Shown: piece by piece, positions 1 to 64,000 of the stretch
How positions within the stretch are numbered: the first letter of the stretch is position 1
How the letters are laid out: the number at the start of each line of letters is the position of its first letter
IMG/VR virus record: IMGVR_UViG_3300028840_006907
Location: 352,001-416,000 of that record
From: a virus
Length of the DNA stretch: 64,000 nt
Reading direction: 5' to 3' (one strand)
Notes under the pieces: model-generated
Told to the model about the DNA's origin: nothing
The model's database searches: none
Seen by the model: the letters and a program-made list of their open reading frames with translations, nothing else
Position numbers and translations under genes: made by a program

Positions 1-1
1 T

Positions 2-3000
2 GTTCCTTCAGTAGGGCGCTTAGGAGTAAATAGTTATTCTCCTCAAGACACTATTCATGCACGATCAACTGTACTTGCTTCAGCTTTACGATTAGATACC
101 GATGATGGATTTGCAGGAAGATCTTATCGTGTCGTTTCTGATACCGATGGTGCTTTTAAGATTATCGATGTTGATGCAGGTAATGTGAATAGATTTCAAA
201 TTGCTAATACAGGTACTTTGACAGTTTCAGGTGATGCAACTTTCGATAGTAATTTTCAGATTAACGGTACTGTTACTGTAATAAATACAGAAATAGTAGT
301 AGCTGATCAGCTCGAAATTAATCAAACAGATGATCAGGCTGCGTTAATAGTAAGTCAAGATAATGCAGGTGCCACGGCTACTGTAATGAGAATCGAAAAT
401 GCAGGTTCGGGTCATGCTTTAACCGTAGATTCTGGTAATGTAGGTATTGGTACTTTAACTCCGGCTGCTCCTCTTCATGTTCAAGGAGATATAATTACTG
501 CTAATGGGTATAATATCGGAGACACCACTCATCGAATTGGTACTCTCTGGATGGCTTCCACTGTAGATTATCAAACAAATTTAAATTTTTATTCTGGTGG
601 AAATAATGTTACCTTTGCCACGGGTGGTAATGTTGGTATAGGTTCGACTATTCCTACTCAGGCCCTGGATGTGGTTGGAAATATTTTAGGTAGTGCAAAT
701 ATACAGGGTGCAACATTAACTATAAATACAGGACCTTCCCAGTTTACTGGAAATGTTGGTATCGGGATTTCTCCTTCATATCCTCTTCATGTAAGTGGTG
801 CTATTGTAGGAACTACGACAGTAACGGGTGGTACAGGTATTATTGCTTCAACTGGTAATATTACAGCTTCTACAGGAAATATAATAGCAACCTTGGGAGA
901 TATGACAGCGGTTGCAGGGGATATAGCTGCTCCATTAGGTACAATTACGGCATCGAGTTTAAATATAACCTCAGGGCCAACTTCACTTGCTGGCCCTTTT
1001 TCAGTTACGACCCCAGCTACAACTGATACTTATATGGAAATTAGTAGAGCTGGTTTTCCTGCATTCAAAGTCCAGACTTATTATGTTGCTTCACCTACTA
1101 CAAGCAGAATTGTGGAAATGGGTGCTACTGACGGTGGACAGACACATATTACTTATGGTAGTGGCGGTCCAACACGTCGAGCCATTTCGATTTTAAGTGC
1201 TGGTGCTACTTTAGGTTATGTAGGTATAGGTACTCAAACCCCCGCACAAAGACTTCAAGTTCAAGGTAATATTCAAGTAGAAGGTGATTTTTTAGGAAAG
1301 CCTACTGCAAGTGCTTCGAATATAGGTAGTTCTACTCGTCGGATTGGTACTATTTATATGGATTCGACAGTTAACACAGGTTCTACGGGTTTAACAATAG
1401 CGCCTAGTGGGAGCCCGATGTTATATGTCACTCCAAGTGGAGTAGGTATAGGAACAGATTTTCCTGTCAATTTATTAGATGTGAGAAGTTCTGGTGCTGT
1501 GGCTGCTCAGCTTCAGGCTGGTTCTGGTGGAAACAATGCATTTTTTAGAGTGAGAGCAAATGGTATTGGTGGAGATGCATCTATAGTAGTGGATTCAGGG
1601 GATGCTGCTAATGCTTCTACAGTAGATTTTTATTTTGCTGGTAATCCTGGTGGTTCGATAGAATATAAGGGTTGGAATATGAATATAAACAACTCTATAG
1701 GTTATACGAGCGTGAATATTGGGAGTCAACCAGTATTAAAAGTGGACTCACCAGGAGTCGATGTTAGTACATCAGGTAATTTAACAATGAATCTTCGAGG
1801 TGGTCCAACTAATAGCATAAATTTAGACTTTGGTAATACCTTTTTAGCTTATGCAGGTATTCATCAACCTCATTTTCTTGATACTACGGTATATAATAAT
1901 ATTGGCAAGATCATTTTAACGCCCAGTACTAACATGCTTTATGCAACAAGTACTGGTGTTGGTATATTTCAAGCGGATGTCCCTAGCGCTTTTCTACATG
2001 TAAAGAGTACTGTAGGGGCTGCTGATGCTAAGATTGAATCGACAGTAGGAAATGCTCAATTAGATCTTACTCCTCAATTTAATGCTAATGCTATTCTAAA
2101 TATGACTGCATTTTCCGGTATTCAGCAGACAGGTGCTACAGACATGACCATGTTTAATAATATCGGAAGAATTGTTTTAACTCCAAGTTCTAATATGCTT
2201 TATGCTACAAGTACAGGAGTTGGAATTTTTCAAGCTGATGTTCCTACCGCTTTTTTACATGTTAAGAGTACAGTTGGACTAGCTGATGCGAAAATTGAGT
2301 CCACAGTAGGAAATGCTAAATTAACATTTACTCCGCAATTTAGTTCTAATGCAATTATCGAATTTGGAGCATTTGCAGGTATTCAACAAACTGGTTTTAC
2401 TGATACTACTGTGTTTAATAATGCAGGTCAGATTGTTTTGTCTCCTAGTTTAGGAGTGTTGCGTGCTTCAAGTGCAGGTGTAGGTCTTACTTATGGTGAT
2501 ACTTTTACACCAGGTTATTTGTTGCATATGTATAGAAGTTCTGGATCTACTGAAGCAAAAATTGAATCAGATGATAATAATGCCCGATTAAGGCTTGATT
2601 GTGGTAATAATCAGGAGAGTGAAATATTTTTTCAAGAACAGGGTAATAATGAAGCGTCTATTCAATATAATGCCACTAATCAAAGATTATACATTCGTGG
2701 TTCAGATGGCCTCAGATTTGGGACATATCCATCAACCAACACAATGAATTTATATAGTAGTGGTCTTATCCATTATTCAGCATACGAAGCTCATCCTTAT
2801 ACAGGTGGTGGAGATGGTTATCATTTCGATCTATGTGTTGATAGTGCAGGAGATATGACTACAAATAGAGTTCAGAATATTGAAGTTTATGGGACTCTTG
2901 GTTCAGGAACTAGTGGTTTAATAGATTTAAGTGGTCGCAGTAGTCAGATTAACAATAATACTTTTATTGCTTTTGACTTATCTGTTAAACATCTTGGTTT

Positions 3001-3172
3001 TGGAGATGTCTGGTATCCACCAGGTTATGATTCGTCTGGTACTATCAAACATTATGATGCACGTTTTCAAATTCCAAGTGGCCCTGCTGTTATTCTTATT
3101 AATCGTGGAGCTGATATGGATGGTGCTAATCCTTATAGGTTACTCGTTTGGTTTCGTACTGTAAGTCATTAA
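2..3172 (+). CDS. Giant fibre-like repeat protein, 5'-truncated by window edge (at least 1056 aa)
   Basis: Frame is open from nt 2 to the GTG at 185 listed by the ORF track, so the gene continues upstream. Protein carries recurring G-N-V-G-I-G-T-x-x-P-x-x-x-L-H-V motifs and three tandem ~87-aa repeats. Confidence 0.75.
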   Translation, partial: VPSVGRLGVNSYSPQDTIHARSTVLASALRLDTDDGFAGRSYRVVSDTDGAFKIIDVDAGNVNRFQIANTGTLTVSGDATFDSNFQINGTVTVINTEIVVADQLEINQTDDQAALIVSQDNAGATATVMRIENAGSGHALTVDSGNVGIGTLTPAAPLHVQGDIITANGYNIGDTTHRIGTLWMASTVDYQTNLNFYSGGNNVTFATGGNVGIGSTIPTQALDVVGNILGSANIQGATLTINTGPSQFTGNVGIGISPSYPLHVSGAIVGTTTVTGGTGIIASTGNITASTGNIIATLGDMTAVAGDIAAPLGTITASSLNITSGPTSLAGPFSVTTPATTDTYMEISRAGFPAFKVQTYYVASPTTSRIVEMGATDGGQTHITYGSGGPTRRAISILSAGATLGYVGIGTQTPAQRLQVQGNIQVEGDFLGKPTASASNIGSSTRRIGTIYMDSTVNTGSTGLTIAPSGSPMLYVTPSGVGIGTDFPVNLLDVRSSGAVAAQLQAGSGGNNAFFRVRANGIGGDASIVVDSGDAANASTVDFYFAGNPGGSIEYKGWNMNINNSIGYTSVNIGSQPVLKVDSPGVDVSTSGNLTMNLRGGPTNSINLDFGNTFLAYAGIHQPHFLDTTVYNNIGKIILTPSTNMLYATSTGVGIFQADVPSAFLHVKSTVGAADAKIESTVGNAQLDLTPQFNANAILNMTAFSGIQQTGATDMTMFNNIGRIVLTPSSNMLYATSTGVGIFQADVPTAFLHVKSTVGLADAKIESTVGNAKLTFTPQFSSNAIIEFGAFAGIQQTGFTDTTVFNNAGQIVLSPSLGVLRASSAGVGLTYGDTFTPGYLLHMYRSSGSTEAKIESDDNNARLRLDCGNNQESEIFFQEQGNNEASIQYNATNQRLYIRGSDGLRFGTYPSTNTMNLYSSGLIHYSAYEAHPYTGGGDGYHFDLCVDSAGDMTTNRVQNIEVYGTLGSGTSGLIDLSGRSSQINNNTFIAFDLSVKHLGFGDVWYPPGYDSSGTIKHYDARFQIPSGPAVILINRGADMDGANPYRLLVWFRTVSH
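1910..2690 (+). repeat. Intragenic tandem repeat, ~261 bp unit, about 3 copies
   Basis: Units begin near 1910, 2171 and 2432 (IILTPSTNMLYATSTGVGIFQADVP... / RIVLTPSSNMLYATSTGVGIFQADVP... / QIVLSPSLGVLRASSAGVGL...). Protein identity is higher than nucleotide identity. Confidence 0.7.
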
Positions 3173-3250
3173 TAATTTAATAATCATTTAATATTTAACA
3201 TATAGGTAAATATCTAAATTTAAATTTAAATAAAATAAGTGAGGTTTTAT

Positions 3251-3553
3251 ATGTCTGGTGATCAAAGAGAACAAATACCACCTCCAACAGTGGTTGATGG
3301 CCCAGGAGTGGCAGAAGAGAAGCAAGAAACAGTTAACAAGACAGTTGATTCCAAAGTAAATTTGAATGTGGATCCAATTACTGCAATCAATTTAAATGCT
3401 TTGGAATATGATAGAAAGATAAGAGAGGCTGAGGCAGTTGTAGCCCAGTTAAAGAGTGAGAGAGCTGCTTACATTTATGATGCAAATGTAAAGAATCTTG
3501 TGGCTCAAGCTCAGGCTCAACAAAATCAACCTCAAAACCCAGTACAAAATTAA
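3251..3553 (+). CDS. Hypothetical protein (Q/N-rich C-terminus)
   Basis: ORF track frame; I prefer the ATG at 3251 with GAGG 7 nt upstream over the GTG at 3239. Stop overlaps the next start region. Confidence 0.5.
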   Translation: MSGDQREQIPPPTVVDGPGVAEEKQETVNKTVDSKVNLNVDPITAINLNALEYDRKIREAEAVVAQLKSERAAYIYDANVKNLVAQAQAQQNQPQNPVQN

Positions 3554-3555
3554 TT

Positions 3556-3834
3556 ATGAATCCAATTGTAAATTATATTGATCTCAAGACACCTTTTGGA
3601 ACAAATATTCCGTTAGTTCAAAAAAGGTTATCAAAAAATTCTACGAGGAATTTTAATGATAAGCAGGAATTTATTGATCATATTGATTCGATAAAGCCTT
3701 CTCGAAGAGTTGATACTTATCTTGTGATAAAATGTAGCTGTGAAAAAGAATATGAATATAAAAATAAGGATGAAGTACCTTCTTCTGGTTTAGTTTGTGG
3801 TTGCAAGAGAGTTTTACTCAAATACGGTAACTGA
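3556..3834 (+). CDS. Small Cys-cluster protein (CxC...CxC), possible Zn-binding
   Basis: 92-aa ORF with KCSCEKE and VCGCKR pairs; starts 3 nt after the previous stop. Confidence 0.5.
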   Translation: MNPIVNYIDLKTPFGTNIPLVQKRLSKNSTRNFNDKQEFIDHIDSIKPSRRVDTYLVIKCSCEKEYEYKNKDEVPSSGLVCGCKRVLLKYGN

Positions 3835-3911
3835 CTCTCGATGATGTGTTTCATAGGTTTTTCATTTTTTCCTTCTTATTTAAAAATGTAGAACTTTGAG
3901 GTTAAAGAATT

Positions 3912-3943
3912 AAAAAAGGGCGATTGGTGAGTCGCCCTTTTTT
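3912..3943 (+). terminator. Intrinsic terminator (bidirectional-looking)
   Basis: AAAAAAGGGCGA-TTGGTGAG-TCGCCCTTTTTT: 12-bp stem with 6-bp GC core, 8-nt loop, T6 tail, and an A-tract on the 5' side. Confidence 0.75.
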
Positions 3944-4008
3944 AATTTTCTTCTAATATCATAATACTCTATAGAATCAATTTAATATCTATTATAAAAG
4001 GTATAATT

Positions 4009-6234
4009 ATGTCTTACATGTTTCGATTGACTGTTGATAGTAGCAAAATAATAGGAACTGATAAAACAGATTTTCCTGTTTTATTTAATGAAAATTGTTC
4101 GAATATACCATCTTCTTTTTGGTCTAATATCACTGATGTAACAGATGGATTAGATGTTCGTTTTTATGATAGTACATCAAAATCAATTGAATATTCAAGA
4201 GAAGTTGTATCAGTTGATGCTACTGGTGAAACTATTGAATCATGGGTACAAATACCTTCTTTAAGTGTTAGTGCAGATACTGATCTTTATTGTGAAGTTG
4301 GAGGTGGTGATCGAACAAATGATACTGATATATGGACTGATTTAGGGGCACTTGGAATTTATCATATGGAAAACACTGCTAGTTCTGTTGATAATGGAAA
4401 AGATGCAACAAATAGTGATGCCACTTCCATAACTGGAAGAATAGGAAGATGTTACGATTTTGACGGTACAAGTAATTATATGGTAATGGATAATTATACC
4501 TTTTTAACTTCTAATCCTTACTATGTTTCTGCCTGGATTAATATGGATAACACTAAAGTAACTGATCCAAGTTGGGAGGATCAATTCGCTACCATATTTA
4601 ATAGATTAGAGAAGTGTAATGAATCTGTATCAGGAAGAGGATCATGCTCATTTGATTTTGGTGTTGATAGAGATGCTAAAGTAGGCTTTTTTGTTGGAGA
4701 TAATTTAACTAATGTATGTTCTAATGCAGGTTATCATCAAGATAGGTATACCACAGATAGCACTATTAATATGAATACATGGTATCATGTTGGTGTCTGG
4801 ATTGAAGATATTTCACAAACAACACCTAACCGTATTGTGAAATTTTATATAGATGGTCAATTGGTCTCTTCTACAGAGAATATTAGTGCCGCTGTTGACT
4901 ATTCGAATACTCATAGACCAGGTGAACAAACTCGAATTGGTAGTGGATATAGAATAGGGGGAGCACACTATCAAAATTTTAATGGTCGAATAGATGAATT
5001 AAGAATATTTAATGGTTCAGATTTTGATTCTAGTTGGATTGAGACAAGTTATAATACTCAAAGTGATCCAGCTTCATTTCTTTCTGGTAGTACCCTTCCA
5101 TTTCAATTTAATGTGAATGTCATATCAGATTATGTCCCTGGTTCAGATAAAACGAATTTTCCAGTAATGTTTACTCAAGATTGTAGCAATGTACCCTCCG
5201 AGTTATGGGATCATGTTTCGGATACGACAAATGGATTAGATATTAGATTTTATAGTGATTCTGGAAAGAGTGTTGAATATGATCGTGAAATTGTTCTTTA
5301 TGATCGGACTGGTCAAAAAGTAGAAGCTTATATAAAAGTACCTACATTAAATGCTTCTTCAAATACAACTTTTGTATGTGAAATAGGGGATGCTACAAAA
5401 GCTAATGATCAAATTTGGGCCGATTCTAGCGCTAGAGGTATATACCATCTTCAAAAGAGTTTAATGGATTATTCTCCAAGAGGACTGGATGGTACAAATA
5501 ATGGTTCTTTAGACTCAACAGGAAAAATAAATGACGCTTATTCATTTAATGATAGCCATGTCCAAATTTATGAGAGTACTGCTTATAATGATACTGTAGC
5601 AATAAGTGCATGGATAAATCTTAATTCTTATCCGCCAAATAATTCTTTAACAGGTTCTCCGAACTATGGCCGTGCAAGTATTTACAATACGGCAGTTATC
5701 TGTTCAACCACTTATAGAGGTTGGATTCCCATGAGTTTTAATATTACACCAACTGGTGAACTTGATTTTTGGGTTAGGACAAGTGTTAGTTGTGGTGGTG
5801 GAGCAACTACATGGGGCTATCGAACGGATAGTACACATATCAGTCTTTATAATTGGCATCATGTCATGGCTGTTATAAATAATTATACAGATGGTGCAAC
5901 AAGATCTCTGACATTTTATGTAGATGGTCAATCGGTAGCTGCTACAAAAGTTTATACTGCAGAATTTGCCCCGGTATACGCTGGTGGTATTCAAACAAGA
6001 ATTGGGTCCCAGTATAAAACTTCAGGTGTTAATGAGTGGCGAATAGATGGTATTATTGATGAATTGCGGATTCATGATGGTTGGGAGCCTCCTGATACTG
6101 ATTGGATAGAGACTGATTATAATAATCAAAATGATCCGAATACGTTTATTATTTGCGGGGATGTTCCAACTCCTCCTTCTACTTCTGTACCTGTAATGCG
6201 AAGAAGACAAAAAGTGAACAGTAGTGGTTTTTAA
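4009..6234 (+). CDS. Fibre/adhesin-like protein with two tandem DUF2341-like + LamG/ConA-like jelly-roll units
   Basis: N-terminal MFRLTVD...TDFPVLFNE...DVRFYDS...SVEYSREVV...WVQIPSL motif repeated at aa ~372 (TNFPVMFTQ...DIRFYSD...VEYDREIV). LamG-type motifs FNGRIDELRIFNG and IDGIIDELRIHDG. Confidence 0.8.
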   Translation: MSYMFRLTVDSSKIIGTDKTDFPVLFNENCSNIPSSFWSNITDVTDGLDVRFYDSTSKSIEYSREVVSVDATGETIESWVQIPSLSVSADTDLYCEVGGGDRTNDTDIWTDLGALGIYHMENTASSVDNGKDATNSDATSITGRIGRCYDFDGTSNYMVMDNYTFLTSNPYYVSAWINMDNTKVTDPSWEDQFATIFNRLEKCNESVSGRGSCSFDFGVDRDAKVGFFVGDNLTNVCSNAGYHQDRYTTDSTINMNTWYHVGVWIEDISQTTPNRIVKFYIDGQLVSSTENISAAVDYSNTHRPGEQTRIGSGYRIGGAHYQNFNGRIDELRIFNGSDFDSSWIETSYNTQSDPASFLSGSTLPFQFNVNVISDYVPGSDKTNFPVMFTQDCSNVPSELWDHVSDTTNGLDIRFYSDSGKSVEYDREIVLYDRTGQKVEAYIKVPTLNASSNTTFVCEIGDATKANDQIWADSSARGIYHLQKSLMDYSPRGLDGTNNGSLDSTGKINDAYSFNDSHVQIYESTAYNDTVAISAWINLNSYPPNNSLTGSPNYGRASIYNTAVICSTTYRGWIPMSFNITPTGELDFWVRTSVSCGGGATTWGYRTDSTHISLYNWHHVMAVINNYTDGATRSLTFYVDGQSVAATKVYTAEFAPVYAGGIQTRIGSQYKTSGVNEWRIDGIIDELRIHDGWEPPDTDWIETDYNNQNDPNTFIICGDVPTPPSTSVPVMRRRQKVNSSGF

Positions 6235-6298
6235 AAAAATTCTTCCTTTATTAATCTATTAATATTCATCCTTCTTTAATAGCCTTAATAATAAGAAA

Positions 6299-6344
6299 GG
6301 GCTGTGATTTATCAATTGTTGATAAGGTCCCTTAATCTTTTTTT
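6299..6344 (+). terminator. Putative intrinsic terminator containing a TTATCAA-TTG-TTGATAA palindrome
   Basis: Inverted repeat 6309-6325 flanked by GGG/CCC, followed by a T7 run at 6338-6344. Confidence 0.4.
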
Positions 6345-6400
6345 GTTATGGCCATGAAAAAAGAATCAAATGGCTTTTATATAATTAAGGAGCTGATACT

Positions 6401-9400
6401 ATGCCTGAAAGAGTCCTAAGAAAATTTGGTGTGGCAGCATCAGTTGATTTTACCCTATTCGAAACAGATGGAATTAACTTTAAAACTGATGCAACGCATG
6501 CCTCCGGTGACACAAAAATAAGAAAAGACACGAGTGCTGAAGTAAATACAACAAATGGATTTACAGATCAAACTACATCATATGCAATAGCATTTACCTC
6601 TGCTGAACTGTCTGCTAAGAGAATATTTGTTGGAATTGTTGATCAAGGTACAAAAACTTGGCTCGATGATTATTTAATGATTGAGACTTACGGACATCCT
6701 CAAGCAATGCACCCCTTTGATCTTGGTGCTGATTTAACTGATTATAATGAGACCTGGAAATTTAAACAAATCGATATCCAGAATGATTCAGGATCTGCAT
6801 TTAGAGCACATTCAACGGGTAGTAGTGGCCATGGTATCGATGCCTCTGGATATGATTTAGGTCACGGTATATATGCCAAAGGTGGTAATACGGATGGTGT
6901 TGGAATTTTTGCTAAAGGTGGTGAAACCGGGCATGGCTTTTATGGAGAAGGAGGTGCTGATTATGGAGATGGTATTCATGGTGAGGCTGTTGGTATCGGT
7001 ACAGGATCTCGTAAGGGTATAGTAGGTATCGGAGAAGGTGGAAACGCTGGGATTTATGCTGAAGGTGGTAGTACTGGTCATGGGTTTAGTTGTGAGGGTG
7101 GTACCGGTGGTGCTGGTATATCTTGTCTTGGAGGTACAAATGGCCATGGTTTTCTGACTTCAGGTACTGGTACTGGAGAAGGTATTTATGCTGTTGGAGA
7201 TATAGGGATTTTTGCTCAAGGTAATGGAAATCCAGGTCATGGTATGAGCCTATTTGGAGCTTCTAATGGCCATGGATTACAGATCTCTGGATCTGGTTCT
7301 AATTTTAATGGAATCAATGTAGTATCTGCAGTGGGTGTAGGTATTGAAGTAAATGCTGGTACAAATCAAAATGCTATTGAGATTTATGGTAATGGTACCG
7401 GAAACGGTGTTAATATAGTTGGTGGTGGTACATCAGGTTCAGCTATGAATCTTACTGCAACGTCTGGTTATGCTATAGATGCTTCAGGAGGTGGAACTTT
7501 TGCTGCTGTTCATCTACAAGGTGGTACAGGAAATCCTGGTTTAAAAGTTCTCGGAGATGGTACAGGTGAAGGTCTCTATGCTGAAGGAGGAGCAACAGCT
7601 AATGGCATTATTGCTAAAGCGGGTTCTACCTCTGGAACAGGTCTTGTTTGTCAATCCCCTACTGCTGGAGATGGTGTAGCAATGTATGGAAAGAGTACTG
7701 GCAAAGGTCTTAGAATTACTGCTGATCAAGAAGCAGTGGCAATTTCTGCCGGTACCGGTATTGGAATTAATGTTATAGCTGGTACTCAAGGTATCAGTTT
7801 AACGGGTCTTGCAAATGAAGGATTAAAGATATTAGGTGCAACACATGGAATTAGTACAGCATCATTTGGAACTGGACATGGCATAGATGCTTCTGGTGGT
7901 GGTGCTAATGCAGCGGTTCTTCTAACAGGTGGAACAGGTCAGGCTGGTTTGAAATTGGTAGGTACGGGCACAGTTGGGCTGGATACGGCTGAAATCGGAA
8001 CGCCTCCAGCTATCTTTGATGGTACTGCAAGTCCAAGCATATATGCGATGCTTACGGCAATGTCTGATGCAAGTGGTGGTTCTGATTTCACTGCTAGTAT
8101 CGATAGTTTAGTTGCTATTTCTAGTCAGGTTGGAGGAATGTCCACAGATGTAAATGTAGTCTCTATTGATGGTCAGGCTACAAGTGGTAACAATGCAACT
8201 CTTAATTTGAAACAATTAAATATCGTTAATAATTCAGGATCAGCCATTGTCGCTCACTCAACTGGTTCTGATGGTCATGGTTTGGATGCTTCAGGTAATA
8301 ACAATGGTAGCGGAATATATGCCTATGGTGGTAATAATAGTAGCGGAAGCGGAATATATGCTAATGGTGGCTTACAGGGAACCGGTTTCCATATAATTTC
8401 TTCAGGAGATAATGCCTTACATATTGAAACTAGCGGATCAGGTTCTAATGGAATCTATGCTAAAGGATTTGGTTCTGGGCATGGCGTGAACTTTGTTGGA
8501 GGAGCTTCATCTGGGTCAATCGGTCTCAGAGCTTCAGGTGAGACAGCGGGTATTTACGCAAGAGGAGAAAATTCTACGAGTGGTGACGGTATAAAAGCTG
8601 AATCTGTAGAACATGGGCATGGTATAAATGCCCTTGGTGGTGAAGGTGGTGCTCCTCCAAGCGGTGACGGTATTCATGCTGAAGCCCGTCATGGAGACCA
8701 TTATGGTATTTACGCGGGTGGTTTTGGCTCTGGAAGTGGCATGTATAGTAAAGGTGGTTTATGGGGTCATGGAGTTGAGTTTAGAGGTGGGGATAATTCT
8801 GGTGCAGGTTTACTTCTTGCAGTAGATGGAACCAATTCTAATGGCTTGAGTATAACGGGTTCTGATAATAGTTCAGGTGTCTATATTGAAGGTGGTACAT
8901 CAGGACATGGAGTTGAAATAATAGGAGGATCAACATCTGGAAGTGGTATCTATACACGTGCTCTAAATAACGGAATGGGTATCTATGCAATAGGTGGTAA
9001 TTCAGCAGGTGATGGTATAAATGCTCAGTCCCCGGTAGCAGGTAACGGAATTTCAGCAACTGGTTCTCTTATTACGGGTAAAGGAATAGTCAGTACGGGT
9101 GGTATAGCAATGCAACTAGTAGGATTGACTGGAAATGCGCTTGATATGACAACAACTACTGGACATGGTATTCAAATAGATGCTCATGGGTCTGGGAAGA
9201 GTGGTATGTATATACAATCTACTTCATCCTATGGTATGACCGTTGTCGGAACCACTGGAGTAAGATTCCAAGGATTATCAGGTCCAGGTATTGATGTTAA
9301 TGCTATAGGTGGTAATGGTTTAAATATCATAAGTACTGACAATGATGGAGTACATATTGAAGCTGGTGGAAGTAATCCTGGTTTCTACAGTCAAGGATCG

Positions 9401-10318
9401 GGATCACAAGCAGGTATGGAAATTCGTGGTGGTAGTTCTGATGGAAGAGGTTTGTTGGTCCAAGGTGGTGGAAATAGTGAAGGTGCTCGGATTTTAGCTG
9501 GTGGCTCTTTCGATGCCGGTCTCCATATTATGGGCGGTGGGCATGGTTTACAAATTGAAGCTCAAGCCGGTAATTATAATGGTGTTAGAATTCAAGGAAA
9601 TGGGACTGCAAGTGGCCTATATGTTGCTGCTCAATTTGCTGGTTCTGGTAGTGGTGTGGAAATCAGAGGAGCTAGCAATACTGGTGGCCATGGTGTCAAT
9701 ATAACAGGTTTTGGAGGACAAGGGTTAATTGCTACAGGTGATTTGGGTGGTATGAATATAACATGTAGTGGATCAACAGGTGACGGTTTTTATGCTGAGG
9801 GTGGAGATCATGGCCACGGAATCCATGCTGTCGGTGGTGCTGGTGCTGCTCCTCCTCCAAGTGGCCACGGTATTCTGGCTGAAGCCGTCCACGGTGATTA
9901 TAATGGTATTTGTGCCATTGGTCATGATTCCAGTGCTGGTATCGCTGCTATTGGTGGATCTACTGGTCATGGTATTGAGGCAATCGGTGGAGATACAACA
10001 GGTGATGGTATTAATGCTTATGCTCAGACAGGTGACGGCGCTGGAATGCGCTTAAGAGGAGTTGGTACAGGCCATGATCTTGATGCTACTGAAGTCCTTG
10101 GTGGTGGAGGAGGAGGTACTCTAAATGCCTTAACTCTGGATACTGTAGTTGATGGCACCACATTAGAATATGCCTTTATGTTAATGATGGCACGAGTAAA
10201 TGGTAAATATCTTGTTAATGATCCAACGGGAGGAGATATAAGATTCTTCAGACGTGATAATACGACAGAATTAACTCGGGTTCATGTGGATACCGCAGGT
10301 AGAACAAGAACATTCTAA
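6401..10318 (+). CDS. Glycine-rich beta-solenoid-like repeat protein (1305 aa)
   Basis: Dozens of ~11-aa G-x-G-(I/L)-x-A-x-G-G-x-T/S repeats, e.g. GHGIDASGYDLGHGIYAKGGNTDGVGIFAKGG; AAGGAG SD 8 nt before the ATG. Confidence 0.8.
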   Translation: MPERVLRKFGVAASVDFTLFETDGINFKTDATHASGDTKIRKDTSAEVNTTNGFTDQTTSYAIAFTSAELSAKRIFVGIVDQGTKTWLDDYLMIETYGHPQAMHPFDLGADLTDYNETWKFKQIDIQNDSGSAFRAHSTGSSGHGIDASGYDLGHGIYAKGGNTDGVGIFAKGGETGHGFYGEGGADYGDGIHGEAVGIGTGSRKGIVGIGEGGNAGIYAEGGSTGHGFSCEGGTGGAGISCLGGTNGHGFLTSGTGTGEGIYAVGDIGIFAQGNGNPGHGMSLFGASNGHGLQISGSGSNFNGINVVSAVGVGIEVNAGTNQNAIEIYGNGTGNGVNIVGGGTSGSAMNLTATSGYAIDASGGGTFAAVHLQGGTGNPGLKVLGDGTGEGLYAEGGATANGIIAKAGSTSGTGLVCQSPTAGDGVAMYGKSTGKGLRITADQEAVAISAGTGIGINVIAGTQGISLTGLANEGLKILGATHGISTASFGTGHGIDASGGGANAAVLLTGGTGQAGLKLVGTGTVGLDTAEIGTPPAIFDGTASPSIYAMLTAMSDASGGSDFTASIDSLVAISSQVGGMSTDVNVVSIDGQATSGNNATLNLKQLNIVNNSGSAIVAHSTGSDGHGLDASGNNNGSGIYAYGGNNSSGSGIYANGGLQGTGFHIISSGDNALHIETSGSGSNGIYAKGFGSGHGVNFVGGASSGSIGLRASGETAGIYARGENSTSGDGIKAESVEHGHGINALGGEGGAPPSGDGIHAEARHGDHYGIYAGGFGSGSGMYSKGGLWGHGVEFRGGDNSGAGLLLAVDGTNSNGLSITGSDNSSGVYIEGGTSGHGVEIIGGSTSGSGIYTRALNNGMGIYAIGGNSAGDGINAQSPVAGNGISATGSLITGKGIVSTGGIAMQLVGLTGNALDMTTTTGHGIQIDAHGSGKSGMYIQSTSSYGMTVVGTTGVRFQGLSGPGIDVNAIGGNGLNIISTDNDGVHIEAGGSNPGFYSQGSGSQAGMEIRGGSSDGRGLLVQGGGNSEGARILAGGSFDAGLHIMGGGHGLQIEAQAGNYNGVRIQGNGTASGLYVAAQFAGSGSGVEIRGASNTGGHGVNITGFGGQGLIATGDLGGMNITCSGSTGDGFYAEGGDHGHGIHAVGGAGAAPPPSGHGILAEAVHGDYNGICAIGHDSSAGIAAIGGSTGHGIEAIGGDTTGDGINAYAQTGDGAGMRLRGVGTGHDLDATEVLGGGGGGTLNALTLDTVVDGTTLEYAFMLMMARVNGKYLVNDPTGGDIRFFRRDNTTELTRVHVDTAGRTRTF

Positions 10319-10322
10319 AATT

Positions 10323-10357
10323 ATGGGGTAAGGAAACTTGCCCCATATAACTGTTTT
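10323..10357 (+). terminator. Intrinsic terminator (10-bp stem, GAAA tetraloop)
   Basis: ATGGGGTAAG-GAAA-CTTGCCCCAT with one G-U pair, then a T5 run at 10353-10357. Confidence 0.5.
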
Positions 10358-10382
10358 TAACAAAGGCTTATTGGATTAGCTT

Positions 10383-12431
10383 ATGGCAGCATTTATGTTC
10401 AGACTTTGTGTACCTTACACACAAGTTCCAGGTGCAAATAAAACTAATTTCCCAGTACTTTTTAATGAGAGTATATCTGCAATTCCTGCCGGATTTTGGC
10501 CTAATATTTCTGATTCTTGTGCTTTAGATGTCCGGTTTTATTCAGATCCATTAAAAACTGTTGAATATAAAAGAACGATTGAAGAATATACTCCTTCAAC
10601 TTCTATTCGGGCATGGGTACAAGTTCCTACTTTATATGGGTCTGATAGTAGCACTAATAATAATATCTTTTGTGAAGTAGGTTCTGGTACTACAGCAAGT
10701 GATAATTCTATCTGGACAGATTTAGAAGCACAAAATATTCAGCATTTTGAAGATGATGTTTTAGATGATTCAACTAATGCAAATAATGGAACTTTAGTAA
10801 ATAGCCCTACTTATACTACAGGGAAACTTGGTAGAGCTTTAGAATTTGATAAAGATTCTACTCAATATGTAGTCTTAGATAATAATATCATGTTTAATGA
10901 TGATATTGTTGCGGAAGCTTGGGTTTATTTAAATTCTTATCCAGTCCATGTCCCAAATCCTAATTTTGAATATGCCACAATTGCCTCAAGAGGTACATAT
11001 TGCGTTAATTGGTATAGGGGTAGATCTCAATTTATCTTTGCAATAGATTCAACTGGACATCCATTTTTTCAATTAAATTATTCTACAGGATGTACTGCAG
11101 GATCTCGAACTAATTCTTATACTTCAGATGCAATAGTCCCTTTATCAACATGGACTCATGTAGCGGTTGTCTCTCAAGATAATACTTCGTTTTCAAGACA
11201 AGTAGATTTTTATGTTAATGGAGAAAAAAGAACTGATGCATCAAATGTTTTAATAGCTTTGACTTTTGATACTGTTACTAATCATCAAACACAAATTGGT
11301 GCAACATTTGAAGAGTGGGGTGGAGGAGGTCCTAGCCAAAGATGGCCTTTTGATGGTCGTATTGATGAATTGAGGATATATAGACAGAATCCATTGTTAT
11401 TTGATGATGGATGGATGCAAGCCACTTATAATTCTCAAAATGATCCTGATACTTTTTTTACTTGTGGTACTACACCCTTTTATGTTTTCTCAGATAGAAT
11501 TGCACAAGATGGTTTTAATCCTCCTGCTGATTCTACTTGGTTAGCTACATTTGGTGAATGGAATATCGGGGAGGAACCTCCATATATAATTACAGATCCT
11601 CGATATTGGGTTGCTCTATCGGATTCCACATGGAATGATACCGCTAATTGGTCGTATTTTTCTGGAGGTCCAGGAGGAGCACCAGTTCCTATTTCCAATA
11701 ATACTGTTGTATTTGATAATGGTGGAATAGGTAGATGTGATATAGATACTTCGGTTGATGTAAATGGATTTTATTGTTCAGGTTATGGAAACACTATCAG
11801 TCAAAATGGTTTTCCCATTTCAGTGGATTCATGTGGGGCTCTGTTTTGGTCTGGAGTTTTTGAAGGTAGTGGAGATGATATTAGGATAGCAGGAAATCTT
11901 TATATAGGAGGAGCTGCTAATTTTACCAGTACTGACCAAACTCTTTCTTGCGACTCTACATTTACTTATTATCCTACTGCATTTTTCGAACATAATAGTG
12001 GTATTATATCTCTTGATAATAGTGGTTGTATGATCGAAGCTCCTAGTATGAGAGCATCTACTTTACAATTTAATGCGGACCAAGCCCGTGTCAGTCAGAG
12101 CATGGATGTGAACGATCTATTGGTTTTAAATAGTGGAAGTGCCCGTCATCTTGGTGTGGGTGCCTCTATTAATTTAAAAGGAGATGCATCTTGTAGATCT
12201 GGTTATAATCAGTGGAATAATTTTAATAATTTAACGATATATTTAGATGGGACAGAACAACAGCAAATTAAAAATGAAATAGGTTGTATAGTTCCAACAC
12301 TTTATGTAAATAAAAATGTCACTGAACAAGTTGTATGTGATGGTGGTAGCCCTTTGAGAGTAAAAGGGGATTTTTGGGTTCTTGATGGGACCTTTAATAT
12401 GAATGGATTAAATGTACAAGTAGGGCTTTAA
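10383..12431 (+). CDS. DUF2341-like + LamG-like fibre/adhesin protein (682 aa)
   Basis: N-terminus MAAFMFRLCV...NFPVLFNES...DVRFYSD...VEYKRTIEE...WVQVPTL paralogous to 4009 and 12801; LamG motif FDGRIDELRIYRQ. Confidence 0.8.
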   Translation: MAAFMFRLCVPYTQVPGANKTNFPVLFNESISAIPAGFWPNISDSCALDVRFYSDPLKTVEYKRTIEEYTPSTSIRAWVQVPTLYGSDSSTNNNIFCEVGSGTTASDNSIWTDLEAQNIQHFEDDVLDDSTNANNGTLVNSPTYTTGKLGRALEFDKDSTQYVVLDNNIMFNDDIVAEAWVYLNSYPVHVPNPNFEYATIASRGTYCVNWYRGRSQFIFAIDSTGHPFFQLNYSTGCTAGSRTNSYTSDAIVPLSTWTHVAVVSQDNTSFSRQVDFYVNGEKRTDASNVLIALTFDTVTNHQTQIGATFEEWGGGGPSQRWPFDGRIDELRIYRQNPLLFDDGWMQATYNSQNDPDTFFTCGTTPFYVFSDRIAQDGFNPPADSTWLATFGEWNIGEEPPYIITDPRYWVALSDSTWNDTANWSYFSGGPGGAPVPISNNTVVFDNGGIGRCDIDTSVDVNGFYCSGYGNTISQNGFPISVDSCGALFWSGVFEGSGDDIRIAGNLYIGGAANFTSTDQTLSCDSTFTYYPTAFFEHNSGIISLDNSGCMIEAPSMRASTLQFNADQARVSQSMDVNDLLVLNSGSARHLGVGASINLKGDASCRSGYNQWNNFNNLTIYLDGTEQQQIKNEIGCIVPTLYVNKNVTEQVVCDGGSPLRVKGDFWVLDGTFNMNGLNVQVGL

Positions 12432-12432
12432 T

Positions 12433-12780
12433 ATGAGTACAACATATATAAACGGTCATCTTCTTTTAGATGGGGATCTCTCTTGTGATGGTGATATCAC
12501 AGTGAGTCCTGCTGGAATTGTCAATCCAATTCCTGATCCGGATTTAATGAAAACATTCTTTTCATATCAATCTAATTCTTATATCACGGCAAATGGGAAG
12601 AGTAGAACTATGACCTCAACTACGGGAGATATTATTGTAAATGGGCTAATTGATGGGGAAGGATTTGGTTTTGAGTCTGACAGAGGTCCTGGAGCGAATA
12701 GTGCCTTAAAGGATTCTTCAGGAAATTTATTACCTGGATTCGGGGCTTCACATGCAAATCTTGGCGCTTTAAGAACATAA
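12433..12780 (+). CDS. Hypothetical Gly/Asp-rich small protein
   Basis: 115-aa ORF starting 2 nt after the previous stop. Confidence 0.5.
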   Translation: MSTTYINGHLLLDGDLSCDGDITVSPAGIVNPIPDPDLMKTFFSYQSNSYITANGKSRTMTSTTGDIIVNGLIDGEGFGFESDRGPGANSALKDSSGNLLPGFGASHANLGALRT

Positions 12781-12800
12781 CTAAAAGGTGGATCTAATCT

Positions 12801-15800
12801 ATGGCTTTTATGTTTAGACTAACAGTTGACAAGGATATGGTCGCCGGAACGGATAAGAGTAATTATCCTTTACTTGTTGATGACCGAGTAGCTAATTTTC
12901 CATCTTCATTCTTTTCGAATGTTGTTGATGCTAGTGGTTTAGATATTAGATATTATTCTGATGCAGCAAAATCAGTAGAGTATAGTAGGGAAATAGTAAC
13001 AGTTGATACTACTGCTCAAACATTTGAATCTTGGGTTCAAATACCATTATTATCTGCTTCCAGTGATTCTACTTTTTATTGTGAAGTGGGGGATGCCACA
13101 TCAGCTAATGATTTTACTATTTGGGATTCTCAAAACCATTATCGTGTATTTCATTTACAAGATGCTTCTGATTCAGGAACTTTACACGATCCTTTAATTG
13201 TAAATAATGCCTCATCTGTATCGAGTAAAATACAGAAAGGTTATGATTTCAGTGGAACCACTCATCATTTACAATGTACTACTAATCCTGATTTTCAGCA
13301 AACATACCCATTTTATATTTCTTCTTGGGTAAACTTAAGATCTCTTATAGTATCGCCTACATTTATTGATAGTGTCTCGTGTATATTTAGTCGTGAAGTA
13401 ATTTGTCAGACGACACTTAGGAATTGGATAGCTTTCAATTTTGGTATTGATAGTTCTCAAAGACTGTCTTGGATGTGTGGAGAAAATCTTTCTGGATGTG
13501 TATTGCCCGGACAACATACTGATTGGTATACTTCTGATAATACGGTTTCATTAAATCAATGGATCCATGTAGGAGCATATATTGAAAATTTATATACAGC
13601 TACTCCAAATCGTGTCGTAAAGTTATTTGTTGATGGGAGTCAGATACCTTCTACAGAAGGTAATCTTGGAGATATTGTAAATTATCACAATACACATAAT
13701 CTAGCTCAATTATCAAGGATTGGTGCTGGGTACCGGCAAACAGGTATACCAATACAAAATTTTGATGGTATTATTGATGAAGTAAGAATAGTCAGTGATG
13801 CAACTATATATTCTAATGGTGACTGGCAACAAACGGAATTTAATAATCAAAATGATCCTTCAACTTATATCTTGGCACCTGATACTACGGGGGTCTATTT
13901 TATTAATGCCGCTGGATCAAGTACTTATCCCTACGATACTGAAGCAAAAGGAGCTGTTAATTTAAAAGATTTACTTGATAGTGTTTCTCTTAATGATGGT
14001 GATATAATAGAAGTCTCTGATGCAGGTGGTACAATAGATGACTCTGCTGCTAGTCCGGGTAATATAAATGCCTCAGTAACAATTAGGTCTTATTCTGGAA
14101 ATACAGGTAATCCAACTTTTAAAGTTCGTGATAGTAGTTATTTATTTTTATTTAATGGTGTGACAGTAGATGGCGTTTATATTCAAAACATAGATATGTA
14201 TAAAGCCGGAACTGGTTCTACCTCTATCGCTTTCATTTGGTTTTTAACTTGTGATATATCAAATTTTGAAGTAACTAATTGTAACTTCTCAATAACCGGA
14301 ACTGCTGGCTCGGTAGCTGCTGTGGAATTAGACACTTCTGATCTTCATGGAACTTCCAGGTTTGAATATAATACAATAACTAAGATGAGTGCTGGACTAT
14401 ATATCAGAGACAATTGTTCTGTCTTTGAAGATTTTAGTGCTTCTTATAATACGTATAATGATATTAGTTATGGTAGTATTAAAGCTTTTCTTCTTGTCGG
14501 AACTCTAAGTACTATACAAAGAATTGTTGTTGATAATAATTATGGTACTGATAGTGGACTAACTTTTGTCTTTATGGCAGGTACTGCAGGTCAAACCTGT
14601 GATGACATTAAAATAAGAAATAATGTTATTAACTCAATGGATTCATTTCATTTTAATACCATAAATTTAGCTGCTCCTACTTTGACGAATTCAAGTGTTG
14701 TTAATAATTCATTATTTCAAGCTGGGGGTATATTTGTAAATAATGCTGATGCTAATCTAGTTGTAGCTAATAATACTCTAAGTCGAGGCTCGGAATCTTG
14801 GTTCATTTATGCTATTCAAGTTACTGCTGCAGCAGGAGCTTCTTTCAATAACAATAATATTTATGGTTATACAAACCCATATTTTGTAAGTGGTGGCATT
14901 ACATATGGTACAAGTAATACACAATTGGATCCTCTTTATGATAGCACTTCTAATCTCCATCTCCAAGCTGGAAGTCCTTGTATAAAAACCGGTGCAAGTT
15001 ACGGAGTCTATTCTTCAGTACCTACAACAGGTTATGATGGTACTGCCCGACAGAGTCTTGTCTGTGATATTGGTGCTTATGAAACTACTCCTAATACTTA
15101 TTTTGTAAATAATGGTGGATCTGCTACATATCCTTTTGATACTGAAATAAAAGGTGCTGTTAATTTCAATCAATTACTTGGTGTTATAACTTTATCAAAT
15201 TGGGATACAGTTGAAGTAAGTAATGCTGGTGGTACAATTGATGATTCGACTGCTTTTCCTAATTTTATTAATGCTGCGGTAACAATTAGATCATATGCTA
15301 ATAATACAGCCAAACCTGTTATTCATGTAAAGAATACTGGAGCTTCAAGAGAGAGCCAGTTTCGTTGGGACAACTATCCTACTGTTTATTCATCAGATGC
15401 TGTAACAATACAAAATTTACAATTATATAAATCAGGTCCAAGTCCAAGTCAGCCCTTTATAAACGCCCGAACATGGGATTTCGATACTTTAGAAGTTACT
15501 GGATGTGATTTTTCAGTGACTGATCCAACTGGTGCTGTAAGTGCTGTACAAGGAGTTTATCTTGATGATTGTAATATCAATCAGAGTTTTACTTATCAGG
15601 ATAGTGACTCTTCCGGTGTAGACGGTGCCCTTTGGATTACTGATACTACTACTAAAACTATACAGGGTGTAAATATATCAGATCATATTTTTGAAGGGAA
15701 ATATTTATTTGTTTATATACAACCCGATACTCTTTCTGATGCTACTATTGAAACTAATGATGTAGGAGGATCAATTTTATGTGCTGGAACTTCTATAAAT

Positions 15801-18800
15801 AGTAGTGTAGCTATTAGGAATAATGTCGTTCGAAGTGTTTCAAGTTTGGCACCTTTAGGAATTTATACCACTGGAGCTGGTCAGAGTGTTGTAAATAATA
15901 CGATCAGAAATATCCCAGTTGGTGGTTATGGTATAAGATATCTTAGTGGTGGTGCAAATAGTTATGTTCTCAATAATATCGTTTATAGAGATGATACTGT
16001 GGGAGCTGCCACTGGAATCGAAACTTCATTTACAGCCGGTGTCATTGATTATAACAATGTTTATAATTTTGGCACACCTTATGTTTCTGGAGCAGTCACT
16101 CCAGGACCAAATAGTATTCAAGTTGATCCAATTTTTATTAGTTCTACAAATCTCCGTTTACAAAGTAATAGTCCTTGTATAAGAACTGGTATAGGTAGTG
16201 GGACTTATTCTGTAGTTCCATCGGTTGGATATGATGGTAATCCAAGATCTTCTGCTACTGTTGATATGGGAGCTTATGAATCTCTTTTACCCTCTGGACT
16301 TTTTCCTCCTCCCCTACCTATTTACGGTAATTATGAAACACCTGTTTCCTTAGGAAGTGGATCAGGTTATTACCACAAGCCTGCTGATTATTTAGGGCAG
16401 GAAACTAAAGGTGGTGGAGCTATTAAATTAGTGGCAAATTCAGGTAATGTTAGTATTAATGGTAGAATCAGAATGGATGGTCAGGATGGGACTATGACCG
16501 GGGGTGCCGCTGGAGGAAGTGTCTGGCTTATTGGTTGGAGAATAGATGGGACTGGAACAATAAGCGCAGATGGTGGAAGGACTCAATTGGTAAGTAATTC
16601 CGGTGGTGGAAGTGGTGGCTATATTTCAATGTGGCATCATAAAACTATAACTTATGATGGAACTGCAACTGTTGATGGTTATGATGGTGCCGGAGATGGA
16701 AAGATATTTATAAAAGAAATTGAGCCCATTTTAGAAGAGCCTTTTACAGGTGATATTTTAAATATAAAATGGTGGGATACTACGAATTCTGTAACCATAG
16801 ATAATGAACTCACTTTTGATTCACCAAATGATAATTATAATTTCCCGGAGACTTTATCGGAATTTAATATTTCAGGAAAAGAAATAAATGTTGAAGCAGA
16901 TTATACTTCACTCACTCCAGACTCATCTCAGAATACGGCAGCATTTCTATTGTGGGTCGATGATTTAAATTGGGCAGGAGTGGCACGGAAATTTAATGGC
17001 TTTTTTGGAATATCCTCTATAAATGGGGCTGTCTCTGTTTCAGGAGTGCCTTTTGATAATACGAATGTAACTTTCCGTATTCTTAAAAATGATAGTACTT
17101 TTACATATCAATTTTGGGATGCCACATCAACTCCTCAAACTATTTATATGGATTATCTGCCAGAATTGGCAAATAGTGTATTTAAAGTGAAGTTAACAGT
17201 TGATAAACCTCCACTGGGTGATTCACTACGTACAAGATATCAAAGATTAACTGCATTTGATATTTCAAATCAATATCTTTATATGGATGGGATTCCTATA
17301 GATCAATCAGCCGTTGCTATGAATTCTATTACTGGTACATCTCATTACTATGGAGAAGATTTTTATGTAGATAATTATCTTTTGAAATGGGATTATACAG
17401 CTTCTAATTTTGCTTCCCTTGCAGCGTGGGGTGATGTTGTCAGATATCAATATGAATATAATGCTCCGCCAACAAATGAGGTTACTGTAGCTTTCGATAA
17501 TGTAAGAGTATATGAAGGAGTTTTAAGTAATGCAGAAACAACTGAACCGGTTATCTATGTTGATCCTAATTATGGCTCAGATACCTGTTCTGGAAGACAG
17601 CTTGATCCTTTGAAAAATTTATTTGTAGCCACGGCTTGGGCTAAAAAAGGAAGTACAGTTGTATTGTATGATGGAACTCATAATCCTACTAAAGTATCCC
17701 GCAAAGACCTGACCATACGAGGAGCTGAAGGAAGTATTGCTGGAATTACTTCGAAAAATGTCCAGGATTCAACAGGTTCTAATTGGGAAAGAGATGCTCT
17801 TTCATTTTATGGCAGTCAAGGTATCGTAGAAAATGTGCATATTTTTGATAGTAGTAGAGGTATTGTAGTTGAGAATGGTAATTATGAAATATCTCGAAAC
17901 ACAATTACAGATACAAGTAATGCTGTAACCTTCGTCAAATGTGATCCTAGAATTATCCGAAATAAAATTTTGGATGTAGATTTTGGTCTTGATTTTACAT
18001 CTTGTCGAATTGCTCCTTATGCTTATGCTAATATTATATCAAATGCAGATGTAGCAGTTCGAGCTAATTTAACAACTGATATGACTTTTTCATGTAATAC
18101 TTTTGACAATGATCAGACCCATTTCTTGATTGATTCAAGTTCATCAATTATTATGTCGTCAAATAATTTGACATATAGTGTTATGCCAGTCATTGTTTCA
18201 ACAGATTCATGGTTTGGTTCTTATTATAATAACTTTTATCCTAATACGACACAATATAATAGGACCCCAGATGATGCTACTAACAATATTGTTGCAAATC
18301 CTTTATACTATGACCGAATTGGAAAGGATTTCCATTTAAATACTGGATCTCCTAATATAGGAACAGGGTCACTTACATATAATGATTATCTCTATGATTT
18401 TGATGGGGCTGATATTCGTAGTGCTGAAATAGGAGCATACCAATATATTGACAGTACTAAAATAACAAGTGACTATTATGTATCAAGTCATGGTAATGAT
18501 TATTGGAATTTCGGAAGACAGACTGACCCATTCCGGACTTTAGATAGAGCTATGGTAGATGCTGATTCTACTGTCCGTATTGATGGTGGTCATTATGATT
18601 CATTCTATCTTAATCTGAGATCACAGGATATACATTTAAATCAACTCTATATTTATTTAGGACCGGAACAACAATTTGTCTCATATATCACTTTAGATGC
18701 AGAAGATGCTTCAAATAAATATGTTCCTTTGCCAAGTTTTGTTGCACCAGATGATGCTTCCCATGTAGCTATGAATATCATAGGAAGTTCGGCACAAATT

Positions 18801-20126
18801 CAGGGAGAGGATTACATAGTAGAATGGGGTCATCTTGTATGGGATACTTATGATCTTGATGGTTTCCTTTCAGCGGGAGATACTTTAAGAGTAATTTTCT
18901 ACGGTCCTTTACAAAAGAAAGCATTAAATAATTTTGTTCTTCATGGGCATTATAGTAACTATAACCAGAATCAGGCAATTTTTGTATCACCGAGTGGAAG
19001 TGATAGCACTGATCTGGGAGGGGACGGGACCAATACAGGTGGAACTGGATCAAGAGATTTACCATACAGAACTATTAGTATGGCTCTGTCTCAATCAAAT
19101 TCGGGTGATAACATTGTAGCTATGGCTGGAGAGTATCCAGTATTTGATGGCCTTCAGGATCGGGTAATCGTTCCTGCCTTTGACCGGACCGCTGCAGTCA
19201 ATAGTTCAAAAAGGGTTTATGAGGATTTCTTTGCACAAAAAGATTTTAGAGCTTATGGTACAACTGAATATGATCCAACACCATGGGAATTTGATTATAC
19301 AGGAAATTCAGAAGTATTCGCAGGAGGAGGATTCTTAAACTTTACCTATGACGGATCGAACAGTGCTACAGCCACATCGACTTTTCAATTTACCAGTGAT
19401 TTTGAAGTAAGGGCTAATTTAAGAAATGCTGTGGATCCAATAACTCTTAGAGTAACTTCACCTGATACAACAGCCTTTATTAGTTATAACGAATCACAGT
19501 TTACTGCTGGTGTTATAAATACTGATAGTACAGTTATATGTAGTGCTGTGGCACATAGTGGTGATACTACTGAATCAGATGTTTTTGTTGTAGAATATAT
19601 TCCTGTAACATCGGATCATACTCGAAATAAATATGCCGAATTATCATATATTCCAGAGGGATCTGATTGTACCAATTTAGCTCTTAATGTTGTTGGGGGT
19701 AATACGCAGGATTTCGGTGAAGATTTCTATGTCCAAGATTCTAAAATTAAATGGGATGGTATGACAATGGATGGTGAAATAGAACCAGGTGAAGTTTTAA
19801 GAGCTGTTTACTTGGATCGACCTTTATCATTGGCTGTTACTGCTTCCATCACTCTTGAGAATGGTCTCTTTACTCTAAAGGCTTATGATGGTACTTGGAA
19901 TACTTTAATGAATAGAAGTTTGGTAGGAGATTATACCGGTAACTGGAATGTATCATTTACAATGGATACACCTAACGAAGAATTTAGTCATAATTGCATT
20001 TATGGTAAAGGATATGCGTCTCAATTCTTGGCAATAGCTGATTCTTTTGAGAATATTCAAGGTTTAGATAAGCCTTTGGCTGTCTCAACTGAGAGACGTA
20101 ATTTAGTTATATATGAAGAGAGGTAA
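12801..20126 (+). CDS. Giant fibre protein (2441 aa): DUF2341/LamG-like N-terminus plus three right-handed beta-helix-type modules
   Basis: N-terminus MAFMFRLTVD...NYPLLVDD...DIRYYSD...VEYSREIV; LamG motif FDGIIDEVRIVSD. Three modules end in the cap motif L(H/R)L..(G/N)SP.I..G..........D..G..R......(D/E)(I/M)GAY(E/Q), the first two being a large internal duplication. Confidence 0.8.
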   Translation: MAFMFRLTVDKDMVAGTDKSNYPLLVDDRVANFPSSFFSNVVDASGLDIRYYSDAAKSVEYSREIVTVDTTAQTFESWVQIPLLSASSDSTFYCEVGDATSANDFTIWDSQNHYRVFHLQDASDSGTLHDPLIVNNASSVSSKIQKGYDFSGTTHHLQCTTNPDFQQTYPFYISSWVNLRSLIVSPTFIDSVSCIFSREVICQTTLRNWIAFNFGIDSSQRLSWMCGENLSGCVLPGQHTDWYTSDNTVSLNQWIHVGAYIENLYTATPNRVVKLFVDGSQIPSTEGNLGDIVNYHNTHNLAQLSRIGAGYRQTGIPIQNFDGIIDEVRIVSDATIYSNGDWQQTEFNNQNDPSTYILAPDTTGVYFINAAGSSTYPYDTEAKGAVNLKDLLDSVSLNDGDIIEVSDAGGTIDDSAASPGNINASVTIRSYSGNTGNPTFKVRDSSYLFLFNGVTVDGVYIQNIDMYKAGTGSTSIAFIWFLTCDISNFEVTNCNFSITGTAGSVAAVELDTSDLHGTSRFEYNTITKMSAGLYIRDNCSVFEDFSASYNTYNDISYGSIKAFLLVGTLSTIQRIVVDNNYGTDSGLTFVFMAGTAGQTCDDIKIRNNVINSMDSFHFNTINLAAPTLTNSSVVNNSLFQAGGIFVNNADANLVVANNTLSRGSESWFIYAIQVTAAAGASFNNNNIYGYTNPYFVSGGITYGTSNTQLDPLYDSTSNLHLQAGSPCIKTGASYGVYSSVPTTGYDGTARQSLVCDIGAYETTPNTYFVNNGGSATYPFDTEIKGAVNFNQLLGVITLSNWDTVEVSNAGGTIDDSTAFPNFINAAVTIRSYANNTAKPVIHVKNTGASRESQFRWDNYPTVYSSDAVTIQNLQLYKSGPSPSQPFINARTWDFDTLEVTGCDFSVTDPTGAVSAVQGVYLDDCNINQSFTYQDSDSSGVDGALWITDTTTKTIQGVNISDHIFEGKYLFVYIQPDTLSDATIETNDVGGSILCAGTSINSSVAIRNNVVRSVSSLAPLGIYTTGAGQSVVNNTIRNIPVGGYGIRYLSGGANSYVLNNIVYRDDTVGAATGIETSFTAGVIDYNNVYNFGTPYVSGAVTPGPNSIQVDPIFISSTNLRLQSNSPCIRTGIGSGTYSVVPSVGYDGNPRSSATVDMGAYESLLPSGLFPPPLPIYGNYETPVSLGSGSGYYHKPADYLGQETKGGGAIKLVANSGNVSINGRIRMDGQDGTMTGGAAGGSVWLIGWRIDGTGTISADGGRTQLVSNSGGGSGGYISMWHHKTITYDGTATVDGYDGAGDGKIFIKEIEPILEEPFTGDILNIKWWDTTNSVTIDNELTFDSPNDNYNFPETLSEFNISGKEINVEADYTSLTPDSSQNTAAFLLWVDDLNWAGVARKFNGFFGISSINGAVSVSGVPFDNTNVTFRILKNDSTFTYQFWDATSTPQTIYMDYLPELANSVFKVKLTVDKPPLGDSLRTRYQRLTAFDISNQYLYMDGIPIDQSAVAMNSITGTSHYYGEDFYVDNYLLKWDYTASNFASLAAWGDVVRYQYEYNAPPTNEVTVAFDNVRVYEGVLSNAETTEPVIYVDPNYGSDTCSGRQLDPLKNLFVATAWAKKGSTVVLYDGTHNPTKVSRKDLTIRGAEGSIAGITSKNVQDSTGSNWERDALSFYGSQGIVENVHIFDSSRGIVVENGNYEISRNTITDTSNAVTFVKCDPRIIRNKILDVDFGLDFTSCRIAPYAYANIISNADVAVRANLTTDMTFSCNTFDNDQTHFLIDSSSSIIMSSNNLTYSVMPVIVSTDSWFGSYYNNFYPNTTQYNRTPDDATNNIVANPLYYDRIGKDFHLNTGSPNIGTGSLTYNDYLYDFDGADIRSAEIGAYQYIDSTKITSDYYVSSHGNDYWNFGRQTDPFRTLDRAMVDADSTVRIDGGHYDSFYLNLRSQDIHLNQLYIYLGPEQQFVSYITLDAEDASNKYVPLPSFVAPDDASHVAMNIIGSSAQIQGEDYIVEWGHLVWDTYDLDGFLSAGDTLRVIFYGPLQKKALNNFVLHGHYSNYNQNQAIFVSPSGSDSTDLGGDGTNTGGTGSRDLPYRTISMALSQSNSGDNIVAMAGEYPVFDGLQDRVIVPAFDRTAAVNSSKRVYEDFFAQKDFRAYGTTEYDPTPWEFDYTGNSEVFAGGGFLNFTYDGSNSATATSTFQFTSDFEVRANLRNAVDPITLRVTSPDTTAFISYNESQFTAGVINTDSTVICSAVAHSGDTTESDVFVVEYIPVTSDHTRNKYAELSYIPEGSDCTNLALNVVGGNTQDFGEDFYVQDSKIKWDGMTMDGEIEPGEVLRAVYLDRPLSLAVTASITLENGLFTLKAYDGTWNTLMNRSLVGDYTGNWNVSFTMDTPNEEFSHNCIYGKGYASQFLAIADSFENIQGLDKPLAVSTERRNLVIYEER

Positions 20127-20128
20127 TA

Positions 20129-21496
20129 GTGCCAGTATATCATTCAGGAAATTTAAGAGATACTGATAGGCCAGAATGGAATTATCCATTAAGACCTCAG
20201 GTTGCAGATTTAACAAAGCCTTTGGCTCCCCGAAATCTTATGGTAACAAGTCCTTATGATGTTGGAAAATTGGATATTCGTTGGGATAATCCTAATATTC
20301 TTCCACAAAATAGTGGATTAAATATTGTAGGATGTAATGTATACCGTTCTATTGATAGTCCTTTCAGATTTGTAAAAATTAATGAGACACCCGTTACCGT
20401 ACTTTTTTATCGTGATGAGACAAAAGAAACTTTGGTAACAAATGAAAATGCTACTCCTACAATACGTCATGATTTAGTTCCAGAAGAGAAATGGTCTGTA
20501 TGGGCTCAAAGAAGACCTATAGTAAGACCTGATTCAAATGGTGTTACAACTGATAGAGTTCAAGATATTTTACTTGAAATAGATAATGGTGATGGTACAT
20601 TTCTTGAAGTACCAGCTTTTTCTGTAAATGGAAAAACAGGTGAAATTGTACTTATAAGAACTCCTGTTTATAATTACGAAGTTAGCCAAATAGTTCCTCC
20701 ACGTTTACCATATCCACCTAATGGTCGCGTCAGAATTACATATAGATATTTAGAACATTCGGTAATTACTGTATTAAATCAAAGAATTTATTATAAAGTG
20801 ACAACAGTAGCAGTAGATCCGGATGATCCTGCTTCTTTTATTGAAACTCCGTTGGATGAGGTTTCATCACGTACTGCTTTTGATGTAGAATCGATTGATT
20901 ATATTTGGAGAGAAGGAATTTTACGTAATCGTTGGTTATTAGAGCAGAGCGGTGAAAGAGTGAAGATATTTATACGTAGATGGATGGGAGAAAAGTGTCC
21001 ATCTCATCAGACAAATTATGGACAAAGCTATAATGATTGTACTGATTGTTATGGTACTAATATTGTAGGTGGGTATGATGGTCCTTATGATGTGATAATA
21101 GCACCACCAGAGTCAGAGAAGATGATAGAATTAGCGGACATGGGACTTCATATTACTTACGATTGGGCAACTTGGATGGGTCCCTATCCGCTTCTAAATG
21201 AACGTGATGTTATTGTTCGTCAGAATAATGAGCGTTATGTTGTAGGTCCTGTGACTCCTCAGGGATCACGAGGATGTATTTATCAGCATCATTTTACTAT
21301 GAGCTATATTGACCAAGGAGATATTAGATATCAGATACCGATTGAAGGTGGGGAAACTAGTGTGCCTTCTTCATATGATCCTTATCGTGAAACTGCTCCG
21401 ACTGATGCAAGTCCAGCAATAAACGATAAGCCTGAAATTCCTGATGACAAGATCATTAGAGGCCGTACAGTAACCTTCGAAAATATTACCTATTAA
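20129..21496 (+). CDS. Hypothetical protein (455 aa), possible fibre-associated
   Basis: GTG start 3 nt after the stop of the 2441-aa gene with AGAGG upstream; no recognisable motifs. Confidence 0.6.
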   Translation: MPVYHSGNLRDTDRPEWNYPLRPQVADLTKPLAPRNLMVTSPYDVGKLDIRWDNPNILPQNSGLNIVGCNVYRSIDSPFRFVKINETPVTVLFYRDETKETLVTNENATPTIRHDLVPEEKWSVWAQRRPIVRPDSNGVTTDRVQDILLEIDNGDGTFLEVPAFSVNGKTGEIVLIRTPVYNYEVSQIVPPRLPYPPNGRVRITYRYLEHSVITVLNQRIYYKVTTVAVDPDDPASFIETPLDEVSSRTAFDVESIDYIWREGILRNRWLLEQSGERVKIFIRRWMGEKCPSHQTNYGQSYNDCTDCYGTNIVGGYDGPYDVIIAPPESEKMIELADMGLHITYDWATWMGPYPLLNERDVIVRQNNERYVVGPVTPQGSRGCIYQHHFTMSYIDQGDIRYQIPIEGGETSVPSSYDPYRETAPTDASPAINDKPEIPDDKIIRGRTVTFENITY

Positions 21497-21582
21497 CTAA
21501 TTGATTTTGAAGAAGTTACAAGAACTGCTCAAAAAACATCTTAATTTATCCTTCGCTCATTCAGTATATATAGTATAAGGAT

Positions 21583-21592
21583 CTATATAAAA
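21583..21592 (+). promoter_or_regulatory. Candidate -10-like TATATAAAA element upstream of thyX
   Basis: CTATATAAAA about 26 nt upstream of the ATG, with AAAGGA SD between; position only. Confidence 0.25.
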
Positions 21593-21613
21593 AATAATAG
21601 AAAGGAATAATAT

Positions 21614-23116
21614 ATGGATGTAACATTAGCAGGATTTAATGTCGATACAAATGTCCTTAGGGAGATGGAAGAAATCACCGGTAAACGGGATGATCTTACC
21701 CCAGAAGTTTTATCTGCCTCATATGCCCGGATAAGTCGGGATCCTCGGCCAATTGGTGAATTAAGATTAGATTCTAAAAACGAAGTAGAAAAAGCTCGGA
21801 AATCAAATTCAAGTATCATTTTTAAAATGGGCCATCATTCTGTAGCGGAGCATGCTGTATTTAATCTTGATGTTGTAGGACTTTCTCGATATGCTATTGA
21901 AGAGTTGGAAAAATTTCGATTATGTTCATATACAGAAAAATCTCAACGTTATATAACCCTTGATGATGACTATGTTGTTCCTCCTGAGATTGCTGGATCA
22001 AAGTTTGAAGATGAATTTAGGGAAACTATTAAAATGCAGAATGAAGCATACCATGAATTTTACGGTGCTTTAAAAGAACATATCTTTAAAAAGCATGCTG
22101 ATCTTGCCAGTGATCCAAAGAATAAGAATTTATTAGAAGGTTGGGCAAAGGAAGATGCCAGGTATTTAGTAAGCATTGCGACTGAAGCTCAGGTTGGAGT
22201 GACCGTCAATGCCCGAAACTTGGAACTGATGTTAAGAAGATTTGCTTCTAATCCGTTGCAGGAAGTCCAGGAACTGGGGAGAAAAATTTACCAGGAGGTG
22301 GAAAAAATTGCCCCTTCTATAATTATTTTCCATGAAGGTAATGAGTATGACCGTGATACATATCCTAGACTTGAAAAAGTAGGACGTGATTTATTTAATG
22401 GAAGCCATGTCTCATTTTTGGAAGGAGATGTCTCATTAATTGAATTTGATGAAGAAGCAGATGAAACTATAGCTGCATCATTACTTTATAAAGGTCTGAA
22501 TATCCCTTATAAAGATGTCATAACATTTGTTTATGATATGAGTGAAGAGGATACTGATAAAATTGTTAATGCTGTTTGGGAAGATGCCCAATTATATGAT
22601 TCGGCCCTCAGAGAATACGAATTTGCCAATCTTACCTATGAAGTCTGTTTATCTTCCTCTTGTTTTGGTCAACTAAAACGTCATCGTATGTCTTCTATTA
22701 TTGCTCAACCATACAATCCGAACAGAGGTGTGACTATTCCAGAATCGATTAAAGAGATTGGTATGGAAAAGAGATTTCAGGAGATTATTAAAAAGACAGA
22801 TGATGTATTTTTTAAGGTATACGAAGATTTACCATTGGTAGCTCCTTATATATTAACAAATGCTCATAAAAGACGGGTCATAATTCGGGTAAATGCTCGT
22901 GAGTTATATCATATGTCCCGATTAAGAGAGGATAATCACGCTCAATGGGATATAAAAAATGTGGTGACTAGAATGTGCATGTTGGCTCAGACAGAGATGC
23001 CATTTACATTTGCTCTTCTTTGTGGTAAAGACATGTATAATATGACATATAAAAATCATTTCGGTAATGAACCAAAAGTGAAAGAGGTGAAATTACCAGG
23101 TAAGCGTAAATTTTAA
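21614..23116 (+). CDS. thyX: FAD-dependent thymidylate synthase ThyX-like, tandem two-domain form (500 aa)
   Basis: C-terminal half has canonical ThyX signatures (QLKRHRMSS, VNARELYHMSRLREDNHAQWDIKN, PFTF). N-terminal half is a second Thy1-like domain (GHHSVAEHAVFNL...KFRLCSYTEKSQRY...VNARNLELMLRRFASNPLQEVQ) with RHR replaced by KFR. Confidence 0.8.
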   Translation: MDVTLAGFNVDTNVLREMEEITGKRDDLTPEVLSASYARISRDPRPIGELRLDSKNEVEKARKSNSSIIFKMGHHSVAEHAVFNLDVVGLSRYAIEELEKFRLCSYTEKSQRYITLDDDYVVPPEIAGSKFEDEFRETIKMQNEAYHEFYGALKEHIFKKHADLASDPKNKNLLEGWAKEDARYLVSIATEAQVGVTVNARNLELMLRRFASNPLQEVQELGRKIYQEVEKIAPSIIIFHEGNEYDRDTYPRLEKVGRDLFNGSHVSFLEGDVSLIEFDEEADETIAASLLYKGLNIPYKDVITFVYDMSEEDTDKIVNAVWEDAQLYDSALREYEFANLTYEVCLSSSCFGQLKRHRMSSIIAQPYNPNRGVTIPESIKEIGMEKRFQEIIKKTDDVFFKVYEDLPLVAPYILTNAHKRRVIIRVNARELYHMSRLREDNHAQWDIKNVVTRMCMLAQTEMPFTFALLCGKDMYNMTYKNHFGNEPKVKEVKLPGKRKF

Positions 23117-23126
23117 AGAGAATCAT

Positions 23127-23804
23127 ATGAATATAAATCTGAATATTGTCCAACCACCTCATGTAGTCTTTCTCCTTTCAGGGGAATCTTTTCCAGCTTT
23201 GTTTTTCGATTGTTTTTTTAATTTATTGGATTATTGTAACAGGCAGAATATCGGATATACAATAATTAGGCGGTATTCTCCTGTTGTTTATTTTGTTCGA
23301 AACATGTGTTTAGGTGGAAATGTTTTGAGAGGGGAGAATCAGAAACCCTTTGATGGTAAGATAAACTACACACATTTAATGTGGATTGATAATGATATTG
23401 CATTTAAACCCGCTCAATTTCAATCTTTGTTGAACTCAAATATGGATATTATAGCCGGGGCTTATAAGATGGCTGATGGGAGACATTATGCCATTGTTGA
23501 AAATTGGGATGAAGAATATTTTCAAAAAAATGCTTCTTTTAAATTTCTTACTGATGAAGACATCAGGGGTAGAAAAGGTTTTATTGATGTAGATTATACT
23601 GGTTTAGGTTTTATGCTTGTAAAAAAGGGTGTTTTTGAATCTTTGAAATATCCTTGGTTCAGACCTAAATTCTATAAATTTGGTGATTGTTTTGATTTCT
23701 GTTCGGAGGATGTCGGGTTCTGTCGGGATATAAAAGAAAAGGGTTATAAAATCTATATCGATCCGAGAATAATTGTGGGTCATATTAAAGATATTGTTAT
23801 TTAA
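23127..23804 (+). CDS. Putative GT-A fold (GT2-like) glycosyltransferase
   Basis: WIDNDIAF (DxD-like) and GLGFMLVKKGVFESL...SEDVGFCRDIKEKGYKIYIDPRIIVGH match the usual GT2 C-terminal pattern; starts 11 nt after the thyX stop. Confidence 0.55.
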   Translation: MNINLNIVQPPHVVFLLSGESFPALFFDCFFNLLDYCNRQNIGYTIIRRYSPVVYFVRNMCLGGNVLRGENQKPFDGKINYTHLMWIDNDIAFKPAQFQSLLNSNMDIIAGAYKMADGRHYAIVENWDEEYFQKNASFKFLTDEDIRGRKGFIDVDYTGLGFMLVKKGVFESLKYPWFRPKFYKFGDCFDFCSEDVGFCRDIKEKGYKIYIDPRIIVGHIKDIVI

Positions 23805-23852
23805 TTTCAATTAATAATCTTCTAATACGCTGATAGTAGCATATTGCCAATA

Positions 23853-23880
23853 TTGATTATAAATAACTAAATTGTATAAT
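23853..23880 (+). promoter_or_regulatory. Candidate sigma70-like promoter with extended -10 (TTGATT-16 nt-TGTATAAT)
   Basis: Sits immediately upstream of the AGGAGG SD of the 23895 gene; sequence resemblance only. Confidence 0.3.
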
Positions 23881-23894
23881 TCTAGGAGGTATAT

Positions 23895-24269
23895 ATGTCA
23901 TTAAAAGAGGCATCCCAGGAACTTCTAAAACTTGCTGATGAAATTGAAAAAGAAGCAAATGAAGTGACTCAATTTGTGTGTGATAAGTGTAATCATACTG
24001 CAACTCTGGCAACAATAAATCAGAAAAGAGAAGCTGTAGCAAAAGAAGCTGGTGAAAAGATAGTTGTAACAGCTTTGACAGTTGAGGACAAAGTGCATTG
24101 TCCTGCATGTGAGGGTGTCATGGCTTACAAAGAAACAGAAGCCAGTGCTCCTTATTATCTTGACACTGAAAAAAAGGCTGAGGATGATAACGGTGAAGAA
24201 GAGGAAGAGAAAGAAAAGAAAGCTTCCGAACCTATCGATTATGATTCACTAAAAAGATATTCAAGCTAA
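23895..24269 (+). CDS. Zn-ribbon protein (CxxC...CxxC) with acidic C-terminal tail
   Basis: CDKC...CPAC; AGGAGG SD 6 nt upstream; terminator downstream. Confidence 0.6.
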   Translation: MSLKEASQELLKLADEIEKEANEVTQFVCDKCNHTATLATINQKREAVAKEAGEKIVVTALTVEDKVHCPACEGVMAYKETEASAPYYLDTEKKAEDDNGEEEEEKEKKASEPIDYDSLKRYSS

Positions 24270-24320
24270 TTTAGCTAGATTTTCTCTTACATACAGTTTT
24301 TAAAAAGATGGTCTTCTAAT

Positions 24321-24350
24321 GGAGGGAGTGGTTGCCCTCCATTTTTCTTT
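24321..24350 (+). terminator. Intrinsic terminator
   Basis: GGAGGG-AGTGGTTG-CCCTCC stem-loop followed by ATTTTTCTTTC. Confidence 0.55.
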
Positions 24351-24605
24351 CTTATAGTGGTTTTTCACTTCTTCATTGTAGTATTTATTTGTATTCCATT
24401 TAGAAATTAGTTATAATTATATATACTTCTCCCCGTCCTTTTACGGGGCTGTCTCACACACACAGATTCTCAAGTACGGAAAATGATTAAATACCCTCGG
24501 CTCTTTCCGGGGATTCAGGGAAAGATTCACAATTTTTCCCTTTTCTTTTACCTCCTCCAATTTGATAATGTATTAATATTTCCCTGACTATATATAGGAG
24601 TATAT

Positions 24606-25166
24606 ATGGTCAGAATATTAGGAAACTCCCCGGAACGGATTGAAATACGTGATCTGCAAGATGTAGTTTATTACCGTCAAATCAAAGAGTTTACAGATCA
24701 ACAGTATGAACTTTCTAAAGATTTAAAACGGGAAATAGATAAAGGCCGTTTAATCAAGATAGATAAAAATGAGATCTATCGAGGTTCGGGAGAAATATCT
24801 GTCCATCAAATAGTTGAGAGTAACAATTCACTTAGTATCAGTGATCTTAAGACAGCGATACGTGAAGTCCTCCCTGAGATGAAAGGGAACAATGGGGCTA
24901 CTGAGAAATCAGTAAAGGATGCTGTCAGAGAAGTTATTCCTGTATTAGTCGAAATGGTTCGGCAAGAAGTTTCTAAAGTGAGTGTAGTCAGGGAAGAAGT
25001 AAAACCAAAGAAAACAACGACAAGTAGTGAATTCCTATTTCCGACTTATACTCCAAGTATCTCTGATACAGGTCTTAAGAGTAACATAAAAATAAAGGAA
25101 AAAGAAGTCTCTGGTGATTCAGTAGCAGATAGTCTTGCTATTCTTCGTCAGATTAAGAAAAAATAA
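24606..25166 (+). CDS. Hypothetical protein upstream of the actin-like gene (possible adaptor)
   Basis: 186 aa, charged; AGGAG SD; no motif recognised. Confidence 0.55.
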   Translation: MVRILGNSPERIEIRDLQDVVYYRQIKEFTDQQYELSKDLKREIDKGRLIKIDKNEIYRGSGEISVHQIVESNNSLSISDLKTAIREVLPEMKGNNGATEKSVKDAVREVIPVLVEMVRQEVSKVSVVREEVKPKKTTTSSEFLFPTYTPSISDTGLKSNIKIKEKEVSGDSVADSLAILRQIKKK

Positions 25167-25216
25167 CAAATAATAAATCTAAATAAAATTTTTTAATCAA
25201 TCAAGGAGGTTATAGT

Positions 25217-26233
25217 ATGAGTTGTGGCGTGGATATAGGAACATGTTTCCTTGTAAGTGCTAGAAATGATGATAATAATCAAATTCAAATAAAGTCTATT
25301 CGGGATGCTTTTCTTGACATGGAGAACAACCCCCAAGTCAAAAACATGATGAAAATGTCAGGTGCAAATTTTATTGAATCTGACGACATTCTTTACATAA
25401 TTGGTGATTCCTCAGTGGTAGTAGCAAACATATTCCAGAAAGAAGCTCGTAGACCATTGAGTCGGGGTGTTATTTCTCCTGGTGAACTTGAAGCTGAGAA
25501 AATTCTGTTGGTTTTGATAAAGGATATATTGGGGAATTGTAAAGTGCAGGATGAAACTTGTTATTATTCGGTTCCTGCCGAGCCCATAGATCATGAAGCT
25601 GATGTGATCTATCACCAAGCTATGTTTAGTAAACTTATTGGTTCATTAGGTTACAAGCCAGTTGCTTTAAATGAGGCAGCAGCAATCATTTATAGCAATT
25701 GTGGAAAGGAAAAATTTTCGGCGATATCTATTTCTTTTGGTGCCGGTTTAACAAATGTTTGTCTTATGTATCAAACGATTATTGGTATGGCTTTTAGTGT
25801 AAATAAAGCTGGAGATAATATTGATGACGGTGCTGCTCAGGCTCTGGGAACTACTTCCAGTAGAATACAGTCAATAAAAGAAAAGGGTATAAATCTTCTT
25901 GATCCTAATGAAGGTGATCCGAAGACTTTCCGGGAACGTGAAGCTATTATCATTTATTATAAAAGTTTGGTTTTATATGTACTTGATAAAATCAAAGAGG
26001 AATTTTTGAAACGTCAAGGTACGATTGAATTACCTAATGCTATTCCGATTGTGCTTTCAGGTGGAACTAGTTTGCCGAAGAATTTTAAAGAGTTTTTTGA
26101 AGCCGGTTTTAATGAAGTAAAGGATAAATTCCCAATTCCGATTTCAGAGATTAGAATGGCAGAACAACCATTAAATGCAGTAGCACAGGGTCTATTAATT
26201 GCCGCTATGAACCATGATGAAGGGTCAAAATAA
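25217..26233 (+). CDS. Actin-fold ATPase (MreB/ParM/Alp-like)
   Basis: Phosphate-1 GVDIGTCFLVSA, phosphate-2-like ISISFGAGLTNVCLM, adenosine motif IVLSGGTSLP; 338 aa; AAGGAGG SD. Confidence 0.6.
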   Translation: MSCGVDIGTCFLVSARNDDNNQIQIKSIRDAFLDMENNPQVKNMMKMSGANFIESDDILYIIGDSSVVVANIFQKEARRPLSRGVISPGELEAEKILLVLIKDILGNCKVQDETCYYSVPAEPIDHEADVIYHQAMFSKLIGSLGYKPVALNEAAAIIYSNCGKEKFSAISISFGAGLTNVCLMYQTIIGMAFSVNKAGDNIDDGAAQALGTTSSRIQSIKEKGINLLDPNEGDPKTFREREAIIIYYKSLVLYVLDKIKEEFLKRQGTIELPNAIPIVLSGGTSLPKNFKEFFEAGFNEVKDKFPIPISEIRMAEQPLNAVAQGLLIAAMNHDEGSK

Positions 26234-27579
26234 TGTATCAACGCTTGATGTATGCAATAAAAAGACGGATTTTGGATGAGAGTGAAGATGCATTCAAAGA
26301 ACATCCTGCTTTTTCTGAAAAAGTAAGAGTTTACAATAAATTTCCCTATGATGAACGGGTTCAATTTGGGATAATTCTCCGAAATGCTTCTTCTTCATTG
26401 ATACGTCTTTCTGCTGATAATTTTATGTCAGATCTTTATTCTCATGTCAAAATAGCTAAACAAGGAACTCATCCTGGAATAGCTATTGAATGGGTGAGAG
26501 AGAATGAAGGAAATATTACTGAATATGTTGAGGAGGATGTTTCTTCTCAGTTAGATCCGACTAGAAGGATATTTACAACGAATTATCCTATTACTGCCGG
26601 ACCAAATAATACTGATTATGCTACTAGTCCGGGACAGGTCAGAGTGACTCTAGATGGTACTAAGGTGATGCCTCAATTTGTTTATGGTGAAGATAGCGAG
26701 GTATGGTTAACACAGGCTCCGAATGCTGGGACGGTTGCGAAGATATGGTATAATCGTCGTGCTATTGTACCACCTAGTATTCATATTGTTGAATTTACTG
26801 AGGATAATCAGTTTATAGTAGGTATGATTTATGTGATTGATAATGAACTTTTGATAGAAGAAACGACTGGGCTTGAGACTACGGTTAATTTGGTTAATAG
26901 TAATGTTGATACTAATTCTGAAGAAATTTGGTTGACCTATAAAAATGGTACAAAAATAGTGGCTTTGGAAAATGGTGTTGATTACAGTATTAATTATGCT
27001 ACTGGATTGATTACTTTTCTTCAACCATTACAAAGCAATTATAGTATTTACGCTGATTATCGTTATCAGCCTCCTGGAAATGTTACAGGTCCTTATGTAT
27101 TTACTGAGTATCAAGAAAATCATGAGGCAATTCCAGGAGTAGTCCTCTCAATTGGTCGTCGGGCTAAGAAGGGTGATAAGCAGGCTGTTATTGTTTCTCA
27201 ATCGAATGAACTGCAGGCTAAAATTTATGGTGGTCATTGGGAAATTTCATTGGATTTAGCGGTGATTGCTAAAGATCCGATGCAGATGGAACAAATGACT
27301 GATCATATTATCTCTTATTTGTGGGGTGAGAGAAAAAATAGGTTGGAGTATGAGGGAATCGCTTTAAATTCAGTAGAGCCTACTGGAGAGACAGAGGAGA
27401 CTCATGTAGAATCAACTGGTGATCTTTATTACGAATCGGGTGTTTCCATAAATCTTCAATCTGAATGGCAGAGATTTGTGCCATATAATCCGATTTATCG
27501 ATTAAGAGATATTAACATGATAGCTGATTTAAGACCAGTCATAAAGGGTCCGATCATCAATTTCGAGAGGTTAACTTGA
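26233..27579 (+). CDS. Hypothetical virion/tail-associated protein (448 aa)
   Basis: Start overlaps the actin-like stop (TAATG); contains a weak copy of the beta-rich module also seen in the sheath (VRVTLDGTKV...VWLTQAPNAGTVAKIWY). Confidence 0.6.
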   Translation: MYQRLMYAIKRRILDESEDAFKEHPAFSEKVRVYNKFPYDERVQFGIILRNASSSLIRLSADNFMSDLYSHVKIAKQGTHPGIAIEWVRENEGNITEYVEEDVSSQLDPTRRIFTTNYPITAGPNNTDYATSPGQVRVTLDGTKVMPQFVYGEDSEVWLTQAPNAGTVAKIWYNRRAIVPPSIHIVEFTEDNQFIVGMIYVIDNELLIEETTGLETTVNLVNSNVDTNSEEIWLTYKNGTKIVALENGVDYSINYATGLITFLQPLQSNYSIYADYRYQPPGNVTGPYVFTEYQENHEAIPGVVLSIGRRAKKGDKQAVIVSQSNELQAKIYGGHWEISLDLAVIAKDPMQMEQMTDHIISYLWGERKNRLEYEGIALNSVEPTGETEETHVESTGDLYYESGVSINLQSEWQRFVPYNPIYRLRDINMIADLRPVIKGPIINFERLT

Positions 27580-27624
27580 TTTAATTATCTTTTAATAATT
27601 GATACATATTGTTAGGAGTTTATA

Positions 27625-28044
27625 ATGCCTCTTTATGAATATAAGTGTAAAAAATGTGAATTTGAATTTGAAGAACTCATCCTGAATAAGGAAGGTAGTC
27701 TTTTAATAAAATGTAGGAGATGTGGAGCTGAAGCTGAAAGAAAGATGAGTTCATTTTCATCAGTAGTTCAGGGAAGTTCCAATGAATCGGTTGATGTTAA
27801 AATCGGTCGGGAGGCAGATAAAAGATGGGAATTATACCATAATCGCCAGGAAAAGAGGCGTGCTGGTAAAGAGTTAAAAGAAGTAAAGTTATCAAAAAAA
27901 GGTGGTCAGTATAGACCTGTGATGGCTTTAGGAAGTGAAAAGACAATTGAAAATAGAAATAAGTATTCTGAGTCCCTGCAACAACATAGGCAGGATAGAG
28001 AAAAACGTGGTCAGTCTCAATTTAGTGAAACTGGCTCATTTTAA
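27625..28044 (+). CDS. FmdB-family Zn-ribbon protein
   Basis: MPLYEYKCKKCEFEFEE...CRRCGAE matches the FmdB N-terminal signature. Confidence 0.65.
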   Translation: MPLYEYKCKKCEFEFEELILNKEGSLLIKCRRCGAEAERKMSSFSSVVQGSSNESVDVKIGREADKRWELYHNRQEKRRAGKELKEVKLSKKGGQYRPVMALGSEKTIENRNKYSESLQQHRQDREKRGQSQFSETGSF

Positions 28045-28156
28045 CCTCTTAAATAATAAATAATATATCAAATAAAATTTTATTAAATCCAAATAAGATA
28101 AGAGATAAAAAAATTTAATTAAAATTGTAAAAACAAAAATATGTAGGAGGTTAACT

Positions 28157-30958
28157 ATGGGACTTGGCCCTTTTGATTCGTTTTCGTTTCCTGATGTGTA
28201 TACGAAAACATTGAATGAAGCGCCTACCGTAACTGCGTCTGGAGATATCCGCATTCCTGCTTTTATTGGAGTAGCTGATGAAAATGTTCCTGTTAATAAC
28301 TATGAAATGATTCGCGGTTCAAGTGCATTGGCCGATAATAAAATAGTTAGGGAAAATGTTTCCAGTCAGGTAACAGGTAGTAACCGTAATTTTAGAGTCT
28401 CTTACTATCCTATTGTAAAAGGGGATGGTAATGGTACCACTACGACAGATCCAAACGATGTAACGGTTGAGGTTGATGGAGAAGCAGTTGCAGTCTCATC
28501 AGTTGACGGAGAGAATGGTTGGATTTATCTAGTAGGTATCCCACCAACAGGAAGTACAGTGCTTATCACTTATTATTTCAAACGTAATGATACATTACAT
28601 ACATTGGAAGATCTCAGTGATCAGGTTGATGGTACACGTACTGTTTTTCAAACACATTATACTCCGATTGTAACAGGTGATGGTAGTGGTACAACTACAA
28701 CAACTACTTCTCATGTTACAGTTTTAGTAAACAATTCAGCGGTTACTGTTTCTGCAGTGGATGGAGATTCAGGTCAAATTACTCTAGCTTCTGCACCATC
28801 GGTTGGTCAGACAGTGAAAGTAACTTATTATTCTAATGAATGGCAAGATACGGCAGATATCTTACCTTCACCTTATGTTACAGAAGTAACACAGGTAGGT
28901 TATAGCCCAGGTACATCTGATTTTATTGATGAGACAGACTATGTTCTTGATACAACAGGGAATTTTAGTACAATAAACTGGGGCCATTCAGTAAAAGTTA
29001 GTGCCGGTACAACAACAACAGGTGGTGAAGCTTTTGATGATACACAAATCACTACTACTCTGTTTGATAATCGGACATTTCGTAGAGCTATGACAGGTAC
29101 TGTTGATGGTACTAATGCAAATTTTGTGATGGAAGCTACTCCGAAGAGTGGTGAAGGTCGTGGTATTGATACTGATGATCCCGATCTTGTTACAGCTTAT
29201 TATGGTACTAATCCAACAGATGCTACAGTTATAGATGTAATTCAATTAACAGCTTCTTCAAGAACGGCTGTTTTGGCATCTGCTCCTCCAGCAGGAAATA
29301 ATGTCTATATCACTCAATATAGCAATTTACTTCCTGATGATACTTGGACTTTAACTGATAAGACTTCCGGTGCTACAGGTATTGGAGTTTATGATGTTGA
29401 GGGTACTAATGCTGGTACGGCTATGGACGTTCAGTGGTCAACAACTGATACAACAGTTGCTGATCCAGATTTCTCTTCTGAGAATGTGACTTATCCGAAT
29501 GGTACCGGTGCAGGTAACAGTGATGCTCAAGTGTCGCCTGGATTTGCTGTTCAAGAAACGGTATCTTTAACTTTTGCCGATGCTACCACTTATACTGTAA
29601 GTTCAGACCAGACAAGTACTGGTTCTGGTTCAGGTGGCGATAATACAGGATATTTAAATCAAACTTACATTGACAGTGTAACGGGTTTCCGTATTACTGT
29701 TAATGAGGGTACATTAGTTATATATCAGGCGGGTGATAAATTAGGTTATACTGTTAATCCTGATTTTGTCACTTCTACGACACCAACAAGAGCAATACCA
29801 GGTGTTCGTGTAAGAGTATCTAATACTACTGATGTAGTGGTAGGAGATACAGGTTTAGTAAAAACGTATAATTTATCAGGACAAGAACCGAATGTTGGAG
29901 ATTTCTATTATGTCTCTTTTACTGAAGCTGTACAATTTGATTCTGATGGTATTCTCATAGGTGGAGCTAAATTATACAGTCAGGAGAAAAATGTAATAGC
30001 TGATACAGGTCCTTTATCTATAACAAATAATCTTGGAATGGCCGCTCATCTTGCTTTTTTGAACGGTTCAAGTTTAATTGCCTTACTACAGATAGAGAAG
30101 ACATCCGGTGCTGATGATGCCCCTGATTCAAGGTATATTGCGGGTATTGATTATTTCAATGAGCCCATGGAAGGTGGTACAAGACCAGCTCTTATGCAAC
30201 CAGTAACAACTTCATCTGCGGTTATCAATTATTTGAGAACTTCAAATACCATTCAATCTGGTATACGTTATGCGAATGAACGTTTCTCTTATTTTGGTTT
30301 CCCGACAAATACGTTACCAACGAGTGCTCAGACTTTTGCTCGATCAATGAATAATGAGTTGATGGTAGCTGTTTATCCTGATGGTGCTGTGACAACTATC
30401 ACGGATGAATTAGGTAATGAGACTGAATATTTGGTAGATGGAGCTTATATGGCAGCAGCGATTGCTGGAAGAGATACTTCACCTGCTTTCGATGTAGCAG
30501 AACCATTGACAAGAAAACCTATTGTAGGATTCCGTCGTTTATTCCGTAGAATGGATTCGGTAACTGCTGCACAAACGGCAAATGCTGGTATAACTCTTCT
30601 TGAAGAGTTAGCTGCAGGTATTGAGGTTAGATTTGCTTTGACAACTGATATATCATCGGTATTAACGAGAACTCCTTCAGTTATTAGAATAAAGCAATTT
30701 GTTCAGAGAGGGGCTCGTTCGGTATTACAGCCTTATATTGGTTCCAAGCTATTAGTTCAACGTAGAGCAGAAATAGAGCAGACTCTTAAGTCTTATCTAG
30801 CTGCCTTACAGCAAGCTAATATTATTACTGGTTGGACAGGTGTAAAGGCTGAACTGGATCCGAATGATCCGACGATTATTAATGTGGAAGCTTTTTATAG
30901 CCCAGTATTTCCGTTGTTATGGATTGTGATTACTTTTAATCTTCGTTCTAATATATAA
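28157..30958 (+). CDS. Contractile tail sheath protein (933 aa) with inserted tandem beta-rich domains
   Basis: Sheath-like N-terminus (PDVYTKTLNEAPTVTASGDIRIPAFIGVA) and C-terminal region (INYLRTSNTIQSGIRYANER...); gene order sheath-tube-chaperones-TMP; GGAGG SD. Confidence 0.65.
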   Translation: MGLGPFDSFSFPDVYTKTLNEAPTVTASGDIRIPAFIGVADENVPVNNYEMIRGSSALADNKIVRENVSSQVTGSNRNFRVSYYPIVKGDGNGTTTTDPNDVTVEVDGEAVAVSSVDGENGWIYLVGIPPTGSTVLITYYFKRNDTLHTLEDLSDQVDGTRTVFQTHYTPIVTGDGSGTTTTTTSHVTVLVNNSAVTVSAVDGDSGQITLASAPSVGQTVKVTYYSNEWQDTADILPSPYVTEVTQVGYSPGTSDFIDETDYVLDTTGNFSTINWGHSVKVSAGTTTTGGEAFDDTQITTTLFDNRTFRRAMTGTVDGTNANFVMEATPKSGEGRGIDTDDPDLVTAYYGTNPTDATVIDVIQLTASSRTAVLASAPPAGNNVYITQYSNLLPDDTWTLTDKTSGATGIGVYDVEGTNAGTAMDVQWSTTDTTVADPDFSSENVTYPNGTGAGNSDAQVSPGFAVQETVSLTFADATTYTVSSDQTSTGSGSGGDNTGYLNQTYIDSVTGFRITVNEGTLVIYQAGDKLGYTVNPDFVTSTTPTRAIPGVRVRVSNTTDVVVGDTGLVKTYNLSGQEPNVGDFYYVSFTEAVQFDSDGILIGGAKLYSQEKNVIADTGPLSITNNLGMAAHLAFLNGSSLIALLQIEKTSGADDAPDSRYIAGIDYFNEPMEGGTRPALMQPVTTSSAVINYLRTSNTIQSGIRYANERFSYFGFPTNTLPTSAQTFARSMNNELMVAVYPDGAVTTITDELGNETEYLVDGAYMAAAIAGRDTSPAFDVAEPLTRKPIVGFRRLFRRMDSVTAAQTANAGITLLEELAAGIEVRFALTTDISSVLTRTPSVIRIKQFVQRGARSVLQPYIGSKLLVQRRAEIEQTLKSYLAALQQANIITGWTGVKAELDPNDPTIINVEAFYSPVFPLLWIVITFNLRSNI

Positions 30959-30976
30959 GGGTTTAACGAGGTATTA

Positions 30977-30996
30977 GGGGACTTTTCGGAGTCCCC
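30977..30996 (+). other. RNA hairpin after the sheath gene (weak terminator or stability element)
   Basis: GGGGACT-TTTCGG-AGTCCCC, 7-bp stem, no T-tract. Confidence 0.3.
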
Positions 30997-31016
30997 CTTA
31001 AACAGGAAATAATCAA

Positions 31017-32153
31017 ATGAATATACAAGAAATGAAAACTAAAGTTGCAAATAACATTTTGGAGTTTTTAATTGATCCGACGGTATATCCACCTGAACGT
31101 CATATCTATTTTCGTCCGGAAGAAATCCTAGACAATAGTTTTTATGAAAATGCGAAGGCGGATTCAAATAAAGCCTATGGTGATCAAAGACATAACTCCG
31201 ATTTTTATCCAAACCGACCAATTAGGGAGGCGTCATCGATGGAACGTAAAACTATTATAGCAAGTTTGGATGTGCTCTCTCAAACCTTTAACGAGAGCGA
31301 TCCTATAGCTAAAGATCTCAGAACGATGGCTTATGCCGTTGCGAAAATGAGTGAAGAAGAACTTAAAAATAGACTGGTAGAATCGAAGGAAAAAATGGTT
31401 AAATGCCCCAAGTGTGGTGGTAATGTCATGGAAAAAACCGGTTATTGTTTAGCTTGTAAGAAAAAGATTTCTGAAATGAAAAAAGCTGAAGAAGAAGTAC
31501 CGGTTGAAAAAGAAGCTGGAAAGGTAAAAGGTCCAGGAGTTCCGGATGGGACCGGTCCCATGAAAGATAGTCCAGAGTGCCCATATTCTGAAAAGAAAAA
31601 GGAAGCTGAGATAAAGGATTTTTGGAATAAGGAAGCTACTGATGCTGTGAGAAAATCTCTTATCGCTGAAGTTTCTGATGCTTGTGATGATAAAGAAGAA
31701 AAAGAGGAGAAAGAGGCCAAAGAAGCTCCTGCTGAAGAAAAACCTGAGGAAAAAGAAGTAGAAGCTAAAGAAGCTCCTGCTGAAGAAAAACCTGAGGAAA
31801 AAGAAGTAGAAGCTAAAGAAACTCCTGCTGAAGAGAAACCTGAGGAAGAAGAAAAATCAGCTACAGAGAAAAAAGTAGCTGAAGAAAAACCTGAGGAAAA
31901 AGAGGCTAAAAAAGCTCCTGCTAAAGAGGAAGTAACTGAAGAAGTTGTTGAAGAGGTGGAAAAGAATGCTTCTTCTTGTGGTACTAAAAAAGAAGAAAAA
32001 GAAGAAAAAGAAGCCACAAAAGTTGATACAGACATCTTAAATGCCTCTTCCCAATTTGATGGGATTGAATTACAAGCAGGTCTGATTACAAGTGATGACA
32101 TAGGAGATTTAAGTAAAGCTGAAGAAGAACGCTTAAGTCAACTTTTTAAATAA
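31017..32153 (+). CDS. Zn-ribbon protein with tandem E/K-rich repeats
   Basis: CPKCGG...CLACKK followed by KEAPAEEKPEEKEVEA repeats; located between sheath and tube genes. Confidence 0.65.
   Translation: MNIQEMKTKVANNILEFLIDPTVYPPERHIYFRPEEILDNSFYENAKADSNKAYGDQRHNSDFYPNRPIREASSMERKTIIASLDVLSQTFNESDPIAKDLRTMAYAVAKMSEEELKNRLVESKEKMVKCPKCGGNVMEKTGYCLACKKKISEMKKAEEEVPVEKEAGKVKGPGVPDGTGPMKDSPECPYSEKKKEAEIKDFWNKEATDAVRKSLIAEVSDACDDKEEKEEKEAKEAPAEEKPEEKEVEAKEAPAEEKPEEKEVEAKETPAEEKPEEEEKSATEKKVAEEKPEEKEAKKAPAKEEVTEEVVEEVEKNASSCGTKKEEKEEKEATKVDTDILNASSQFDGIELQAGLITSDDIGDLSKAEEERLSQLFK
31719..31862 (+). repeat. 48-bp in-frame tandem repeat, 3 copies (first two identical)
   Basis: AAAGAAGCTCCTGCTGAAGAAAAACCTGAGGAAAAAGAAGTAGAAGCT repeated at 31719 and 31767; third copy diverged. 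Confidence 0.8.
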
Positions 32154-32188
32154 ACTTTGTAGAAAATAAACTCTAAGGGGGTTTTAAA

Positions 32189-32869
32189 ATGGCTAGAGAT
32201 AATGATAGCTATATCTTTCGTAAAGGTGTAACGCCTAATACCCTCTCGGTTATAAGTTCGAAAAATCGAATATTCGCGTATAACCCTCAGGCTCAATTGG
32301 TACAACTAGGCGTAGTTGCAACTTTTGATCCTTCGGAGGCTCGAACAATAGAACCTGTTCGTGGAATCGGTTTTGGAGACCAAGTAGCCGAACTAGTGCC
32401 TAGTGTCACAGATCCGATGACAATATCGGTAACCAGAACTGCTTTGTATCTATCGAATATCTATCAGATATTTGGTTATAAAGCTGGTATGGATGGTATC
32501 TGTCGATCATTGAAACATCACAGATGGCCTTTTGATATCCGTCAAGAGGTGGTCTTTAGTGCACTGGCTACGAGGAGTGTTGGTGGTAGTACGGAGTATT
32601 TAGAGACACCAGCGGTAGTATCTACTGATGAGAAAGGTGAATACAATGAATTTGCTTTATTGACTTTCTATGAAGCATGTTGGATTTCCGATTATTCAGT
32701 ATCATACGCTTCTGATGCAGCTCTAGTACAAGAAACTGTGACACTTAATGTGTCTGATATTCTTGCTGATGCAGGTGAGTTCCCATGGAAGAGTGATGAG
32801 ATTGAACCTTATTCAGTACTGGATACAGATCCAGCTAAGTCGAAACGATTTGATATTGTTACAACTTAA
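32189..32869 (+). CDS. Putative tail tube protein
   Basis: Position immediately after sheath and before chaperone/TMP genes; 226 aa; no diagnostic motif. Confidence 0.4.
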   Translation: MARDNDSYIFRKGVTPNTLSVISSKNRIFAYNPQAQLVQLGVVATFDPSEARTIEPVRGIGFGDQVAELVPSVTDPMTISVTRTALYLSNIYQIFGYKAGMDGICRSLKHHRWPFDIRQEVVFSALATRSVGGSTEYLETPAVVSTDEKGEYNEFALLTFYEACWISDYSVSYASDAALVQETVTLNVSDILADAGEFPWKSDEIEPYSVLDTDPAKSKRFDIVTT

Positions 32870-32899
32870 TTATAGCTGAAAATATTCCTAAAGGATAAA

Positions 32900-32929
32900 A
32901 CCGGGTTTTTCTGAAAAGAGAAACCCGGT
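32900..32929 (+). other. RNA hairpin after the putative tube gene
   Basis: ACCGGGTTT-12 nt loop-AAACCCGGT, 9-bp stem, A/T-rich downstream but no clean T-tract. Confidence 0.35.
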
Positions 32930-32933
32930 CTAT

Positions 32934-32986
32934 ATAATAAATAAGATTTACATAATAAATAAGATTTAGATAAATATAAATAAGAT
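32934..32986 (+). repeat. Intergenic direct repeats ATAATAAATAAGATTTA (2 perfect copies plus a partial)
   Basis: Copies at 32934-32950 and 32952-32968, partial AAATAAGAT at 32978-32986; within the 233-bp gap before the 33103 gene. Confidence 0.5.
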
Positions 32987-33102
32987 AACAAACTCCAAAA
33001 ATTCTTCTGATTTTCCTTCAGGATATATTCTCGCTTATTGTATCATTTTAGTTTTTGTAAATAATAAAGATCTAAATAAAATGTAAGTAAGGAGAAGGTA
33101 TT

Positions 33103-33672
33103 ATGGATTTAAAAGAGATTTTTAAAGATATCAAGAAAAAATTTTCCCCACGTAAATTTATTGATTTTGAAAAGGAGAAACTTCATTTCGAAGTCGAACC
33201 TGTTACTTCAATGGAAGAAATGATTATAATGGAATCGATTCAGGACCTTGACGGGGCTCAATATATTGAAGCTTTAAAGAGACATACTCTGGCATGTGCT
33301 TTAAAAAATATCAATGGTATTGAAATTCATGATGAAGTGAAGTATATGGATGATGATGGCAAAGAAAAGGTAAAATCCCATTTCCTTTTTATGCAAGGAT
33401 ACTTGAACCAATTTCCTTCTCCTTTAATTGAGACTCTTTTTGAGGCTTATTCTAATATGGTTAAGGGTCTTCAACAAAAAATACAAAGTAATGTGAAGTT
33501 CGAAAGAGTTGAATTGTCTGAAGAGGTTGAAGAAGAGGTAAAGGAAAATTTTCAGAAAATAGAAGAAGGTACTTCTGAAGGATTGACTCATGTAGAAAGA
33601 TTAAATAAAAGAGTAGAAAAAGAGGCTGAAGAAGCTCAAATGCGGATGACTCAAGCTACAGAAGAGAAATAA
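33103..33672 (+). CDS. Hypothetical protein in tail assembly chaperone position
   Basis: 189 aa, acidic C-terminus; AAGGAGAAGG SD; call is positional only. Confidence 0.5.
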   Translation: MDLKEIFKDIKKKFSPRKFIDFEKEKLHFEVEPVTSMEEMIIMESIQDLDGAQYIEALKRHTLACALKNINGIEIHDEVKYMDDDGKEKVKSHFLFMQGYLNQFPSPLIETLFEAYSNMVKGLQQKIQSNVKFERVELSEEVEEEVKENFQKIEEGTSEGLTHVERLNKRVEKEAEEAQMRMTQATEEK

Positions 33673-34724
33673 TGTTTAAAAAAGAAGCGTATCAGAGTTT
33701 ATCAGATTTAATCTCTAAAGGTTTTCTTACAATAGCCTGTGATATTGCAGGTAAGAATATTGTATTAAAAACAGTTAATGAAAAAGAATATGATTTAATT
33801 AAACTTTATGCTGGTGTGAATGATAAAAATTACATCTCTCGATTTAATATGTATTATTTAGTTTTCAGTCTTTTTTTAATCGACGGTGAAAATGTTCTTC
33901 AAGATAGATCTAAAAAAATAAAGGATATCTATAATTTTTTAAATGATCTTCCAAATCTGCTTTATACAAAAATAACTGAAGAATTAAAGGTATTAAGAGT
34001 TAATGCTGAAGAAGCAGTAGATTTTCTGGAAGGATTTTCTTACACCAGTCATTCAAGAAGAATGTGGAAATTAACCCAGAATAACTTACCTACCTCAGAA
34101 AGTTTAACAGGTATCCCTGGTACGGGAATACTTGGTCTTAATGCTTATCAGGAAAATTGGTTCTTGATAAATAAAATGCTCGATGATGAAGAGAGTTATG
34201 ATCGTGATTTCTCTTTGGCAATTTTAGTCGCTTCAGCATCTAATCCTAAAGGATGTAGAACAGTTAGTTCTAAACATGATGCCCATAGACAACGAAACTC
34301 TGAACGTCGGGATAAACTGGCTCGGGAAGGCTCTTCTGCTAAACAAGAATGGAAACCTGATGGATGGGCAGCACCGGTTGATACTGCAGAGGAACTCGTA
34401 CAAGAATTAATGCGTCAGATGGAGGGAAAAAAAGATAAGCATGATTTGTTTATAGAGGAGCATCTGAGAAAAGTTCGGGAAAAGGCAGATAAACAGGCGA
34501 AAGAGGCTGAGGAAAAGCTTGAAAAGATACGCCAGAAGAGAAAAGAAGAGGGTGGTCCATCAATAGTGTCTTCTCAAAGAGTGTTATCCGAGAAAGAAAC
34601 TGAAGAATTAATGGCTAAAAATTCTAATAATCTGTTATTAATCTCTGATAGTATGGAGAAGAAAGAAGAACAAGCTCGATATTTTAAAAAAGTCGGAGCA
34701 AAAATTTTAACTGCTAGGAAATAG
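33672..34724 (+). CDS. Hypothetical protein in second chaperone position
   Basis: Start overlaps the previous stop (TAATG); 350 aa with a charged helical C-terminus. Confidence 0.5.
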   Translation: MFKKEAYQSLSDLISKGFLTIACDIAGKNIVLKTVNEKEYDLIKLYAGVNDKNYISRFNMYYLVFSLFLIDGENVLQDRSKKIKDIYNFLNDLPNLLYTKITEELKVLRVNAEEAVDFLEGFSYTSHSRRMWKLTQNNLPTSESLTGIPGTGILGLNAYQENWFLINKMLDDEESYDRDFSLAILVASASNPKGCRTVSSKHDAHRQRNSERRDKLAREGSSAKQEWKPDGWAAPVDTAEELVQELMRQMEGKKDKHDLFIEEHLRKVREKADKQAKEAEEKLEKIRQKRKEEGGPSIVSSQRVLSEKETEELMAKNSNNLLLISDSMEKKEEQARYFKKVGAKILTARK

Positions 34725-34726
34725 TT

Positions 34727-37700
34727 ATGAGTCTTAGGCAAAAATTAGATGAAGCATTAGATCGAATAAAGGATTTAGAGAAGAAGCTCAAAGAAAGTGG
34801 AAAAGAGGCTAAAGAATTTGGTGAATTAACCGAAGATGCCATAAAAAAGAGTGTCAAAGAGCTTGGCAATCTAAATAATTTACTCGGAAAAAGTGTCAAT
34901 ACTATTAAAGACATGAATAAAGAAGTTCGTGATCTCCATGTAGCGGGTGCCCTGGATACAAAAGAAGCGACTGATTTAAATAAAGGCTTGGAAAGAATTG
35001 CCAAACAATTAATACATATTAAAAAAATAAAAAAAGAAGACAGGACCTGGGCAGAACAGAGAGCTGAGATTAAAAAGTTAAATAAGATGATTGATCAGAT
35101 GAGGAGTAAGACCAATCTTGCTAGAAATTCAGCTAAAAGTTTTGCCGATCATATGGAAGATGCTGGTCCTTCTTTTATGAAGGGGTGGGCTTCTTTTAAT
35201 AAAGCTTCTAAAAAAGGCCAAACTACAATTCAGAGTTACCAAGGAATGTTTAATAAGGCTGGTAATAGTCTTGGTAAAATGCCTGGTTTAATGAAAGGGT
35301 TCGGTTCTGCTGCAAAAGGAGTCAGTGCTTCACTTGGTGGAATTACTAAGGTTATAGCTGGGTGGCCTGGTGCAATTTTTATGGCATTAAAAGCAGTATG
35401 GGATGTAGGGATGGCTGCTGACCAGTTTGTAAAAGATGCTAACAAAGCTTTTGCTTCTGTTCGTGGACCTGATATCATGACTGCTGATGTCAGAAAACAA
35501 TTTAAAACTTTTAATGACCAGATATTTAATGCTCGTGAAAATATCCGGGTTGGATTGGATGTCACTCAGATAAGAGAATTGATGGAAGCGGTAGTTCAGG
35601 CGGGTGCAAATATTCAAAATTTGAATAAAGGACTTTTATCATATAGAGATGCTATTTACATTGCAGGAAAAGCCAGTAAAACATTAGGATTGGCTTTACC
35701 ACAAGTAGGTAGTATGGTCGGTAAATTATTAACCAATTTCAGGATGGATTTAGAAAGTATTGATAAAGCTTTTGTTCAGGTGGCATTTGATGCTCAGAAA
35801 TCAGGTCTTTCCACTGACCGGTTCTGGACTACTGTTGAGAATGCCTCTGCTTCTCTGGCCCTTTATGGGACATTTATTGGGGCTGCGAGTAAAACAATGA
35901 AACGTTTTACAGAAGACATGGTAGGTGGAGCGGATGATGCAGCAGAAGCAACTGAAGATATGTATTCAGTATTTAAATCGGGGAACCTTAAGGCTCAGGC
36001 CACTTTGTTAAGTATGGCAAAACAGGCTGGGGTAAATTTGGATGATATATTCAAAAATATGAGTACTGAATTTAAGGATCAGGCTGTAAGATTACAATCT
36101 GAAATAGAATTAATGGAAGCAAAAGGAACAAAAACTCCTGAAGATGTTGCACAGTTAAAAAGATTGAGATCTGAATTGGCTTCAGCGCAATCTAAGTCAC
36201 AAAGGGCTCTTGATGTTGTAGGTAAAAATGCAGTTTCCCAGACAACTGAAATAGGTATGCTTGCAAAGGAAGCCCCTCAACTTCTTATTGAAACTATAAG
36301 AAGAATGACTAATGTAGGGGATTTAACTAAAATTTCCAGAGAGAGAATGATTGTAGCAATAAAGGCTTTGGAAAATGTTGGTGTTAAGGAGAAAACAGTA
36401 CGCTTATTGGTTGAACAAGCTAAAGTAACTAAAAAGAGCCTAGAGAATTTATTGGATTCATCAGAAAATTTCTTTGCGGAGAATAATAAAGATTTCCAAT
36501 TGAATAGAGCAAATATTGCTAATGCTATAATGGAGGCATCGAAACCTGGAAAGGACCAAGCTGCAAATACACAGATTCTTGTTGATCTATTAAAGGAATC
36601 TCTTGGTATGGATCAGGGTATGGCTGAGACATGGGCAAATATTATAAAAACCGATAAAGAGACAGCAAATAAGATAGCTTCTCGCATTGAAAAAGGTGAT
36701 AAGAATAGTTTAAAAAGTATTGATGGTCTTTTGATGGCATCAAAATTTATAAATAAGTTTCAAATTGCTACATTTAAAAATCAAGAAAAAACTGATAAAG
36801 AATTAGCCAAATCATCAGAAGAGACTTTTGATGAGATTGTAAAAGGGACTCTTTCCTATAATGAAATGGTCAAAATGGGAAAAGATGAACTTTATTGGAC
36901 AATGGCTAATTGGAAAGTTGCGACTATCATGAATAAAACTGTAGCTGATATTTATTATTGGTTACAGGGTGAATCTACTCGTTTATCTCAATCACAAAAA
37001 CTAGCCCAAGAACAGTTAAAATTGATGGGTCAACAGAATGCGGGTATCGGAAATCTTCTTAAAGATGTAGGAGAAGGGAATATCTCTGCAAAAACACAGG
37101 TGGCTATGGTTCAGCATGTCTCTCAAAATCTTAAAGATTTACAAAGTGCTATAGCAGTAGAAGAGGGGCTCCAAGGAGCTTTTGAAAATGCTATGAGATC
37201 TACTGATCCTTCTAAAGCATTAACAAATGCTATAATGGCTGCTGAGAAAGATAAAGATAAAAAACTTGCTAATAGATTAAAAGAAGAGAAAAAGAATTTT
37301 GAAGCATTAAGAGAACGTAAAAAAGGCCGATTGGATGAAGAGAAATATTTTAAAAATTTAGCTGAAGCAAACAGAAGTACTCTGGAAAGGAATAAACAAG
37401 AAAGAGGTAAACAGGAAGAAATCAAAAATAAATTAGTGGAGCTGAATGATATAAATAAAAAAGTCTTTGAGATTCAAAAATTAAAATTGATGGGTGATGA
37501 AAAATCATTAATAGCAATTGCCGATCAAATTCAAGCTACTGCTGGAGAAGATGTAAATAAAATAGAAAAAATGGCTACAAATATGGGGTTGACTCTTGGA
37601 GATGTGAAAAGAGCTTTTGAGGCTAAAAAAATATCTACAGTAGGCATAGAAAAAAGAATGGCTGCAAGAAAAATTTTTAAAAAAACAGAAAAAACTTTAG

Positions 37701-38035
37701 CTTCAATGCCACAAAAACCAATTAAATATGTAGATCCTATGGAAGCTGCATATAGAAAAGAAATGGGCTATCAAGGTTTACAGAAACCTATTCAGGTAAC
37801 CTCACCTGGTAGTGCTGTTTTACATCCAGGAGAACTTATTCTTCCAAAGACTTATTCTGAATTTAAAGCAGTTCCAGCTATGAATGAACCTATGGGTGTT
37901 CATCCTGGTGGTGGAGTTGGAAGAGGTGCAAAGGAAATTACGATAAATGTTACTGCTACTGAAAAGGATCTAGCTAGTAAAATTGCCAATGAGGTTAGGG
38001 CTGTAATTAATCAGGAATATATAGGAGTGGCATAA
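34727..38035 (+). CDS. Tail tape measure protein (1102 aa)
   Basis: Long, K/E-rich helical protein with a Gly/Ala hydrophobic segment (GITKVIAGWPGAIFMALKAVWDVGMAADQF), downstream of sheath/tube/chaperones. Confidence 0.55.
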   Translation: MSLRQKLDEALDRIKDLEKKLKESGKEAKEFGELTEDAIKKSVKELGNLNNLLGKSVNTIKDMNKEVRDLHVAGALDTKEATDLNKGLERIAKQLIHIKKIKKEDRTWAEQRAEIKKLNKMIDQMRSKTNLARNSAKSFADHMEDAGPSFMKGWASFNKASKKGQTTIQSYQGMFNKAGNSLGKMPGLMKGFGSAAKGVSASLGGITKVIAGWPGAIFMALKAVWDVGMAADQFVKDANKAFASVRGPDIMTADVRKQFKTFNDQIFNARENIRVGLDVTQIRELMEAVVQAGANIQNLNKGLLSYRDAIYIAGKASKTLGLALPQVGSMVGKLLTNFRMDLESIDKAFVQVAFDAQKSGLSTDRFWTTVENASASLALYGTFIGAASKTMKRFTEDMVGGADDAAEATEDMYSVFKSGNLKAQATLLSMAKQAGVNLDDIFKNMSTEFKDQAVRLQSEIELMEAKGTKTPEDVAQLKRLRSELASAQSKSQRALDVVGKNAVSQTTEIGMLAKEAPQLLIETIRRMTNVGDLTKISRERMIVAIKALENVGVKEKTVRLLVEQAKVTKKSLENLLDSSENFFAENNKDFQLNRANIANAIMEASKPGKDQAANTQILVDLLKESLGMDQGMAETWANIIKTDKETANKIASRIEKGDKNSLKSIDGLLMASKFINKFQIATFKNQEKTDKELAKSSEETFDEIVKGTLSYNEMVKMGKDELYWTMANWKVATIMNKTVADIYYWLQGESTRLSQSQKLAQEQLKLMGQQNAGIGNLLKDVGEGNISAKTQVAMVQHVSQNLKDLQSAIAVEEGLQGAFENAMRSTDPSKALTNAIMAAEKDKDKKLANRLKEEKKNFEALRERKKGRLDEEKYFKNLAEANRSTLERNKQERGKQEEIKNKLVELNDINKKVFEIQKLKLMGDEKSLIAIADQIQATAGEDVNKIEKMATNMGLTLGDVKRAFEAKKISTVGIEKRMAARKIFKKTEKTLASMPQKPIKYVDPMEAAYRKEMGYQGLQKPIQVTSPGSAVLHPGELILPKTYSEFKAVPAMNEPMGVHPGGGVGRGAKEITINVTATEKDLASKIANEVRAVINQEYIGVA

Positions 38036-38036
38036 G

Positions 38037-38804
38037 ATGGCTTTAAGAAATAGGCGCTCATTTGCTTTAGAGAAGGAATTAAAAACTAACGCCTCAGACC
38101 GTCATTTTGTAAAAGCTTATGATAGCTATTTATATAATGCTCACGGTGTCTCAAAAAATGTTAATCGTGTCAGATTTTTTATGCAAGTAGTGGATTTAAA
38201 TGGTAAACCTGTCTCTTATACTATTGATGGTCAAGTATTTTTAGGACTCGTTTTATTAATCAATCCTTCGAGTATAAGTGTTAATTTATCTAAGATAGTA
38301 GGTAGAACACAAACAATGACAGGATGGGTAGAAGATCATTGGGGCGAAGAACTTGATACTTTATCCCTTCAGGGAAGCAGTGCTTCATTTATATGGGAAG
38401 GAGCAAATCTTCCTTCAACTAATCCGAAGTATGGTACACCTTTAACTCAATCTTCACAAGAGATCAGAGAGATGTTAAATAAATACATGAATATCCCTGA
38501 TTTGAATTTAACTGAACCCATCCAGCCAGGAGATCATAGTGGCTTGACAGTAAAGAGAAGACGTGAAACTTTATCTTATGATGAGTTCAGGGGTATCATG
38601 AAAATGATGAATGCCAATGCAGCCAAATTTGATGCCTATGGACAAGTGAGAGAACGTTTGTATATTCAATTATCTTATGATTATGCAGCCTATCGTGGCT
38701 ATTTTGAAAGTATTGATGTCACAGAAGATTCGGAAACTCCATATAAATTTATTTATACAATTACATTTAAAGCGGAAAAAACAATTTATAGTTTTTTGAG
38801 GTAA
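38037..38804 (+). CDS. Baseplate/tube-initiator-like protein, paralogue A
   Basis: Shares L(L/V)(I/V)NPS... and YDYAAYRGYFESIDVTEDSETPYKFIYTITF motifs with the next gene. Confidence 0.55.
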   Translation: MALRNRRSFALEKELKTNASDRHFVKAYDSYLYNAHGVSKNVNRVRFFMQVVDLNGKPVSYTIDGQVFLGLVLLINPSSISVNLSKIVGRTQTMTGWVEDHWGEELDTLSLQGSSASFIWEGANLPSTNPKYGTPLTQSSQEIREMLNKYMNIPDLNLTEPIQPGDHSGLTVKRRRETLSYDEFRGIMKMMNANAAKFDAYGQVRERLYIQLSYDYAAYRGYFESIDVTEDSETPYKFIYTITFKAEKTIYSFLR

Positions 38805-38808
38805 TTTA

Positions 38809-39651
38809 ATGGAACCAATAAGACGAGAAGGTGTTGATGACAGAGTAATTATCCGAAAAGAAACTGATACATTTTTGGATGGAGTAATCACAAATGGTTA
38901 TGCACAATTAAGATCTGATAGAGCTGATGAAGTTCTTCGGCAAGCTGGAGCCACTTTTACATCAGGTCTACCTGGATTTGGGGATAGTACTTCAGTAACT
39001 CAACCAAACCCATATTTAACAGGCGCTCTTACAGCTCTCCTTCCTATGAAAATAGCTATTGCTGATAAAGATGGTTTCCGACTATCATTTACATTATTAG
39101 TAAATCCTTCGAACATGAATCATGGTAAAACTTCTTCTGTATTCACAGATTATACTCGTGGAGGTTATATTACTCAATTATGGGGACCTAATCAAGATTT
39201 AATCTCATGTATAGGAAAGACCGCTGCCTTTATAGTGGAAGGAACGGGTTTAACTAATGTCTCTCGTCGAAGATCTTTTAGTTATATGAATTTTTTGTCT
39301 TTGATGTATGCTTATCGTAATAATGGATATCAATTTTTAGATCTTACCTCTTTTAAAGATACTTTGACAAGAGTTGTAAATGTTATTCATGGTGTGGAAT
39401 TATCTTATGACAATCATAATTTTATGGGCCATTTTAATAATTTTACTATCGATGAATCTGCTGATCGTCCTTATTTATTTGACTATAACTTTGAATTTGT
39501 AGTAAGTTCATTAAGTCGTGATTATAATGAAGTAAGAGGCCATTTTGTCCCTATAAAAGATGTAGGTTCAACTGAAGATGTGCCAAAACTGGTAAATAAT
39601 GTGACTGAAAATTCGGTAATAAGACCACTAGTAGGATTAGGGGGATTTTAA
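38809..39651 (+). CDS. Baseplate/tube-initiator-like protein, paralogue B
   Basis: LLVNPSNMNHGK... and YDNHNFMGHFNNFTIDESADRPYLFDYNFEF align with paralogue A; C-terminus GLGGF. Confidence 0.55.
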   Translation: MEPIRREGVDDRVIIRKETDTFLDGVITNGYAQLRSDRADEVLRQAGATFTSGLPGFGDSTSVTQPNPYLTGALTALLPMKIAIADKDGFRLSFTLLVNPSNMNHGKTSSVFTDYTRGGYITQLWGPNQDLISCIGKTAAFIVEGTGLTNVSRRRSFSYMNFLSLMYAYRNNGYQFLDLTSFKDTLTRVVNVIHGVELSYDNHNFMGHFNNFTIDESADRPYLFDYNFEFVVSSLSRDYNEVRGHFVPIKDVGSTEDVPKLVNNVTENSVIRPLVGLGGF

Positions 39652-41940
39652 ATGGCTAGTACTTTAAGTAGTGGATTATTTACATTAAAAGAATTTTATA
39701 ATCGTGGTGTGATAAAATTAGCTCCTGATGTCCTTGTTTATATCGGAGGAAGTTTAACTACATCTGTCATTGCACCGGTAAGTGGGAAAGATGATACCGT
39801 TTCATTTAATGATGGAATTACTTCAGTTAATGTACAAAATAATATTGATCCTCCAGGAACTTCTACAGCTACCATTGAAATTACTACTCCTATTTATGGA
39901 GAAAAATCGAAATATTGGACCTATTTTAAAGGGATCGATAGTAATTCTCCAGTTCGGGCTCCTTTATTTGTTCCCATGATGGAAGTAAAGATTTATTATA
40001 AGGGTCGGTTTATGGTTAATGGAAGTCCAAAATATTATCCAGCTTTTTGGGGATTCATAACAAATGTGGAAGAAAATTATTCAGGAGGTGTGTATAAGAT
40101 CAACCTGACTTGTGCTGATACTCTTCATTGGTGGGGTTATAGTACTATTAATATTCACCCTATTTCTGAAGCTAATATTATGTCAGGTGGTAATTTAATA
40201 TTAACTGCTTTTTCCACTATTTTTAGAAGATTAAATCCTTATCAGATTTTGTATAAACTCACTACTGATATGGGAATGCATCAATTTGTAACCTCAGCTT
40301 GGGCCGGTCAGAAAACTCCTTTAAATAGCATTTATCCTACGGGTTTGTTTAGAAAAGTAACTCAGGGTATAATGGCGTATTGGCAACAGCGTTTTGCTAA
40401 TATGGGTAGTTTGCTAAAAATGTATGGAATAAATGGTAAACGTGTAGATCGGAATGGTGTTCAGGAAAGACAACCTGAAATCTATGTTCCGAAAAAACCC
40501 GGAAATTCTCTTCAACAAAAAGCTACTGAGCCTCAGGATAAAAGTCTTTTTAGTTTAGATAGAAATTATATTCGTCAATTTGAGATATTTGTTGATTATG
40601 ATGATATGGGTGGTTGGGATAATTCTGAATACATGACTAAACTTCAGATTGCTACTGAGGTAAAAACTAAAACTGATTTTGAATTTTATCAAGATGTCGA
40701 TGGCAATTTTATATTTAAACCACCTTTTTATAATTTAAATGTTAAAGGTGTCCTTCCTTATACTCTTCTTCCTAGTGATATAATAAATTATACCCATAGC
40801 ACTGATACTGAAGGTTTAATTACAGTGATGACTGTTAATACTCCTTTAGATAAAAATTTACGCACAACAACATATGCTCTTGGAAAAGGTTTCCATATGG
40901 ATATTGATTTAGCAAAAAGATTCGGTATTCGACATCAGGAAATGACCATGGAATATATAAATAATCAGGCTTTGGCAAGAACTCTTGCATTGGGAGAGAT
41001 GAATAAAATTAATTCCAAAGCGACAACAGGAAGTGTCACTATTCCTGGACGTCCTGAGATCCGATTAGGTTATCCTGTTTACATAGAGCATCGGGATAGT
41101 TTCCATTATGTCAGAGCTATTAATCATGCCTTTGAATATGGTGGAACTTTCACAACAACTTTATCTCTTGAGACTGAAAGAGTAAAGATATATGATCCTG
41201 ATGATAATTGGGAACCATATTTGGATAAAGTTTATTCTTATACTGGTAAAGCAGCTCCGAAAGATCCGAAAAAAGATCCTAATGTTGATACTCCTCCTAC
41301 TATAGCAGTGACACAAGATGTTGAAAAGAAGCAACAGGATTTAATGGTAGGTGAAAGAGTTTTACATTCTATGCAACAGGGTAAATATGCTCTTGTAGAT
41401 CGTCAAGGTGATAGTCAGTTATCTGCAACATCGACAACAGTACCTTATACTGATGAATTCGGTTATAGAGTAGTTGGTTCTTTTCCTTATGGTCGGGCAT
41501 TAAATCCAGTAAGTGTTGTTACGAATACAGATGATTTACCTTATTTAAAAGAAACTTATTTAACTACAATGGCAAGACCTGTTCATGAGTATGAGTCTGA
41601 AAGTATGAATATTCTGTTTTTTGACGATAAAGATGGTGCAGTTCCAAATTATTTAAATCTAGAAAATCGCCAATTACCTAGAATATTAGGTGCATTTAAA
41701 GATACTGATTTAGATAATGAATATGATCTCGAAAGTACTGTTCAGACAGAATCGCAAAGAAGAAGAAATAAAGGTGATGATAGTAAAAAAGAATTAACAA
41801 ATGATAAAATAATTGATATTACATCTGCGAGACCTCCAAAATCCGATGTTCCTCCTGGAGAGAGTAAAAAGATATTATCGGATTTACGTGATGACAGTGT
41901 GCCTGAAGCTAGAACATTGAGTGGGATCGGAGGATTTTAA
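39652..41940 (+). CDS. Putative baseplate hub protein (762 aa)
   Basis: Positional call after TMP and before the spike; C-terminus GIGGF; start coupled to the previous stop. Confidence 0.5.
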   Translation: MASTLSSGLFTLKEFYNRGVIKLAPDVLVYIGGSLTTSVIAPVSGKDDTVSFNDGITSVNVQNNIDPPGTSTATIEITTPIYGEKSKYWTYFKGIDSNSPVRAPLFVPMMEVKIYYKGRFMVNGSPKYYPAFWGFITNVEENYSGGVYKINLTCADTLHWWGYSTINIHPISEANIMSGGNLILTAFSTIFRRLNPYQILYKLTTDMGMHQFVTSAWAGQKTPLNSIYPTGLFRKVTQGIMAYWQQRFANMGSLLKMYGINGKRVDRNGVQERQPEIYVPKKPGNSLQQKATEPQDKSLFSLDRNYIRQFEIFVDYDDMGGWDNSEYMTKLQIATEVKTKTDFEFYQDVDGNFIFKPPFYNLNVKGVLPYTLLPSDIINYTHSTDTEGLITVMTVNTPLDKNLRTTTYALGKGFHMDIDLAKRFGIRHQEMTMEYINNQALARTLALGEMNKINSKATTGSVTIPGRPEIRLGYPVYIEHRDSFHYVRAINHAFEYGGTFTTTLSLETERVKIYDPDDNWEPYLDKVYSYTGKAAPKDPKKDPNVDTPPTIAVTQDVEKKQQDLMVGERVLHSMQQGKYALVDRQGDSQLSATSTTVPYTDEFGYRVVGSFPYGRALNPVSVVTNTDDLPYLKETYLTTMARPVHEYESESMNILFFDDKDGAVPNYLNLENRQLPRILGAFKDTDLDNEYDLESTVQTESQRRRNKGDDSKKELTNDKIIDITSARPPKSDVPPGESKKILSDLRDDSVPEARTLSGIGGF

Positions 41941-43872
41941 ATGAGGAATAGATATTATGCTCCTGGCGAAAAACCTCATAGTTCTTTCATAGATAGAAAT
42001 AATCAATATTTTTATGTTAGAACGGGTGTTATTGAAGAAATCGATCTTGATAAATATACAATGACTGTTAGATGGGAACCAGGTAATGGTAGTAGAGACC
42101 ATGTCCCAATAAGTTTTCCTTACGCAGGTCCGGCAGGATTTATTGGGATGTTGCCAGAAAAAGGATCATTCGGAATTTTTGGATGGTATAATTCTGGAGT
42201 GGGTGGTGGAAGTCCTCTATTATTAAGTTATCTTCCAGCAGGTCTTGATGCAGGATTAAATTATAATGTTGTTAAGATACATCCTGATGCTATTCCTACG
42301 AGTGATGTAAATGAGATTTTATTTAAATTCAGAAAATTGGGATTAAATGATTTGGTCATAGCTTCCCCATCGGGAGCTGAAATTACTTTAAATGCTAATT
42401 TAGAATTACGTGATGGTTCTCAAGATACTTTTTTAATCCGTGATGAAGATCAATCAATTATTGCTACTTCTCTAAATAATTTCATTTTTGCTGATGGTGT
42501 AGCGGTAAGTGCTGGTCCCGCAATGAGAAATAGCCTTGTACTCTATGATAAAAATGGAAAAAAGATAAGAAATAACGGTAGTCTCGTATCTCTTCCGGAT
42601 GGAAAAGAAAACATTTATATAGTTCCTAATGGTGAAGATATCACTTATGATACTCAATACTATTCTGAATATCGGGTTGATGTAGATGAATTGGTTGATG
42701 GAAAATTAGATCTTAATGACATTAATAGTTCTTCTCCATTATCAACAAGAGATCCTCTTATAACTTTAGCAATGGGTAATTACATAGGAGCTGATCGAAC
42801 TAATCCTCAACAGTATGGAGAAATATTAAAAGCAGTCCTTTTTTCTTCTCCAAATGATATAAAGGGAAACTTCGGTTTAGAAAAGGCGATACGAGATAAT
42901 GCCATGGATGAACCTTCTATTATAGGTCTCGCTTATGCTTTACATTCTTTGAAATCAGGGTGTTTTATTGGAATCGATAAAGAAGGCCATTATTATATGA
43001 ATCTCCCAGCATCGAAAACAAATCCTTTAGGTGCCGGAAGATCGATGTCTACCCTGGCTCAAGGTAATTTAAAAGAGATATGGGGAGGAGAAGCTTTAAT
43101 AAATAACTCTTGGGATTTGGCTACAGCGGGTGGAGTTCGTTGGAATATTGGTGCTCATAACACTAATTTAAGAGGTCGAAGTATTGATATAAAGACTTCT
43201 CAAGGTATAAATGTCGAAATAAATGGGAATGATGATGACGGTTATGCCAGAAAAGAGAAGATCAAAGGGAATACATATGAGAATGTTGGGGGCAACAAAA
43301 CTGAAGTTAGTTCGAATTTAACTCTTGTTATAAATGGGTTGAAGACTGAGAATATAGGTGGTTCTCATACTCAATCTATACAGAGTGACAAAAGTGTTAA
43401 TGTGTTGGGAGTTTATTCAGAAACAGTTTCGAAAGAGAAGCAACAAAAATATGGGAGTAGAAAGACTGTCATAACTCCTCAAGGTAATGATGAATTGGAA
43501 GTTAATGCAGGTGATATCCAACACACAATAACTACATTCGGTCAAAAGAAATTGTCTGTAAACGGTGGGAATATTCAACAAAACATTGGAAATGGAGTTT
43601 ATGAGACTCTTATAAAATTAGGAAGTTATACTCTTGATGTAAAGACAGGATCGATAGAAATAAAAACTGCACTAGGTACTGTAACAGTTTCGGGAACTTC
43701 AGTAGAGATAAAGGGTTCAGTTTCTGTAAGTGTTGATGCTCCAGTAGTAAAATTAGGACAAAATGCACCTATAGGAGGAGTTGTAACAGGTCTTCCTGGA
43801 ATACCTTCTCATGCGGATTATGTGACAGGTGCTCCTCTAAAAGGAAGTTTAAAAGTAAGTGCAACGGCTTAA
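41941..43872 (+). CDS. Central spike protein (gp5/VgrG-like) with C-terminal beta-helix repeats
   Basis: C-terminal short V/I-x-V/I-x-G-N repeats (GNTYENVGGNKTEVSSNLTLVINGLKTENIGGSHTQSIQSDKSVNVLGVYSETVS...); position after hub. Confidence 0.5.
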   Translation: MRNRYYAPGEKPHSSFIDRNNQYFYVRTGVIEEIDLDKYTMTVRWEPGNGSRDHVPISFPYAGPAGFIGMLPEKGSFGIFGWYNSGVGGGSPLLLSYLPAGLDAGLNYNVVKIHPDAIPTSDVNEILFKFRKLGLNDLVIASPSGAEITLNANLELRDGSQDTFLIRDEDQSIIATSLNNFIFADGVAVSAGPAMRNSLVLYDKNGKKIRNNGSLVSLPDGKENIYIVPNGEDITYDTQYYSEYRVDVDELVDGKLDLNDINSSSPLSTRDPLITLAMGNYIGADRTNPQQYGEILKAVLFSSPNDIKGNFGLEKAIRDNAMDEPSIIGLAYALHSLKSGCFIGIDKEGHYYMNLPASKTNPLGAGRSMSTLAQGNLKEIWGGEALINNSWDLATAGGVRWNIGAHNTNLRGRSIDIKTSQGINVEINGNDDDGYARKEKIKGNTYENVGGNKTEVSSNLTLVINGLKTENIGGSHTQSIQSDKSVNVLGVYSETVSKEKQQKYGSRKTVITPQGNDELEVNAGDIQHTITTFGQKKLSVNGGNIQQNIGNGVYETLIKLGSYTLDVKTGSIEIKTALGTVTVSGTSVEIKGSVSVSVDAPVVKLGQNAPIGGVVTGLPGIPSHADYVTGAPLKGSLKVSATA

Positions 43873-43882
43873 GGATCAATAA

Positions 43883-44491
43883 ATGCCATTAGTACCACAA
43901 ACAATGAAAAGTTTTATAATAGTCAAGGCGTCATCCTTAACTATAGCAGGGGATAAATTATCTTATTTTGTCTCAGCTATTGCTAGTGCTACTTGTCAAT
44001 ATATTCTTTCAGCTTCAACTGTAAATAGTACTAATATTGCACTAGGGCCAGGAGGTGGAACACAGACGGGGAAAGTGGTAGGATTAGTCCCTTCTGGTAT
44101 GAGTGCACTAATGATGGCACGAGCAACCGCTAATGGGCTTTCTGGAAGAGATTTAAAGAAAGTTTTTGATTCTATTTCTTTTGGGGTGGTGAATGCTATG
44201 AAGGCTGTTGTACTTCAAGGAACAATCATAGGAGCTGGTCCTGGGACTGGGACAGGGAAAATTATAGGTTTAGTTCCTTCTGCTCTTCAGAATTTAATAT
44301 ATGCTCAATCTGCTTTTAGATTGATTTCAGGAGATAAATTAAGGCCAATATTATCAGCTATAGCTTTTGGTATATGTAATCATATAATGTCGGCGGGTAC
44401 AGTAAATGCAACTGACATAGGAGCTGCAGCCGGACCACCTGCAGGCCCAGTAACGATACCTGCTGCACCAGGAATAGGGAAACTTGTATAA
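43883..44491 (+). CDS. Gly-rich protein with three internal ~60-aa repeats (possible spike tip or baseplate component)
   Basis: Repeats GDKLSYFVSAIASATCQYILSASTVNSTNIALGPGGG... / GRDLKKVFDSISFGVVNAMKAVVLQGTIIGAGPGTG... / GDKLRPILSAIAFGICNHIMSAGTVNATDIGAAAGPPAG... Confidence 0.6.
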   Translation: MPLVPQTMKSFIIVKASSLTIAGDKLSYFVSAIASATCQYILSASTVNSTNIALGPGGGTQTGKVVGLVPSGMSALMMARATANGLSGRDLKKVFDSISFGVVNAMKAVVLQGTIIGAGPGTGTGKIIGLVPSALQNLIYAQSAFRLISGDKLRPILSAIAFGICNHIMSAGTVNATDIGAAAGPPAGPVTIPAAPGIGKLV

Positions 44492-47400
44492 ATGAGTACT
44501 GATTTAAATACACTGTTATCGTATAATACGATAGATCTTGAATTTTTTGAAATACGTGGATCAAGATCGGGAGTCAATAATGCTCGTACAACAGGTGTTG
44601 TTTATGTAAACGGGCAATATGTTCCAGGAAAGAGTGATGTCACAGGAAGTGGGACTTTTGCTAGTGATGATACTGTTAGTGGATTTTCATTTGGAGCACC
44701 CTATGGTGCTTTAACTACTTCTTCATTAAAAGTGGGAGATAATCTTACTGCTGACTCCACTATTTTTAGAATAGCAAATATCGATTCTTCTACCAGTTTT
44801 CAACTTGAAAGTGCTTCGGGTCTGACAGGGGTTTATCCTATACAATTTGATATGGGTCAAAGAGAATATGTTGTAGAGCCAGATACAATAACAAATACTT
44901 CGACCGGTACAGCTAGCTTTACTTCTGGAGATAAGACTGTAATAAATACAGGTCCTTCTTGGTCAGGGATAATAGCCCCAGGTGATTTTATAAAACATGA
45001 TGGATATCAAGAATATTTTAGAATAGCTGCGGTACCTTCTGGGACATCATTAACATTAGAGAATTCTTATTCAGGTGATACTACGAGTGGTTCCTATACT
45101 GCTAAGAAATGGGTTATAGGTAGAACCAGAATTCAGTATGCTAAAAATGATATAACTTATGATGATCAGGCAGCGAAGTGGAAATATGGGGCTATAGAGG
45201 CTGATGATCTTACTACTTCTACGAATTTTACTCCTCTAGTAGATGGAGTTACATTAAAATTTTCTCGTGCCTTAAATACTAATGATCCAGATTTAATGGA
45301 TGTGGCTGTTACAGAGAATACCATTTTTGCCAGAGAGACTAAATATGAAACGTTTCAGTTTGCTCTTCCTGTAGTTCCTTTTCCTGAATCTTCTATGAAA
45401 CTTTGGATTAATAGTGTCGAACAAACGATGTATCAAGATTATGTATTATCCTATTCTCAGAATCCTTTATATGTTTTACCTCCTCCTCCAAATGAGCGTT
45501 TTGTGGCTAATATAATGTTTTTAACAGAATTATCAAACAGCCCAAGTACAGAATTAACAGCATTAGGAGAGTTCAATATTACTGATTCTTCTGGTAATTC
45601 GATAGGAGGAATATATCCGGGATCTTTTTCATTGACTGTTGATGGTACTACTCAGGTTCCTTATAGAGATTATGTATTGGAAGGGAATTCTGGGACTATC
45701 AATATTATAGATTCAACTGTAAATGAAGAGATAGTAAAATATGTAGGTTCTGATTATAGTGATTATATCGATTATGGTTTTAAAGTTTATTTAAATGGGA
45801 TAGAACAAAAAATTTCTTTTCCTGCTGAAATTGATGATGATATTCTTTTTCAGGTTGCTATAGGAAGGTTAAAACCTCGTGATAAGGACCATCCGGGACC
45901 TGGTGAAATTTATCAAATAAATTATATGGTTGAATCAAATCCTGTTTCTGATGAGCTTATTGTAGGAACTGATGGTGGAACTGTCATTGCTACGAGTTCT
46001 TATCCGATAAAGCAAGATTCTATTTTGTTAATAAAAAATGATACAATTCTTACAGAAGATGAGGATTATTTTGTTAGTTATTTAACTGGTAGAATTTCTC
46101 TTATAGACACTCTTACTTCCCAGGATAATTTTTCTATAAGCTATACTCCTCTTTCAAAACAGGTTAATAATTTATTTTATACAGATAACGCTTGGTATTG
46201 TACAGTAAATGATTCTAGGTTAACAATAGTAGATGCTGATAATTATAGATTTAGTTTAATAAATCTTAGCCTGGATGCTGGTGAGATCCAAATTAATCGC
46301 ATTTATAATGAGACAAGAGATGGGGATTATGATTTAACAAATATCCAGACAGAGGGACCGACTCTTTTATTGGAGAAAAATGCTACTAATACTTCTATAG
46401 GATTAAAATCAACTGATGTTGTACTAATTGATTATACTTTTGAAAGTGAATCAACGGAATATTATCCGGTTGTTGTAAATAATTTAAATATAACTGAAGG
46501 GGTAAAAACTGTTTATATAGAAGGGTCTGACCTGACTTCATTTATAGATGCAAGTTCGATTCTCACTCTTGCTAGACCTGATTCTGCTGTGCAATATTAT
46601 CATACCATTTTAAGTTCTTCTTATGATAATTACGGTACAAGAATAAATATTGAAACACCTATTTTTGAAGATATAATAAACCCAAAAATGTTTATAGGTG
46701 ATAGTGCTCCTACTTATTTAAGTGTTCCTTTAACGGCTGGTCCTATTATAAGTGGTTCTACCAATATTTCTTTTTTTGGTGATAATATTCAAAATATTTT
46801 TCGAAGTAAAACAATTCTTGATGTAAGTAATGATTTATATCAAGTAGCAAGTGCTTCGTATGATAGTGATACTACCACAACCACGGTTAATCTGAGATCA
46901 GGAATATTATATGATCGAACAGACTCTACAGATTTATCAAGTTTAAAATATAGTGATAACCCATATTATCTTGAAGGTGATACAGAGATTTATGCTTCAG
47001 AAACGATAGCGACTTTATCTGATCAACCAGGTTTCATAATGAATTATAATAGTGATCAGATAATAGAAATTACAACTACTGAATCTGATTTGACTGTTGA
47101 TGGAACCTCTTTCTCATATAATACTTATCCGACTTTAAGTGATCTTTCAGGTGCTATGACGGTTATTCCGTCGTTGGCTGTTACTACATATATCCCAGCG
47201 TGGCAGAGTAGTAAAATTGAACTAGTGACTGAATTGTCTGTTTTCAGGGACTCAAGTACTGTATTAAATGTCTCAAATGCTTTAAGATATAAAAGTATTG
47301 ATGCTACTGCTTTTGTTGATACTACGGATTATTCAATAAGTAATAGAGGTACAGTTATTTTAGATAACCCTCTTGTAAGAGGAGATAAATATAATCTTGA

Positions 47401-49834
47401 TTACATGGGTTTGGAATTTCTTGGTAATAAACAAGTCAGTTATACTGCAGGTTATTTTGATTCATTACCTGCAAAATCAGAAGTAAAGGCTTCCTTTCAA
47501 TTTGTTAATTTAGATCAATTTTATATCCAGGTTTTAGATCAGAGAGATTTCTTTAGTTCAGTGACTATTCCTCGAATGAGGGAAGAAGCGATTCAACTTA
47601 GTGGTAGTGTAGGTCAAGGTGGTGAAGTTATTGGTGATGAAGGTAACGATAATGCTTCTGGAGGAATCACTGGTGATGAATATGCTCGACAGGACATGGA
47701 AATAGAATGTCGTGTATTCCAGAATATCTATGATTTTTTCAGTAATCGATTAGAGGCTTATGGCGATGAAATGGAGGCATCTGTAGGTCTGAAATTATTT
47801 AATAATGATGGTATATTTACACAGCAAGAACAGGATGCTGCGAATAAAACTGTCAGTAGAATTTTTCCAGATGTTGATAATACTAATTTTGAACCGATGG
47901 AAGTGAACCCATTAACAGGTTACTTTTTTGACAATGGTGCAAAATTTGTTAATGGTTCAACAACTGTGACTAGTACAGGTAATACTCTTTGGACATTACA
48001 ATTAAATAATTCGGGTTATATTGGTAGCGCAGATTCAACGAAAAGATATCAAATAAATAGTATCACTAATAATGCTGAACTTGAATTGACTACCTCTTAT
48101 GGAGAAAATTCCTCTAATGTTAATGATGGCGAACGCTATACTGCAGTAAATACTGATTACCCAGTTTATGATGATGACGGTTTTGTAGGGGCAAGAATAA
48201 TAGGGACAAGAGCGAGTAATTTTGGTTTAATAAATGGAGACACATTTGAAATATTTCTTGATGGGACGGATTTAACTCATAAGAAGACATATACTTTTTT
48301 AGATACTTTTTTTCCAGTAGCCAATTTAAATGGACCATTGGTAGCAGGATTATTATCAACAATTAATGGTTTAAGTTGTACATACGAGTCGGTTCTTGAT
48401 CCTACTACAACTTATGGTTATCGTTCCACTTTAGTTTTTAGGACAGATTCAACTGTTAATTATATGAAACTTGGTGATACCACTACGACAACTAAATTAG
48501 GATTTGTAAGAGATGATACTGTTTATGGGAATTATGATAGATTAAATTATAGCTCATCTGCTATTTCACTTAATTTAGTCCCTCCTGAAGCAATTTTAGA
48601 TTCGAGTGAAGCGCATGCCATCGGTGAAGAATTAGGTTATCAGAGTTCATTAATTGCTTTAGGAAGTCCTGATAAGTTAAATCGAATAAGTCCAGCAGGT
48701 CTTATTTTTGCAAGTGAGATTTATAATTCTGCCTCATCTCAGGTAGATCTAATTTATCAAGAGATTCCGAAAATAGAAGAACAAATCACTGCTACAGGTC
48801 TTATTATTGCAGAGGAAGATATTCCTTCTGCTGATACTTCCACAGCTCATTTAAATGCAACTTTAATGTTGGCTGATACCAGTGCTGCATTAATCGATGC
48901 TACAGGAATTATTACCGATTGGCAAGGGAAAGGAACCGATTGGGAATGGGTTTCAGATTTTACACAACATAGTGTATTTATTCGTGGTAAAGACAGTACC
49001 AATGTTGGTGTTCCGGTTTCATCCGGACCTGGCATTACAAATATTGATGGTCAGCAATCTTTTATTCTTCAGGCACCTGCTGGATATGATCGAAGAATAT
49101 TGAATAATACAATTTTTTCTGTTACGTATTATCCTGCAATAGTAGATGCTACAAGTAATATCCCTTTTGATGGGACATGGACAGGATGGGGCATTTACGG
49201 TTATAGTAATAACAATGAAATTACATTTACTTTAGATCAACCTAATATGATCTTTCTTAATAACGTTTCAATGGCTGGGACTAATCAGAGATATATTACT
49301 GATAGTACAGCTTTGAATATTTTGTGGGATGTAGGACCAAGTACGACAACAGTAACATTTCCGTATGCAACTTATGCAACGGTCTCTAGTATGAAAATTG
49401 CTTTAAATACTATTTCAGGATTAAGTGCTACTGGACCTGCAATACATGATGCAAGTATTTGTAAAGCATTTTTAATATTGCCTCCTCAATCAATCACTCC
49501 TGATGCCACGGTTTATCCAGGATTGAGAGATGCTACAGTAGCATATCAGACAATTTCTGATATGATGCTTGCAGACAGAACTAATTTTGCCAGTGATCGA
49601 AGTAATTTTCTTGTAAACAGAATAGATTATTTAACAAATACTAGAAATACACAGATAAAAAATGCTATAAAAAATGAACAACTTTTACTCGATAATGGAG
49701 AACCCAGTGATCTTTATAATTGGGCAAATAACAGATTTAATAGGAGACAAGGGTGTTACGCAAAACTCAAACAAATAGAGCAACAAATAGCTTCAAACGA
49801 GTCAGCTCTTCAAATAAACAAGAGTTTCTTTTAA
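44492..49834 (+). CDS. Giant baseplate/fibre structural protein (1780 aa)
   Basis: Long ORF starting 1 nt after the previous stop; beta-rich, S/T/N-rich; no diagnostic motif. Confidence 0.75.
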   Translation: MSTDLNTLLSYNTIDLEFFEIRGSRSGVNNARTTGVVYVNGQYVPGKSDVTGSGTFASDDTVSGFSFGAPYGALTTSSLKVGDNLTADSTIFRIANIDSSTSFQLESASGLTGVYPIQFDMGQREYVVEPDTITNTSTGTASFTSGDKTVINTGPSWSGIIAPGDFIKHDGYQEYFRIAAVPSGTSLTLENSYSGDTTSGSYTAKKWVIGRTRIQYAKNDITYDDQAAKWKYGAIEADDLTTSTNFTPLVDGVTLKFSRALNTNDPDLMDVAVTENTIFARETKYETFQFALPVVPFPESSMKLWINSVEQTMYQDYVLSYSQNPLYVLPPPPNERFVANIMFLTELSNSPSTELTALGEFNITDSSGNSIGGIYPGSFSLTVDGTTQVPYRDYVLEGNSGTINIIDSTVNEEIVKYVGSDYSDYIDYGFKVYLNGIEQKISFPAEIDDDILFQVAIGRLKPRDKDHPGPGEIYQINYMVESNPVSDELIVGTDGGTVIATSSYPIKQDSILLIKNDTILTEDEDYFVSYLTGRISLIDTLTSQDNFSISYTPLSKQVNNLFYTDNAWYCTVNDSRLTIVDADNYRFSLINLSLDAGEIQINRIYNETRDGDYDLTNIQTEGPTLLLEKNATNTSIGLKSTDVVLIDYTFESESTEYYPVVVNNLNITEGVKTVYIEGSDLTSFIDASSILTLARPDSAVQYYHTILSSSYDNYGTRINIETPIFEDIINPKMFIGDSAPTYLSVPLTAGPIISGSTNISFFGDNIQNIFRSKTILDVSNDLYQVASASYDSDTTTTTVNLRSGILYDRTDSTDLSSLKYSDNPYYLEGDTEIYASETIATLSDQPGFIMNYNSDQIIEITTTESDLTVDGTSFSYNTYPTLSDLSGAMTVIPSLAVTTYIPAWQSSKIELVTELSVFRDSSTVLNVSNALRYKSIDATAFVDTTDYSISNRGTVILDNPLVRGDKYNLDYMGLEFLGNKQVSYTAGYFDSLPAKSEVKASFQFVNLDQFYIQVLDQRDFFSSVTIPRMREEAIQLSGSVGQGGEVIGDEGNDNASGGITGDEYARQDMEIECRVFQNIYDFFSNRLEAYGDEMEASVGLKLFNNDGIFTQQEQDAANKTVSRIFPDVDNTNFEPMEVNPLTGYFFDNGAKFVNGSTTVTSTGNTLWTLQLNNSGYIGSADSTKRYQINSITNNAELELTTSYGENSSNVNDGERYTAVNTDYPVYDDDGFVGARIIGTRASNFGLINGDTFEIFLDGTDLTHKKTYTFLDTFFPVANLNGPLVAGLLSTINGLSCTYESVLDPTTTYGYRSTLVFRTDSTVNYMKLGDTTTTTKLGFVRDDTVYGNYDRLNYSSSAISLNLVPPEAILDSSEAHAIGEELGYQSSLIALGSPDKLNRISPAGLIFASEIYNSASSQVDLIYQEIPKIEEQITATGLIIAEEDIPSADTSTAHLNATLMLADTSAALIDATGIITDWQGKGTDWEWVSDFTQHSVFIRGKDSTNVGVPVSSGPGITNIDGQQSFILQAPAGYDRRILNNTIFSVTYYPAIVDATSNIPFDGTWTGWGIYGYSNNNEITFTLDQPNMIFLNNVSMAGTNQRYITDSTALNILWDVGPSTTTVTFPYATYATVSSMKIALNTISGLSATGPAIHDASICKAFLILPPQSITPDATVYPGLRDATVAYQTISDMMLADRTNFASDRSNFLVNRIDYLTNTRNTQIKNAIKNEQLLLDNGEPSDLYNWANNRFNRRQGCYAKLKQIEQQIASNESALQINKSFF

Positions 49835-49989
49835 AAGATTCAACGGGAGAAAAATTAATTTGGAAACGAGCAAATCCGAATAATCCATTGATACGAGAAC
49901 TAGATAAATTGGTAGCAATAATAGGTCATTCTGTTTTAGGGTATACAAAAAAGACTGAAAAACAACTAAAAAAATTAAAGAGAATGTAA
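49753..49989 (+). CDS. Possible small basic protein from an overlapping GTG-initiated ORF (78 aa)
   Basis: AGGAGA SD 5-6 nt before the GTG at 49753; overlaps the last 82 nt of the 1780-aa gene in another frame; its TAA ends 1 nt before the next ATG at 49991. Confidence 0.3.
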   Translation: MLRKTQTNRATNSFKRVSSSNKQEFLLKDSTGEKLIWKRANPNNPLIRELDKLVAIIGHSVLGYTKKTEKQLKKLKRM

Positions 49990-49990
49990 T

Positions 49991-51850
49991 ATGCCAACAA
50001 GTCAAGTAAATGTACCAGCTCAGTTAAAAGCTTTTCCATATGTCGCTCCTCCATTAGATACAAGTCGTGGTGGGACAGATAGTTCATTAGATAGTTTAAT
50101 TACAGCTCTTGAACAAATATCAGCTAATGTACCTGATGATATCACAGATTTAATCGGTCCTGGATCAACTCCTGTACCTTCAATAGGACAGGATGAGTGG
50201 CAAAGTGTTTCTATTGCGGATTTAAGTTGGGTAGAAAGAATTACTTCACCACTTAATAGTGCTTTGCAGAAAATTGATAAAATAGTTATAGCATTGACTA
50301 AAATTTTAAAAATTATTGAATTATTCACCAGTACTTTTAATTCCTTTTCTAAACTTATTATAAGTGCAATAGAGTTGGCTCAGAATAAATTAAATGAATT
50401 TGCTCTTGATACAATGGGTTTTGGTGTTTCGGCAAATGTGCTTGTGCCTCCTGCTTTATTAAAATTAGTGGGTGATGTTGATTCTCGGAATCAGCTACGT
50501 GGAGGTTTTAATGGTTTTTTAACTCGACTAGAGAGTTCAATATATAATGTACAAGATCCTAATAGGCCCCAATTTACAACGAATGATTATGTTGGAGGTC
50601 TTGTTATTGTCATAGATTCAGAATCTTTAGATGTGGCTTGGAGAGGGATGCAACAATTAGCATCAATGTTTGATTTCATGACTCTTTTTGGATTGAATCT
50701 TGCTCCTCCTCCCCCTACTAATTTGGGTGGGTTTAGTGGAAGATTTTCATATGATGATGAAGAAGAAGAGTATGAAGTTCAAGATGATATAACCCGAGCG
50801 GAAGATAGTGCTGATGAGTCCTCTGCCAGGGAATGGCAATTCGGTGTTCAGATTGAATGGGATCAGACTTATTCTGCTTCAGGATTTAACATCTATAGAA
50901 GTCGTGTTCCAGGAGGGCAGGCACAATTAGTTGAATATATTCCTACTTCTCTTGTTGATAATAAAGAGACTGGTGAACCTGGTCTTTTGTCTATTGTGGG
51001 TGATTGGATTCTTAATATTAGAGCTGGGGAAGATGTTCAGCTACCAGAAAGGTTAGAATATGTTTATGAAGATCCTGATTTCCCTGGACCGGTGTTTGTA
51101 CCAGCAGGTTTAGACTCCAGATTAAAATATGTTGATACGAATATGCAAACGAAAATTCTTAATCCGGAAGCAGATGCAGAAGATCAAATAGAAATTCCGA
51201 TTTATGTGGATGATGAGGGGAAAGAAGTTCCTGTCAGTAATTATTACTATATGATTCGGGCTTGTAATGCGAGTGGTCAAGGAGAAGGGCCAAATTCTAA
51301 AGAATTATCAGTTGCTATAAAAGCATGTAATGATGCTTTTAGTATTGCCGATTTAATTCAACATCCTAATGGGAGATTTGAGTTTTTTTCTATTGGATAT
51401 GGTAAGATAAATAATTGGTCTTCTATAAAATTGACAAAGATGATTCCTTGGTTTACGGAGATTGTAGGAATATTAAATGATTTTTTAGAGACATTAAAAG
51501 GAATGGCAACAAGTGCTTCTGATTCTTTTTCGGATTTTCTTGATCAGATAAAAGAAAAAGTATCCTTATATACCAATATTTTAGGAGCAGTGTCCTATTT
51601 AGTTGAGAGAGTGAAAGATTTGGTATTAGGACCATCTGCAGCCTATTTAAATGTTCCCCCCGAAAAAGGTGGTATGCCTGTTTTCCTTGAGAGAGTAAAA
51701 AATGCTCAAGGAGGGGAAGATTTTAGTGGTTCTAATGGAATAACTATAGGAGTGGTTTTGGTTTATGGGGCCTCTGGAAGTCAGATTGCTCAATTGGCTC
51801 TTTTAAAAAGAGCTTTTGATTTTATTTATTCGCTTTTTGTTGGAGATTAA
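49991..51850 (+). CDS. Structural protein with an FN3-like segment (619 aa)
   Basis: WQFGVQIEWDQTYSASGFNIYRSRV resembles a fibronectin-III/Ig-like strand pattern. Confidence 0.65.
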   Translation: MPTSQVNVPAQLKAFPYVAPPLDTSRGGTDSSLDSLITALEQISANVPDDITDLIGPGSTPVPSIGQDEWQSVSIADLSWVERITSPLNSALQKIDKIVIALTKILKIIELFTSTFNSFSKLIISAIELAQNKLNEFALDTMGFGVSANVLVPPALLKLVGDVDSRNQLRGGFNGFLTRLESSIYNVQDPNRPQFTTNDYVGGLVIVIDSESLDVAWRGMQQLASMFDFMTLFGLNLAPPPPTNLGGFSGRFSYDDEEEEYEVQDDITRAEDSADESSAREWQFGVQIEWDQTYSASGFNIYRSRVPGGQAQLVEYIPTSLVDNKETGEPGLLSIVGDWILNIRAGEDVQLPERLEYVYEDPDFPGPVFVPAGLDSRLKYVDTNMQTKILNPEADAEDQIEIPIYVDDEGKEVPVSNYYYMIRACNASGQGEGPNSKELSVAIKACNDAFSIADLIQHPNGRFEFFSIGYGKINNWSSIKLTKMIPWFTEIVGILNDFLETLKGMATSASDSFSDFLDQIKEKVSLYTNILGAVSYLVERVKDLVLGPSAAYLNVPPEKGGMPVFLERVKNAQGGEDFSGSNGITIGVVLVYGASGSQIAQLALLKRAFDFIYSLFVGD

Positions 51851-51853
51851 AAA

Positions 51854-53491
51854 ATGTCGGCTGAAAATCAGATTTTACAAACAACAAAAGAAGATATAAC
51901 TAGAATTGAAGAGTCTCTTTACGGTAATTCCGTAAGAAATATGAGACGAGCTTTAGATAAAATCCGGAAACGACTCGTTATTCTTCAACGTCGTCTTGTT
52001 GAATTAAGGAGTAATGAATCGATTATAAAGTCTCGGATATATAATAATGCTGATGCTCTTTTTATTGATGCTAATTATTCTGCAGGGAAAACTCAAGCCA
52101 CTAATCCACAACAATCTTATACTAGAGTCTATGGTGCCAATGATCCTCATCAGAACTATGCCTATTCGAAATTTAATATGTATACAGTAGGTATTGGTGT
52201 TAAGGAGATGGATTGTGAGTTAAACAGGATAGATAAAGAGATTAAATCTATTCAGGCAGATATTAGAGCTTATGAGGTTTCAGAGCAGAAAATTACAGAT
52301 AGTATTAGATTAGCTGAAGCACAAAAAGAAAAAAATTTGAAAAATACTCTTGGACGGATATTGCCTCCAACTCAGGAAGATTTAGAAAAGGATAAGATAG
52401 CCCGAGCGAGAACGGCAAATATACTATTGCTCTATAAAATAGCTCTTAATTATAGGGATCTGAGTCGGGTTCCTCTTTCTGGTTTTTCTACAGGTTTTTC
52501 GGAGCAAAGGGTTTATCCAGATGAGAGAAAGTTACCTCGACAGTTAAAAATACTTCGTCAGATATTTTGGTCTCATGCAAATGCTCCTGGTTTACAATTT
52601 GATCGTAAAGAAGAATTAACATTTGATGATCCTGCAACTTCAGAAAATTTGAATATATTATATGCTGCTGTCTCTGAAGGTCGGGCTACATCAGCAAATA
52701 GTAAGATTTCTCTTGAAGTAGATGCTTATGTGAAACAGGTAGATACAATTGCTAATGATCCATTGGTTTCAGAAGGTATTGAAAGAAAACCAGATGCAAC
52801 TCTTCCACTTGCTAATTCTTTAAGTGAAAAAACAAAAAGTTATCCTGGAGCTGTATTACGGTTTCAGGATTTTTATTTAGGATCTTTTGAGATACCCACA
52901 TTTGATGAATGTATAAAAAAATGGTGGAAGAAAAGTAATGCTGATTTATATTTTGGTCTTCCCCAATGTCCAAATGTGACTGAACCTTATCCTACAACTG
53001 GTGATGAGAAGACTGATGAATATGAAGCATCAAAATCAGAAGCAGTTATAGCTGGTACTGAAAAGTATAAAGAATCATTAGAAAAAGCAAAAGCTCAAAT
53101 TGATGAAGATATAGCAAATAATGTTGGTGATCTTCCAGCAACTGCCCCTGACTGGGTTAAGACTTATGCAGAATCTTATGGCAGTAGTAGTAGGGGATCA
53201 TTGGATTATGAGGGATCAACTATTATTGTGGGGCGTGCTACTGGTGCTGATGAGGCTACTGCACAGACAAATGCTGATAAATTAATTACTTTTCCAGCAG
53301 ATTCTACAGTAACTAAAAAAGATGAATACTCTTATGTAAGTTTAACAGGTTATCTTGTTACTTATACAAATGGGAGACAATTATTTGTTTATCCTGAAAA
53401 TAAAGAGAACTTTGATAATCAACCAGTTACAACTCCTATAAGGAGTATCGAAGAACAAACTGAATGGATTGTTTATGTTCAATGGGGTTAA
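51854..53491 (+). CDS. Hypothetical structural protein with coiled-coil N-terminus (545 aa)
   Basis: ORF track; start 4 nt after the previous stop. Confidence 0.65.
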   Translation: MSAENQILQTTKEDITRIEESLYGNSVRNMRRALDKIRKRLVILQRRLVELRSNESIIKSRIYNNADALFIDANYSAGKTQATNPQQSYTRVYGANDPHQNYAYSKFNMYTVGIGVKEMDCELNRIDKEIKSIQADIRAYEVSEQKITDSIRLAEAQKEKNLKNTLGRILPPTQEDLEKDKIARARTANILLLYKIALNYRDLSRVPLSGFSTGFSEQRVYPDERKLPRQLKILRQIFWSHANAPGLQFDRKEELTFDDPATSENLNILYAAVSEGRATSANSKISLEVDAYVKQVDTIANDPLVSEGIERKPDATLPLANSLSEKTKSYPGAVLRFQDFYLGSFEIPTFDECIKKWWKKSNADLYFGLPQCPNVTEPYPTTGDEKTDEYEASKSEAVIAGTEKYKESLEKAKAQIDEDIANNVGDLPATAPDWVKTYAESYGSSSRGSLDYEGSTIIVGRATGADEATAQTNADKLITFPADSTVTKKDEYSYVSLTGYLVTYTNGRQLFVYPENKENFDNQPVTTPIRSIEEQTEWIVYVQWG

Positions 53492-53524
53492 TTTGTAATT
53501 ATTAATTAATATTTGTGAAATAAT

Positions 53525-54247
53525 ATGTCATACGATTTAAATATAACAGCAGTCTGTGATCACAGAATATATAGAGAATTGGTTACTCTTGAAGATGATA
53601 GAAGGTCTATTCGACTTTCGAAACCTTTATCATCGTCAAATATCGATTTATATGCTTCTGAGAATTTAGTTCCTAAGACAGCATATACTATTATTTATGA
53701 CCCGTTAACAACAACAATTAATCAGCCAAGAATGATTTATTTGAAAAATAGATGGAGACAGACTGAGGATTATTTTGAGGTTGTTTATATCACTTTTAAA
53801 GGATTTTGTCCAAAATGTGCTGGGTTAGAAGTAATTGATGATGTCCAATATGATATTAGAGGTCATTTAAAGCAAATCAGAAATGAAAATCTTTTACTTC
53901 AAAATTTGGAAAAATTTACTGTTACTGAAATTCAGAGTAATGCTTTCCACACATTTATAGGAACTTCTTTAACAAAACTTTTGGGGCAAAGAATAACGGA
54001 TGTCTCTTTTATATCATCGAAAGTTACTCAGGAAATAAATAGTACTCTTGAGGTTTTAAAAAGTCTACAGGATCAGTATGTCTCTACAGGTCGTGTTACT
54101 ACGGATGGAGAGCTTTTTGATACTATTGAAAGTGTTCGGGTCCGGTTTGATGAGAGTGATCCTACTATTTTAAGAACGGATGTAACTGTTTTGGCCAAAT
54201 CAGGTCAGAATGTGGATTTTACACAATATTTGCAATTACCAGTATAG
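53525..54247 (+). CDS. Hypothetical baseplate-region protein (240 aa)
   Basis: ORF track; contains CPKC. Confidence 0.6.
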   Translation: MSYDLNITAVCDHRIYRELVTLEDDRRSIRLSKPLSSSNIDLYASENLVPKTAYTIIYDPLTTTINQPRMIYLKNRWRQTEDYFEVVYITFKGFCPKCAGLEVIDDVQYDIRGHLKQIRNENLLLQNLEKFTVTEIQSNAFHTFIGTSLTKLLGQRITDVSFISSKVTQEINSTLEVLKSLQDQYVSTGRVTTDGELFDTIESVRVRFDESDPTILRTDVTVLAKSGQNVDFTQYLQLPV

Positions 54248-54257
54248 GATTTGAAAA

Positions 54258-57200
54258 ATGGCAATACCAGCTCCAGAAATACTTCTTCCTACAGGTGGGA
54301 TGGATTATGCAACAGATATAGCCACACAGACTTTATCTGGTACAACTTCTGCTGATACTCAAGAGATCCAGATAAATGGGTCAGTTCATGGTGTATCATA
54401 TACTGCAGGAGAAACTATTTGGTCCTGGACAGGTACTTTGACTTTAGGTAGTAATGTAATCAATATAATAGCAATTGAGAAAGTCACAAGTTTGCCTAGT
54501 CCTGCTACTACGATTACTATAACATTAATTCCACCTGAAGATGAGGTGATTACGGTTAGTTCTCCTACTGGAGTACAGACATTACGTTATCAAGATAAAA
54601 TCGAAATAAAGAATGTTCAGAATCCTGAACCCAATACAATAGGGTATAATTACTATGTTAGTACACAAAGTGGTGGGATAGATGGAGTTTATGCGAAAAT
54701 CAATACTGATTACATAACTGAATATACTTCATACGAAGATAAAGCAACTCTCATAAATACAGTTACTGATACAACTGGTAATATACGTGTGACAGTTACA
54801 ACTGAACAAATAACCAGAGAATATTATTATTCGGTCTTTTTTGATCAGGAACGTTATACTGAATTAGTAGAAGCTGAACTATTACCAGCAGTATCTTTTA
54901 ATCAGAATACTCCATTCTTTTTTGTTGTTACAGCTATAATATATGATCCAGTTCTTGGACAGGTAACTGAAAGTGCCAATTCGATTGAACTTCAGAGTTC
55001 TCCTGTTACTATTACGACAGGAATAAGAACACTCCCTGCTAGAACTCAGAATGATATTATCCTTACTTTTAGTCAAGATCTTTTATTATCAAATACTGGG
55101 ACTGATACAAAGCCAGGTACAGTGGTAAGAGATATGATGGATCCCATCTCGGAGGAGATGGCTAGAGTTTATGTAATTCAGGATTTTCTCGCTCGATCTC
55201 TATCAGTTAGTTCATTATTGGATTTTGATGATGCTGATGGAGATGGTGAGAGTGATGCAGTAGAGGATTCCATTCCGAAAAAAGCTTTACAACTTGCTCT
55301 TATGCTTACTGATCCTGACGATGTCCAGGCAGTTATTGATGCTCAATTTGATAAACTGGCTTCTAATGCTGATACAACAAGAAGATCTGCAACATATGCA
55401 GTGGGAGAGGTTACATTTTTTGTCACCGAAGCTCCTATAAGGGATATGGTAGTAAATGAGGGTGCTATAGTTTCTACTTTAGGTGATTTGGATAGTGGTA
55501 TCCAGGCACAATCTTATAGAACATTAGCTACAAAGATATTAGATTATGAAACTCGTGAAAGATTTTATAATTCGACAACAGGACGCTATGAGATGAGTCT
55601 TGATGTTGAGGCATTAAATGTAGGTGAAGAAGGGAATACAGATTCTTATACAGTTAAAGTAGTTTCTTCAGGGGCCGATTCAAATTTTCAGGTAGAAAAT
55701 CCTAATCCTATAAGTTTTGGTGAAGATATAGAATCAAATTATAATTTAGCCACTAGGATAATGTTGGCATTTTTTGCTGATACCGGTACTGAGGGAGGTT
55801 ATGCTAAAATAGCTGCCAGTGTCTCTGGTGTAAGAAGAACTCGTATCGAAAAAGCCGGTGATCCACTAATGATCAGAGACTATGATCCTATAAGAGAAAA
55901 ACATGTTGGTGGAAAGGTGGATGTTTATATCCAAGGATCAAGATCGAGACAAGTAACTGATCAGATAGCTTTTTCATTTGAAAGTATAGTATCGAGCCAA
56001 GGGGCTCAATCGGAAGAACAATTCCTTGTGATAAATGCAGTGGCCTTTCAGTTTAAGACCACGAATCCCCGGGTAACATCACATACCCCCATCTTTGAAG
56101 TAAGTCGAGTATATAATGCAACGAGAGCACAGGAATATGATATTTCTGGATACCAAATCATAGGTGATGGTAATACTGTTGATCTTGATGAAACTAAAGC
56201 TCAGAATGCTGCTATAGGTTTAGCTGCTACAGATGTAATAAAAGTCGATTACAAATTTAGGAGTTCGGATACTTTTGTTCTACAGAATCAACCTGTAAAT
56301 GATATTGTCTCTATTGTGGGTCAATTATCTGGTACATTAACTTCTGATAACTGGGATTTAGTTACACTTGAAGATCCTTTGGCAGAAGGCCGGTCTACAA
56401 TAGCACAAGATAGTGTGAGAATAAAATTTGCAAATAATTTACCTCTTACAGGTTTTCAAACAATTACTGATGAGGTTCATGTAATGATTTTGGGTAAAAA
56501 TGAACCTCTTGATTTTTTAGGGGCTGACCCTACTTCTATTGTAGTTAAAAATTTGGCTAAGACTGTTACTTATGTATTAAATGTGGATTACAGAATCGAT
56601 CCTGGTACTGATACTGAGGCTACTGAAATTATTATGATAGAATCAGGTAGTATCAGTAATGGAGAGCAGGTTTTAATAAATTATGTAGCAATTGAAAATT
56701 TTATTATAACTTATACAACGAATGAGTTATTAGAAACTGTTCAAGATGAATTGGATGAATATAAGCATGCCTGTGCTGATGCCATAGCAAAACAGGCCAT
56801 AGAAAATGGTGTTGATTTTGCTTTTACTGTGGTACCGAAATCTAATGTGGTAGATTTTAACACATTGACTTCTCAGATTACAACCTCGATAGCAAATTTT
56901 ATAAGTCAATTGGATATAGGTGTCTCACTTACTCAAAGTGATGTGGATAATCAAATAAGAAAAGTTGATGATGTAGATTATGTTGTCCTTCCGTTTACTC
57001 GTATGGTAAAATCTGATGGCTCTCAGATTGTACGAGATGATATAGGTCAAGTACAATTTGAAGTATATAATGATGGTGTTACAAGATCTTATATAACTTC
57101 AGCAACGGTCCTTTCTTATAATACTATTGATAAGGGTGGTGATGAGAATAAATTTAGAGGAGTATTTGAGAACACAGTTGCACTTATTTTACAGGATGAT

Positions 57201-57431
57201 CCTCTTGATGTTTCGGGAGGTGCAGGACGTGCCTATATCCAGAGTGATGGAAAAATAATCGTAAGTACTATTGATGGTCAGTTACCTGATACGAAAAATT
57301 ATGAAGTAGCATATTATGTGGAAGGGGAAACTGGTTCTGAAGATATTAATGTAGCAGCAGTTGAGTCTTTAAAAATTGGGACTCTAACAATTGCTTATGA
57401 TACACCACGAGAACAACTTCCTTCGTTATAA
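54258..57431 (+). CDS. Large baseplate/fibre structural protein (1057 aa)
   Basis: ORF track; position immediately before the propeller-containing fibre. Confidence 0.7.
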   Translation: MAIPAPEILLPTGGMDYATDIATQTLSGTTSADTQEIQINGSVHGVSYTAGETIWSWTGTLTLGSNVINIIAIEKVTSLPSPATTITITLIPPEDEVITVSSPTGVQTLRYQDKIEIKNVQNPEPNTIGYNYYVSTQSGGIDGVYAKINTDYITEYTSYEDKATLINTVTDTTGNIRVTVTTEQITREYYYSVFFDQERYTELVEAELLPAVSFNQNTPFFFVVTAIIYDPVLGQVTESANSIELQSSPVTITTGIRTLPARTQNDIILTFSQDLLLSNTGTDTKPGTVVRDMMDPISEEMARVYVIQDFLARSLSVSSLLDFDDADGDGESDAVEDSIPKKALQLALMLTDPDDVQAVIDAQFDKLASNADTTRRSATYAVGEVTFFVTEAPIRDMVVNEGAIVSTLGDLDSGIQAQSYRTLATKILDYETRERFYNSTTGRYEMSLDVEALNVGEEGNTDSYTVKVVSSGADSNFQVENPNPISFGEDIESNYNLATRIMLAFFADTGTEGGYAKIAASVSGVRRTRIEKAGDPLMIRDYDPIREKHVGGKVDVYIQGSRSRQVTDQIAFSFESIVSSQGAQSEEQFLVINAVAFQFKTTNPRVTSHTPIFEVSRVYNATRAQEYDISGYQIIGDGNTVDLDETKAQNAAIGLAATDVIKVDYKFRSSDTFVLQNQPVNDIVSIVGQLSGTLTSDNWDLVTLEDPLAEGRSTIAQDSVRIKFANNLPLTGFQTITDEVHVMILGKNEPLDFLGADPTSIVVKNLAKTVTYVLNVDYRIDPGTDTEATEIIMIESGSISNGEQVLINYVAIENFIITYTTNELLETVQDELDEYKHACADAIAKQAIENGVDFAFTVVPKSNVVDFNTLTSQITTSIANFISQLDIGVSLTQSDVDNQIRKVDDVDYVVLPFTRMVKSDGSQIVRDDIGQVQFEVYNDGVTRSYITSATVLSYNTIDKGGDENKFRGVFENTVALILQDDPLDVSGGAGRAYIQSDGKIIVSTIDGQLPDTKNYEVAYYVEGETGSEDINVAAVESLKIGTLTIAYDTPREQLPSL

Positions 57432-57443
57432 GGAGCTTTATGT

Positions 57444-60400
57444 ATGGCTGAGAATTTAGGAACGGGTGTTTCTTTTGTTGATGAGAGTAATGGGTATAAT
57501 TATGATAAAGTTGTTTTCCAAAAACAAAAGCCACCTTTAGATACTGAATTAAATCTTGCTCAAGAGATACAAAATTTACTGGCAAAAAGACATATAAAAG
57601 GAATGCCTTCTGGTTGGTTAAATATAGAGGACTTTTATACAAGTTCATTATTAGAAAACCAATTTTATACCCAAGATCCGGACACAGCTATTCCAGAATA
57701 TGCTGTTGTGAATGGTATGGTTCTTTATGTGACTAACACTGGTACTTCTGAAACAAATTCAAATTTGATCACTCTTACTGATCCTCCTACCTCAGGTAAT
57801 CTTGTTAATGGTGTAATCCTAGAAGTATGGAGAGCTTTATTAGATACAGAAACCGATAATAACAGACCTGATTCAACAGTGGTTATAGATTCGTTAATGG
57901 CTATTGATGCCGTTACTGAAAATAGTGCCTGGACAGTCGGGGAAAATGGGCTTATTCTAGCTACTGAAAATGGTGGTCAAACATGGTCGGTTCAATTAAT
58001 TGATACAAAAAAGAAATTAAATGATGTTCATTTTATAAATACAACAGTAGGTTGGGTAGCCGGTGATAATGGTGCCATAGGTAGAACTTCATCTGGTGGT
58101 GTAACTTGGCTCGTATTACAGAGTGGCTATACTGAGAATTTCAATGGGATTCATGCAGCTACACATCTAATTGCTTGGGTTGCTGGTGATGGTGGTATTA
58201 TTCTTAAAACCGTCAATGGAGTTAACTGGTCGGCTCAAAATAGTAATGTTACAGCAAATCTTAATGATATTTATTTCTATGATAGTTTAGTAGGATGGGC
58301 AGTAGGAGATAATGGTACTATAATAAAAACCACTGATGGTGGATCCAATTGGATAACATTAACAAGTGGTACCACAGAAAATTTAAACGCTGTCTTTTTC
58401 TATGATTTAAATTTTGGTTTTGCTGTTGGTGATAATGGTACAATTTTAAGATCATCTGATGGTGGGCTGTCCTGGGTTGATCAATCTGGTAACATATACA
58501 CTGGTTCTGGTTATACAAGTCTTTCAGTGAATTACACTGATGTCACAATGGCCCCTTCTCTTGATATCCACGTGACCAATGAAGAGGTAACTTCCCAATT
58601 TACAGGTTCAAATAAAAATTGTACTGTAGTGAATGTTCCTATGACTAAAGGTGATGGGTTAGGTACAACAACGAATAGCCCTGCTGATGTCGATGGTGAG
58701 GGTAATTTAAGTACTGTTGTAACTGTAAATGGTACTTCTGTTCTTATAGATAGCATTGATGGAACTACAGGTCAAATTATTCTTAATCAGGCTCCTCAAG
58801 CATGTGATACAGTCCTTGTCTCTTATTGGCATAAAGTCAGCCCTGATATTTTTACGGGTAGGGCATGGATTACAGGGGCATCTGGAACAGTGTTGATGAG
58901 TCCAGACATTGGTGCTAATTGGAATCAACAAACTCCAAATACCAGCTATGATTTAAATGGTGTAAGTTTTGTTGATCAAAATAAGGGATGGGTAGCTGGA
59001 GCATTTTCAGTGATGCGACATACTGAAGATGGTGGTACTACATGGACTACTCAAATCAGTGATACCGTTTCTCGAAGGGTGCAACGGGTTTATAATGAAG
59101 GTAATGTAGATACTGTTATCTTTTTGGATGATGAAATGATCCATCCTGACACAAACATAGAAACGACAAAAAGAGTTCAAATTCAATATAAAATAAGAGT
59201 TATAGAAAATGTTGATCCCTTTTCATATCCGGATGCGGGGCTAGGCTCAGCGGGTATTGTGGCTCTAGGGCCAAATGCTACAGGATCATTTGCTTATCAG
59301 AACATGGGTTCTACGACAGGTGATTATGGTTTATGGCAAGCGAAATGCTCTAATACAGTAGATGGGTACGCATGGGCTATCCCAATGTTTTTTGTCAATA
59401 GAAGAAATAGCACTACTTTTAATGCTGCCAATAATACAAATGGTTCTAATGCTAAAGGTACTTCAAATATCCGACCTGATCTTTTGACCGGTGTTGATGT
59501 TGTAGATCAGGATATTCTTGATGTCAGGAGACAAATATTTATCCCTTCAGTGACTGAATTACTAAATAGTAGTTTTGATGCCCTTATGAATAATCAGTTA
59601 AAAACTCGATTTTTCAGACAAACCACTGGTGGTGATAGTTATTCTGTTGAGCCTTTACAATTGGATTATATCGCGCATGGTTCTGGTACTGAAATTGATG
59701 CTACATTGAGCGAGGCTGTTTCGGGACAAGTCACATCAATTACAACAACGAGTACAATATCTCAAAGTGTTCCTGCATCTACTTCTTTACCTTTTGATGT
59801 GACATTAAGTATTCCAGTAGGAACTCGGGGATTATTTCATCCTAATTCTATTTATTATACAGCTCGTTATGTAAGTAATAGTGCCACATATGATGGGAAA
59901 CCTATTCCGGGAGAATTTACTGGTATAGGTACAAATTCAGTAACGTTTAATTTTAGTGCAAAAGTAAACACTACAAATGAAGACACTAATTTAGTCAGTT
60001 ATGATATTGTGGCTCATTATGTAATATTTAGTCCTAAGTCATTGAGTAAAATTCCTTCTACTCCTCAGCTAGTAGAAAATACAGGAACGGTAAGTGAACC
60101 TTCTTTTTTCTATAGAGGAGTATTTACCAGTGAAACTTCTGGTAGAAAGATTGAAGAATGGGATTCAGGTATTTCAGGATATCCGAGTTATACTCTAGCC
60201 TATCCTGTTATAGAGGCAGGAAGTACTGCACAGGAAGCCCGAGCTTCTTCGATTGAGGTACATTTATATATAAGACTAACTAGTACTGAAATACAAAGTA
60301 TTAATCAGATTAAGATAAGTCAGGAAGTTTATCCTGATGTTGCAGATACGACTTCTTATTATAATCTTTACTGTGTCAGTGAAATAAATAATATCACTTC

Positions 60401-61520
60401 TGGTTTTAGTTTTAAGATAGATGATATTGTAATCACAGATGCCATTTATATTGACAGTGCTTCTGGTTTCCCCTTTATCGAAGGTAATGTCATTGAAATT
60501 GTGGGTATGGCATTGGCAGCTACCGGTAATTCTTATACCAGAAATGGTGCAAGTGTTAATTTTACTCAGGGTGAGAAAAAAATAAGCCCATTTGCTTATT
60601 CATCTCGTTTAAAAATAACTTCATTTCCTCCTGGGTCTATATCAAGTGTTCAGTTTACTAGCCTCGATGCTGATAGTGGTCAAATCTCCACAGCTTCTGG
60701 GGTATTTCTTGGTATAAGTACAACAGAAACTGTGAATAGTTTAACTGATCATTTTGCTTGGGTTGATGTTGGAGCGGGAGATGTTCTTACTCCAGTAACA
60801 GTGACAGGATTTAATACCACGACTTTAACAGTAAATTTCGCTACTCCTATATCACCAACTAGTGTCAAGATACAGGCTTTAATAAAACAGGCTAATTTAA
60901 TTTATGGCACTGATGCTGATGATGGATTACAGATAGCTTATAATTTTATTCCGAGTCAAACTCCTACAAATCTTCCTTCCAGTTTAATAGTAGGGATGGT
61001 TACTAATCCTACAAGTATTTATATATCAAATTTAGGTACTGGAGGCAGTCTTGTAGATAAGGAACCTTATAGTTTCCCTATTGATAGTATCCCTGTAAAT
61101 AATAGCTCTATTATTGATGATAATGAATTTTATAATTTAGATCTATTTAGATTTTCTAATTTCTCAGTAGATAGTGGGTTTGTTCAGATGCCTACTATTG
61201 TTCCTGGTTCTTTTGGGGAAGAGTTAACTTTTTCAAGTTTAACTACTGATGAGTTGTTACGTACTTTTTATAGTACATGTGATACAGAATTTGCCTTCAG
61301 AACAGAAGGTATAAAAATTGGAATACCGAGAAAGATATTTATCGCTACTATAGGAAGAGTAAAAGAGAACTCTACTCAATTATTACGAGGTGAATATGTT
61401 CTTATAATAATTTCCAGAGATAGCCTTACTGATTTAGAAAATTACACAGGTTGTGAAACAGGAAGTGGTAATGTTATCGGGATCTACCGATTACCGAATA
61501 AGCCATTGGTAAGAAAGTAA
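57444..61520 (+). CDS. Tail fibre protein with 7-bladed BNR/Ycf48-like beta-propeller domain (1358 aa)
   Basis: Seven repeats of W-x-x-G-x-x-G-x-I-x-x-T-x-(D/N)-G-G-x-(T/S/N)-W, e.g. AWTVGENGLILATENGGQTWS, GWVAGDNGAIGRTSSGGVTWL, AWVAGDGGIILKTVNGVNWS. Confidence 0.75.
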   Translation: MAENLGTGVSFVDESNGYNYDKVVFQKQKPPLDTELNLAQEIQNLLAKRHIKGMPSGWLNIEDFYTSSLLENQFYTQDPDTAIPEYAVVNGMVLYVTNTGTSETNSNLITLTDPPTSGNLVNGVILEVWRALLDTETDNNRPDSTVVIDSLMAIDAVTENSAWTVGENGLILATENGGQTWSVQLIDTKKKLNDVHFINTTVGWVAGDNGAIGRTSSGGVTWLVLQSGYTENFNGIHAATHLIAWVAGDGGIILKTVNGVNWSAQNSNVTANLNDIYFYDSLVGWAVGDNGTIIKTTDGGSNWITLTSGTTENLNAVFFYDLNFGFAVGDNGTILRSSDGGLSWVDQSGNIYTGSGYTSLSVNYTDVTMAPSLDIHVTNEEVTSQFTGSNKNCTVVNVPMTKGDGLGTTTNSPADVDGEGNLSTVVTVNGTSVLIDSIDGTTGQIILNQAPQACDTVLVSYWHKVSPDIFTGRAWITGASGTVLMSPDIGANWNQQTPNTSYDLNGVSFVDQNKGWVAGAFSVMRHTEDGGTTWTTQISDTVSRRVQRVYNEGNVDTVIFLDDEMIHPDTNIETTKRVQIQYKIRVIENVDPFSYPDAGLGSAGIVALGPNATGSFAYQNMGSTTGDYGLWQAKCSNTVDGYAWAIPMFFVNRRNSTTFNAANNTNGSNAKGTSNIRPDLLTGVDVVDQDILDVRRQIFIPSVTELLNSSFDALMNNQLKTRFFRQTTGGDSYSVEPLQLDYIAHGSGTEIDATLSEAVSGQVTSITTTSTISQSVPASTSLPFDVTLSIPVGTRGLFHPNSIYYTARYVSNSATYDGKPIPGEFTGIGTNSVTFNFSAKVNTTNEDTNLVSYDIVAHYVIFSPKSLSKIPSTPQLVENTGTVSEPSFFYRGVFTSETSGRKIEEWDSGISGYPSYTLAYPVIEAGSTAQEARASSIEVHLYIRLTSTEIQSINQIKISQEVYPDVADTTSYYNLYCVSEINNITSGFSFKIDDIVITDAIYIDSASGFPFIEGNVIEIVGMALAATGNSYTRNGASVNFTQGEKKISPFAYSSRLKITSFPPGSISSVQFTSLDADSGQISTASGVFLGISTTETVNSLTDHFAWVDVGAGDVLTPVTVTGFNTTTLTVNFATPISPTSVKIQALIKQANLIYGTDADDGLQIAYNFIPSQTPTNLPSSLIVGMVTNPTSIYISNLGTGGSLVDKEPYSFPIDSIPVNNSSIIDDNEFYNLDLFRFSNFSVDSGFVQMPTIVPGSFGEELTFSSLTTDELLRTFYSTCDTEFAFRTEGIKIGIPRKIFIATIGRVKENSTQLLRGEYVLIIISRDSLTDLENYTGCETGSGNVIGIYRLPNKPLVRK

Positions 61521-61532
61521 AGGATTTTAAAT

Positions 61533-61907
61533 ATGTTAACAACTACAGGATTTAATAATTTTGGATTTGAAGTATCAGATACTACGTTAAGTGTTCTTCC
61601 TGGTACTGCCAGAGTTGGAAGCAAATTATTAAAGTTTGATGGATCACGGGTTTTATTTGACAATATTACCAATTTTGGAGTGGAAACTTTTTCTTATCAG
61701 AATACTTTATTATATTTGCAGAATGTTGGTGACGTAGCTGATATGACTCAATCGAGATCTGATGTTACCAGTTCAGCATTATCAATAGATATCCCTGCTC
61801 TTCCTACTAATGCCAGTGGCCATTATGCTGATGAATATCCTTTGGGACTCTTTACCTTTTACAAAGATGCATCGGATGTAAGTTTGTATAAATATAACCA
61901 GATTTAA
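61533..61907 (+). CDS. Hypothetical small protein after the fibre gene
   Basis: 124-aa ORF, 12 nt after the fibre stop. Confidence 0.55.
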   Translation: MLTTTGFNNFGFEVSDTTLSVLPGTARVGSKLLKFDGSRVLFDNITNFGVETFSYQNTLLYLQNVGDVADMTQSRSDVTSSALSIDIPALPTNASGHYADEYPLGLFTFYKDASDVSLYKYNQI

Positions 61908-62299
61908 TATTTACTTAAAAGATCTTTTTTAAAATCAGGAATTTTCTGGGTTATAGTAGGCAATAATTCTTTTATTATTGTACTGTTTAATTGCTGTAAT
62001 TTCTCACAATATTCATTTTGAGCATCCAGAACAGTTTCAGTACATTCATCTTTTAGTGCCTTTTCTTTTTCATGATGTAATTGTTTTAATTCTTCTACAG
62101 CTTTATTGAAACTGTTTTCAAAACGTACTTTCATTTTAATTGCTAAACTTTCTAAGGATTTCTCTACAAAAGCATTAATAATTTCTTCGTAATCGTCATC
62201 CTCACCAAAACATTCCTTTATTTGATCACATACAAATTCTTTTTCATTTTTTATGACTTCATCAAGCCAACCATCATCAAAAGGTCTTGAGTATTCCAT
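61904..62299 (-). CDS. Hypothetical acidic protein, the only minus-strand gene in the window
   Basis: 131-aa ORF with AAGGA about 9 nt upstream of its ATG on the minus strand; its stop overlaps the stop of the convergent 61533 gene. Confidence 0.5.
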   Translation of the reverse strand: MEYSRPFDDGWLDEVIKNEKEFVCDQIKECFGEDDDYEEIINAFVEKSLESLAIKMKVRFENSFNKAVEELKQLHHEKEKALKDECTETVLDAQNEYCEKLQQLNSTIIKELLPTITQKIPDFKKDLLSKY

Positions 62300-62487
62300 T
62301 TATATTTTCCTTTTTGTTAATATTATTTATATATTTTTTATAATATATTATTAGATTTACCATTGAGCAAGAGAAAAAACATTTTAAACCAATCAAATAC
62401 TTCAGTAAAAAGAATAATACCTCGCGAAGGCCATCTTTAATAAAAATTTATCAATTATAATTTTCTTTTAATACTTGAGATATATTT

Positions 62488-64000
62488 ATGACTCAAATAT
62501 ATCTACCAGATTCAGAAGAACTCGGAAGACGCCGATTCCATGATGCTAAAAGTGATCGTCGTAATTTAAAAAATCTCGCTGAGCAACGTCTCCTTGAGAT
62601 GCGAACGTTATTGCCTTCTAATTACCCTAAAGATCCCTATAGTAGTAATCTTGCTTTATTCCATCGTTTTAATGCTCGGGAGCTGTCTCGAATAAGAATC
62701 TCTAATGATGATATATCAAGAGATTCTCAATACACTACGACAAGACCAGAGTATCTTCATCAGATTCTTGGTGAGAGGCTTTTTTTAGGCAATAGAATAG
62801 CTCCTCTTGGTTACAATGACCAGACATATAGAGAATTTTTAATAGCGATTAAAAACACTTATTTGCGGGGATCGCGGGTTGATGATATTGAAGCATTAGC
62901 CAGTCAGTTTACAGGTCAGGAAGTTATCATAAAAGAGTTGTATAGGGAATTAAGGAATCCTGATACATCTCTTGATGTCACTGACACAAATTACATGGTT
63001 GTTGAAGCATTGATACCTGGTCAATTACCTGCTGGTTATAATATAACTTCATTATTAAATGATTTAGATTTTTACATTAATTTAGTGCGGCCAGCGCATG
63101 TTTTATATGATACACGATTGATATGGACTGAGACCATTGATGTAAATAAGACAACAGATATCTATTTTGGTGATACCGGTGGTGGTTGTGTCCCTCTTTA
63201 TATTTTTGACCCTTTTGATGAAACAACGCTTATGGCGTTGCAGGTATTTGTCCTTCCTACTAGTGAAGGAGCAACAGGTCGAATAGATTCCATTCATCAT
63301 TGGGATTACCTTTTTTATTTGGAAGATGGCACCAGAGTATTAACTGAACCAGGTACTCAGGGAACACAGATTTTTGATGTAAATGGTCGTCAGATTAGTT
63401 TTAGCTCTCTTGAAATAGGTGATCATGTAAAAATAAATTATCAAATTATACCTGGTAATTTTCAATTCTGGTGGTATCCTGTAGGTTTGTTTCCTACATG
63501 GAGTTCACAGTTCTATAGAGATTATTACAGACTTCCCATATTCCAGGAATATGTAAAAAAACATATGGATTCTAAGGGGAGATTTCCTCTTCAGATAAGA
63601 ACAACTGAAACGACCGTTTGTGATCGTTGGGTAACAGATGCTCTTCAGCCTTATTATGAAGATTTAAGAACAAATTGTTCCAGTGGAAGTGTCCAGTCTA
63701 AAGATTATTCTTCTACTCTTAACATCAGAATGGGAAGTGGTCATTTTGCCAATCCTTATGGTACAAACCAGACAGCTCTGCCTGGAAATGAATTTGCTTT
63801 TTTCATGGAAAACACTCCCTTAACTGATGGATCGAGTAATCCAGCTACAGTTTCAGATGTTTCTGTGATGTTAGATGGAAGTTCTTTACCTCCTCAACCG
63901 GTAGTATATGTCGATGCTAGTTCCGGGAAAGTGCAATTAAGTGAGGACCATGAATATTGGGATAATACAGCATTAACTTTTCCTATTCCTGGGGAAGAGT
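62488..64000 (+). CDS. Hypothetical structural protein, 3'-truncated by window edge (at least 504 aa)
   Basis: ATG at 62488 follows an in-frame TGA at 62476; I translated the frame by hand to nt 63999 without a stop. Not in the ORF track, presumably because it has no stop within the window. Confidence 0.65.
   Translation, partial: MTQIYLPDSEELGRRRFHDAKSDRRNLKNLAEQRLLEMRTLLPSNYPKDPYSSNLALFHRFNARELSRIRISNDDISRDSQYTTTRPEYLHQILGERLFLGNRIAPLGYNDQTYREFLIAIKNTYLRGSRVDDIEALASQFTGQEVIIKELYRELRNPDTSLDVTDTNYMVVEALIPGQLPAGYNITSLLNDLDFYINLVRPAHVLYDTRLIWTETIDVNKTTDIYFGDTGGGCVPLYIFDPFDETTLMALQVFVLPTSEGATGRIDSIHHWDYLFYLEDGTRVLTEPGTQGTQIFDVNGRQISFSSLEIGDHVKINYQIIPGNFQFWWYPVGLFPTWSSQFYRDYYRLPIFQEYVKKHMDSKGRFPLQIRTTETTVCDRWVTDALQPYYEDLRTNCSSGSVQSKDYSSTLNIRMGSGHFANPYGTNQTALPGNEFAFFMENTPLTDGSSNPATVSDVSVMLDGSSLPPQPVVYVDASSGKVQLSEDHEYWDNTALTFPIPGEE

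Follow-up and report, generated by a model that had tools for sequence, protein, structure and literature searches.

Three genes of an uncultured, contractile-tailed phage (a myophage with a genome of ~470 kb) were found to begin with the same module of ~360 aa, a DUF2341 beta-sandwich of ~110 aa followed by a Laminin_G_3 jelly-roll of ~230 aa. All three lie on the plus strand of a 64-kb window, the whole stretch of DNA that was analysed, at 4009-6234 (g1), 10383-12431 (g3) and 12801-20126 (g5), and their products are best explained as paralogous surface proteins of this phage. We put at about even the chance that virion surface proteins display the module as a lectin-like unit for adhesion or spacing, with anchoring left to other parts of those proteins. 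What we observed is the homology, domain families, folds, copy-number variation and genomic contexts; a place on the virion, the binding of glycans and the direction in which the proteins attach are inferences. The module proteins are an ordinary kind of phage surface protein, though their underlying pair of domains has so far not been reported from phages.

When all six-frame ORFs of the window (60 aa or longer) were searched with an HMM derived from the four copies, four full-length matches and no others came up: two in g1 (aa 1-372 and ~367-728), one in g3 (aa 3-373) and one in g5 (aa 1-370). Pairwise BLASTP among the copies returned E values of 7e-42 to 1e-85 at 32-40% identity. Both searches bear out the sequence-only reading, which had counted two copies in the gene at 4009 and one each in those at 10383 and 12801. 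That reading had taken the unit to be an N-terminal stretch of ~100 aa, whereas the homologous unit is the whole two-domain module. The motifs it quoted were approximately right, except that copy 2 has FQFNVNV for MFRL and YIKVP for WVQ; its description of the proteins as giant suits g5 (2441 aa) but not g1 (741 aa) or g3 (682 aa).

All four copies exceeded the Laminin_G_3 (PF13385) gathering score of 27.6 bits: g1 scored 81.3 bits over two stretches (E 1e-22), copy 2 alone 40.7 bits (E 3e-10), g3 57.3 bits and the g5 module 45.4 bits. Against DUF2341 (PF10102; gathering score 23.4 bits), whole g1 reached 27.3 bits and was the only protein above the cut-off; copy 2 alone fell below it with 15.3 bits, and copies 3 and 4 gave no direct profile match at E<=1. 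All four copies align from their first strand with P0004 (DUF2341 28.1 bits) and P0005 (57.7 bits), both of which pass the cut-off. As the copies are mutually homologous (E<=7e-42) and aligned with these two proteins, their DUF2341 membership follows by transitive homology and not from direct score. The earlier identification of DUF2341 and a LamG-like jelly-roll is supported. Conservation among the window copies is higher in the DUF2341 half (42-54% identity) than in the LamG half (27-35%). No ligand site could be identified in the module, and its invariant residues look like core residues.

g1 consists of two tandem modules (aa 1-~365 and ~367-728) and a short C-terminal tail, VMRRRQKVNSSGF, and nothing else. 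Alignment of the copies places the DUF2341 part of copy 1 (4009-5121) at ~4009-4340 and its LamG part at ~4360-5080; AF2 models of this copy had a pLDDT of 72 over the whole module and 84 in the DUF2341 part. Copy 2 (5095-6192) makes up the C-terminal half of g1 (HMM match at aa 388-749 of the stop-to-stop ORF). The following gene, g2 (6401-10318, plus strand), had been included in the range flagged for the repeat, but it encodes a glycine-rich repeat protein of 1305 aa that holds no module copy and matched nothing in Pfam or PHROG and nothing credible in the PDB. Its N-terminal ~150 aa are conserved, with 80% identity to the ortholog in the related contig L014. In g3, copy 3 occupies aa 3-373 (10383-11504), and the C-terminal ~300 aa have no family match. 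A 115-aa ORF (g4, 12433-12780, plus strand) starts 1 nt past the g3 stop; it too lacks a family match, and the JGI, ENA and Logan assemblies of the phage all give the same call for it.

In g5, copy 4 (aa 1-370, 12801-13910) is followed by two tandem paralogous beta-helix-type regions, found by self-comparison at aa 362-762 (13884-15086) and 763-1161 (15087-16283). Each has a choice-of-anchor-Q motif (NF041518, cut-off 25) at its end, the first scoring 31.1 bits at aa ~709-762 and the second, at aa ~1117-1161, a below-cut-off 19.6 bits. Self-comparison also revealed three copies of a ~70-aa domain (17220-17444, 18678-18899 and 19578-19811), and a DUF1565-type beta-helix cap (PF07602) was matched at ~19038-19145 (E 1.6e-6; 28.1 bits, cut-off 20.3). 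Neither in g3 nor in g5 did the C-terminal part show a recognisable anchoring domain. The parts downstream of the module differ, as had been claimed, and are unrelated among the three genes, being a second module in g1, the ~300-aa domain in g3, and beta-helices with small beta domains in g5. The best explanation is that the module (32-40% identical between copies) spread within the genome by old gene and tandem duplication and was joined to different passengers.

The cluster runs into g6 (20129-21496, plus strand; 455 aa), a conserved tail-region gene that starts 3 nt after g5. Its homologs, Tunturi_5 gp322 (annotated 'minor tail protein'), a gene of LR745208 and phage G gp175, all lie a few genes upstream of the sheath, and that of Tunturi_5 sits between the head-tail connector and the tail terminator. 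Upstream of g1, a plus-strand terminator-like hairpin with U-run (3917-3952; -21.6 kcal/mol, z -6.5), present at the equivalent position in L014, ends the preceding transcription unit. The terminators proposed after the first three units proved to be a weak, imperfect hairpin with U7 after g1 (6296-6345, plus strand; -14.2 kcal/mol, z -2.7) and a stable hairpin after g2 whose U-run is displaced by ~8 nt (10322-10347, plus strand; -18.1 kcal/mol, z -4.8), with no terminator hairpin after g3 (the gene at 10383), g4 (ending at 12780) or g5 (ending at 20126). As none follows g3, g4 or g5 and the g3 stop abuts the next start, the genes from 10383 through 21496 (g3 to g6) look like one operon. Independent expression as cassettes could apply at most to the first two genes.

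The suggested phage, and probably virion, context was upheld by the sheath, tape-measure-like and baseplate genes that the window also carries, by the homology of g6, and by the tail-fibre and baseplate neighbours of relatives elsewhere. The module genes lie outside the baseplate block of the window (38-61 kb), and the cluster gave no PHROG matches. None of the three detectable relatives (Tunturi_5, LR745208 and phage G) has the cluster, so synteny says little about its role.

Full-length module matches were found in 26,820 representative proteins (907 at E<=1e-30), many of which hold the module in tandem and at any position along the chain. Cellular giant proteins carry arrays of 20-29 copies, the longest count being that of a 7264-aa Kiritimatiellia 'DUF2341 domain-containing protein' with 29 matched stretches. 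Among 50,697 GenBank phage records there was no sequence-level match at E<=1e-5. Phage-type relatives, made of 1-7 units, have their Met start at the first DUF2341 strand and a short hydrophobic tail at the other end; the g1 ortholog of a related phage (P0001, 378 aa) has one module and the same C-terminal tail as g1. These phage-type copies are 33-59% identical to one another and ~25% identical to cellular ones. Orthologs are 46% identical over the module; over the N-terminal domain of g2, the adjacent gene, identity is 80%. In bacterial P0004 the module is N-terminal and a T9SS sorting domain C-terminal, the same polarity; P0004 and P0005 have N-terminal leader regions, and the phage copies have no signal peptide.

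Three phage proteins of ~605 aa (P0002, P0055 and P0109) consist of the module and then a C-terminal DUF2612 domain, which ties the module family to baseplates, DUF2612 proteins being putative baseplate-wedge components (PMC9887876). The P0002 gene itself lies within a sheath-initiator/baseplate cluster. Genes P0023 and P0011 adjoin collagen-like tail-fibre genes, shortly downstream of P0023 comes a gene that matches a baseplate protein, and the module-gene neighbourhoods in four other phage contigs are of tail-fibre or baseplate type. In structure comparisons, the LamG half superposed on CBM40 sialic-acid-binding modules, AbnA domain 4, clostridial toxin Hc-N and the PilC pilus-tip lectin module (its best neighbours, Foldseek E 4e-9 to 1e-6, probability 1.0), on pentraxins, and also on numerous LamG proteins of phages that are labelled 'virion structural'. 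For the DUF2341 half, the fold is that of a generic beta-sandwich. The module showed no sequence or fold similarity to a characterised anchor or PHROG tail-fibre family.

We propose that the module is a self-contained extracellular two-domain unit at the start of g1, g3 and g5, a general building block that is shared with cellular giant surface proteins and that large phages string together in 1-7 copies. Its LamG half may bind host-surface glycans, giving reversible adhesion and avidity, and its DUF2341 half may act as a rigid spacer or scaffold. Module-only proteins would attach to the particle by their short conserved C-terminal tail, g3 and g5 through their C-terminal regions, and the ~605-aa relatives through the DUF2612 wedge domain; the pectate-lyase-type beta-helix domains of g5 could add polysaccharide binding or degradation. 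This display of the module is favoured by the repeats and domain families, the full-length tandem relatives and the one-unit g1 ortholog with the same tail; by the DUF2612 fusions, the tail-fibre and baseplate neighbours and the polarity of P0004; and by the carbohydrate-binding-type LamG fold, the faster ortholog divergence than in the g2 N-terminus, the tail-region gene g6 and a survey of jumbo phages (Iyer et al. 2021, PMC7824862) in which Laminin G3 lectin domains were already assigned to tail fibres and virion components. Against it stand the lack of an identifiable ligand site in the module and of a recognisable C-terminal anchor domain in g3 and g5, the absence of the cluster from detectable relatives, and two features that also fit a role in docking.

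The first of these features is position: the module begins at residue 1-5 in g1, g3 and g5 and is extreme N-terminal in most phage relatives examined. Tail fibres and tailspikes usually anchor through their extreme N-terminus, and shared N-termini with divergent C-termini, as in CBA120/Vi01-like and K1-5/SP6-like phages, are the usual signature of an anchor. The second is the higher conservation of the DUF2341 half, which would also fit a conserved protein-protein contact. Together with the mutually unrelated downstream parts, they suggest an adaptor, the virion-docking role first proposed for the module, in which it (or its DUF2341 half) would plug three proteins into equivalent virion sites and carry interchangeable distal effectors. 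We disfavour this explanation as rather unlikely. Copy 2 is C-terminal, in a protein without a distal part, and copy number varies from 1-7 in phage proteins to as many as 29 in cellular ones, so the module is not confined to the N-terminus. Where it is fused to DUF2612, the wedge domain is itself the more likely anchor, and the extreme N-terminus is simply the first domain strand seen in signal-peptide-bearing bacterial proteins. The faster divergence between orthologs (46% against 80%), the paralog identity of only 32-40%, low for competitors for one docking site, and the carbohydrate-binding-module fold of the LamG half likewise speak against an adaptor.

A location on the head or neck is less probable still. 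Here the proteins would be monomeric beads-on-a-string fibres that decorate the capsid or collar as Hoc or whiskers do, adhering weakly and multivalently to polysaccharide matrix rather than serving as baseplate receptor-binding proteins. The cluster does lie outside the baseplate block and upstream of g6, with its connector-proximal Tunturi_5 homolog; the domain types are monomeric in cellular tandem arrays, and g5 has several beta-helices serially on one chain, versus one per chain in a classic trimeric tailspike. However, other phages have their module proteins encoded beside baseplate and tail-fibre genes, gene position counts for little in a mosaic genome of ~470 kb, and no capsid-binding domain was matched in these proteins. 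Least probable is that these are adhesin or enzyme genes of cell-surface type, captured from bacteria, whose products are made in infection, for example to remodel the host envelope or matrix, and do not enter the particle. In favour of this, the module, DUF1565 and the choice-of-anchor-Q motif are features typical of surface proteins in bacteria, PHROG matches are lacking for the cluster, related phages do not have it, and DUF2341 proteins are listed among cell-derived genes in viral genomes (PMC11003980). Against it, the phage copies start directly at the domain and not with a leader as in P0004 and P0005, resemble one another far more than cellular copies, and have tail-fibre or baseplate neighbours in four other contigs; here, moreover, g5 abuts g6.

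DUF2341-LamG units could, more speculatively and with the odds well against it, be the building block of an undescribed class of monomeric, copy-number-variable 'beads-on-a-string' fibres of very large phages, fastened C-terminally by a short conserved peptide or a wedge domain, with LamG loops and unit number tuning glycan specificity and reach. Such fastening would make their polarity opposite to that of canonical trimeric tail fibres. If the module is a displayed glycan-binding unit, it would flag candidate host-recognition proteins in uncultured megaphages, whose receptor-binding proteins are otherwise unrecognisable (the cluster matches no PHROG and the module no GenBank phage record), and would provide a first testable functional context for the large DUF2341 family. 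For annotation, the case calls for caution: a shared N-terminus on phage fibre-like proteins is not automatically a virion anchor.

The closest known proteins are bacterial and archaeal DUF2341 plus Laminin_G_3 proteins, which match the module along all ~360 aa with both domains in the same order, likewise form tandem arrays, and have a YRKxITI strand that aligns with the first strand of the phage copies (YMFRLTVD). The phage copies differ in lacking a signal peptide and a sorting domain, in being only ~25% identical to the cellular ones, and in being joined to DUF2612, short C-terminal tails or beta-helix chains. The DUF2612 wedge proteins (e.g. Pseudomonas phage K8 GP075, PMC9887876) share their wedge domain with P0002, P0055 and P0109, whereas g1, g3, g5 and their cluster neighbours have no DUF2612 match. 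CBM40 of sialidases, Geobacillus arabinanase AbnA domain 4, clostridial neurotoxin Hc-N and the Streptococcus sanguinis PilC lectin have the fold of the LamG half, a fold-level likeness only (10-17% identity, no transferable ligand-binding residues). LamG fibre and virion proteins of jumbo phages and cyanophages (PMC7824862), such as the Synechococcus phage S-PM2 'virion structural protein' in BFVD, share the LamG fold, a presumed adhesion role and the occurrence of multiple lectin-domain proteins per large phage; here LamG is always preceded by the DUF2341 sandwich, the pair forming one repeat unit. In CBA120/Vi01-like tailspikes and K1-5/SP6-like phages, a shared N-terminal anchor carries swapped C-terminal receptor-binding or depolymerase domains, and our proteins resemble them in having homologous N-termini within one phage and unrelated, beta-helix-containing C-terminal parts. 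They differ in having no similarity to known anchor domains, in the several beta-helices in series on the g5 chain, and in that their shared unit, a lectin-type module of two domains, is found at internal and C-terminal positions and in arrays as well.

The module is carried by three genes of a consecutive run on the + strand: g1 (4009-6234, 741 aa), which has two copies, g3 (10383-12431, 682 aa) and g5 (12801-20126, 2441 aa). The glycine-rich g2 (6401-10318, +, 1305 aa) lacks a copy, and g4 (12433-12780, +, 115 aa), also glycine-rich and without a family match, begins 1 nt past the g3 stop. Treatment of g3 and g4 as one frameshifted gene was set aside, as gene calls in three independent assemblies agree on these two ORFs; g4 may be a separate subunit or a chaperone. 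We aligned g1 aa 1-371 (copy 1), g1 aa 372-741 (copy 2), g3 aa 1-374 (copy 3) and g5 aa 1-370 (copy 4) and found them homologous along their entire ~360 aa, with 37-40% identity to copy 1 and 53 invariant columns. BLASTP of copy against copy gave E values of 7e-42 to 1e-85 at 32-40% identity. An HMM built from the alignment returned exactly four full-length matches among the six-frame ORFs of at least 60 aa in the window.

All four copies scored above the gathering threshold of the Pfam profile Laminin_G_3, as the sequence-only reading had anticipated for LamG. Its other suggested family, DUF2341, passed the cut-off for g1 alone (27.3 bits vs 23.4); copy 2 scored weakly (15.3 bits) and copies 3 and 4 were silent. 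The window copies align from the first strand with the bacterial relatives P0004 and P0005, both of which are above the DUF2341 cut-off. The same reading had described four N-terminal units of ~100 aa in three genes. The count of four held but the length did not: the first ~110 aa are better conserved among the copies than the LamG part (42-54% vs 27-35% identity), which explains the ~100-aa unit of that reading. The true repeat unit is the two-domain module.

What follows the module differs from gene to gene, as had been proposed. Beyond its modules g1 has a tail of 13-15 aa alone (...VMRRRQKVNSSGF, window 6187-6231), g3 continues for ~300 aa with no family match, and g5 carries a chain of domains. 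This chain includes a tandem pair of paralogous regions (aa 362-762 and 763-1161, 40-49% identical), both closing with a choice-of-anchor-Q motif, together with a ~70-aa domain present three times and DUF1565-type beta-helix caps. The choice-of-anchor-Q motif is typical of right-handed beta-helix surface proteins. Module-only proteins of the phage type (g1, P0001, P0008, P0011, P0023, P0028, P0037 and P0040) end in a short tail past a ~10-aa linker. These tails are mostly hydrophobic (...VWIPGII, ...IMWMSGV, ...VTVLMIL), and basic (RRRxKxNxSGF) in g1 and in its one-module ortholog P0001; they may be attachment peptides.

The sequence-only reading had also placed intrinsic terminators after the first three units, making these independently expressed cassettes. 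A convincing hairpin with a U-run stands upstream of g1 (3917-3952, z -6.5). Hairpins were also found after g1 (~6296-6345, weak and imperfect, z -2.7) and after g2 (10322-10347, stable with the U-run displaced, z -4.8), but no terminator-like structure was found 3' of g3, g4 or g5, so independent cassettes are true at best for g1 and g2. The gaps are 1 nt between g3 and g4, 20 nt between g4 and g5 and 2 nt between g5 and g6 (start 20129), and from this arrangement g3 to g6 look co-transcribed. As a candidate promoter motif shared upstream of the cluster genes, TTCTNTTAATAT was not enriched (13 matches vs 7 +/- 3 expected), and no 9-mers were informatively common to the intergenic regions. The 336-nt intergenic region at 24270-24605 holds a terminator-like hairpin (GGAGGGAGTGGTTGCCCTCCATTTTT) and more GC-rich inverted repeats, and matches no Rfam family at gathering thresholds. 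Across the whole window, scans for Rfam families and tRNAs came back empty.

Two metagenomic contigs (388,651 and 469,021 bp) encode the identical 741-aa g1 product with the same neighbours, so the window is part of an uncultured ~470-kb megaphage. Its long ORFs are all on the + strand and its GC is ~0.35. A 933-aa tail sheath (28157-30958, +) is ~35% identical to the sheaths of Tunturi_5 (a Tunturiibacter phage of 309 kb) and LR745208 (an uncultured phage of 485 kb), and is followed by a tape-measure-like protein (34727-38035, +) and by baseplate and fibre candidates (39652-61520, +). Homologs of g6 (20129-21496, +) are Tunturi_5 gp322 ('minor tail protein'), a gene of LR745208 and phage G gp175, and in each of these three phages the sheath gene follows a few genes downstream. 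In Tunturi_5 the homolog sits between the head-tail connector and the tail terminator, preceded by a large unrelated protein of 1362 aa; the window gene at 26233 is a tail-terminator homolog. The module is absent from Tunturi_5 and LR745208, and thus g1-g5 form a lineage-specific accessory insert beside a conserved tail-region gene.

Several other features of this region were recorded. Between g6 and the terminator and sheath genes, which stand closer in Tunturi_5 and LR745208, two genes are inserted (together 21614-23804): one for a thymidylate synthase of the ThyX type (Pfam Thy1, E 1e-58), the other for a phrog_1574 protein whose glycosyltransferase-like match is weak. The 338-aa product of 25217-26233 (+) aligns along its whole length with Pfam Volactin, which has an actin fold (E 1e-63), and LR745208 has a homolog (46% identity) in the same place, between the g6 and tail-terminator homologs; it appears to be a conserved actin-like member of the megaphage tail-gene region. 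A segment of ~80-130 aa is common to the sheath, the terminator-like protein at 26233-27579 (30-37% identity to the sheath) and the 1358-aa protein at 57444-61520 (43%), and is probably a surface insertion domain.

In 50,697 GenBank phage records, neither 4009-20126 (megablast) nor the module (tblastn) had a match. PHROGs and NCBIfam gave no match for the module, g2, g3, g4 or g6. Against PDB chains, sequence searches with the module, with g5 outside the module and with g6 came back without a match, and g2 had only one at chance level. Relatives in which to look for cassette swapping were sought in IMG/VR, where the module and the conserved N-terminus of g2 gave distant matches or none, and in a metagenome scan, which returned one 2.5-kb contig. 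The close relatives found were the short contigs L014, L015 and L016 only. L014 has the order terminator, one-unit gene (378 aa, ending in the same tail as g1), glycine-rich gene; with two units in g1, unit number at this locus therefore differs between related phages. Between the window phage and L014 the module is 46% identical and the first 150 aa of the glycine-rich protein 80%. Over the same 150 aa g2 is 77-80% identical in L014 and L016, and its repeats diverge. These repeats are degenerate, of the GHG(I/F)xAxGG type. Across g2, local GC is 0.40-0.44 and GC skew ~0.3, well over the rest of the window; g2 has no Pfam match.

Searched exhaustively, the profile hit 26,820 representative proteins at E<=1e-3 (907 of them at E<=1e-30). 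Hits usually spanned the whole unit, which was often repeated many times in tandem and could lie anywhere in the protein. The top summed scores were cellular, from Kiritimatiellia 'DUF2341 domain-containing proteins' of 4,700-7,300 aa with 20-29 matched stretches. A Kiritimatiellia host was rejected, since these scores sum 20-29 repeats and per-unit identity to the window module is only ~25%. The module matched species genomes at 23-36% only, across many phyla. A closer set (33-59% identity per half-module or unit), apparently phage-type, has its Met start at the first DUF2341 strand (MYRFxITIDKTKV) and 1, 2, 3, 4 or 7 units. Some units of P0008, P0011 and P0023 hold an extra ~200-aa LamG-like domain nested behind that strand (YRFPxxID ... 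[insert] ... NFPYLF). P0002, P0055 and P0109 (~605 aa) have one unit and then a DUF2612 domain; DUF2612 proteins are putative baseplate-wedge components, the studied case being Pseudomonas phage K8 GP075 (PMC9887876). P0002 is encoded inside a sheath-initiator/baseplate block on a 48-kb contig, and the single-unit P0003 among PKD, collagen and BNR genes on a 464-kb contig. P0011 is flanked by two collagen-like tail-fibre genes; P0023 adjoins one, and the gene immediately downstream has a PHROG baseplate-protein match.

Copy 1 was modelled with AF2 (pLDDT 72, pTM 0.80). Among solved structures, the model's best neighbours were carbohydrate-binding modules and domains of lectin-like type: AbnA domain 4, CBM40, the trypanosomal sialidase lectin-like domain, clostridial toxin Hc-N, the PilC pilus lectin module and pentraxins. 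Among predicted viral structures, its matches included numerous LamG 'virion structural' or ConA-like phage proteins; in two, the match extended across both domains (TM 0.66-0.68).

We put at about an even chance that the module is a displayed adhesion or spacer module, with a putative virion location. The sequence-only reading took it for the part that docks the protein to the virion. An anchor would likewise be strictly N-terminal, as the unit is in g1, g3, g5 and the majority of the phage relatives examined, and the higher conservation of the DUF2341 half would fit an anchor too; moreover, no alternative anchor is recognised in g3 or g5. However, copy 2 is the C-terminal half of a modules-only protein, copy number differs between orthologs and among phage relatives, and recognisable anchors sit C-terminal to the unit (the phage DUF2612 wedge, the T9SS sorting domain of P0004). 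Display fits these better, and docking is unlikely. Display is also favoured because the unit is a repeat element of cellular giant surface proteins, because the LamG half shares the fold of glycan-binding modules and because the extreme N-terminal conservation is the domain's first strand, with no separate adaptor peptide. A variant with the module decorating the head or neck is doubtful, and a non-virion role improbable.

The literature gives no function for DUF2341. It has been described as an appendage on non-flagellar MotA-like proteins (PMC12505986) and in large archaeal type-IV-pilus-associated proteins proposed as tip adhesins (PMC4858521), and is listed with cell-derived genes of viral genomes (PMC11003980). 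Laminin G3 lectin domains have already been reported, in a comparative jumbo-phage survey, from tail fibres and further components of the virion (PMC7824862). We found no description of a DUF2341-LamG repeat unit in megaphage proteins in the searchable literature. LamG domains of lectin type are known from large-phage fibres, and paralogous fibre-like proteins that share one end are commonplace; the novelty lies in the DUF2341-LamG pair as a repeat unit in megaphage proteins, together with the short conserved C-terminal tails.

Follow-up and report, generated by a model that had tools for sequence, protein, structure and literature searches.

The gene at positions 6401..10318 (+ strand) of the window, the 64,000-nucleotide stretch of viral DNA analyzed here, probably encodes a virion-surface fibre, belonging to the tail or to another appendage, of a large contractile-tailed virus; we put the probability of this reading as a whole at about 0.6. 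The architecture of the 1305-residue protein is fibre-like because conserved ends flank a repeat shaft of variable length, and the protein is a member of a large family of phage fibres that has neither a name nor a solved structure. The reading frame, whose coordinates the original prediction had given exactly, starts with ATG. A Shine-Dalgarno sequence, AAGGAG (6388..6393, +), was read directly from the DNA 8 nt 5' of the start, and a terminator-like hairpin (10322..10357, +) with an 11-bp stem and a GAAA loop, followed by a T-rich tail, begins 4 nt past the stop. Local GC content over the frame is 0.40-0.44 against a background of ~0.35, and we ascribe the rise to GGN codons for glycine, which makes up 24% of the protein.

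The repeat unit and the modular plan of the protein

Glycine makes up 23.7% of the residues. The repeat unit is 11-12 residues long with the consensus G-[DHS]-G-[ILM]-x-[AIV]-x-G-G-x-T(-S), in which positions 1 and 3 hold a fixed glycine, positions 8 and 9 show a strong preference for it, and positions 4 and 6 are alternating hydrophobics. Autocorrelation was highest at lag 11 for both glycine (z = 6.6) and hydrophobic residues (z = 6.1; 1000 shuffles in each case), with further peaks at 22-23 and ~33-34. The motif G-x-G-[ILVMFY] occurs 51 times, most often at a spacing of 11 (15 cases) and then 12 (8 cases); across 26 family proteins the start-to-start spacings peak at 11/12, 22/23, 34, 45, 56-57, 68, 79 and 90, i.e. 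a period of ~11.3 residues. The protein carries ~84 such Gly-rich units, ~31 in a first array and ~53 in a second. The Gly-rich repeat of ~11 residues was therefore correctly predicted, as was the statement that this is not G-X-Y collagen: there is no period of 3 and the glycine autocorrelation at lag 3 is negative (-0.145), which led us to reject a collagen-like triple helix.

The original prediction also described large recurring blocks and took them as a higher-order duplication. The two blocks that it quoted are found at aa 122 and at aa 604, with 21 of 29 residues in common. When aa 116-180 was compared with aa 598-663, the Smith-Waterman score was 191 against 36.6 ± 7 for shuffled sequences (z = 22), the next-best score against any other array window being 90. 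Two further pairs were found, aa 724-835 with aa 1123-1239 (44% identical, E 2e-26, z = 17) and aa 355-390 with aa 491-526 (protein similarity z = 13.6). Recurrence of the blocks is thus firmly supported (z = 14-22 against shuffles), but it is not merely intragenic duplication, as the blocks follow a conserved module plan. Both of the quoted blocks represent an initiator motif, IDGQxTSGNNATLNLKQLNIVNxxGxAxxAxSTGGNGHG, which opens a Gly-rich array in 21 of 25 homologues and is present in 1-6 copies per protein. What was described as a higher-order duplication is a series of modules: an N-terminal domain, two arrays each opened by a strongly conserved initiator, a linker of ~50 residues between them, and a C-terminal domain, with a terminator closing array 1. 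TRF found no tandem array at the DNA level and direct DNA repeats within the gene are only 60-81% identical, so the copies are old.

The N-terminal domain (aa 1-100; 6401..6700, +), the presumed virion anchor, was predicted by AlphaFold2 (AF2) to be an Ig-like beta-sandwich of seven strands (pLDDT ~72-88), and its Foldseek matches are weak Ig-like ones only (E 2e-3 and weaker). It is 80% identical to that of the relative P0001, and its profile matched 1540 proteins, unnamed and many of them just 100-200 aa long. The connector and initiator motif 1 that follow (aa 101-153; 6701..6859, +; ETWKFKQIDIQNDSGSAFRAHSTGSSGHGIDASG) were placed by motif conservation and block alignment; AF2 pLDDT is 73-86 across aa 111-160. 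Array 1 (aa 143-490; 6827..7870, +), defined by the repeat consensus and spacing of its 11-12-residue units, has a pLDDT of 68-86 at its canonical units (aa 143-250 and 370-430), dropping to less than 50 in degenerate ones. Within it lies an internal copy of a terminator-like block (aa 355-390; 7463..7570, +; GYAIDASGGGTFAAVHLQGGTGNPGLKVLG), seen also as DNA repeat D8 (70% identical over 105 nt), and at its end the terminator motif itself (aa 491-530; 7871..7990, +; GHGIDASGGGANAAVLLTGGTGQAGLKLVGTGTVGLDTA), placed by DNA repeat, block similarity and alignment to P0001; both copies align to the single terminator of P0001.

The non-repeat linker (aa 531-582; 7991..8146, +; EIGTPPAIFDGTASPSIYAMLTAMSDASGGSDF...DSLVAISS) is 83-91% identical to P0001, has an AF2 pLDDT below 50 and is possibly a hinge or knob; P0002 and P0003 have tandem copies of it, within a module of ~125 aa. 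Initiator motif 2 (aa 583-635; 8147..8305, +; DVNVVSIDGQATSGNNATLNLKQLNIVNNSGSAIVAHSTGSDGHGLDASG), recognized by family conservation and block alignment, is better conserved than any other element in the family and leads into array 2 (aa 625-1225; 8273..10075, +), again defined by repeat consensus and spacing, where pLDDT is 40-78 and DSSP assigned no helix and just scattered strand or bridge marks of one or two residues. This array holds the paired segmental duplication copies A (aa 724-835; 8570..8905, +) and B (aa 1123-1239; 9767..10117, +), the latter mapping non-collinearly onto aa 411-490 of P0001. The C-terminal domain (aa 1226-1305; 10076..10315, +) consists of a Gly6 spacer and, in an AF2 prediction of low confidence, one helix (aa 1255-1266) and a beta-hairpin (strands aa 1278-1283 and 1290-1296), and ends in GRTRTF. 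It is 96-98% identical to that of P0001, is found in 37 of 165 family proteins and has no relative in Pfam or the PDB; hhalign matched it (P = 5e-4) to the C-terminal domain of ~180-aa proteins that share the N-terminal domain.

Relatives, genomic context and possible place on the virion

A profile built from the initiator plus repeats matches 1663 representative protein clusters, every match that was looked up being unnamed, and the module is present in 27 IMG/VR viral contigs. Pfam, PHROGs, NCBIfam, PDB sequences and profiles, and the cultured phages of INPHARED gave no match for the protein. The ends are collinear with those of P0001 and 80-98% identical, and the target has ~300 extra residues in array 1 and ~200 in array 2. 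A comparison of repeat number among relatives, proposed as a check in the original prediction, gave counts of 1 to 101 units per family protein, the target's arrays being longer than those of P0001.

The window contains, all on one strand, genes for a tape measure, a gp5-like hub, Baseplate_J and ThyX, with a weak sheath match (Phage_sheath_1C, E 8e-4, under the Pfam cutoff); it is the structural module of a contractile-tailed virus. Immediate neighbours on both sides carry Laminin_G_3 (LamG) domains. Upstream is a 741-aa protein (4009..6234, +) whose domain matches form two DUF2341 + Laminin_G_3 modules in tandem; it is a candidate partner or lectin. Downstream is its paralogue, a 682-aa Laminin_G_3 protein (10383..12431, +; 35% identity over ~360 aa of the DUF2341 + LamG module). 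LamG and PKD neighbour proteins are typical of host-recognition clusters.

Relatives differ in where they lie. P0016 and P0033 directly follow baseplate or sheath-initiator genes in two different myovirus-type tail modules, i.e. in the classical tail-fibre slot, and in L025 a Collar-domain gene is two genes upstream of the family member. The label 'tail' fibre is nevertheless not secure, because some relatives lie in head modules beside the portal: those of L004, L038 and L039 are near it, one to three genes after a portal-MuF gene in L038 and L039. P0088 sits between the portal and the protease and major head protein. In the window itself the gene is ~18 kb upstream of the sheath gene and away from the baseplate, a distance that counts against a tail fibre; ThyX and an actin homologue separate it from the tail genes, and what follows Baseplate_J is a BNR-repeat protein. 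Both termini are also more conserved than the shaft when compared with P0001, hence a hypervariable tip is missing; for a receptor-binding tip such conservation is unusual, and it counts against our explanation. These observations favour a head, neck or other appendage fibre, such as a whisker or decoration, whose role would lie not in primary receptor binding but in particle stability or environmental adhesion. Set against the two tail-fibre slots, the Collar-domain neighbour and the host-recognition-type LamG and PKD neighbours, we regard such a fibre as possible without favouring it.

The fold of the shaft

We obtained two AF2 monomer models from a shallow alignment of 20 sequences, with mean pLDDT values of 63 and 59 and pTM values of 0.37 and 0.33. 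About a third of the residues (32-33%) have a pLDDT below 50, among them those of the linker and of repeat stretches that are degenerate, and the regular arrays have 65-86; the check for predicted disorder, which the original prediction had named as evidence against a solenoid, therefore has a mixed outcome. With that shallow alignment, DSSP assigned no helix and almost no beta-ladder to the regular arrays. Absence of helix and near-absence of ladders at pLDDT values up to 86 are what would be expected if the strand partners sit in other subunits. The unit also has the sequence features of a triple beta-helix, i.e. a short unit per face, a kink glycine and alternating inward hydrophobics, at a length unlike the known 6 or 8 residues. 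We retain from the original prediction the long stalk or fibre, which is best backed by the genomic context, while its single-chain beta-roll or beta-solenoid fold was not confirmed.

In that single-chain version each chain would by itself wind into a parallel beta-helix, every coil (22-34 residues per turn) taking up two or three of the 11-residue units, comparable to tailspike, pectate-lyase or PbH1 helices or to an enlarged RTX roll. There are hints in its favour: the string G-x-G-I-x-[AL] resembles the start of PbH1 repeats, GHG motifs occur preferentially every two units, there is a sharp spacing peak at 34 residues (three units), and visual inspection of the relative P0008 shows a stretch like PbH1 further downstream. 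However, lag correlations of unit length and residue type gave no consistent two- or three-unit super-period, and the protein has no 22-25-residue coil signature and no Pfam match to the Beta_helix, PbH1, NosD or Pectate_lyase models. A confident monomeric solenoid would also be expected to show ladders, yet in the arrays of the shallow-alignment models DSSP found no helix, almost no strand or bridge and no intrachain ladders, even in stretches with a pLDDT of 80-86. We consider a single-chain solenoid unlikely. An RTX calcium-binding beta-roll (GGxGxDxUx) shares with the target a short Gly-rich repeat, one buried hydrophobic per unit and an elongated form, but was rejected because the period is 11.3 rather than 9, the unit has no conserved Asp at the calcium-binding position, there is no HemolysinCabind match and the context is viral. 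A trimeric autotransporter YadA-like head (Hep_Hag, a left-handed beta-roll of 14 residues), whose repeat has 7 or 14 residues, was rejected on the same period and context and for lack of a Hep_Hag/YadA match in Pfam.

Two further readings would dispense with beta-structure. The first is a polyglycine-II (PPII) lattice, as in S16 gp38, Pam3 gp24, the ALK glycine-rich domain and the snow-flea antifreeze protein, and the Gly-rich composition, the phage fibre context and the near-absence of helix and strand agree with it, as do weak matches, under cutoff, of neighbour genes in L014 and L026 to Pfam Gly_rich_2. S16 gp38 and Pam3 gp24 demonstrate that such lattices are in use in phage fibres, where they form Gly-rich tail-fibre elements lacking classical secondary structure (PMC9608196). 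These are, however, compact distal tips with 10-12 short GGxGG-type motifs, whereas the target is a shaft of ~1000 residues with a regular 11-12-residue unit; its glycines fall at positions 1, 3, 8 and 9 and not at every third residue, a tightly packed PGII sheet would not accommodate the Ile/Leu and Ala that are conserved at positions 4 and 6, GGxGG runs are absent save for the Gly6 spacer, and the target itself does not match Gly_rich_2. This lattice is thus very improbable. Nor is it at all probable that the arrays are a flexible, largely disordered tether that spaces folded end domains without a fixed fold. The low-pLDDT third of the protein, the low pTM and, isolated bridge marks aside, the lack of regular secondary structure would suit a tether, but not the strict period and register with fixed hydrophobics across hundreds of diverged units in 1663 representative clusters, the conserved start and stop motifs, or the pLDDT of 73-86 at canonical units.

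The intertwined trimer that we prefer has precedents in triple-stranded beta-helices with one repeat per face, of 8 residues (VXGXXXXX) in T4 gp5C and ~6 in gp12 (PMC3004832). Like these and the streptococcal phage hyaluronidase HylP, the target appears from its gene context to be a phage virion protein, it has a short repeat with a kink glycine and inward aliphatics, and its predicted monomer, having no helix and almost no ladder, is consistent with such a fold. Unlike them, it has a unit of 11-12 rather than 6-8 residues with four conserved glycines, far longer arrays (~31 and ~53 units) and dedicated initiator and terminator motifs; no sequence similarity to these three was detectable, and the trimer is our inference. 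The three-part plan recalls the triple beta-spiral fibres of adenovirus, reovirus and PRD1 (N-terminal tail, shaft and C-terminal knob), as do the conserved ends and a shaft whose repeat number varies between close relatives. The small C-terminal domain could register the trimer. It differs from those knobs in having just ~60 residues, homology was undetectable, and the adenovirus shaft repeat is ~15 residues long with a pattern unlike the target's.

Assembly, length and use of the proposed fibre

In the fibre that we propose, the Ig-like N-terminal domain would dock onto the particle and the two Gly-rich arrays would form stiff shaft segments, each begun by the conserved non-Gly initiator and the first shut by the terminator, with the linker as a hinge or small knob between them. 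The shaft would be a homotrimeric beta-helix, probably intertwined, in which one unit makes one face, hydrophobics 4 and 6 point inward and glycines 1, 3, 8 and 9 form the corners. The C-terminal domain may be the registration or trimerisation nucleus, or else a partner-binding tip. Fibre length would be set by the number of units and altered by segmental duplication or deletion while both ends stay fixed, and the fibre would attach the particle to the surface of the host, perhaps in concert with the LamG lectin-like proteins encoded beside it. The data establish the repeat, the modular plan, the viral structural setting, how large the family is and that its unit numbers vary; the place on the virion, the trimer, the beta-helix and the part in adhesion are inferred. 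A face of 11-12 residues would make the prism wider than in any solved triple beta-helix, and it is doubtful that Ile and Ala alone could fill its core; the modest AF2 confidence and the lack of a named or experimental relative also count against this explanation.

More speculatively, the unit with its own initiator and terminator may represent a fibrous fold absent from the PDB. In tailed viruses of many hosts this fold would then be a cassette of adjustable length, inserted between the two domains of a virion protein of ~180 residues that is itself very common, and used with a LamG partner from the adjacent gene; we hold this combination only tentatively. One possible form of such a fold is a wide intertwined trimeric beta-helix, perhaps with an inward ladder of His/Asp (position 2) that binds ions.

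Fibres determine which hosts are within reach of a virus, and among uncultivated viruses the structural coverage has a major gap at the fibre shafts. The repeat module, with 1663 representative clusters, is unnamed, lacks a Pfam or PHROG model and has no relative of solved structure, but it follows clear sequence rules (start motif, 11-12-residue unit, stop motif), and a model built from it would allow many large 'hypothetical' phage proteins to be labelled as fibres. Solving one short member would probably reveal a new fibrous architecture, and the seemingly free adjustment of length suggests that it could be a scaffold when fibres of a chosen length are to be engineered. The LamG neighbour that recurs, its gene lying immediately 5' of the family member in L003, L022, L026, L038 and L041, offers a testable two-gene host-recognition unit.

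Repeat units and module plan

The ORF at 6401..10318 (+), the placement of which in the original prediction was reproduced exactly, encodes a putative fibre protein of 1305 aa in which glycine makes up 23.7% of the residues. Autocorrelation of this protein gave a peak at lag 11 both for glycine (z = 6.6) and for hydrophobic residues (z = 6.1, each against 1000 shuffles), and the protein has 51 occurrences of the pattern G-x-G-[ILVMFY], most often spaced by 11 or 12 residues. The histogram of unit spacings across 26 family proteins had peaks at 11/12, 22/23, 34, 45, 56-57, 68, 79 and 90, indicating a period of about 11.3 and bearing out the Gly-rich repeat of ~11 residues that had been proposed. 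The clean units, 461 in all, comprise 269 that are 11 residues long and 192 that are 12 residues long, and their consensus is G1-[D/H/S]2-G3-[I/L/M]4-x5-[A/I/V]6-x7-G8-G9-[G/A]10-T11(-S12).

The protein also contains three pairs of large blocks that resemble each other far above the level of generic repeats, i.e. aa 116-180 and 598-663 (z = 22; pair score 191 vs a best score of 90 against any other stretch of the arrays), aa 724-835 and 1123-1239 (z = 17), and aa 355-390 and 491-526 (z = 13.6). The higher-order duplication claimed in the original prediction is therefore present, and the recurring blocks quoted there were located at aa 122 and 604, where they are identical at 21/29 residues. 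As self-BLAST of the whole protein gave just the identity match, piecewise BLAST was used instead. The block copies are old at the DNA level; TRF reported no array in the DNA of the gene, and the direct copies are 60-81% identical.

This duplication is a module plan of two arrays, each opened by an initiator. An N-terminal domain (NTD, aa 1-100) predicted by AlphaFold2 as an Ig-like beta-sandwich (pLDDT about 72-88, seven strands) precedes a first initiator motif (…ETWKFKQIDIQNDSGSAFRAHSTGSSGHGIDASG), which opens array 1 (aa 143-490, about 31 units). Array 1 is closed by a terminator motif (GHGIDASGGGANAAVLLTGGTGQAGLKLVG…), of which it also has an internal second copy; a non-repeat linker (EIGTPPAIFDGTASPSIYAMLTAMSDASGGSDF…DSLVAISS) then separates the terminator from initiator 2 (DVNVVSIDGQATSGNNATLNLKQLNIVNNSGSAIVAHSTGSDGHGLDASG), which is more canonical than the first and opens array 2 (aa 625-1225, about 53 units). 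The protein ends with a Gly6 spacer and a C-terminal domain (CTD) of ~60 residues, made up of one helix and a hairpin, with GRTRTF as its last residues.

Comparison of repeat number across related genomes, as had been suggested, revealed wide variation, with between 1 and 101 G-x-G-h units per protein among the IMG/VR and MAG loci. The homologue P0001 (810 aa) is collinear with the fibre protein at both ends, with identities of about 80% over the NTD and initiator, 83-91% over the linker and initiator 2, and 96-98% over the CTD, and is shorter in both arrays, by about 300 residues in array 1 and by about 200 in array 2. The stretch at aa 1117-1199 is non-collinear with P0001 and so marks a segmental duplication. 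Conservation within the family is highest in the initiator, of which 21 of the 25 homologues have between 1 and 6 copies each. Short members of the family include P0088 (337 aa) and P0153 (328 aa). In the close homologues P0002 and P0003 (L001 10001-14113), a ~125-aa module, in which a linker and an initiator are followed by about three Gly-rich units and a stop, occurs 3 or 4 times in tandem; this recurrence suggests that the module may fold independently. The architecture of these two proteins resembles beads on a string, not long arrays.

Predicted fold and likeness to known fibres

In the AlphaFold2 monomer model of aa 1-640, pLDDT was 73-86 over aa 111-200, 62-78 over aa 201-250 and 75-80 over aa 371-430, falling below 50 in degenerate units and the linker, while in the model of aa 560-1305 it was 65-78 over several array stretches. 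DSSP left the arrays of both models free of helix and nearly free of strands and bridges. A confident chain that lacks intrachain ladders is expected if the strand partners belong to other subunits, as they do in T4 gp5C, with 8 residues per face, and in gp12, with about 6 (PMC3004832). Intertwined chains would rise by about 4.8 Å per unit, which puts the expected length at roughly 15 nm for array 1 and 25 nm for array 2. The original prediction had read the repeats as a long beta-roll or beta-solenoid stalk; its description of the repeat and the blocks stands, as does its rejection of collagen, but a fold formed by a single chain is not confirmed, given the near absence of strand by DSSP. Tests for super-periods of two, three or four units, which would favour a single-chain solenoid, gave mixed results.

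In its way of working the protein can be likened to fibres with a tail-shaft-knob plan, such as those of adenovirus, reovirus and phages, and most probably to the triple beta-helices of phages. The period and the consensus of the unit are both at odds with G-X-Y collagen, in agreement with the original prediction, and also with RTX repeats, with YadA-like repeats and with the PGII fold of gp38 and Pam3 gp24 (PMC9608196); membership of PbH1 fails on a defining feature tested here. Foldseek searches of the PDB with the model of aa 1-640 returned just weak Ig-like matches, which were attributed to the NTD, and searches of BFVD with the model of aa 560-1305 returned nothing significant. IgA1 protease, the LKA1 gp49 tailspike and Awp3b were named alongside the fold results. 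We rate the protein as a probable phage fibre whose shaft is built from an undescribed Gly-rich unit of 11-12 residues, with dedicated start and stop motifs.

Family size and relatives of the end domains

A profile of the initiator and first units, used in an exhaustive HMM search, matched 1663 representatives of 50% identity clusters when E was limited to 1e-3, with 931 left at a limit of 1e-10 and 180 at 1e-30; the exhaustive search was substituted for a word-indexed search with the module profile, which was flooded by Gly-rich words and gave 4 matches. All of the family members sampled are either "hypothetical" or unnamed. The module was found on 27 IMG/VR contigs and on just 5 MAG contigs among 185,579 species genomes, and this rarity in species genomes suggests that uncultured viruses, rather than integrated prophages, are its main carriers. 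The fibre protein itself is outside every named family, with no match in Pfam, PHROGs, NCBIfam or cultured phage genomes. In 50,697 phage records, neither the whole protein nor the initiator region had a tblastn match, even with E relaxed to 1. A 24-kb part of the window likewise gave no Megablast match, and sequence and profile searches of the PDB yielded no relatives for the whole protein, the module or either end domain (NTD or CTD). The family is large and structurally dark, with clear sequence rules and a recurrent LamG partner, although the proposed virion-fibre role itself is conventional.

The NTD alone is very common: its profile matched 1540 proteins, many of merely 100-200 aa. A single-sequence NTD search of IMG/VR gave nothing, and the diversity of the NTD alignment precluded a pattern search. 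Very many unnamed proteins of ~180 aa (P0166-P0285) combine the same Ig-like NTD with a helix-hairpin CTD and have no Gly-rich insert. A Pfam search with the CTD of the fibre gave no match, nor did a shallow CTD HMM against the ~180-aa NTD-carrying proteins; hhalign aligned the CTD with the end domain of these proteins at P = 5e-4 and a probability of 30%, in the register that had been judged by eye. This resemblance suggests, without proving, that the Gly-rich modules have been inserted into a common small virion protein, between its two domains. On the phage contigs L047, L048 and L049 the large terminase is preceded, at a distance of a few small genes, by the ~180-aa gene, which on L048 and L049 comes after a ~445-aa gene.

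Flanking signals and genomic setting

A strong AAGGAG, read from the sequence, lies 8 nt 5' of the ATG of the fibre gene, and a terminator-like hairpin (10322-10357, +; 11-bp stem, GAAA loop, T-rich tail) starts 4 nt past the stop, which hints that the gene may close a transcription unit. A TTTATATAAT box upstream of the gene was rejected as a promoter motif, its 33 matches in the window representing no enrichment over the 27.9 ± 5.5 expected. GC content rises locally over the gene to 0.40-0.44, compared with about 0.35 elsewhere, and this is attributed to the GGN codons for glycine. Three nested ORFs of 82-96 aa (6857-7147 (-), 7541-7789 (-) and 9768-10055 (+, other frame)) were judged to arise as a side effect of the GGT-rich repeat and not to be genes.

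The window covers the structural region of a large virus with a contractile tail, with all long ORFs on one strand and no tRNAs. It carries a tail sheath gene (28157-30958, a weak C-terminal match alone at E 8e-4, under the Pfam cutoff), a tape measure gene (34727-38035), a gp5-like hub gene (41941-43872, weak matches) and Baseplate_J (54258-57431). Directly after Baseplate_J, in the classical tail-fibre/tailspike slot of this virus, lies a gene (57444-61520, +) for a protein of 1358 aa whose repeats are BNR / YCF48-like (E 7e-27).

The fibre gene belongs to an upstream cluster of genes for very large proteins and stands between those of two paralogous Laminin_G_3 proteins (4009-6234, which also has DUF2341 and contains a ~360-aa module twice, and 10383-12431) that are 35% identical. 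A Laminin_G_3 gene is also found directly upstream of a Gly-rich fibre gene at loci L003, L022, L026, L038 and L041, and that of L038 likewise has DUF2341 and is homologous to the LamG proteins of the window over most of its length. Two homologues occupy a tail-fibre slot, P0016 after sheath, tube, TMP and sheath-initiator genes and P0033 after gpV, gpW-like and two large baseplate genes, and further family members are in other tail regions; on L004, L038 and L039 the family member adjoins the portal or is inside the head module.

Further downstream in the window, a 2441-aa ORF (12801-20126, +) has no Pfam or PHROG match, and the adjacent 455-aa ORF (20129-21496) has a counterpart of the same length at the matching position in the P0002 contig. 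ThyX (21614-23116, +; 500 aa with two Thy1 stretches) resembles a flavin-dependent thymidylate synthase in tandem or fused form. Between ThyX and the sheath gene of this ~35% GC contractile-tailed virus sits a volactin-type actin gene (25217-26233, +; 338 aa), with a full-length match to Pfam Volactin (PF25216) at E 1.2e-63 and with copies 65-75% identical on six IMG/VR viral contigs. Volactin was described as an actin homologue of Haloferax volcanii, a haloarchaeon. The P0002 contig (L001, GCA_028278125.1) carries Tad3 (PF25185), a rhodanese and a weak sulfotransferase match upstream of its fibre cluster.

Follow-up and report, generated by a model that had tools for sequence, protein, structure and literature searches.

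A huge-phage gene at 21614..23116 (+) encodes a ThyX protein of 500 aa in which two Thy1 domains lie in tandem, and the residues that contact FAD, dUMP and uracil in single-domain ThyX are divided between these domains, both here and throughout the family to which the protein belongs. Positions are those of the window, the whole 64,000-nt stretch of DNA that was analysed. With a probability of about three in four, we infer that the protein is a flavin-dependent thymidylate synthase of this two-domain family whose split residue sets would be reunited in a dimeric pseudo-tetramer with two composite live sites. The gene itself is a new phage-borne member of a large, already annotated family, and in this window thyX is an ordinary auxiliary gene of nucleotide metabolism.

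The open reading frame (500 aa plus stop codon) begins with ATG, preceded at ~9 nt by an AAAGGA ribosome-binding site, and its assignment as a tandem thyX follows from the ORF call together with Pfam and NCBIfam: the product scores 198.5 bits over two stretches against PF02511 (Thy1; cut-off 24.8) and 127.5 bits against the thyX equivalog TIGR02170 (cut-off 87.9). The N-type Thy1 domain occupies aa 29-235 (21698..22318, +; 127 bits in Pfam; 98.5% hhalign probability against T. maritima ThyX) and the C-type Thy1 domain aa ~287-463 (22472..23002, +; 77 bits in Pfam; 98.9% hhalign probability against T. maritima ThyX). Between them, the conservation profile delimits a poorly conserved linker (aa 236-272; 22319..22429, +) that contains a helix (aa 244-261) predicted in the AlphaFold2 secondary structure. 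The C domain carries an extra helical insertion at aa ~295-337 (AlphaFold2 helices 299-337), at the place of the GHxSxxEH loop of single-domain ThyX. The AlphaFold2 monomer model, built on 41 homologues (mean pLDDT 77, pTM 0.75), is of moderate confidence, which falls to low over aa 12-73 and 104-111; all of its listed matches in the PDB are ThyX chains (probability 1.00, TM 0.62-0.71 per target). Pfam, the PDB matches of this model and the hhalign comparison with T. maritima ThyX agree in giving the N-terminal half a Thy1 fold. Significant matches in a PDB sequence search are solely single-domain ThyX proteins (M. tuberculosis, T. maritima, Corynebacterium, H. pylori and PBCV-1), and neither that search nor the structure search with the AlphaFold2 model found a two-domain ThyX structure in the PDB. 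A 78-aa minus-strand ORF (21583..21819) overlapping the start of thyX was dismissed as being without support, and a scan for promoters and terminators around the gene gave nothing better than shuffled sequence.

A BLASTP comparison between the two halves found nothing meaningful (E 0.039), and profile comparison identifies the halves as homologous (97% probability, E 1e-10, 20% identity by hhalign). Because this homology is visible to profiles without similarity in BLAST, the duplication that produced the two Thy1 domains is ancient, and the domains are very divergent paralogues that have shared out the residues of the active site.

Equivalences between residues were read from the hhalign profile alignment; a plain three-sequence MAFFT alignment had misplaced the C-half RHR. 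Segments of the T. maritima reference sequence match the PDB alignments, and its numbering reproduces published residue numbers. On the + strand of the N half lie GHHSVAEH (aa 73-80, 21830..21853); R92 (21887..21889), counterpart of a dUMP contact in M. tuberculosis; KFR at the place of RHR (aa 100-102, 21911..21919), with the first two positions degenerate and the third Arg kept; the dUMP loop SYTEKSQRY (aa 105-113, 21926..21952); R183 (22160..22162); and ASNPLQEVQ (aa 211-219, 22244..22270), a degenerate counterpart of R(A)DSHAQWE that is variable in the family. On the + strand of the C half lie Q353 and the RHR (22670..22687, the RHR itself being aa 356-358 at 22679-22687); MSSIIAQPY (22688..22714), the counterpart of the dUMP loop, in which Ser-x-Arg is missing and the Tyr (Y367) is kept; and RLREDNHAQWDI (22919..22954), which contains DNHAQWDI (aa 440-447). 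Every motif that the sequence-only reading had listed, namely GHHSVAEH, KFR for RHR, the SQRY loop and ASNPLQEVQ for DSHAQWE in the N half and RHR and DNHAQWDI in the C half, is where it had been placed; the further claim that the C half lacks a Ser-x-x-Arg-Tyr stretch is right about Ser and Arg, but the Tyr remains and the canonical stretch is Ser-x-Arg-Tyr.

Residue by residue (T. maritima numbering unless stated), the N half has H74 for His53, S76 for Thr55 (Ser71 in M. tuberculosis), E79 for Glu58, R92 for M. tuberculosis Arg87, E97 for Gln75, K100, F101 and R102 for Arg78, His79 and Arg80, E108 for Glu86, S110 for Ser88, R112 for Arg90, Y113 for Tyr91, R183 for Arg147, R201 for Arg165, R209 for Arg174 and N213 for His178. 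The C half has lost the equivalents of His53, Glu86, Ser88 and Arg90 and has R333 for Thr55, E336 for Glu58, S348 for M. tuberculosis Arg87, Q353 for Gln75, R356, H357 and R358 for Arg78, His79 and Arg80, Y367 for Tyr91, P411 for Arg147, R429 for Arg165, R438 for Arg174 and H442 for His178. The ThyX motif RHR-x7-S(-x-R-Y) is complete in neither domain, the N half reading KFR-x7-SQRY and the C half RHR-x8-Y, and becomes complete solely when both halves are combined. Each of the FAD, dUMP and uracil contacts of T. maritima ThyX (H53, T55, Q75, R78, H79, R80, E86, S88, R90, Y91, R147, R165, R174 and H178) can be found in at least one half and is conserved across the two-domain family; with each half aligned to characterised ThyX, the catalytic residues are thus not all found in one half. 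The complementarity of motifs first noticed in the sequence is real and wider than had been described, as it extends to the equivalents of Arg147, M. tuberculosis Arg87, His53 and Ser/Thr55 (N half only) and likewise to that of Gln75 (C half only).

The same division holds across 138 diverse full-length two-domain representatives that share 36-49% identity with the query. Among their N halves, H74, R92, R102, E108, S110 and R112 are present in all 138, E79, H80, R183 and R201 in 137, Y113 in 134 and S76 in 133. In the C half, R356, H357, R358 and E336 are present in all 138, Q353, R438 and Q444 in 137, W445 in 136, R429 in 135, Y367 in 134, R333 in 133 and H442 in 111. S-x-R-[YFH] occurs in 138/138 N halves and S-x-R-[YF] in 0/138 C halves, whereas RHR occurs in 138/138 C halves and in only 3/138 N halves. 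Because this pattern recurs in 138/138 diverse representatives, it is far beyond chance, and the complementarity is an old, family-wide division of labour rather than a peculiarity of this gene.

Positions not kept in one half vary freely. The N-half counterpart of Arg78 is H in 31, K in 25, R in 21, S in 19, A in 13 and E in 10 of the 138 representatives, that of His79 is H in 39, F in 35 and S in 19, among others, and the RHR site as a whole carries 40 different xxR tripeptides; R102 is near-invariant despite its hypervariable neighbours K100 and F101. The N-half position equivalent to His178 is likewise variable (S in 53, H in 49, N in 10, and others), and the one equivalent to Arg174 is R or K in just 103/138. 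In the C half, the position of Arg147 (P411) is variously P, E, D, A, S or Q, and that of M. tuberculosis Arg87 is Ala or Ser. Such variability bears on whether all four sites of an assembly of two chains might be active, with K100 replacing Arg78 and R208/R209 replacing Arg174 so as to rescue the sites centred on N halves. K100 and R209 are basic, and R102, the counterpart of Arg80, is invariant; yet the Arg78 and His79 positions take 40 combinations that include Ser, Ala, Glu and Phe, and the C-half partner loop that these sites would need is without Ser or Arg in every member, which leaves four active sites highly improbable.

Each half is thus strictly conserved exactly where its partner varies, a pattern of subfunctionalisation under selection and not of decay. 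"Decay", the term of the sequence-only reading, is the wrong word: strong purifying selection holds the retained residues invariant. A comparison of two related phages shows purifying selection on each half, as dN/dS between the query and a 72%-identical phage copy is ~0.17 overall, 0.13 in the N half and 0.21 in the C half, rough figures with synonymous sites near saturation. The absence of RHR and of the HAQWE motif from the N half, together with the good score of the C half against T. maritima ThyX in the region of the C-terminal motif, could be read to mean that the N half serves as an inert structural pseudo-domain while catalysis falls to the C half alone, for instance by way of C-C contacts within a higher oligomer. 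We find this scarcely credible, for the C half is without equivalents of Ser88, Arg90, Arg147 and M. tuberculosis Arg87 in 138/138 representatives, the N half holds precisely these residues invariant, Ser88 and Tyr91 are described as critical for activity (PMC11940539), and it is the N half that has the lower dN/dS.

Published structures indicate how a division of residues between two catalytically necessary halves could work. In ThyX of M. tuberculosis and H. pylori, each active site is built from three subunits; in the M. tuberculosis enzyme, subunit A contributes RHR (95-97) to the phosphates and ribityl of FAD and Arg95 and Arg199 to dUMP, subunit B contributes Ser71 and Arg190 to FAD, and subunit C contributes Arg87, Ser105, Arg107 and, as a lid, Tyr108 to dUMP (PMC6514825). 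In PBCV-1 ThyX, monomer A provides Gln75 and Arg182 and monomer B provides Ser88 and Gln89 (PMC3498832). In the query and 138/138 relatives, the A set is confined to the C half and the N half alone carries the C set, so that a complete site can form only between halves. The C half would accordingly take the role of subunit A, with Gln75, the RHR for the phosphates and ribityl of FAD, and Arg174/His178 for uracil. The N half would take the role of subunit C, with the Glu86/Ser88/Arg90/Tyr91 loop, Arg147 and the equivalent of M. tuberculosis Arg87, all binding dUMP, and probably also that of subunit B, with His53 and Ser55 facing flavin and folate. The proposal that the fused halves build composite sites is supported by this match between the subunit split of the M. 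tuberculosis and PBCV-1 enzymes and the residue split of the relatives, and we regard the composite-site model as well supported by conservation and by the published subunit assignments.

Two 500-aa chains would then form a pseudo-tetramer that copies the 222 homotetramer of ThyX and has two complete sites for FAD, dUMP and folate. One C half and two N halves would make up each of these sites, which are predicted to synthesise dTMP, while the other two site positions would be degenerate. Two N halves and two C halves can be placed in a 222 pseudo-tetramer in three ways, of which the first gives no complete site, the second gives two complete sites with role B from the N half and the third gives two complete sites with role B from the C half. 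The second arrangement is favoured because only the N half holds the equivalents of Ser71/Thr55 and of nearby His53 invariant, His53 being put in role B only on account of its place in that loop, two residues away from Ser71/Thr55. This preference is weakened by the conservation in the C half of R333, E336, N427 and R429. These four residues (22610..22621 and 22892..22900) are nearly invariant and would line the degenerate sites. Because they are still conserved, along with Y367 of the C half and R102 of the N half, the "dead" sites may keep some function, or the C half may supply role B.

The loss of two sites does not by itself explain nearly invariant residues in degenerate sites. They could reflect re-use of the degenerate positions for another ligand (the reductant NADPH, a regulator or an allosteric nucleotide), such that fusion would separate functions; the lining residues are conserved (N-half R102 in 138/138; C-half E336 in 138/138, R429 in 135/138, Y367 in 134/138 and R333 in 133/138), and NADP+ can occupy the FAD site of M. 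tuberculosis ThyX (PMC6514825). On the other hand, conserved lining residues could be purely structural, and we consider such re-use unlikely. If true, the fused enzyme would keep apart functions for which homotetrameric ThyX has a single pocket.

Compared with the dimeric pseudo-tetramer with two composite sites proposed here, single-domain ThyX (T. maritima TM0449, M. tuberculosis Rv2754c, H. pylori and PBCV-1 A674R) has the same fold, the same catalytic residues and active sites to which three subunits contribute. It is, however, a homotetramer in which four equivalent sites draw on a complete residue set in every subunit, whereas in the query the set is split over two covalently linked, non-identical domains, from four of which no more than two complete sites would be expected.

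The two-domain form is widespread. A search of 5.8 billion proteins found more than 4,600 homologues, the best 120 of which are all ~500 aa long (coverage 99-100%, identity 58-72%), and many of these 120 are annotated as FAD-dependent thymidylate synthase in metagenome-assembled genomes of Omnitrophota, Elusimicrobia, Latescibacteria and the PVC group. An exhaustive HMMER scan of cluster representatives (50% identity) returned 445 clusters at E <= 1e-30. At least 443 species carry a two-domain ThyX on the chromosome, and DPANN archaea have it as well. Cellular two-domain proteins, from Omnitrophota, Elusimicrobia, Aminicenantes/Acidobacteriota, Syntrophales, Margulisiibacteriota, WOR-1/WOR-3, Nanoarchaeota and Woesearchaeota, have the same length of ~500 aa, the same order of N-type and then C-type domain and the identical complementary residue pattern; they differ from the query in being encoded on chromosomes, whereas the query copy sits in a tail-gene module of a huge phage. 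An apparent natural split of a two-domain thyX into adjacent genes of 250 and 253 aa (GCA_023228195.1) was rejected as an artefact of an N run in the scaffold, through which the gene (3001..4524 of the extracted locus, L093) reads as a single 507-aa ORF; N-run artefacts of this kind could pass for naturally split ThyX.

Among the matches listed, the nearest cellular homologues are those of Omnitrophota (56-61% identity over the full length). On this basis, the gene was probably acquired by the huge phage from an Omnitrophota-related host. The relatives also bear on the suggestion that the protein is a ThyX-fold enzyme with another substrate, producing a modified pyrimidine for phage DNA or methylating UMP like PolB. 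The phage context is suggestive of such a role, and ThyX-fold enzymes with other substrates, such as PolB, exist (PMC5003785); nevertheless, every canonical contact residue for dUMP, FAD and uracil is somewhere in the protein, the nearest relatives are bacterial chromosomal genes annotated as thymidylate synthase, and the TIGR02170 equivalog score is above its cut-off. A different substrate is accordingly quite unlikely.

Thymidylate synthase of the two-domain type also recurs among viruses. An identical ThyX (P0001) is present on contigs of 388,651 bp (JGI sample 3300017963) and of up to 469,617 bp, a related contig (L092) carries the 72%-identical thyX copy in the same gene order, and nine more viral contigs from IMG/VR, several of which span 180-440 kb, encode a full-length two-domain ThyX at 35-41% identity; the contig of the window was absent from these IMG/VR matches. 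The residue pattern is kept in these nine copies and in that of the syntenic L092, with one deviation, a His at the Gln75-equivalent position in one contig (L083). A tblastn search of 50,697 GenBank phage records gave only single-domain ThyX matches and one weak match covering 80% of the query. ORF20 of the Microcystis phage Ma-LMM01 (BAF36111.1, 491 aa, "putative thymidylate synthase"; AB231700.1, 15717..17192, -) was missed by tblastn and found solely by structure search (476 columns). Like the query, it is phage-borne, joins an N-type to a C-type domain and has the same split of motifs, with GHGS and STRY but no RHR in the N half and RHR in the C half; the N profile recognises its N half at 98.4% and the C profile its C half at 91.6%, with cross-matches below 1%. 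Unlike the query, to which it is ~17% identical, it has Met at the R102 position of the N half and adjoins other genes in place of a tail module.

The window (1..64000) is a huge-phage module for tail and baseplate: every large ORF is on the + strand, no tRNA genes were found in the 64,000 nt, and the + strand encodes a weak match to the C-terminal domain of tail sheath (28157..30958), matches to a tape-measure protein family (34727..38035) and to a baseplate-hub family (41941..43872), two Laminin_G_3 proteins (4009..6234 and 10383..12431) and very large ORFs with no Pfam match, for example those of 2441 aa (12801..20126) and 1305 aa (6401..10318). Together with a PHROG-1574/glycosyltransferase-like gene (23127..23804), thyX occupies 21497..23804 in the middle of this structural module, and its placement there is stable, because it is the same in L092. 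A 124-aa ORF (23895..24269, +) has two CxxC pairs (CDKCNH ... CPACEG), an acidic tail and no Pfam match, and L092 has an ORF of the same length at the same position. Three genes downstream of thyX, and conserved in the syntenic L092, a gene at 25217..26233 (+) encodes a 338-aa protein that matches Volactin (PF25216) over its full length (216 bits) and MreB weakly. Volactin is an actin homologue named from Haloferax, and the product of this gene is thus an actin-like protein encoded by the huge phage.

The two-domain form has been noticed before. The ThyX of Chlamydia trachomatis treated by Griffin et al. 2005, reportedly of ~530 aa, may be of the two-domain type. Chlamydial ThyX was omitted from the first phylogenies because its sequence identity was too low (PMC6171736). 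Valas and Bourne (2009; PMC3224940) noted a duplication of ThyX in Chloroflexi and remarked that the duplicated form "has not been characterized". Full-text literature searches for a ThyX that is tandem, duplicated, fused or pseudo-tetrameric yielded nothing beyond that remark, the words "tandem" and "fused" are absent from the 2018 review by the discoverers of ThyX, and we found no biochemical study of a two-domain ThyX in the literature and no paper on the division of labour among its residues.

ThyX is a drug target and a textbook case of active sites shared between subunits. In the two-domain family, duplication and fusion have fixed an asymmetric division of the catalytic residues, from which half the number of sites and an obligatory partnership of N and C halves are predicted; the residue equivalences given above make the composite-site model directly testable. 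Members of the family would serve as thymidylate synthase in many uncultured phyla (Omnitrophota, Aminicenantes, Syntrophales and DPANN archaea) and in several huge phages, and the position of Omnitrophota as closest cellular relatives offers a clue to the host of this one.

Follow-up and report, generated by a model that had tools for sequence, protein, structure and literature searches.

The window analysed here, a 64,000-nt stretch of the IMG/VR record IMGVR_UViG_3300028840_006907 (positions 352,001–416,000), encodes a 338-aa protein (25217–26233, + strand) that is almost certainly an actin of the volactin family. The chances are about even that this actin and the 186-aa protein encoded upstream form a two-component cytoskeletal module, whose genes are a core pair in the neck/tail morphogenesis block of uncultured huge phages with contractile tails, which make up a widespread clade. 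More tentatively, we propose that these huge phages build an actin cytoskeleton of their own, in which volactin-type filaments and an adaptor specific to them, expressed together with the neck and tail proteins, would move or organise virion parts late in infection, and that the same terminal-peptide docking rule may apply in haloarchaea (HVO_2016) and Planctomycetota.

The 338-aa protein scores 216 bits to the Pfam Volactin profile (PF25216; cut-off, 35), and the alignment extends over residues 1–330 and profile positions 1–321 of 321. This full-length match bears out the actin fold that the earlier note had recognised. The Haloferax gibbonsii orthologue (L089:2473-3522), which scores 450 bits to the same profile, is 35% identical to the window protein over 340 columns (E = 2e-75), and the cellular members share 35–41% identity with it in nearly gapless alignments that contain one 6-residue indel and one- or two-residue gaps. 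The structure model has a pLDDT of 88.7, and among solved structures the closest relatives are MamK, BeeR, and MreB. A profile search of solved structures returned only these three and FtsA, with no Hsp70 at E ≤ 0.01.

Scores for MreB (PF06723, a partial match of 25.9 bits versus a cut-off of 27; TIGR00904, 24.9 versus 365.75) and FtsA (PF14450, 15.2 versus 31.8; TIGR01174, 15.7 versus 175.85) are below the cut-offs. Neither profile nor fold ranking placed the protein in the ParM/StbA-type family, and its best profile or fold match is not in a non-filament ASKHA family, such as the Hsp70 nucleotide-binding domain (NBD) or sugar kinases. The earlier note had suggested a ParM/Alp-type filament or a cytoskeletal factor for virion assembly and had set against it the possibility of a sugar kinase or Hsp70 fragment. 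That interpretation is supported in part: the HMM classification leaves the actin in a filament-forming family, now specified as Volactin, with no ParM profile match. No PHROG family was found for the actin, the 186-aa protein, or the 448-aa protein encoded downstream, no NCBIfam score exceeded its cut-off, and BFVD contained no close viral structure for the actin, Bacillus phage G gp506 being a distant actin-fold match.

The motif set of the family (DxGT, NE(A/G), S-x-G-x-G-x-x-N, GDWID, and GGTS) is present in the phage protein. At least 95% conservation was observed in the phage and cellular groups alike at 31 residues, including D6, G8, T9, E153, S173, G175, G177, N180, D200, D203, G282, and G283 (window-protein numbering). 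The single deviation of the window protein is GDNID for GDWID, where N takes the place of the conserved W. The canonical phosphate-2 Asp is replaced by Ser throughout the volactin family, and the ATPase chemistry is therefore not textbook. Inteins in nucleotide-binding sites are typical of indispensable ones; the homologues carry inteins at three sites, all of which are within the phosphate-2 loop.

Volactin tagged with msfGFP forms ATP-dependent dynamic filaments in vivo in Haloferax volcanii, and the filament tips touch the membrane (PMC10869688). By extrapolation from a homologue at 35% identity, the phage actin, which would bind ATP, likely polymerises, and it would do so into dynamic filaments like those of volactin in Haloferax. 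It is quite improbable that the protein is instead a non-polymerising actin-fold ATPase that serves as a neck–tail assembly factor or chaperone, in the manner of an Hsp70 NBD, PilM, or an FtsA-type platform, or that is packaged in the virion. Translational coupling to the tail terminator gene (see below) and the BFVD matches, which are mostly viral Hsp70s, would suit such a protein. However, the profile matches are to filament formers, filaments have been observed in vivo for a protein of the same Pfam family, the actin contains no substrate-binding domain, and the anchor, linker, and terminal peptide of its partner represent a filament-adaptor architecture.

The 186-, 338-, and 448-aa ORFs (24606–25166, 25217–26233, and 26233–27579, respectively) are all on the + strand and are arranged exactly as the earlier note had described, including the overlap (TAATG) between the stop of the 338-aa ORF and the start of the 448-aa ORF. 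The gene for the 186-aa protein, our candidate filament adaptor, lies 50 nt upstream of the actin gene, which is preceded by a strong Shine–Dalgarno sequence (AAGGAGGT) equal in strength to that of the sheath gene. The 448-aa protein has a tail-terminator fold (tail completion or sheath–tube cap) with extra beta-domains. Downstream on the same strand are the genes for a 139-aa FmdB-type zinc-ribbon protein (27625–28044; Pfam Zn_ribbon_8, 1.4e-11), which is conserved in 61 of the 87 phage loci compared, and for a 933-aa tail sheath (28157–30958), which is kept downstream in 73 loci. The sheath was recognised by a weak Phage_sheath_1C match at its C-terminus, and this domain was also matched in locus L004. 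No terminator-like site was found between 24606 and 28157, and the region's best sigma-70-like site (27599–27626; 11 of 12 positions match) precedes the 139-aa gene. We infer that the genes for the 186-aa protein, actin, and tail terminator form a cassette whose transcription and translation probably go along with those of the late structural genes and that the actin–terminator pair would be translationally coupled. Gene position within a structural block is itself a weak indication of function.

The upstream border of the block is formed by a gene for a conserved 455-aa protein (20129–21496, + strand), which contains a small domain that also occurs in the 448-aa protein and in the sheath. No match to this protein was found in Pfam, PHROG, or NCBIfam; a homologue is encoded upstream of the actin gene on the same strand in 58 of the 87 loci, and that of LR745208 is 36% identical. 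Three further + strand genes follow. The flavin-dependent thymidylate synthase ThyX (21614–23116; two Thy1 stretches, Pfam Thy1 1.2e-58) is confined, among the 87 loci, to the window's own contigs and is variable cargo outside the actin system. The 225-aa phrog_1574/glycosyltransferase-like protein (23127–23804; phrog_1574, 1.5e-63), present in five loci, is also variable cargo. The translation of the third gene, a 124-aa protein (23895–24269), contains CxxC…CxxC zinc-ribbon-like motifs, with weak zinc-ribbon matches, and an acidic tail; in 33 loci, all of which have actins with 52% or more identity to that of the window, its homologues are encoded upstream of the gene for the 186-aa protein.

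Between the 124- and 186-aa genes is a 336-nt intergenic gap (24270–24605, assigned to neither strand) with a terminator-like hairpin at 24318–24343 and three further hairpins; terminator-like sites are located at 24318 and 24517. The gap folds modestly better than shuffled sequences (z-score −2.06), and its length is not conserved (116 nt in locus L003). Neither Rfam families nor tRNA genes were detected in the whole window, gap included. Shine–Dalgarno usage and the intrinsic-terminator-like sites weakly suggest that the host is an SD-using bacterium. The iterons that the earlier note had proposed to look for in the gap were not found; repeat scans of positions 23800–28200 revealed no iterons or tandem array in the gap or cassette and only chance two-copy matches.

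ParM/ParR/parC segregates plasmids, and AlpC/AlpA/alpS acts likewise for prophage CGP3. Systems of the ParMRC type have an actin-like ATPase adjoining a small charged protein, and the same layout is seen here, with a C-terminal helix in the small protein. The 186-aa protein could tie the filament to sites on the phage DNA and thereby move or segregate replicating genomes or a plasmid prophage, and active positioning might help huge genomes. There is a phage precedent in AlpC/AlpA, which is needed for efficient replication of CGP3 DNA (PMC4446434, PMC5539076), and the dynamics of volactin have been called ParM-like (PMC10869688). Nevertheless, we consider this explanation unlikely: the gap is variable in length and, like the cassette, devoid of iterons and tandem repeats, the actin family is not ParM, and the cassette is always located among neck/tail genes and not among replication genes. 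Moreover, Pfam and PDB profile searches detected no DNA-binding domain in the 186-aa protein, the cellular counterparts of which are membrane or coiled-coil proteins rather than DNA binders.

The actin gene was found on 115 confirmed IMG/VR contigs, the longest of which is 618 kb, and identical actin proteins are encoded on contigs of 389–470 kb. In the phage record collection, the gene is present in two uncultured huge-phage genomes only and in no cultured phage. The gene order is constant over the 87 loci at actin identities of 42–100%. The actin averages 54.8% identity, the sheath 44.0%, and the terminator 41.4%, and the actin is more conserved than the terminator in all 71 of the 71 loci compared; a search starting from the terminator gene reached close relatives only. 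The phage actins form one clade in a rough neighbour-joining tree based on identities, without bootstraps. Volactin-like actins in huge phages were not reported in the literature that we searched, the coverage of which was incomplete.

In 73 of the 87 loci, a member of the 186-aa family is encoded directly upstream of the actin. The protein comprises an N-terminal domain of ~55 aa and a variable coiled-coil-like middle region, in addition to a P-x-Y-[IT]-P motif and, at its C-terminus, a basic amphipathic peptide (SNIKIKEKEVSGDSVADSLAILRQIKKK). Profile searches of Pfam and the PDB with 43 members of the family yielded scattered chance or coiled-coil matches, none of them consistent and none to the N-terminal domain; single-sequence PDB searches with the 186- and 448-aa proteins gave no match. 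An HMM of the C-terminal peptide was trained on phage sequences alone and run on the ORFs of cellular genomes, where it matched 30 of 509 ORFs adjoining volactin-family genes versus 7 of 5140 others (odds ratio 46, Fisher p = 1e-25). The single matches in cellular genomes are weak (5–18 bits), and the strength of the result lies in the positional enrichment. The peptide-bearing neighbours are 4-TM proteins in Halobacteria and coiled-coil proteins in Planctomycetota. In Haloferax gibbonsii, the positional counterpart of HVO_2016 carries the peptide in common with the phage protein; HVO_2016 is a CdpA-like membrane protein that adjoins volactin and is suspected of having a cytoskeleton-linked role (PMC12126565). 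Because the same peptide ends volactin-adjacent genes in both cellular groups, the 186-aa protein is probably the filament adaptor. It would dock on the filament via the C-terminal peptide, and its N-terminal domain may link the filament to a phage-specific cargo.

The cellular relatives were found using a hand-made degenerate DNA pattern that requires the W of GDWID, so that the taxa represent a sample, not a census, and the search disfavours the sub-lineage to which the window itself belongs. Among the matches listed, the volactin family is abundant in Planctomycetota and also occurs in fusions with envelope-polysaccharide machinery (P0193). These occurrences, together with the membrane anchors or long coiled coils of the cellular partners, and the fact that volactin, the sole family member studied, is a cell-shape determinant (PMC10869688), raise the question of whether the phage actin takes over the shape or division of its host, such that an anchored filament enlarges or remodels the cell or blocks division and makes room for very large virions. 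This explanation appears even less likely than a ParMRC-like role. Of 59 partner proteins from phages, only 2 have a TM-like stretch, and no terminal amphipathic helix was seen when the actin sequence was read for one. Shape genes would also be expected to be early or accessory genes rather than fixed between neck and tail genes, and the very strong conservation over diverse environments favours a phage-internal partner over host-specific targets.

We return to late-stage organisation of virion assembly by the actin as our preferred, albeit tentative, explanation. By moving virion parts or the assembly/replication zone, or by keeping them in position, the filaments would organise the cell late in infection, as an actin equivalent of the PhuZ tubulin spindle.

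Phage-built cytoskeletons are known mainly as tubulins (PhuZ and TubZ) and as ParM/Alp-type actins of temperate elements. The protein described here belongs to a different actin lineage and is, with its own putative adaptor, a core gene product that is better conserved than the sheath in uncultured 200–600-kb phages of a clade with global distribution. MamK, BeeR, and MreB share only 16–17% identity with it; there is no magnetosome context here, and the protein lacks the hallmark of BeeR, a disordered N-terminal extension (PMC11929497). In AlpC/AlpA of the Corynebacterium glutamicum prophage CGP3 and in ParM/ParR, too, a mobile element or phage encodes an actin-like ATPase along with a small adaptor (PMC4446434, PMC5539076). 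However, the phage actin has no ParM profile match, centromere-like repeats are absent, profile searches revealed no DNA-binding fold in the adaptor, and the gene sits in the structural module of a huge phage, with no signs of lysogeny found in the window.

Among the closest known systems is volactin itself (VolA, HVO_2015) of Haloferax volcanii, which belongs to the same family and has the same motif set, including Ser at phosphate-2, and a peptide-ended neighbour gene. It differs in that the window protein is phage encoded within a neck/tail block and falls in a separate clade of the family tree, that the phage partner is small and soluble whereas that of volactin is a 4-TM membrane protein, and that a disk-shape role is not expected for the phage actin. 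The 186-aa protein resembles CdpA and CdpA-like HVO_2016 in its plan, with an anchor/cargo domain followed by a disordered linker and a small element at the C-terminus (PMC12126565), although it lacks transmembrane segments, the similarity is limited to the C-terminal peptide, and actin binding is putative for both. The finding connects phages with the volactin system of archaea, itself a recent discovery, and predicts that the C-terminal peptide of HVO_2016-like neighbours is the filament-binding element; if true, the docking rule would identify the long-sought volactin-binding factor. It also bears on Planctomycetota, in which the volactin family is widespread among the matches listed and the cytoskeletal and division machinery is poorly understood, and it provides a concrete protein pair for expression and imaging.

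In its proposed job, the phage actin resembles PhuZ of the Chimalliviridae, which forms the tubulin spindle of nucleus-forming jumbo phages (PMC7950403, PMC8314001, PMC9067925). PhuZ has a tubulin fold without sequence kinship to actin, and no nucleus-shell genes were found within the window. Nevertheless, both are phage cytoskeletal NTPases kept within a clade of very large phages, and both may organise the cell and virion assembly, a function that for the actin we infer. If this is true, the volactin-type filament would give the PhuZ tubulin spindle its first counterpart built of actin.

The window covers the tail region of a huge phage with a contractile tail. Among its products are a 933-aa sheath protein (28157-30958) with a weak match to Phage_sheath_1C, a gp5-like spike, a Baseplate_J protein, Laminin_G_3 fibre-like proteins and a fibre-like giant of 2441 aa. 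The GC content is ~35% all along the 64 kb, and all substantial ORFs except 61904-62299 (131 aa) are located on the + strand or in the interior of a + strand gene. A 378-aa protein encoded right after the sheath gene (31017-32153) combines a CxxC…CxxC motif with an extended acidic region repeating EEKPEEKEVEAKE, and its homologues are conserved 3' of the sheath gene in relatives. The 338-aa protein encoded at 25217-26233 is identical on JGI contig Ga0180437_10000019 (388,651 bp) and on a second contig of 469,617 bp. Its only matches among the collected phage records were in two genomes of uncultured huge phages, LR745208 (485 kb; 46% identity) and LR756511 (595 kb; 30%).

HMM classification, which the earlier note had called for, placed the 338-aa protein in the Volactin family of Pfam (PF25216; E 1.2e-63, 216 bits versus a cut-off of 35), with the whole profile covered. 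It also showed 35% identity over its full length (E 2e-75) in a direct comparison with the volactin orthologue of Haloferax gibbonsii (L089:2473-3522), which was retrieved by our genome scan and itself has a PF25216 score of 450 bits. The motifs for nucleotide binding are intact, and both the phage and the cellular proteins conserve them; a single peculiarity runs through the whole family, an invariant Ser in place of the phosphate-2 Asp (SxGxG..N). Judged by its sequence, the 338-aa protein belongs to the volactin family, shares the testable defining features of that family and is predicted to form filaments. The volactin of H. volcanii (HVO_2015) forms dynamic filaments across the cytoplasm, the tips of which touch the membrane (PMC10869688).

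AlphaFold, supplied with 32 homologues, gave a confident model (pLDDT 88.7, pTM 0.87), with fold scores of 21-23 against Hsp70 nucleotide-binding domains, 16.5-22 against ParMs and at most 16.8 against sugar kinases. A profile of diverse family members detected MamK (3e-13), BeeR (6e-9), MreB (2e-6) and FtsA (2e-5) in PDB, and no ParM, Hsp70 or kinase. Thus, the actin fold proposed from the sequence alone was confirmed, whereas the PF25216 placement, the fold scores and the PDB matches leave the ParM/Alp label without support and do not point to a sugar kinase or an Hsp70 fragment. Membership of the ParM, MreB, FtsA and Hsp70 families was rejected, as profile matches were either absent or under the cut-off (MreB_Mbl, 25.9 bits versus 27; FtsA of Pfam; the NCBIfam MreB and FtsA models). 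The close fold scores to Hsp70, FtsA and PilM would fit an assembly ATPase that does not polymerise, or a protein packaged in the virion, but we regard this as very improbable, because the profile searches and the architecture of the partner favour filaments. Gp506 of Bacillus phage G (371 aa; BFVD hit G3MAP7) is a distant actin-fold protein (TM ~0.6, 10% identity to the model), suggesting that there are unrelated actin-fold proteins in other giant phages.

Many actins of the syntenic huge phages are ~700 aa long owing to the insertion of an intein, with an Intein_splicing domain and a LAGLIDADG or HNH endonuclease. Inteins were found in P0121, P0124, P0141 and ~15 other homologues, at no fewer than three different points inside eight residues of the phosphate-2 loop (ASS/C…HN/CGAGMVN, SFGAGM/C…HN/CNAAV and GAGMVNS/C…HN/CLAYLG), a placement typical of an indispensable active site.

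In a rough, distance-based NJ tree, the syntenic phage actins formed one clade, apart from a Halobacteria/Methanosarcinales/Archaeoglobi clade and from Planctomycetota/Omnitrophota clades; the protein of LR756511 falls into another lineage. Our scan of cellular genomes, which was pattern-based and biased by the pattern, yielded at least 120 loci (L088-L207). Among the matches listed, family members are numerous in Planctomycetota and Omnitrophota, where a short copy (~350 aa) and a long copy with a 130-580-aa N-terminal extension are frequently paired in tandem (e.g. L093, L100, L140, L151, L165, L166 and L192). In addition, P0122 is a tandem-duplicated actin, and P0193 combines a volactin domain and a polysaccharide co-polymerase (Wzz/GNVR/BY-kinase) in one fusion. 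The cassette also occurs in phage-clade versions on two contigs binned as cellular, from a Thermoplasmata MAG (L180, 9 kb), the actin of which nests within the phage clade, and a Legionellales MAG (L108, 19 kb), which contains a full-length homologue of the 186-aa protein (91 bits) and one of the 455-aa protein. Both contigs are probably misbinned phage DNA.

A word-index search with the actin yielded 1272 homologous protein clusters, the best 120 of which are 60-100% identical and lie on contigs of up to 590 kb, and an exhaustive profile search yielded 1204 representatives of 50%-identity clusters (382 with E <= 1e-30). The IMG/VR scan confirmed the gene on 115 viral contigs, the largest being 618 kb. 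Across 87 loci (actin identity, 42-100%), we observed a constant co-directional order of the 455-aa gene (20129-21496 in the window), variable genes, the 186-aa gene, the actin gene, the 448-aa tail-terminator gene, a Zn-ribbon gene (27625-28044) and the sheath gene. Homologues of the 455-aa protein are present upstream of the actin gene in 58 loci, and those of the tail terminator, sheath and Zn-ribbon downstream in 78, 73 and 61, respectively. The actin is the best conserved protein of the block (mean identity, 54.8%; 455-aa protein, 45.7%; sheath, 44.0%; 448-aa protein, 41.4%), exceeding the 448-aa protein in all 71 of 71 loci. It is therefore a core gene of the block and not the cargo of an auxiliary island, as the earlier note had supposed. 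The true auxiliary insertions are ThyX, confined to the window's own contigs, and a GT-like gene found in 5 of the 87 loci.

The ThyX gene (500 aa, two Thy1 stretches) and the GT-like gene, which matches phrog_1574, occupy a variable slot (21614-23804) with the conserved 455-aa gene on one side and the 124-aa gene (23895-24269) on the other; its content differs between clade phages (e.g. a 2',5'-RNA-ligase-like gene in L004). Mobile endonuclease genes seem to target the junction between the actin and tail-terminator genes, because it contains 1.3-4 kb inserts in relatives (L004, L008, L016, L017, L022, L030, L038 and L040), the one in L004 (L004:9032-10627) being a DUF723/DUF4379 endonuclease-like gene. 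On IMGVR_UViG_3300025141_000016 (297 kb), two actin gene copies lie ~160 kb apart (L043 and L054), which could reflect true duplication or concatemeric assembly. Cross-matches by tblastn link residues ~100-163 of the tail terminator, ~130-180 of the 455-aa protein and, N-terminally, ~62-142 of the sheath, and suggest a common small decoration domain.

On the + strand of the window, the ORFs for the 186-aa protein (24606-25166), the actin (25217-26233) and the tail terminator (26233-27579) are arranged exactly as first described, and the last two are coupled by a TAATG junction, in which the final A of the TAA stop is the first base of the ATG. The Shine-Dalgarno sequence of the actin gene, AAGGAGGT, equals that of the sheath gene in strength, and no terminator-like sites were found from the 186-aa start codon as far as the sheath gene. 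Upstream of the 186-aa gene is an unusually long gap of 336 nt (24270-24605; fold z-score, -2.06) with four GC-rich hairpins (24318-24343, ~24431-24449, ~24495-24512 and 24517-24541), two of which are followed by T-runs. A terminator-like hairpin in this gap is predicted to close the preceding unit. Repeat scans of the gap, in which the earlier note had proposed to look for iterons, detected neither iterons nor tandem repeats, and Rfam gave no match; the corresponding gap in a related phage (L003) is only 116 nt, so that its length is not conserved. A DNA-positioning system similar to ParMRC or AlpAC is thus unlikely: centromere repeats are absent, the actin is not of the ParM type, no DNA-binding fold was detected and the genomic context is wrong.

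An iterative profile search of ORFs lying no more than 1.5 kb 5' of the actin gene detected the 186-aa family in 73 of the 87 loci, usually at a distance of 11-48 nt, and the sequence and position of the family indicate a conserved partner of the actin. The family members have no Pfam or PDB relatives and consist of a ~55-aa N-terminal domain, a variable coiled-coil-like middle, a P-x-[YF]-[IV]-P motif and a C-terminal basic amphipathic peptide (SNIKIKEKEVSGDSVADSLAILRQIKKK in the window). An HMM of this peptide, trained on phage sequences alone, matched (>= 8 bits), among the matches listed, 30 of 509 ORFs adjoining cellular volactin-family genes versus 7 of 5140 other ORFs at the same loci (odds ratio 46, Fisher p 1e-25), single cellular matches being weak. 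The partner in Planctomycetota is soluble, of coiled-coil type, and ends in …ESNMDNVEVKKKTGGGIAANLAKLKKLKGG, and that of Halobacteria is a 4-TM protein, the cytoplasmic tail of which carries …SSSTVDDQTAKLKELRE-type motifs. The peptide is thus common to these partners and the phage protein. The H. gibbonsii 4-TM protein (L089:1468-2370), encoded immediately upstream of volactin, is the positional counterpart of HVO_2016 (CdpA-like), a correspondence based on synteny between two Haloferax species; among the matches listed, counterparts with one or two peptide copies each occur in ~25 Halobacteria loci. The abundance of HVO_2016 follows that of HVO_2015 in several published proteomic comparisons. 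The tips of volactin filaments may be bound, or anchored to the membrane, by this 4-TM protein, and the contact of the tips with the membrane would follow from an anchor with a filament-binding tail. By analogy, the phage 186-aa protein is probably an adaptor, the N-terminal domain of which would choose phage-specific cargo. Takeover of host shape or division by the phage actin, plausible given volactin biology, seems quite unlikely, because the phage partner lacks membrane segments (a TM-like stretch occurs in only 2 of 59 phage members) and the actin gene is fixed within the structural block.

The volactin family is already known, phage cytoskeletons have precedents, and some JGI records label homologues 'actin-like ATPase'. 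Our literature search, of incomplete coverage, found no description of a volactin-type actin in huge phages, and a huge-phage survey mentions tubulin homologues as the only cytoskeletal ones (PMC7162821). New here are the genomic role of the actin, its place among the core genes of a clade of huge phages, and a putative adaptor with a family-wide peptide predicted to dock. The most likely mechanism, to which we give about an even chance, is a two-component cytoskeleton, in which the 186-aa adaptor and a volactin-type filament would be co-expressed with the neck and tail proteins and would organise late infection; polymerisation, peptide-filament contact, timing and cargo are what we infer. By positioning or moving virion parts or the assembly zone, such an actin system would be a functional analogue of the PhuZ spindle.
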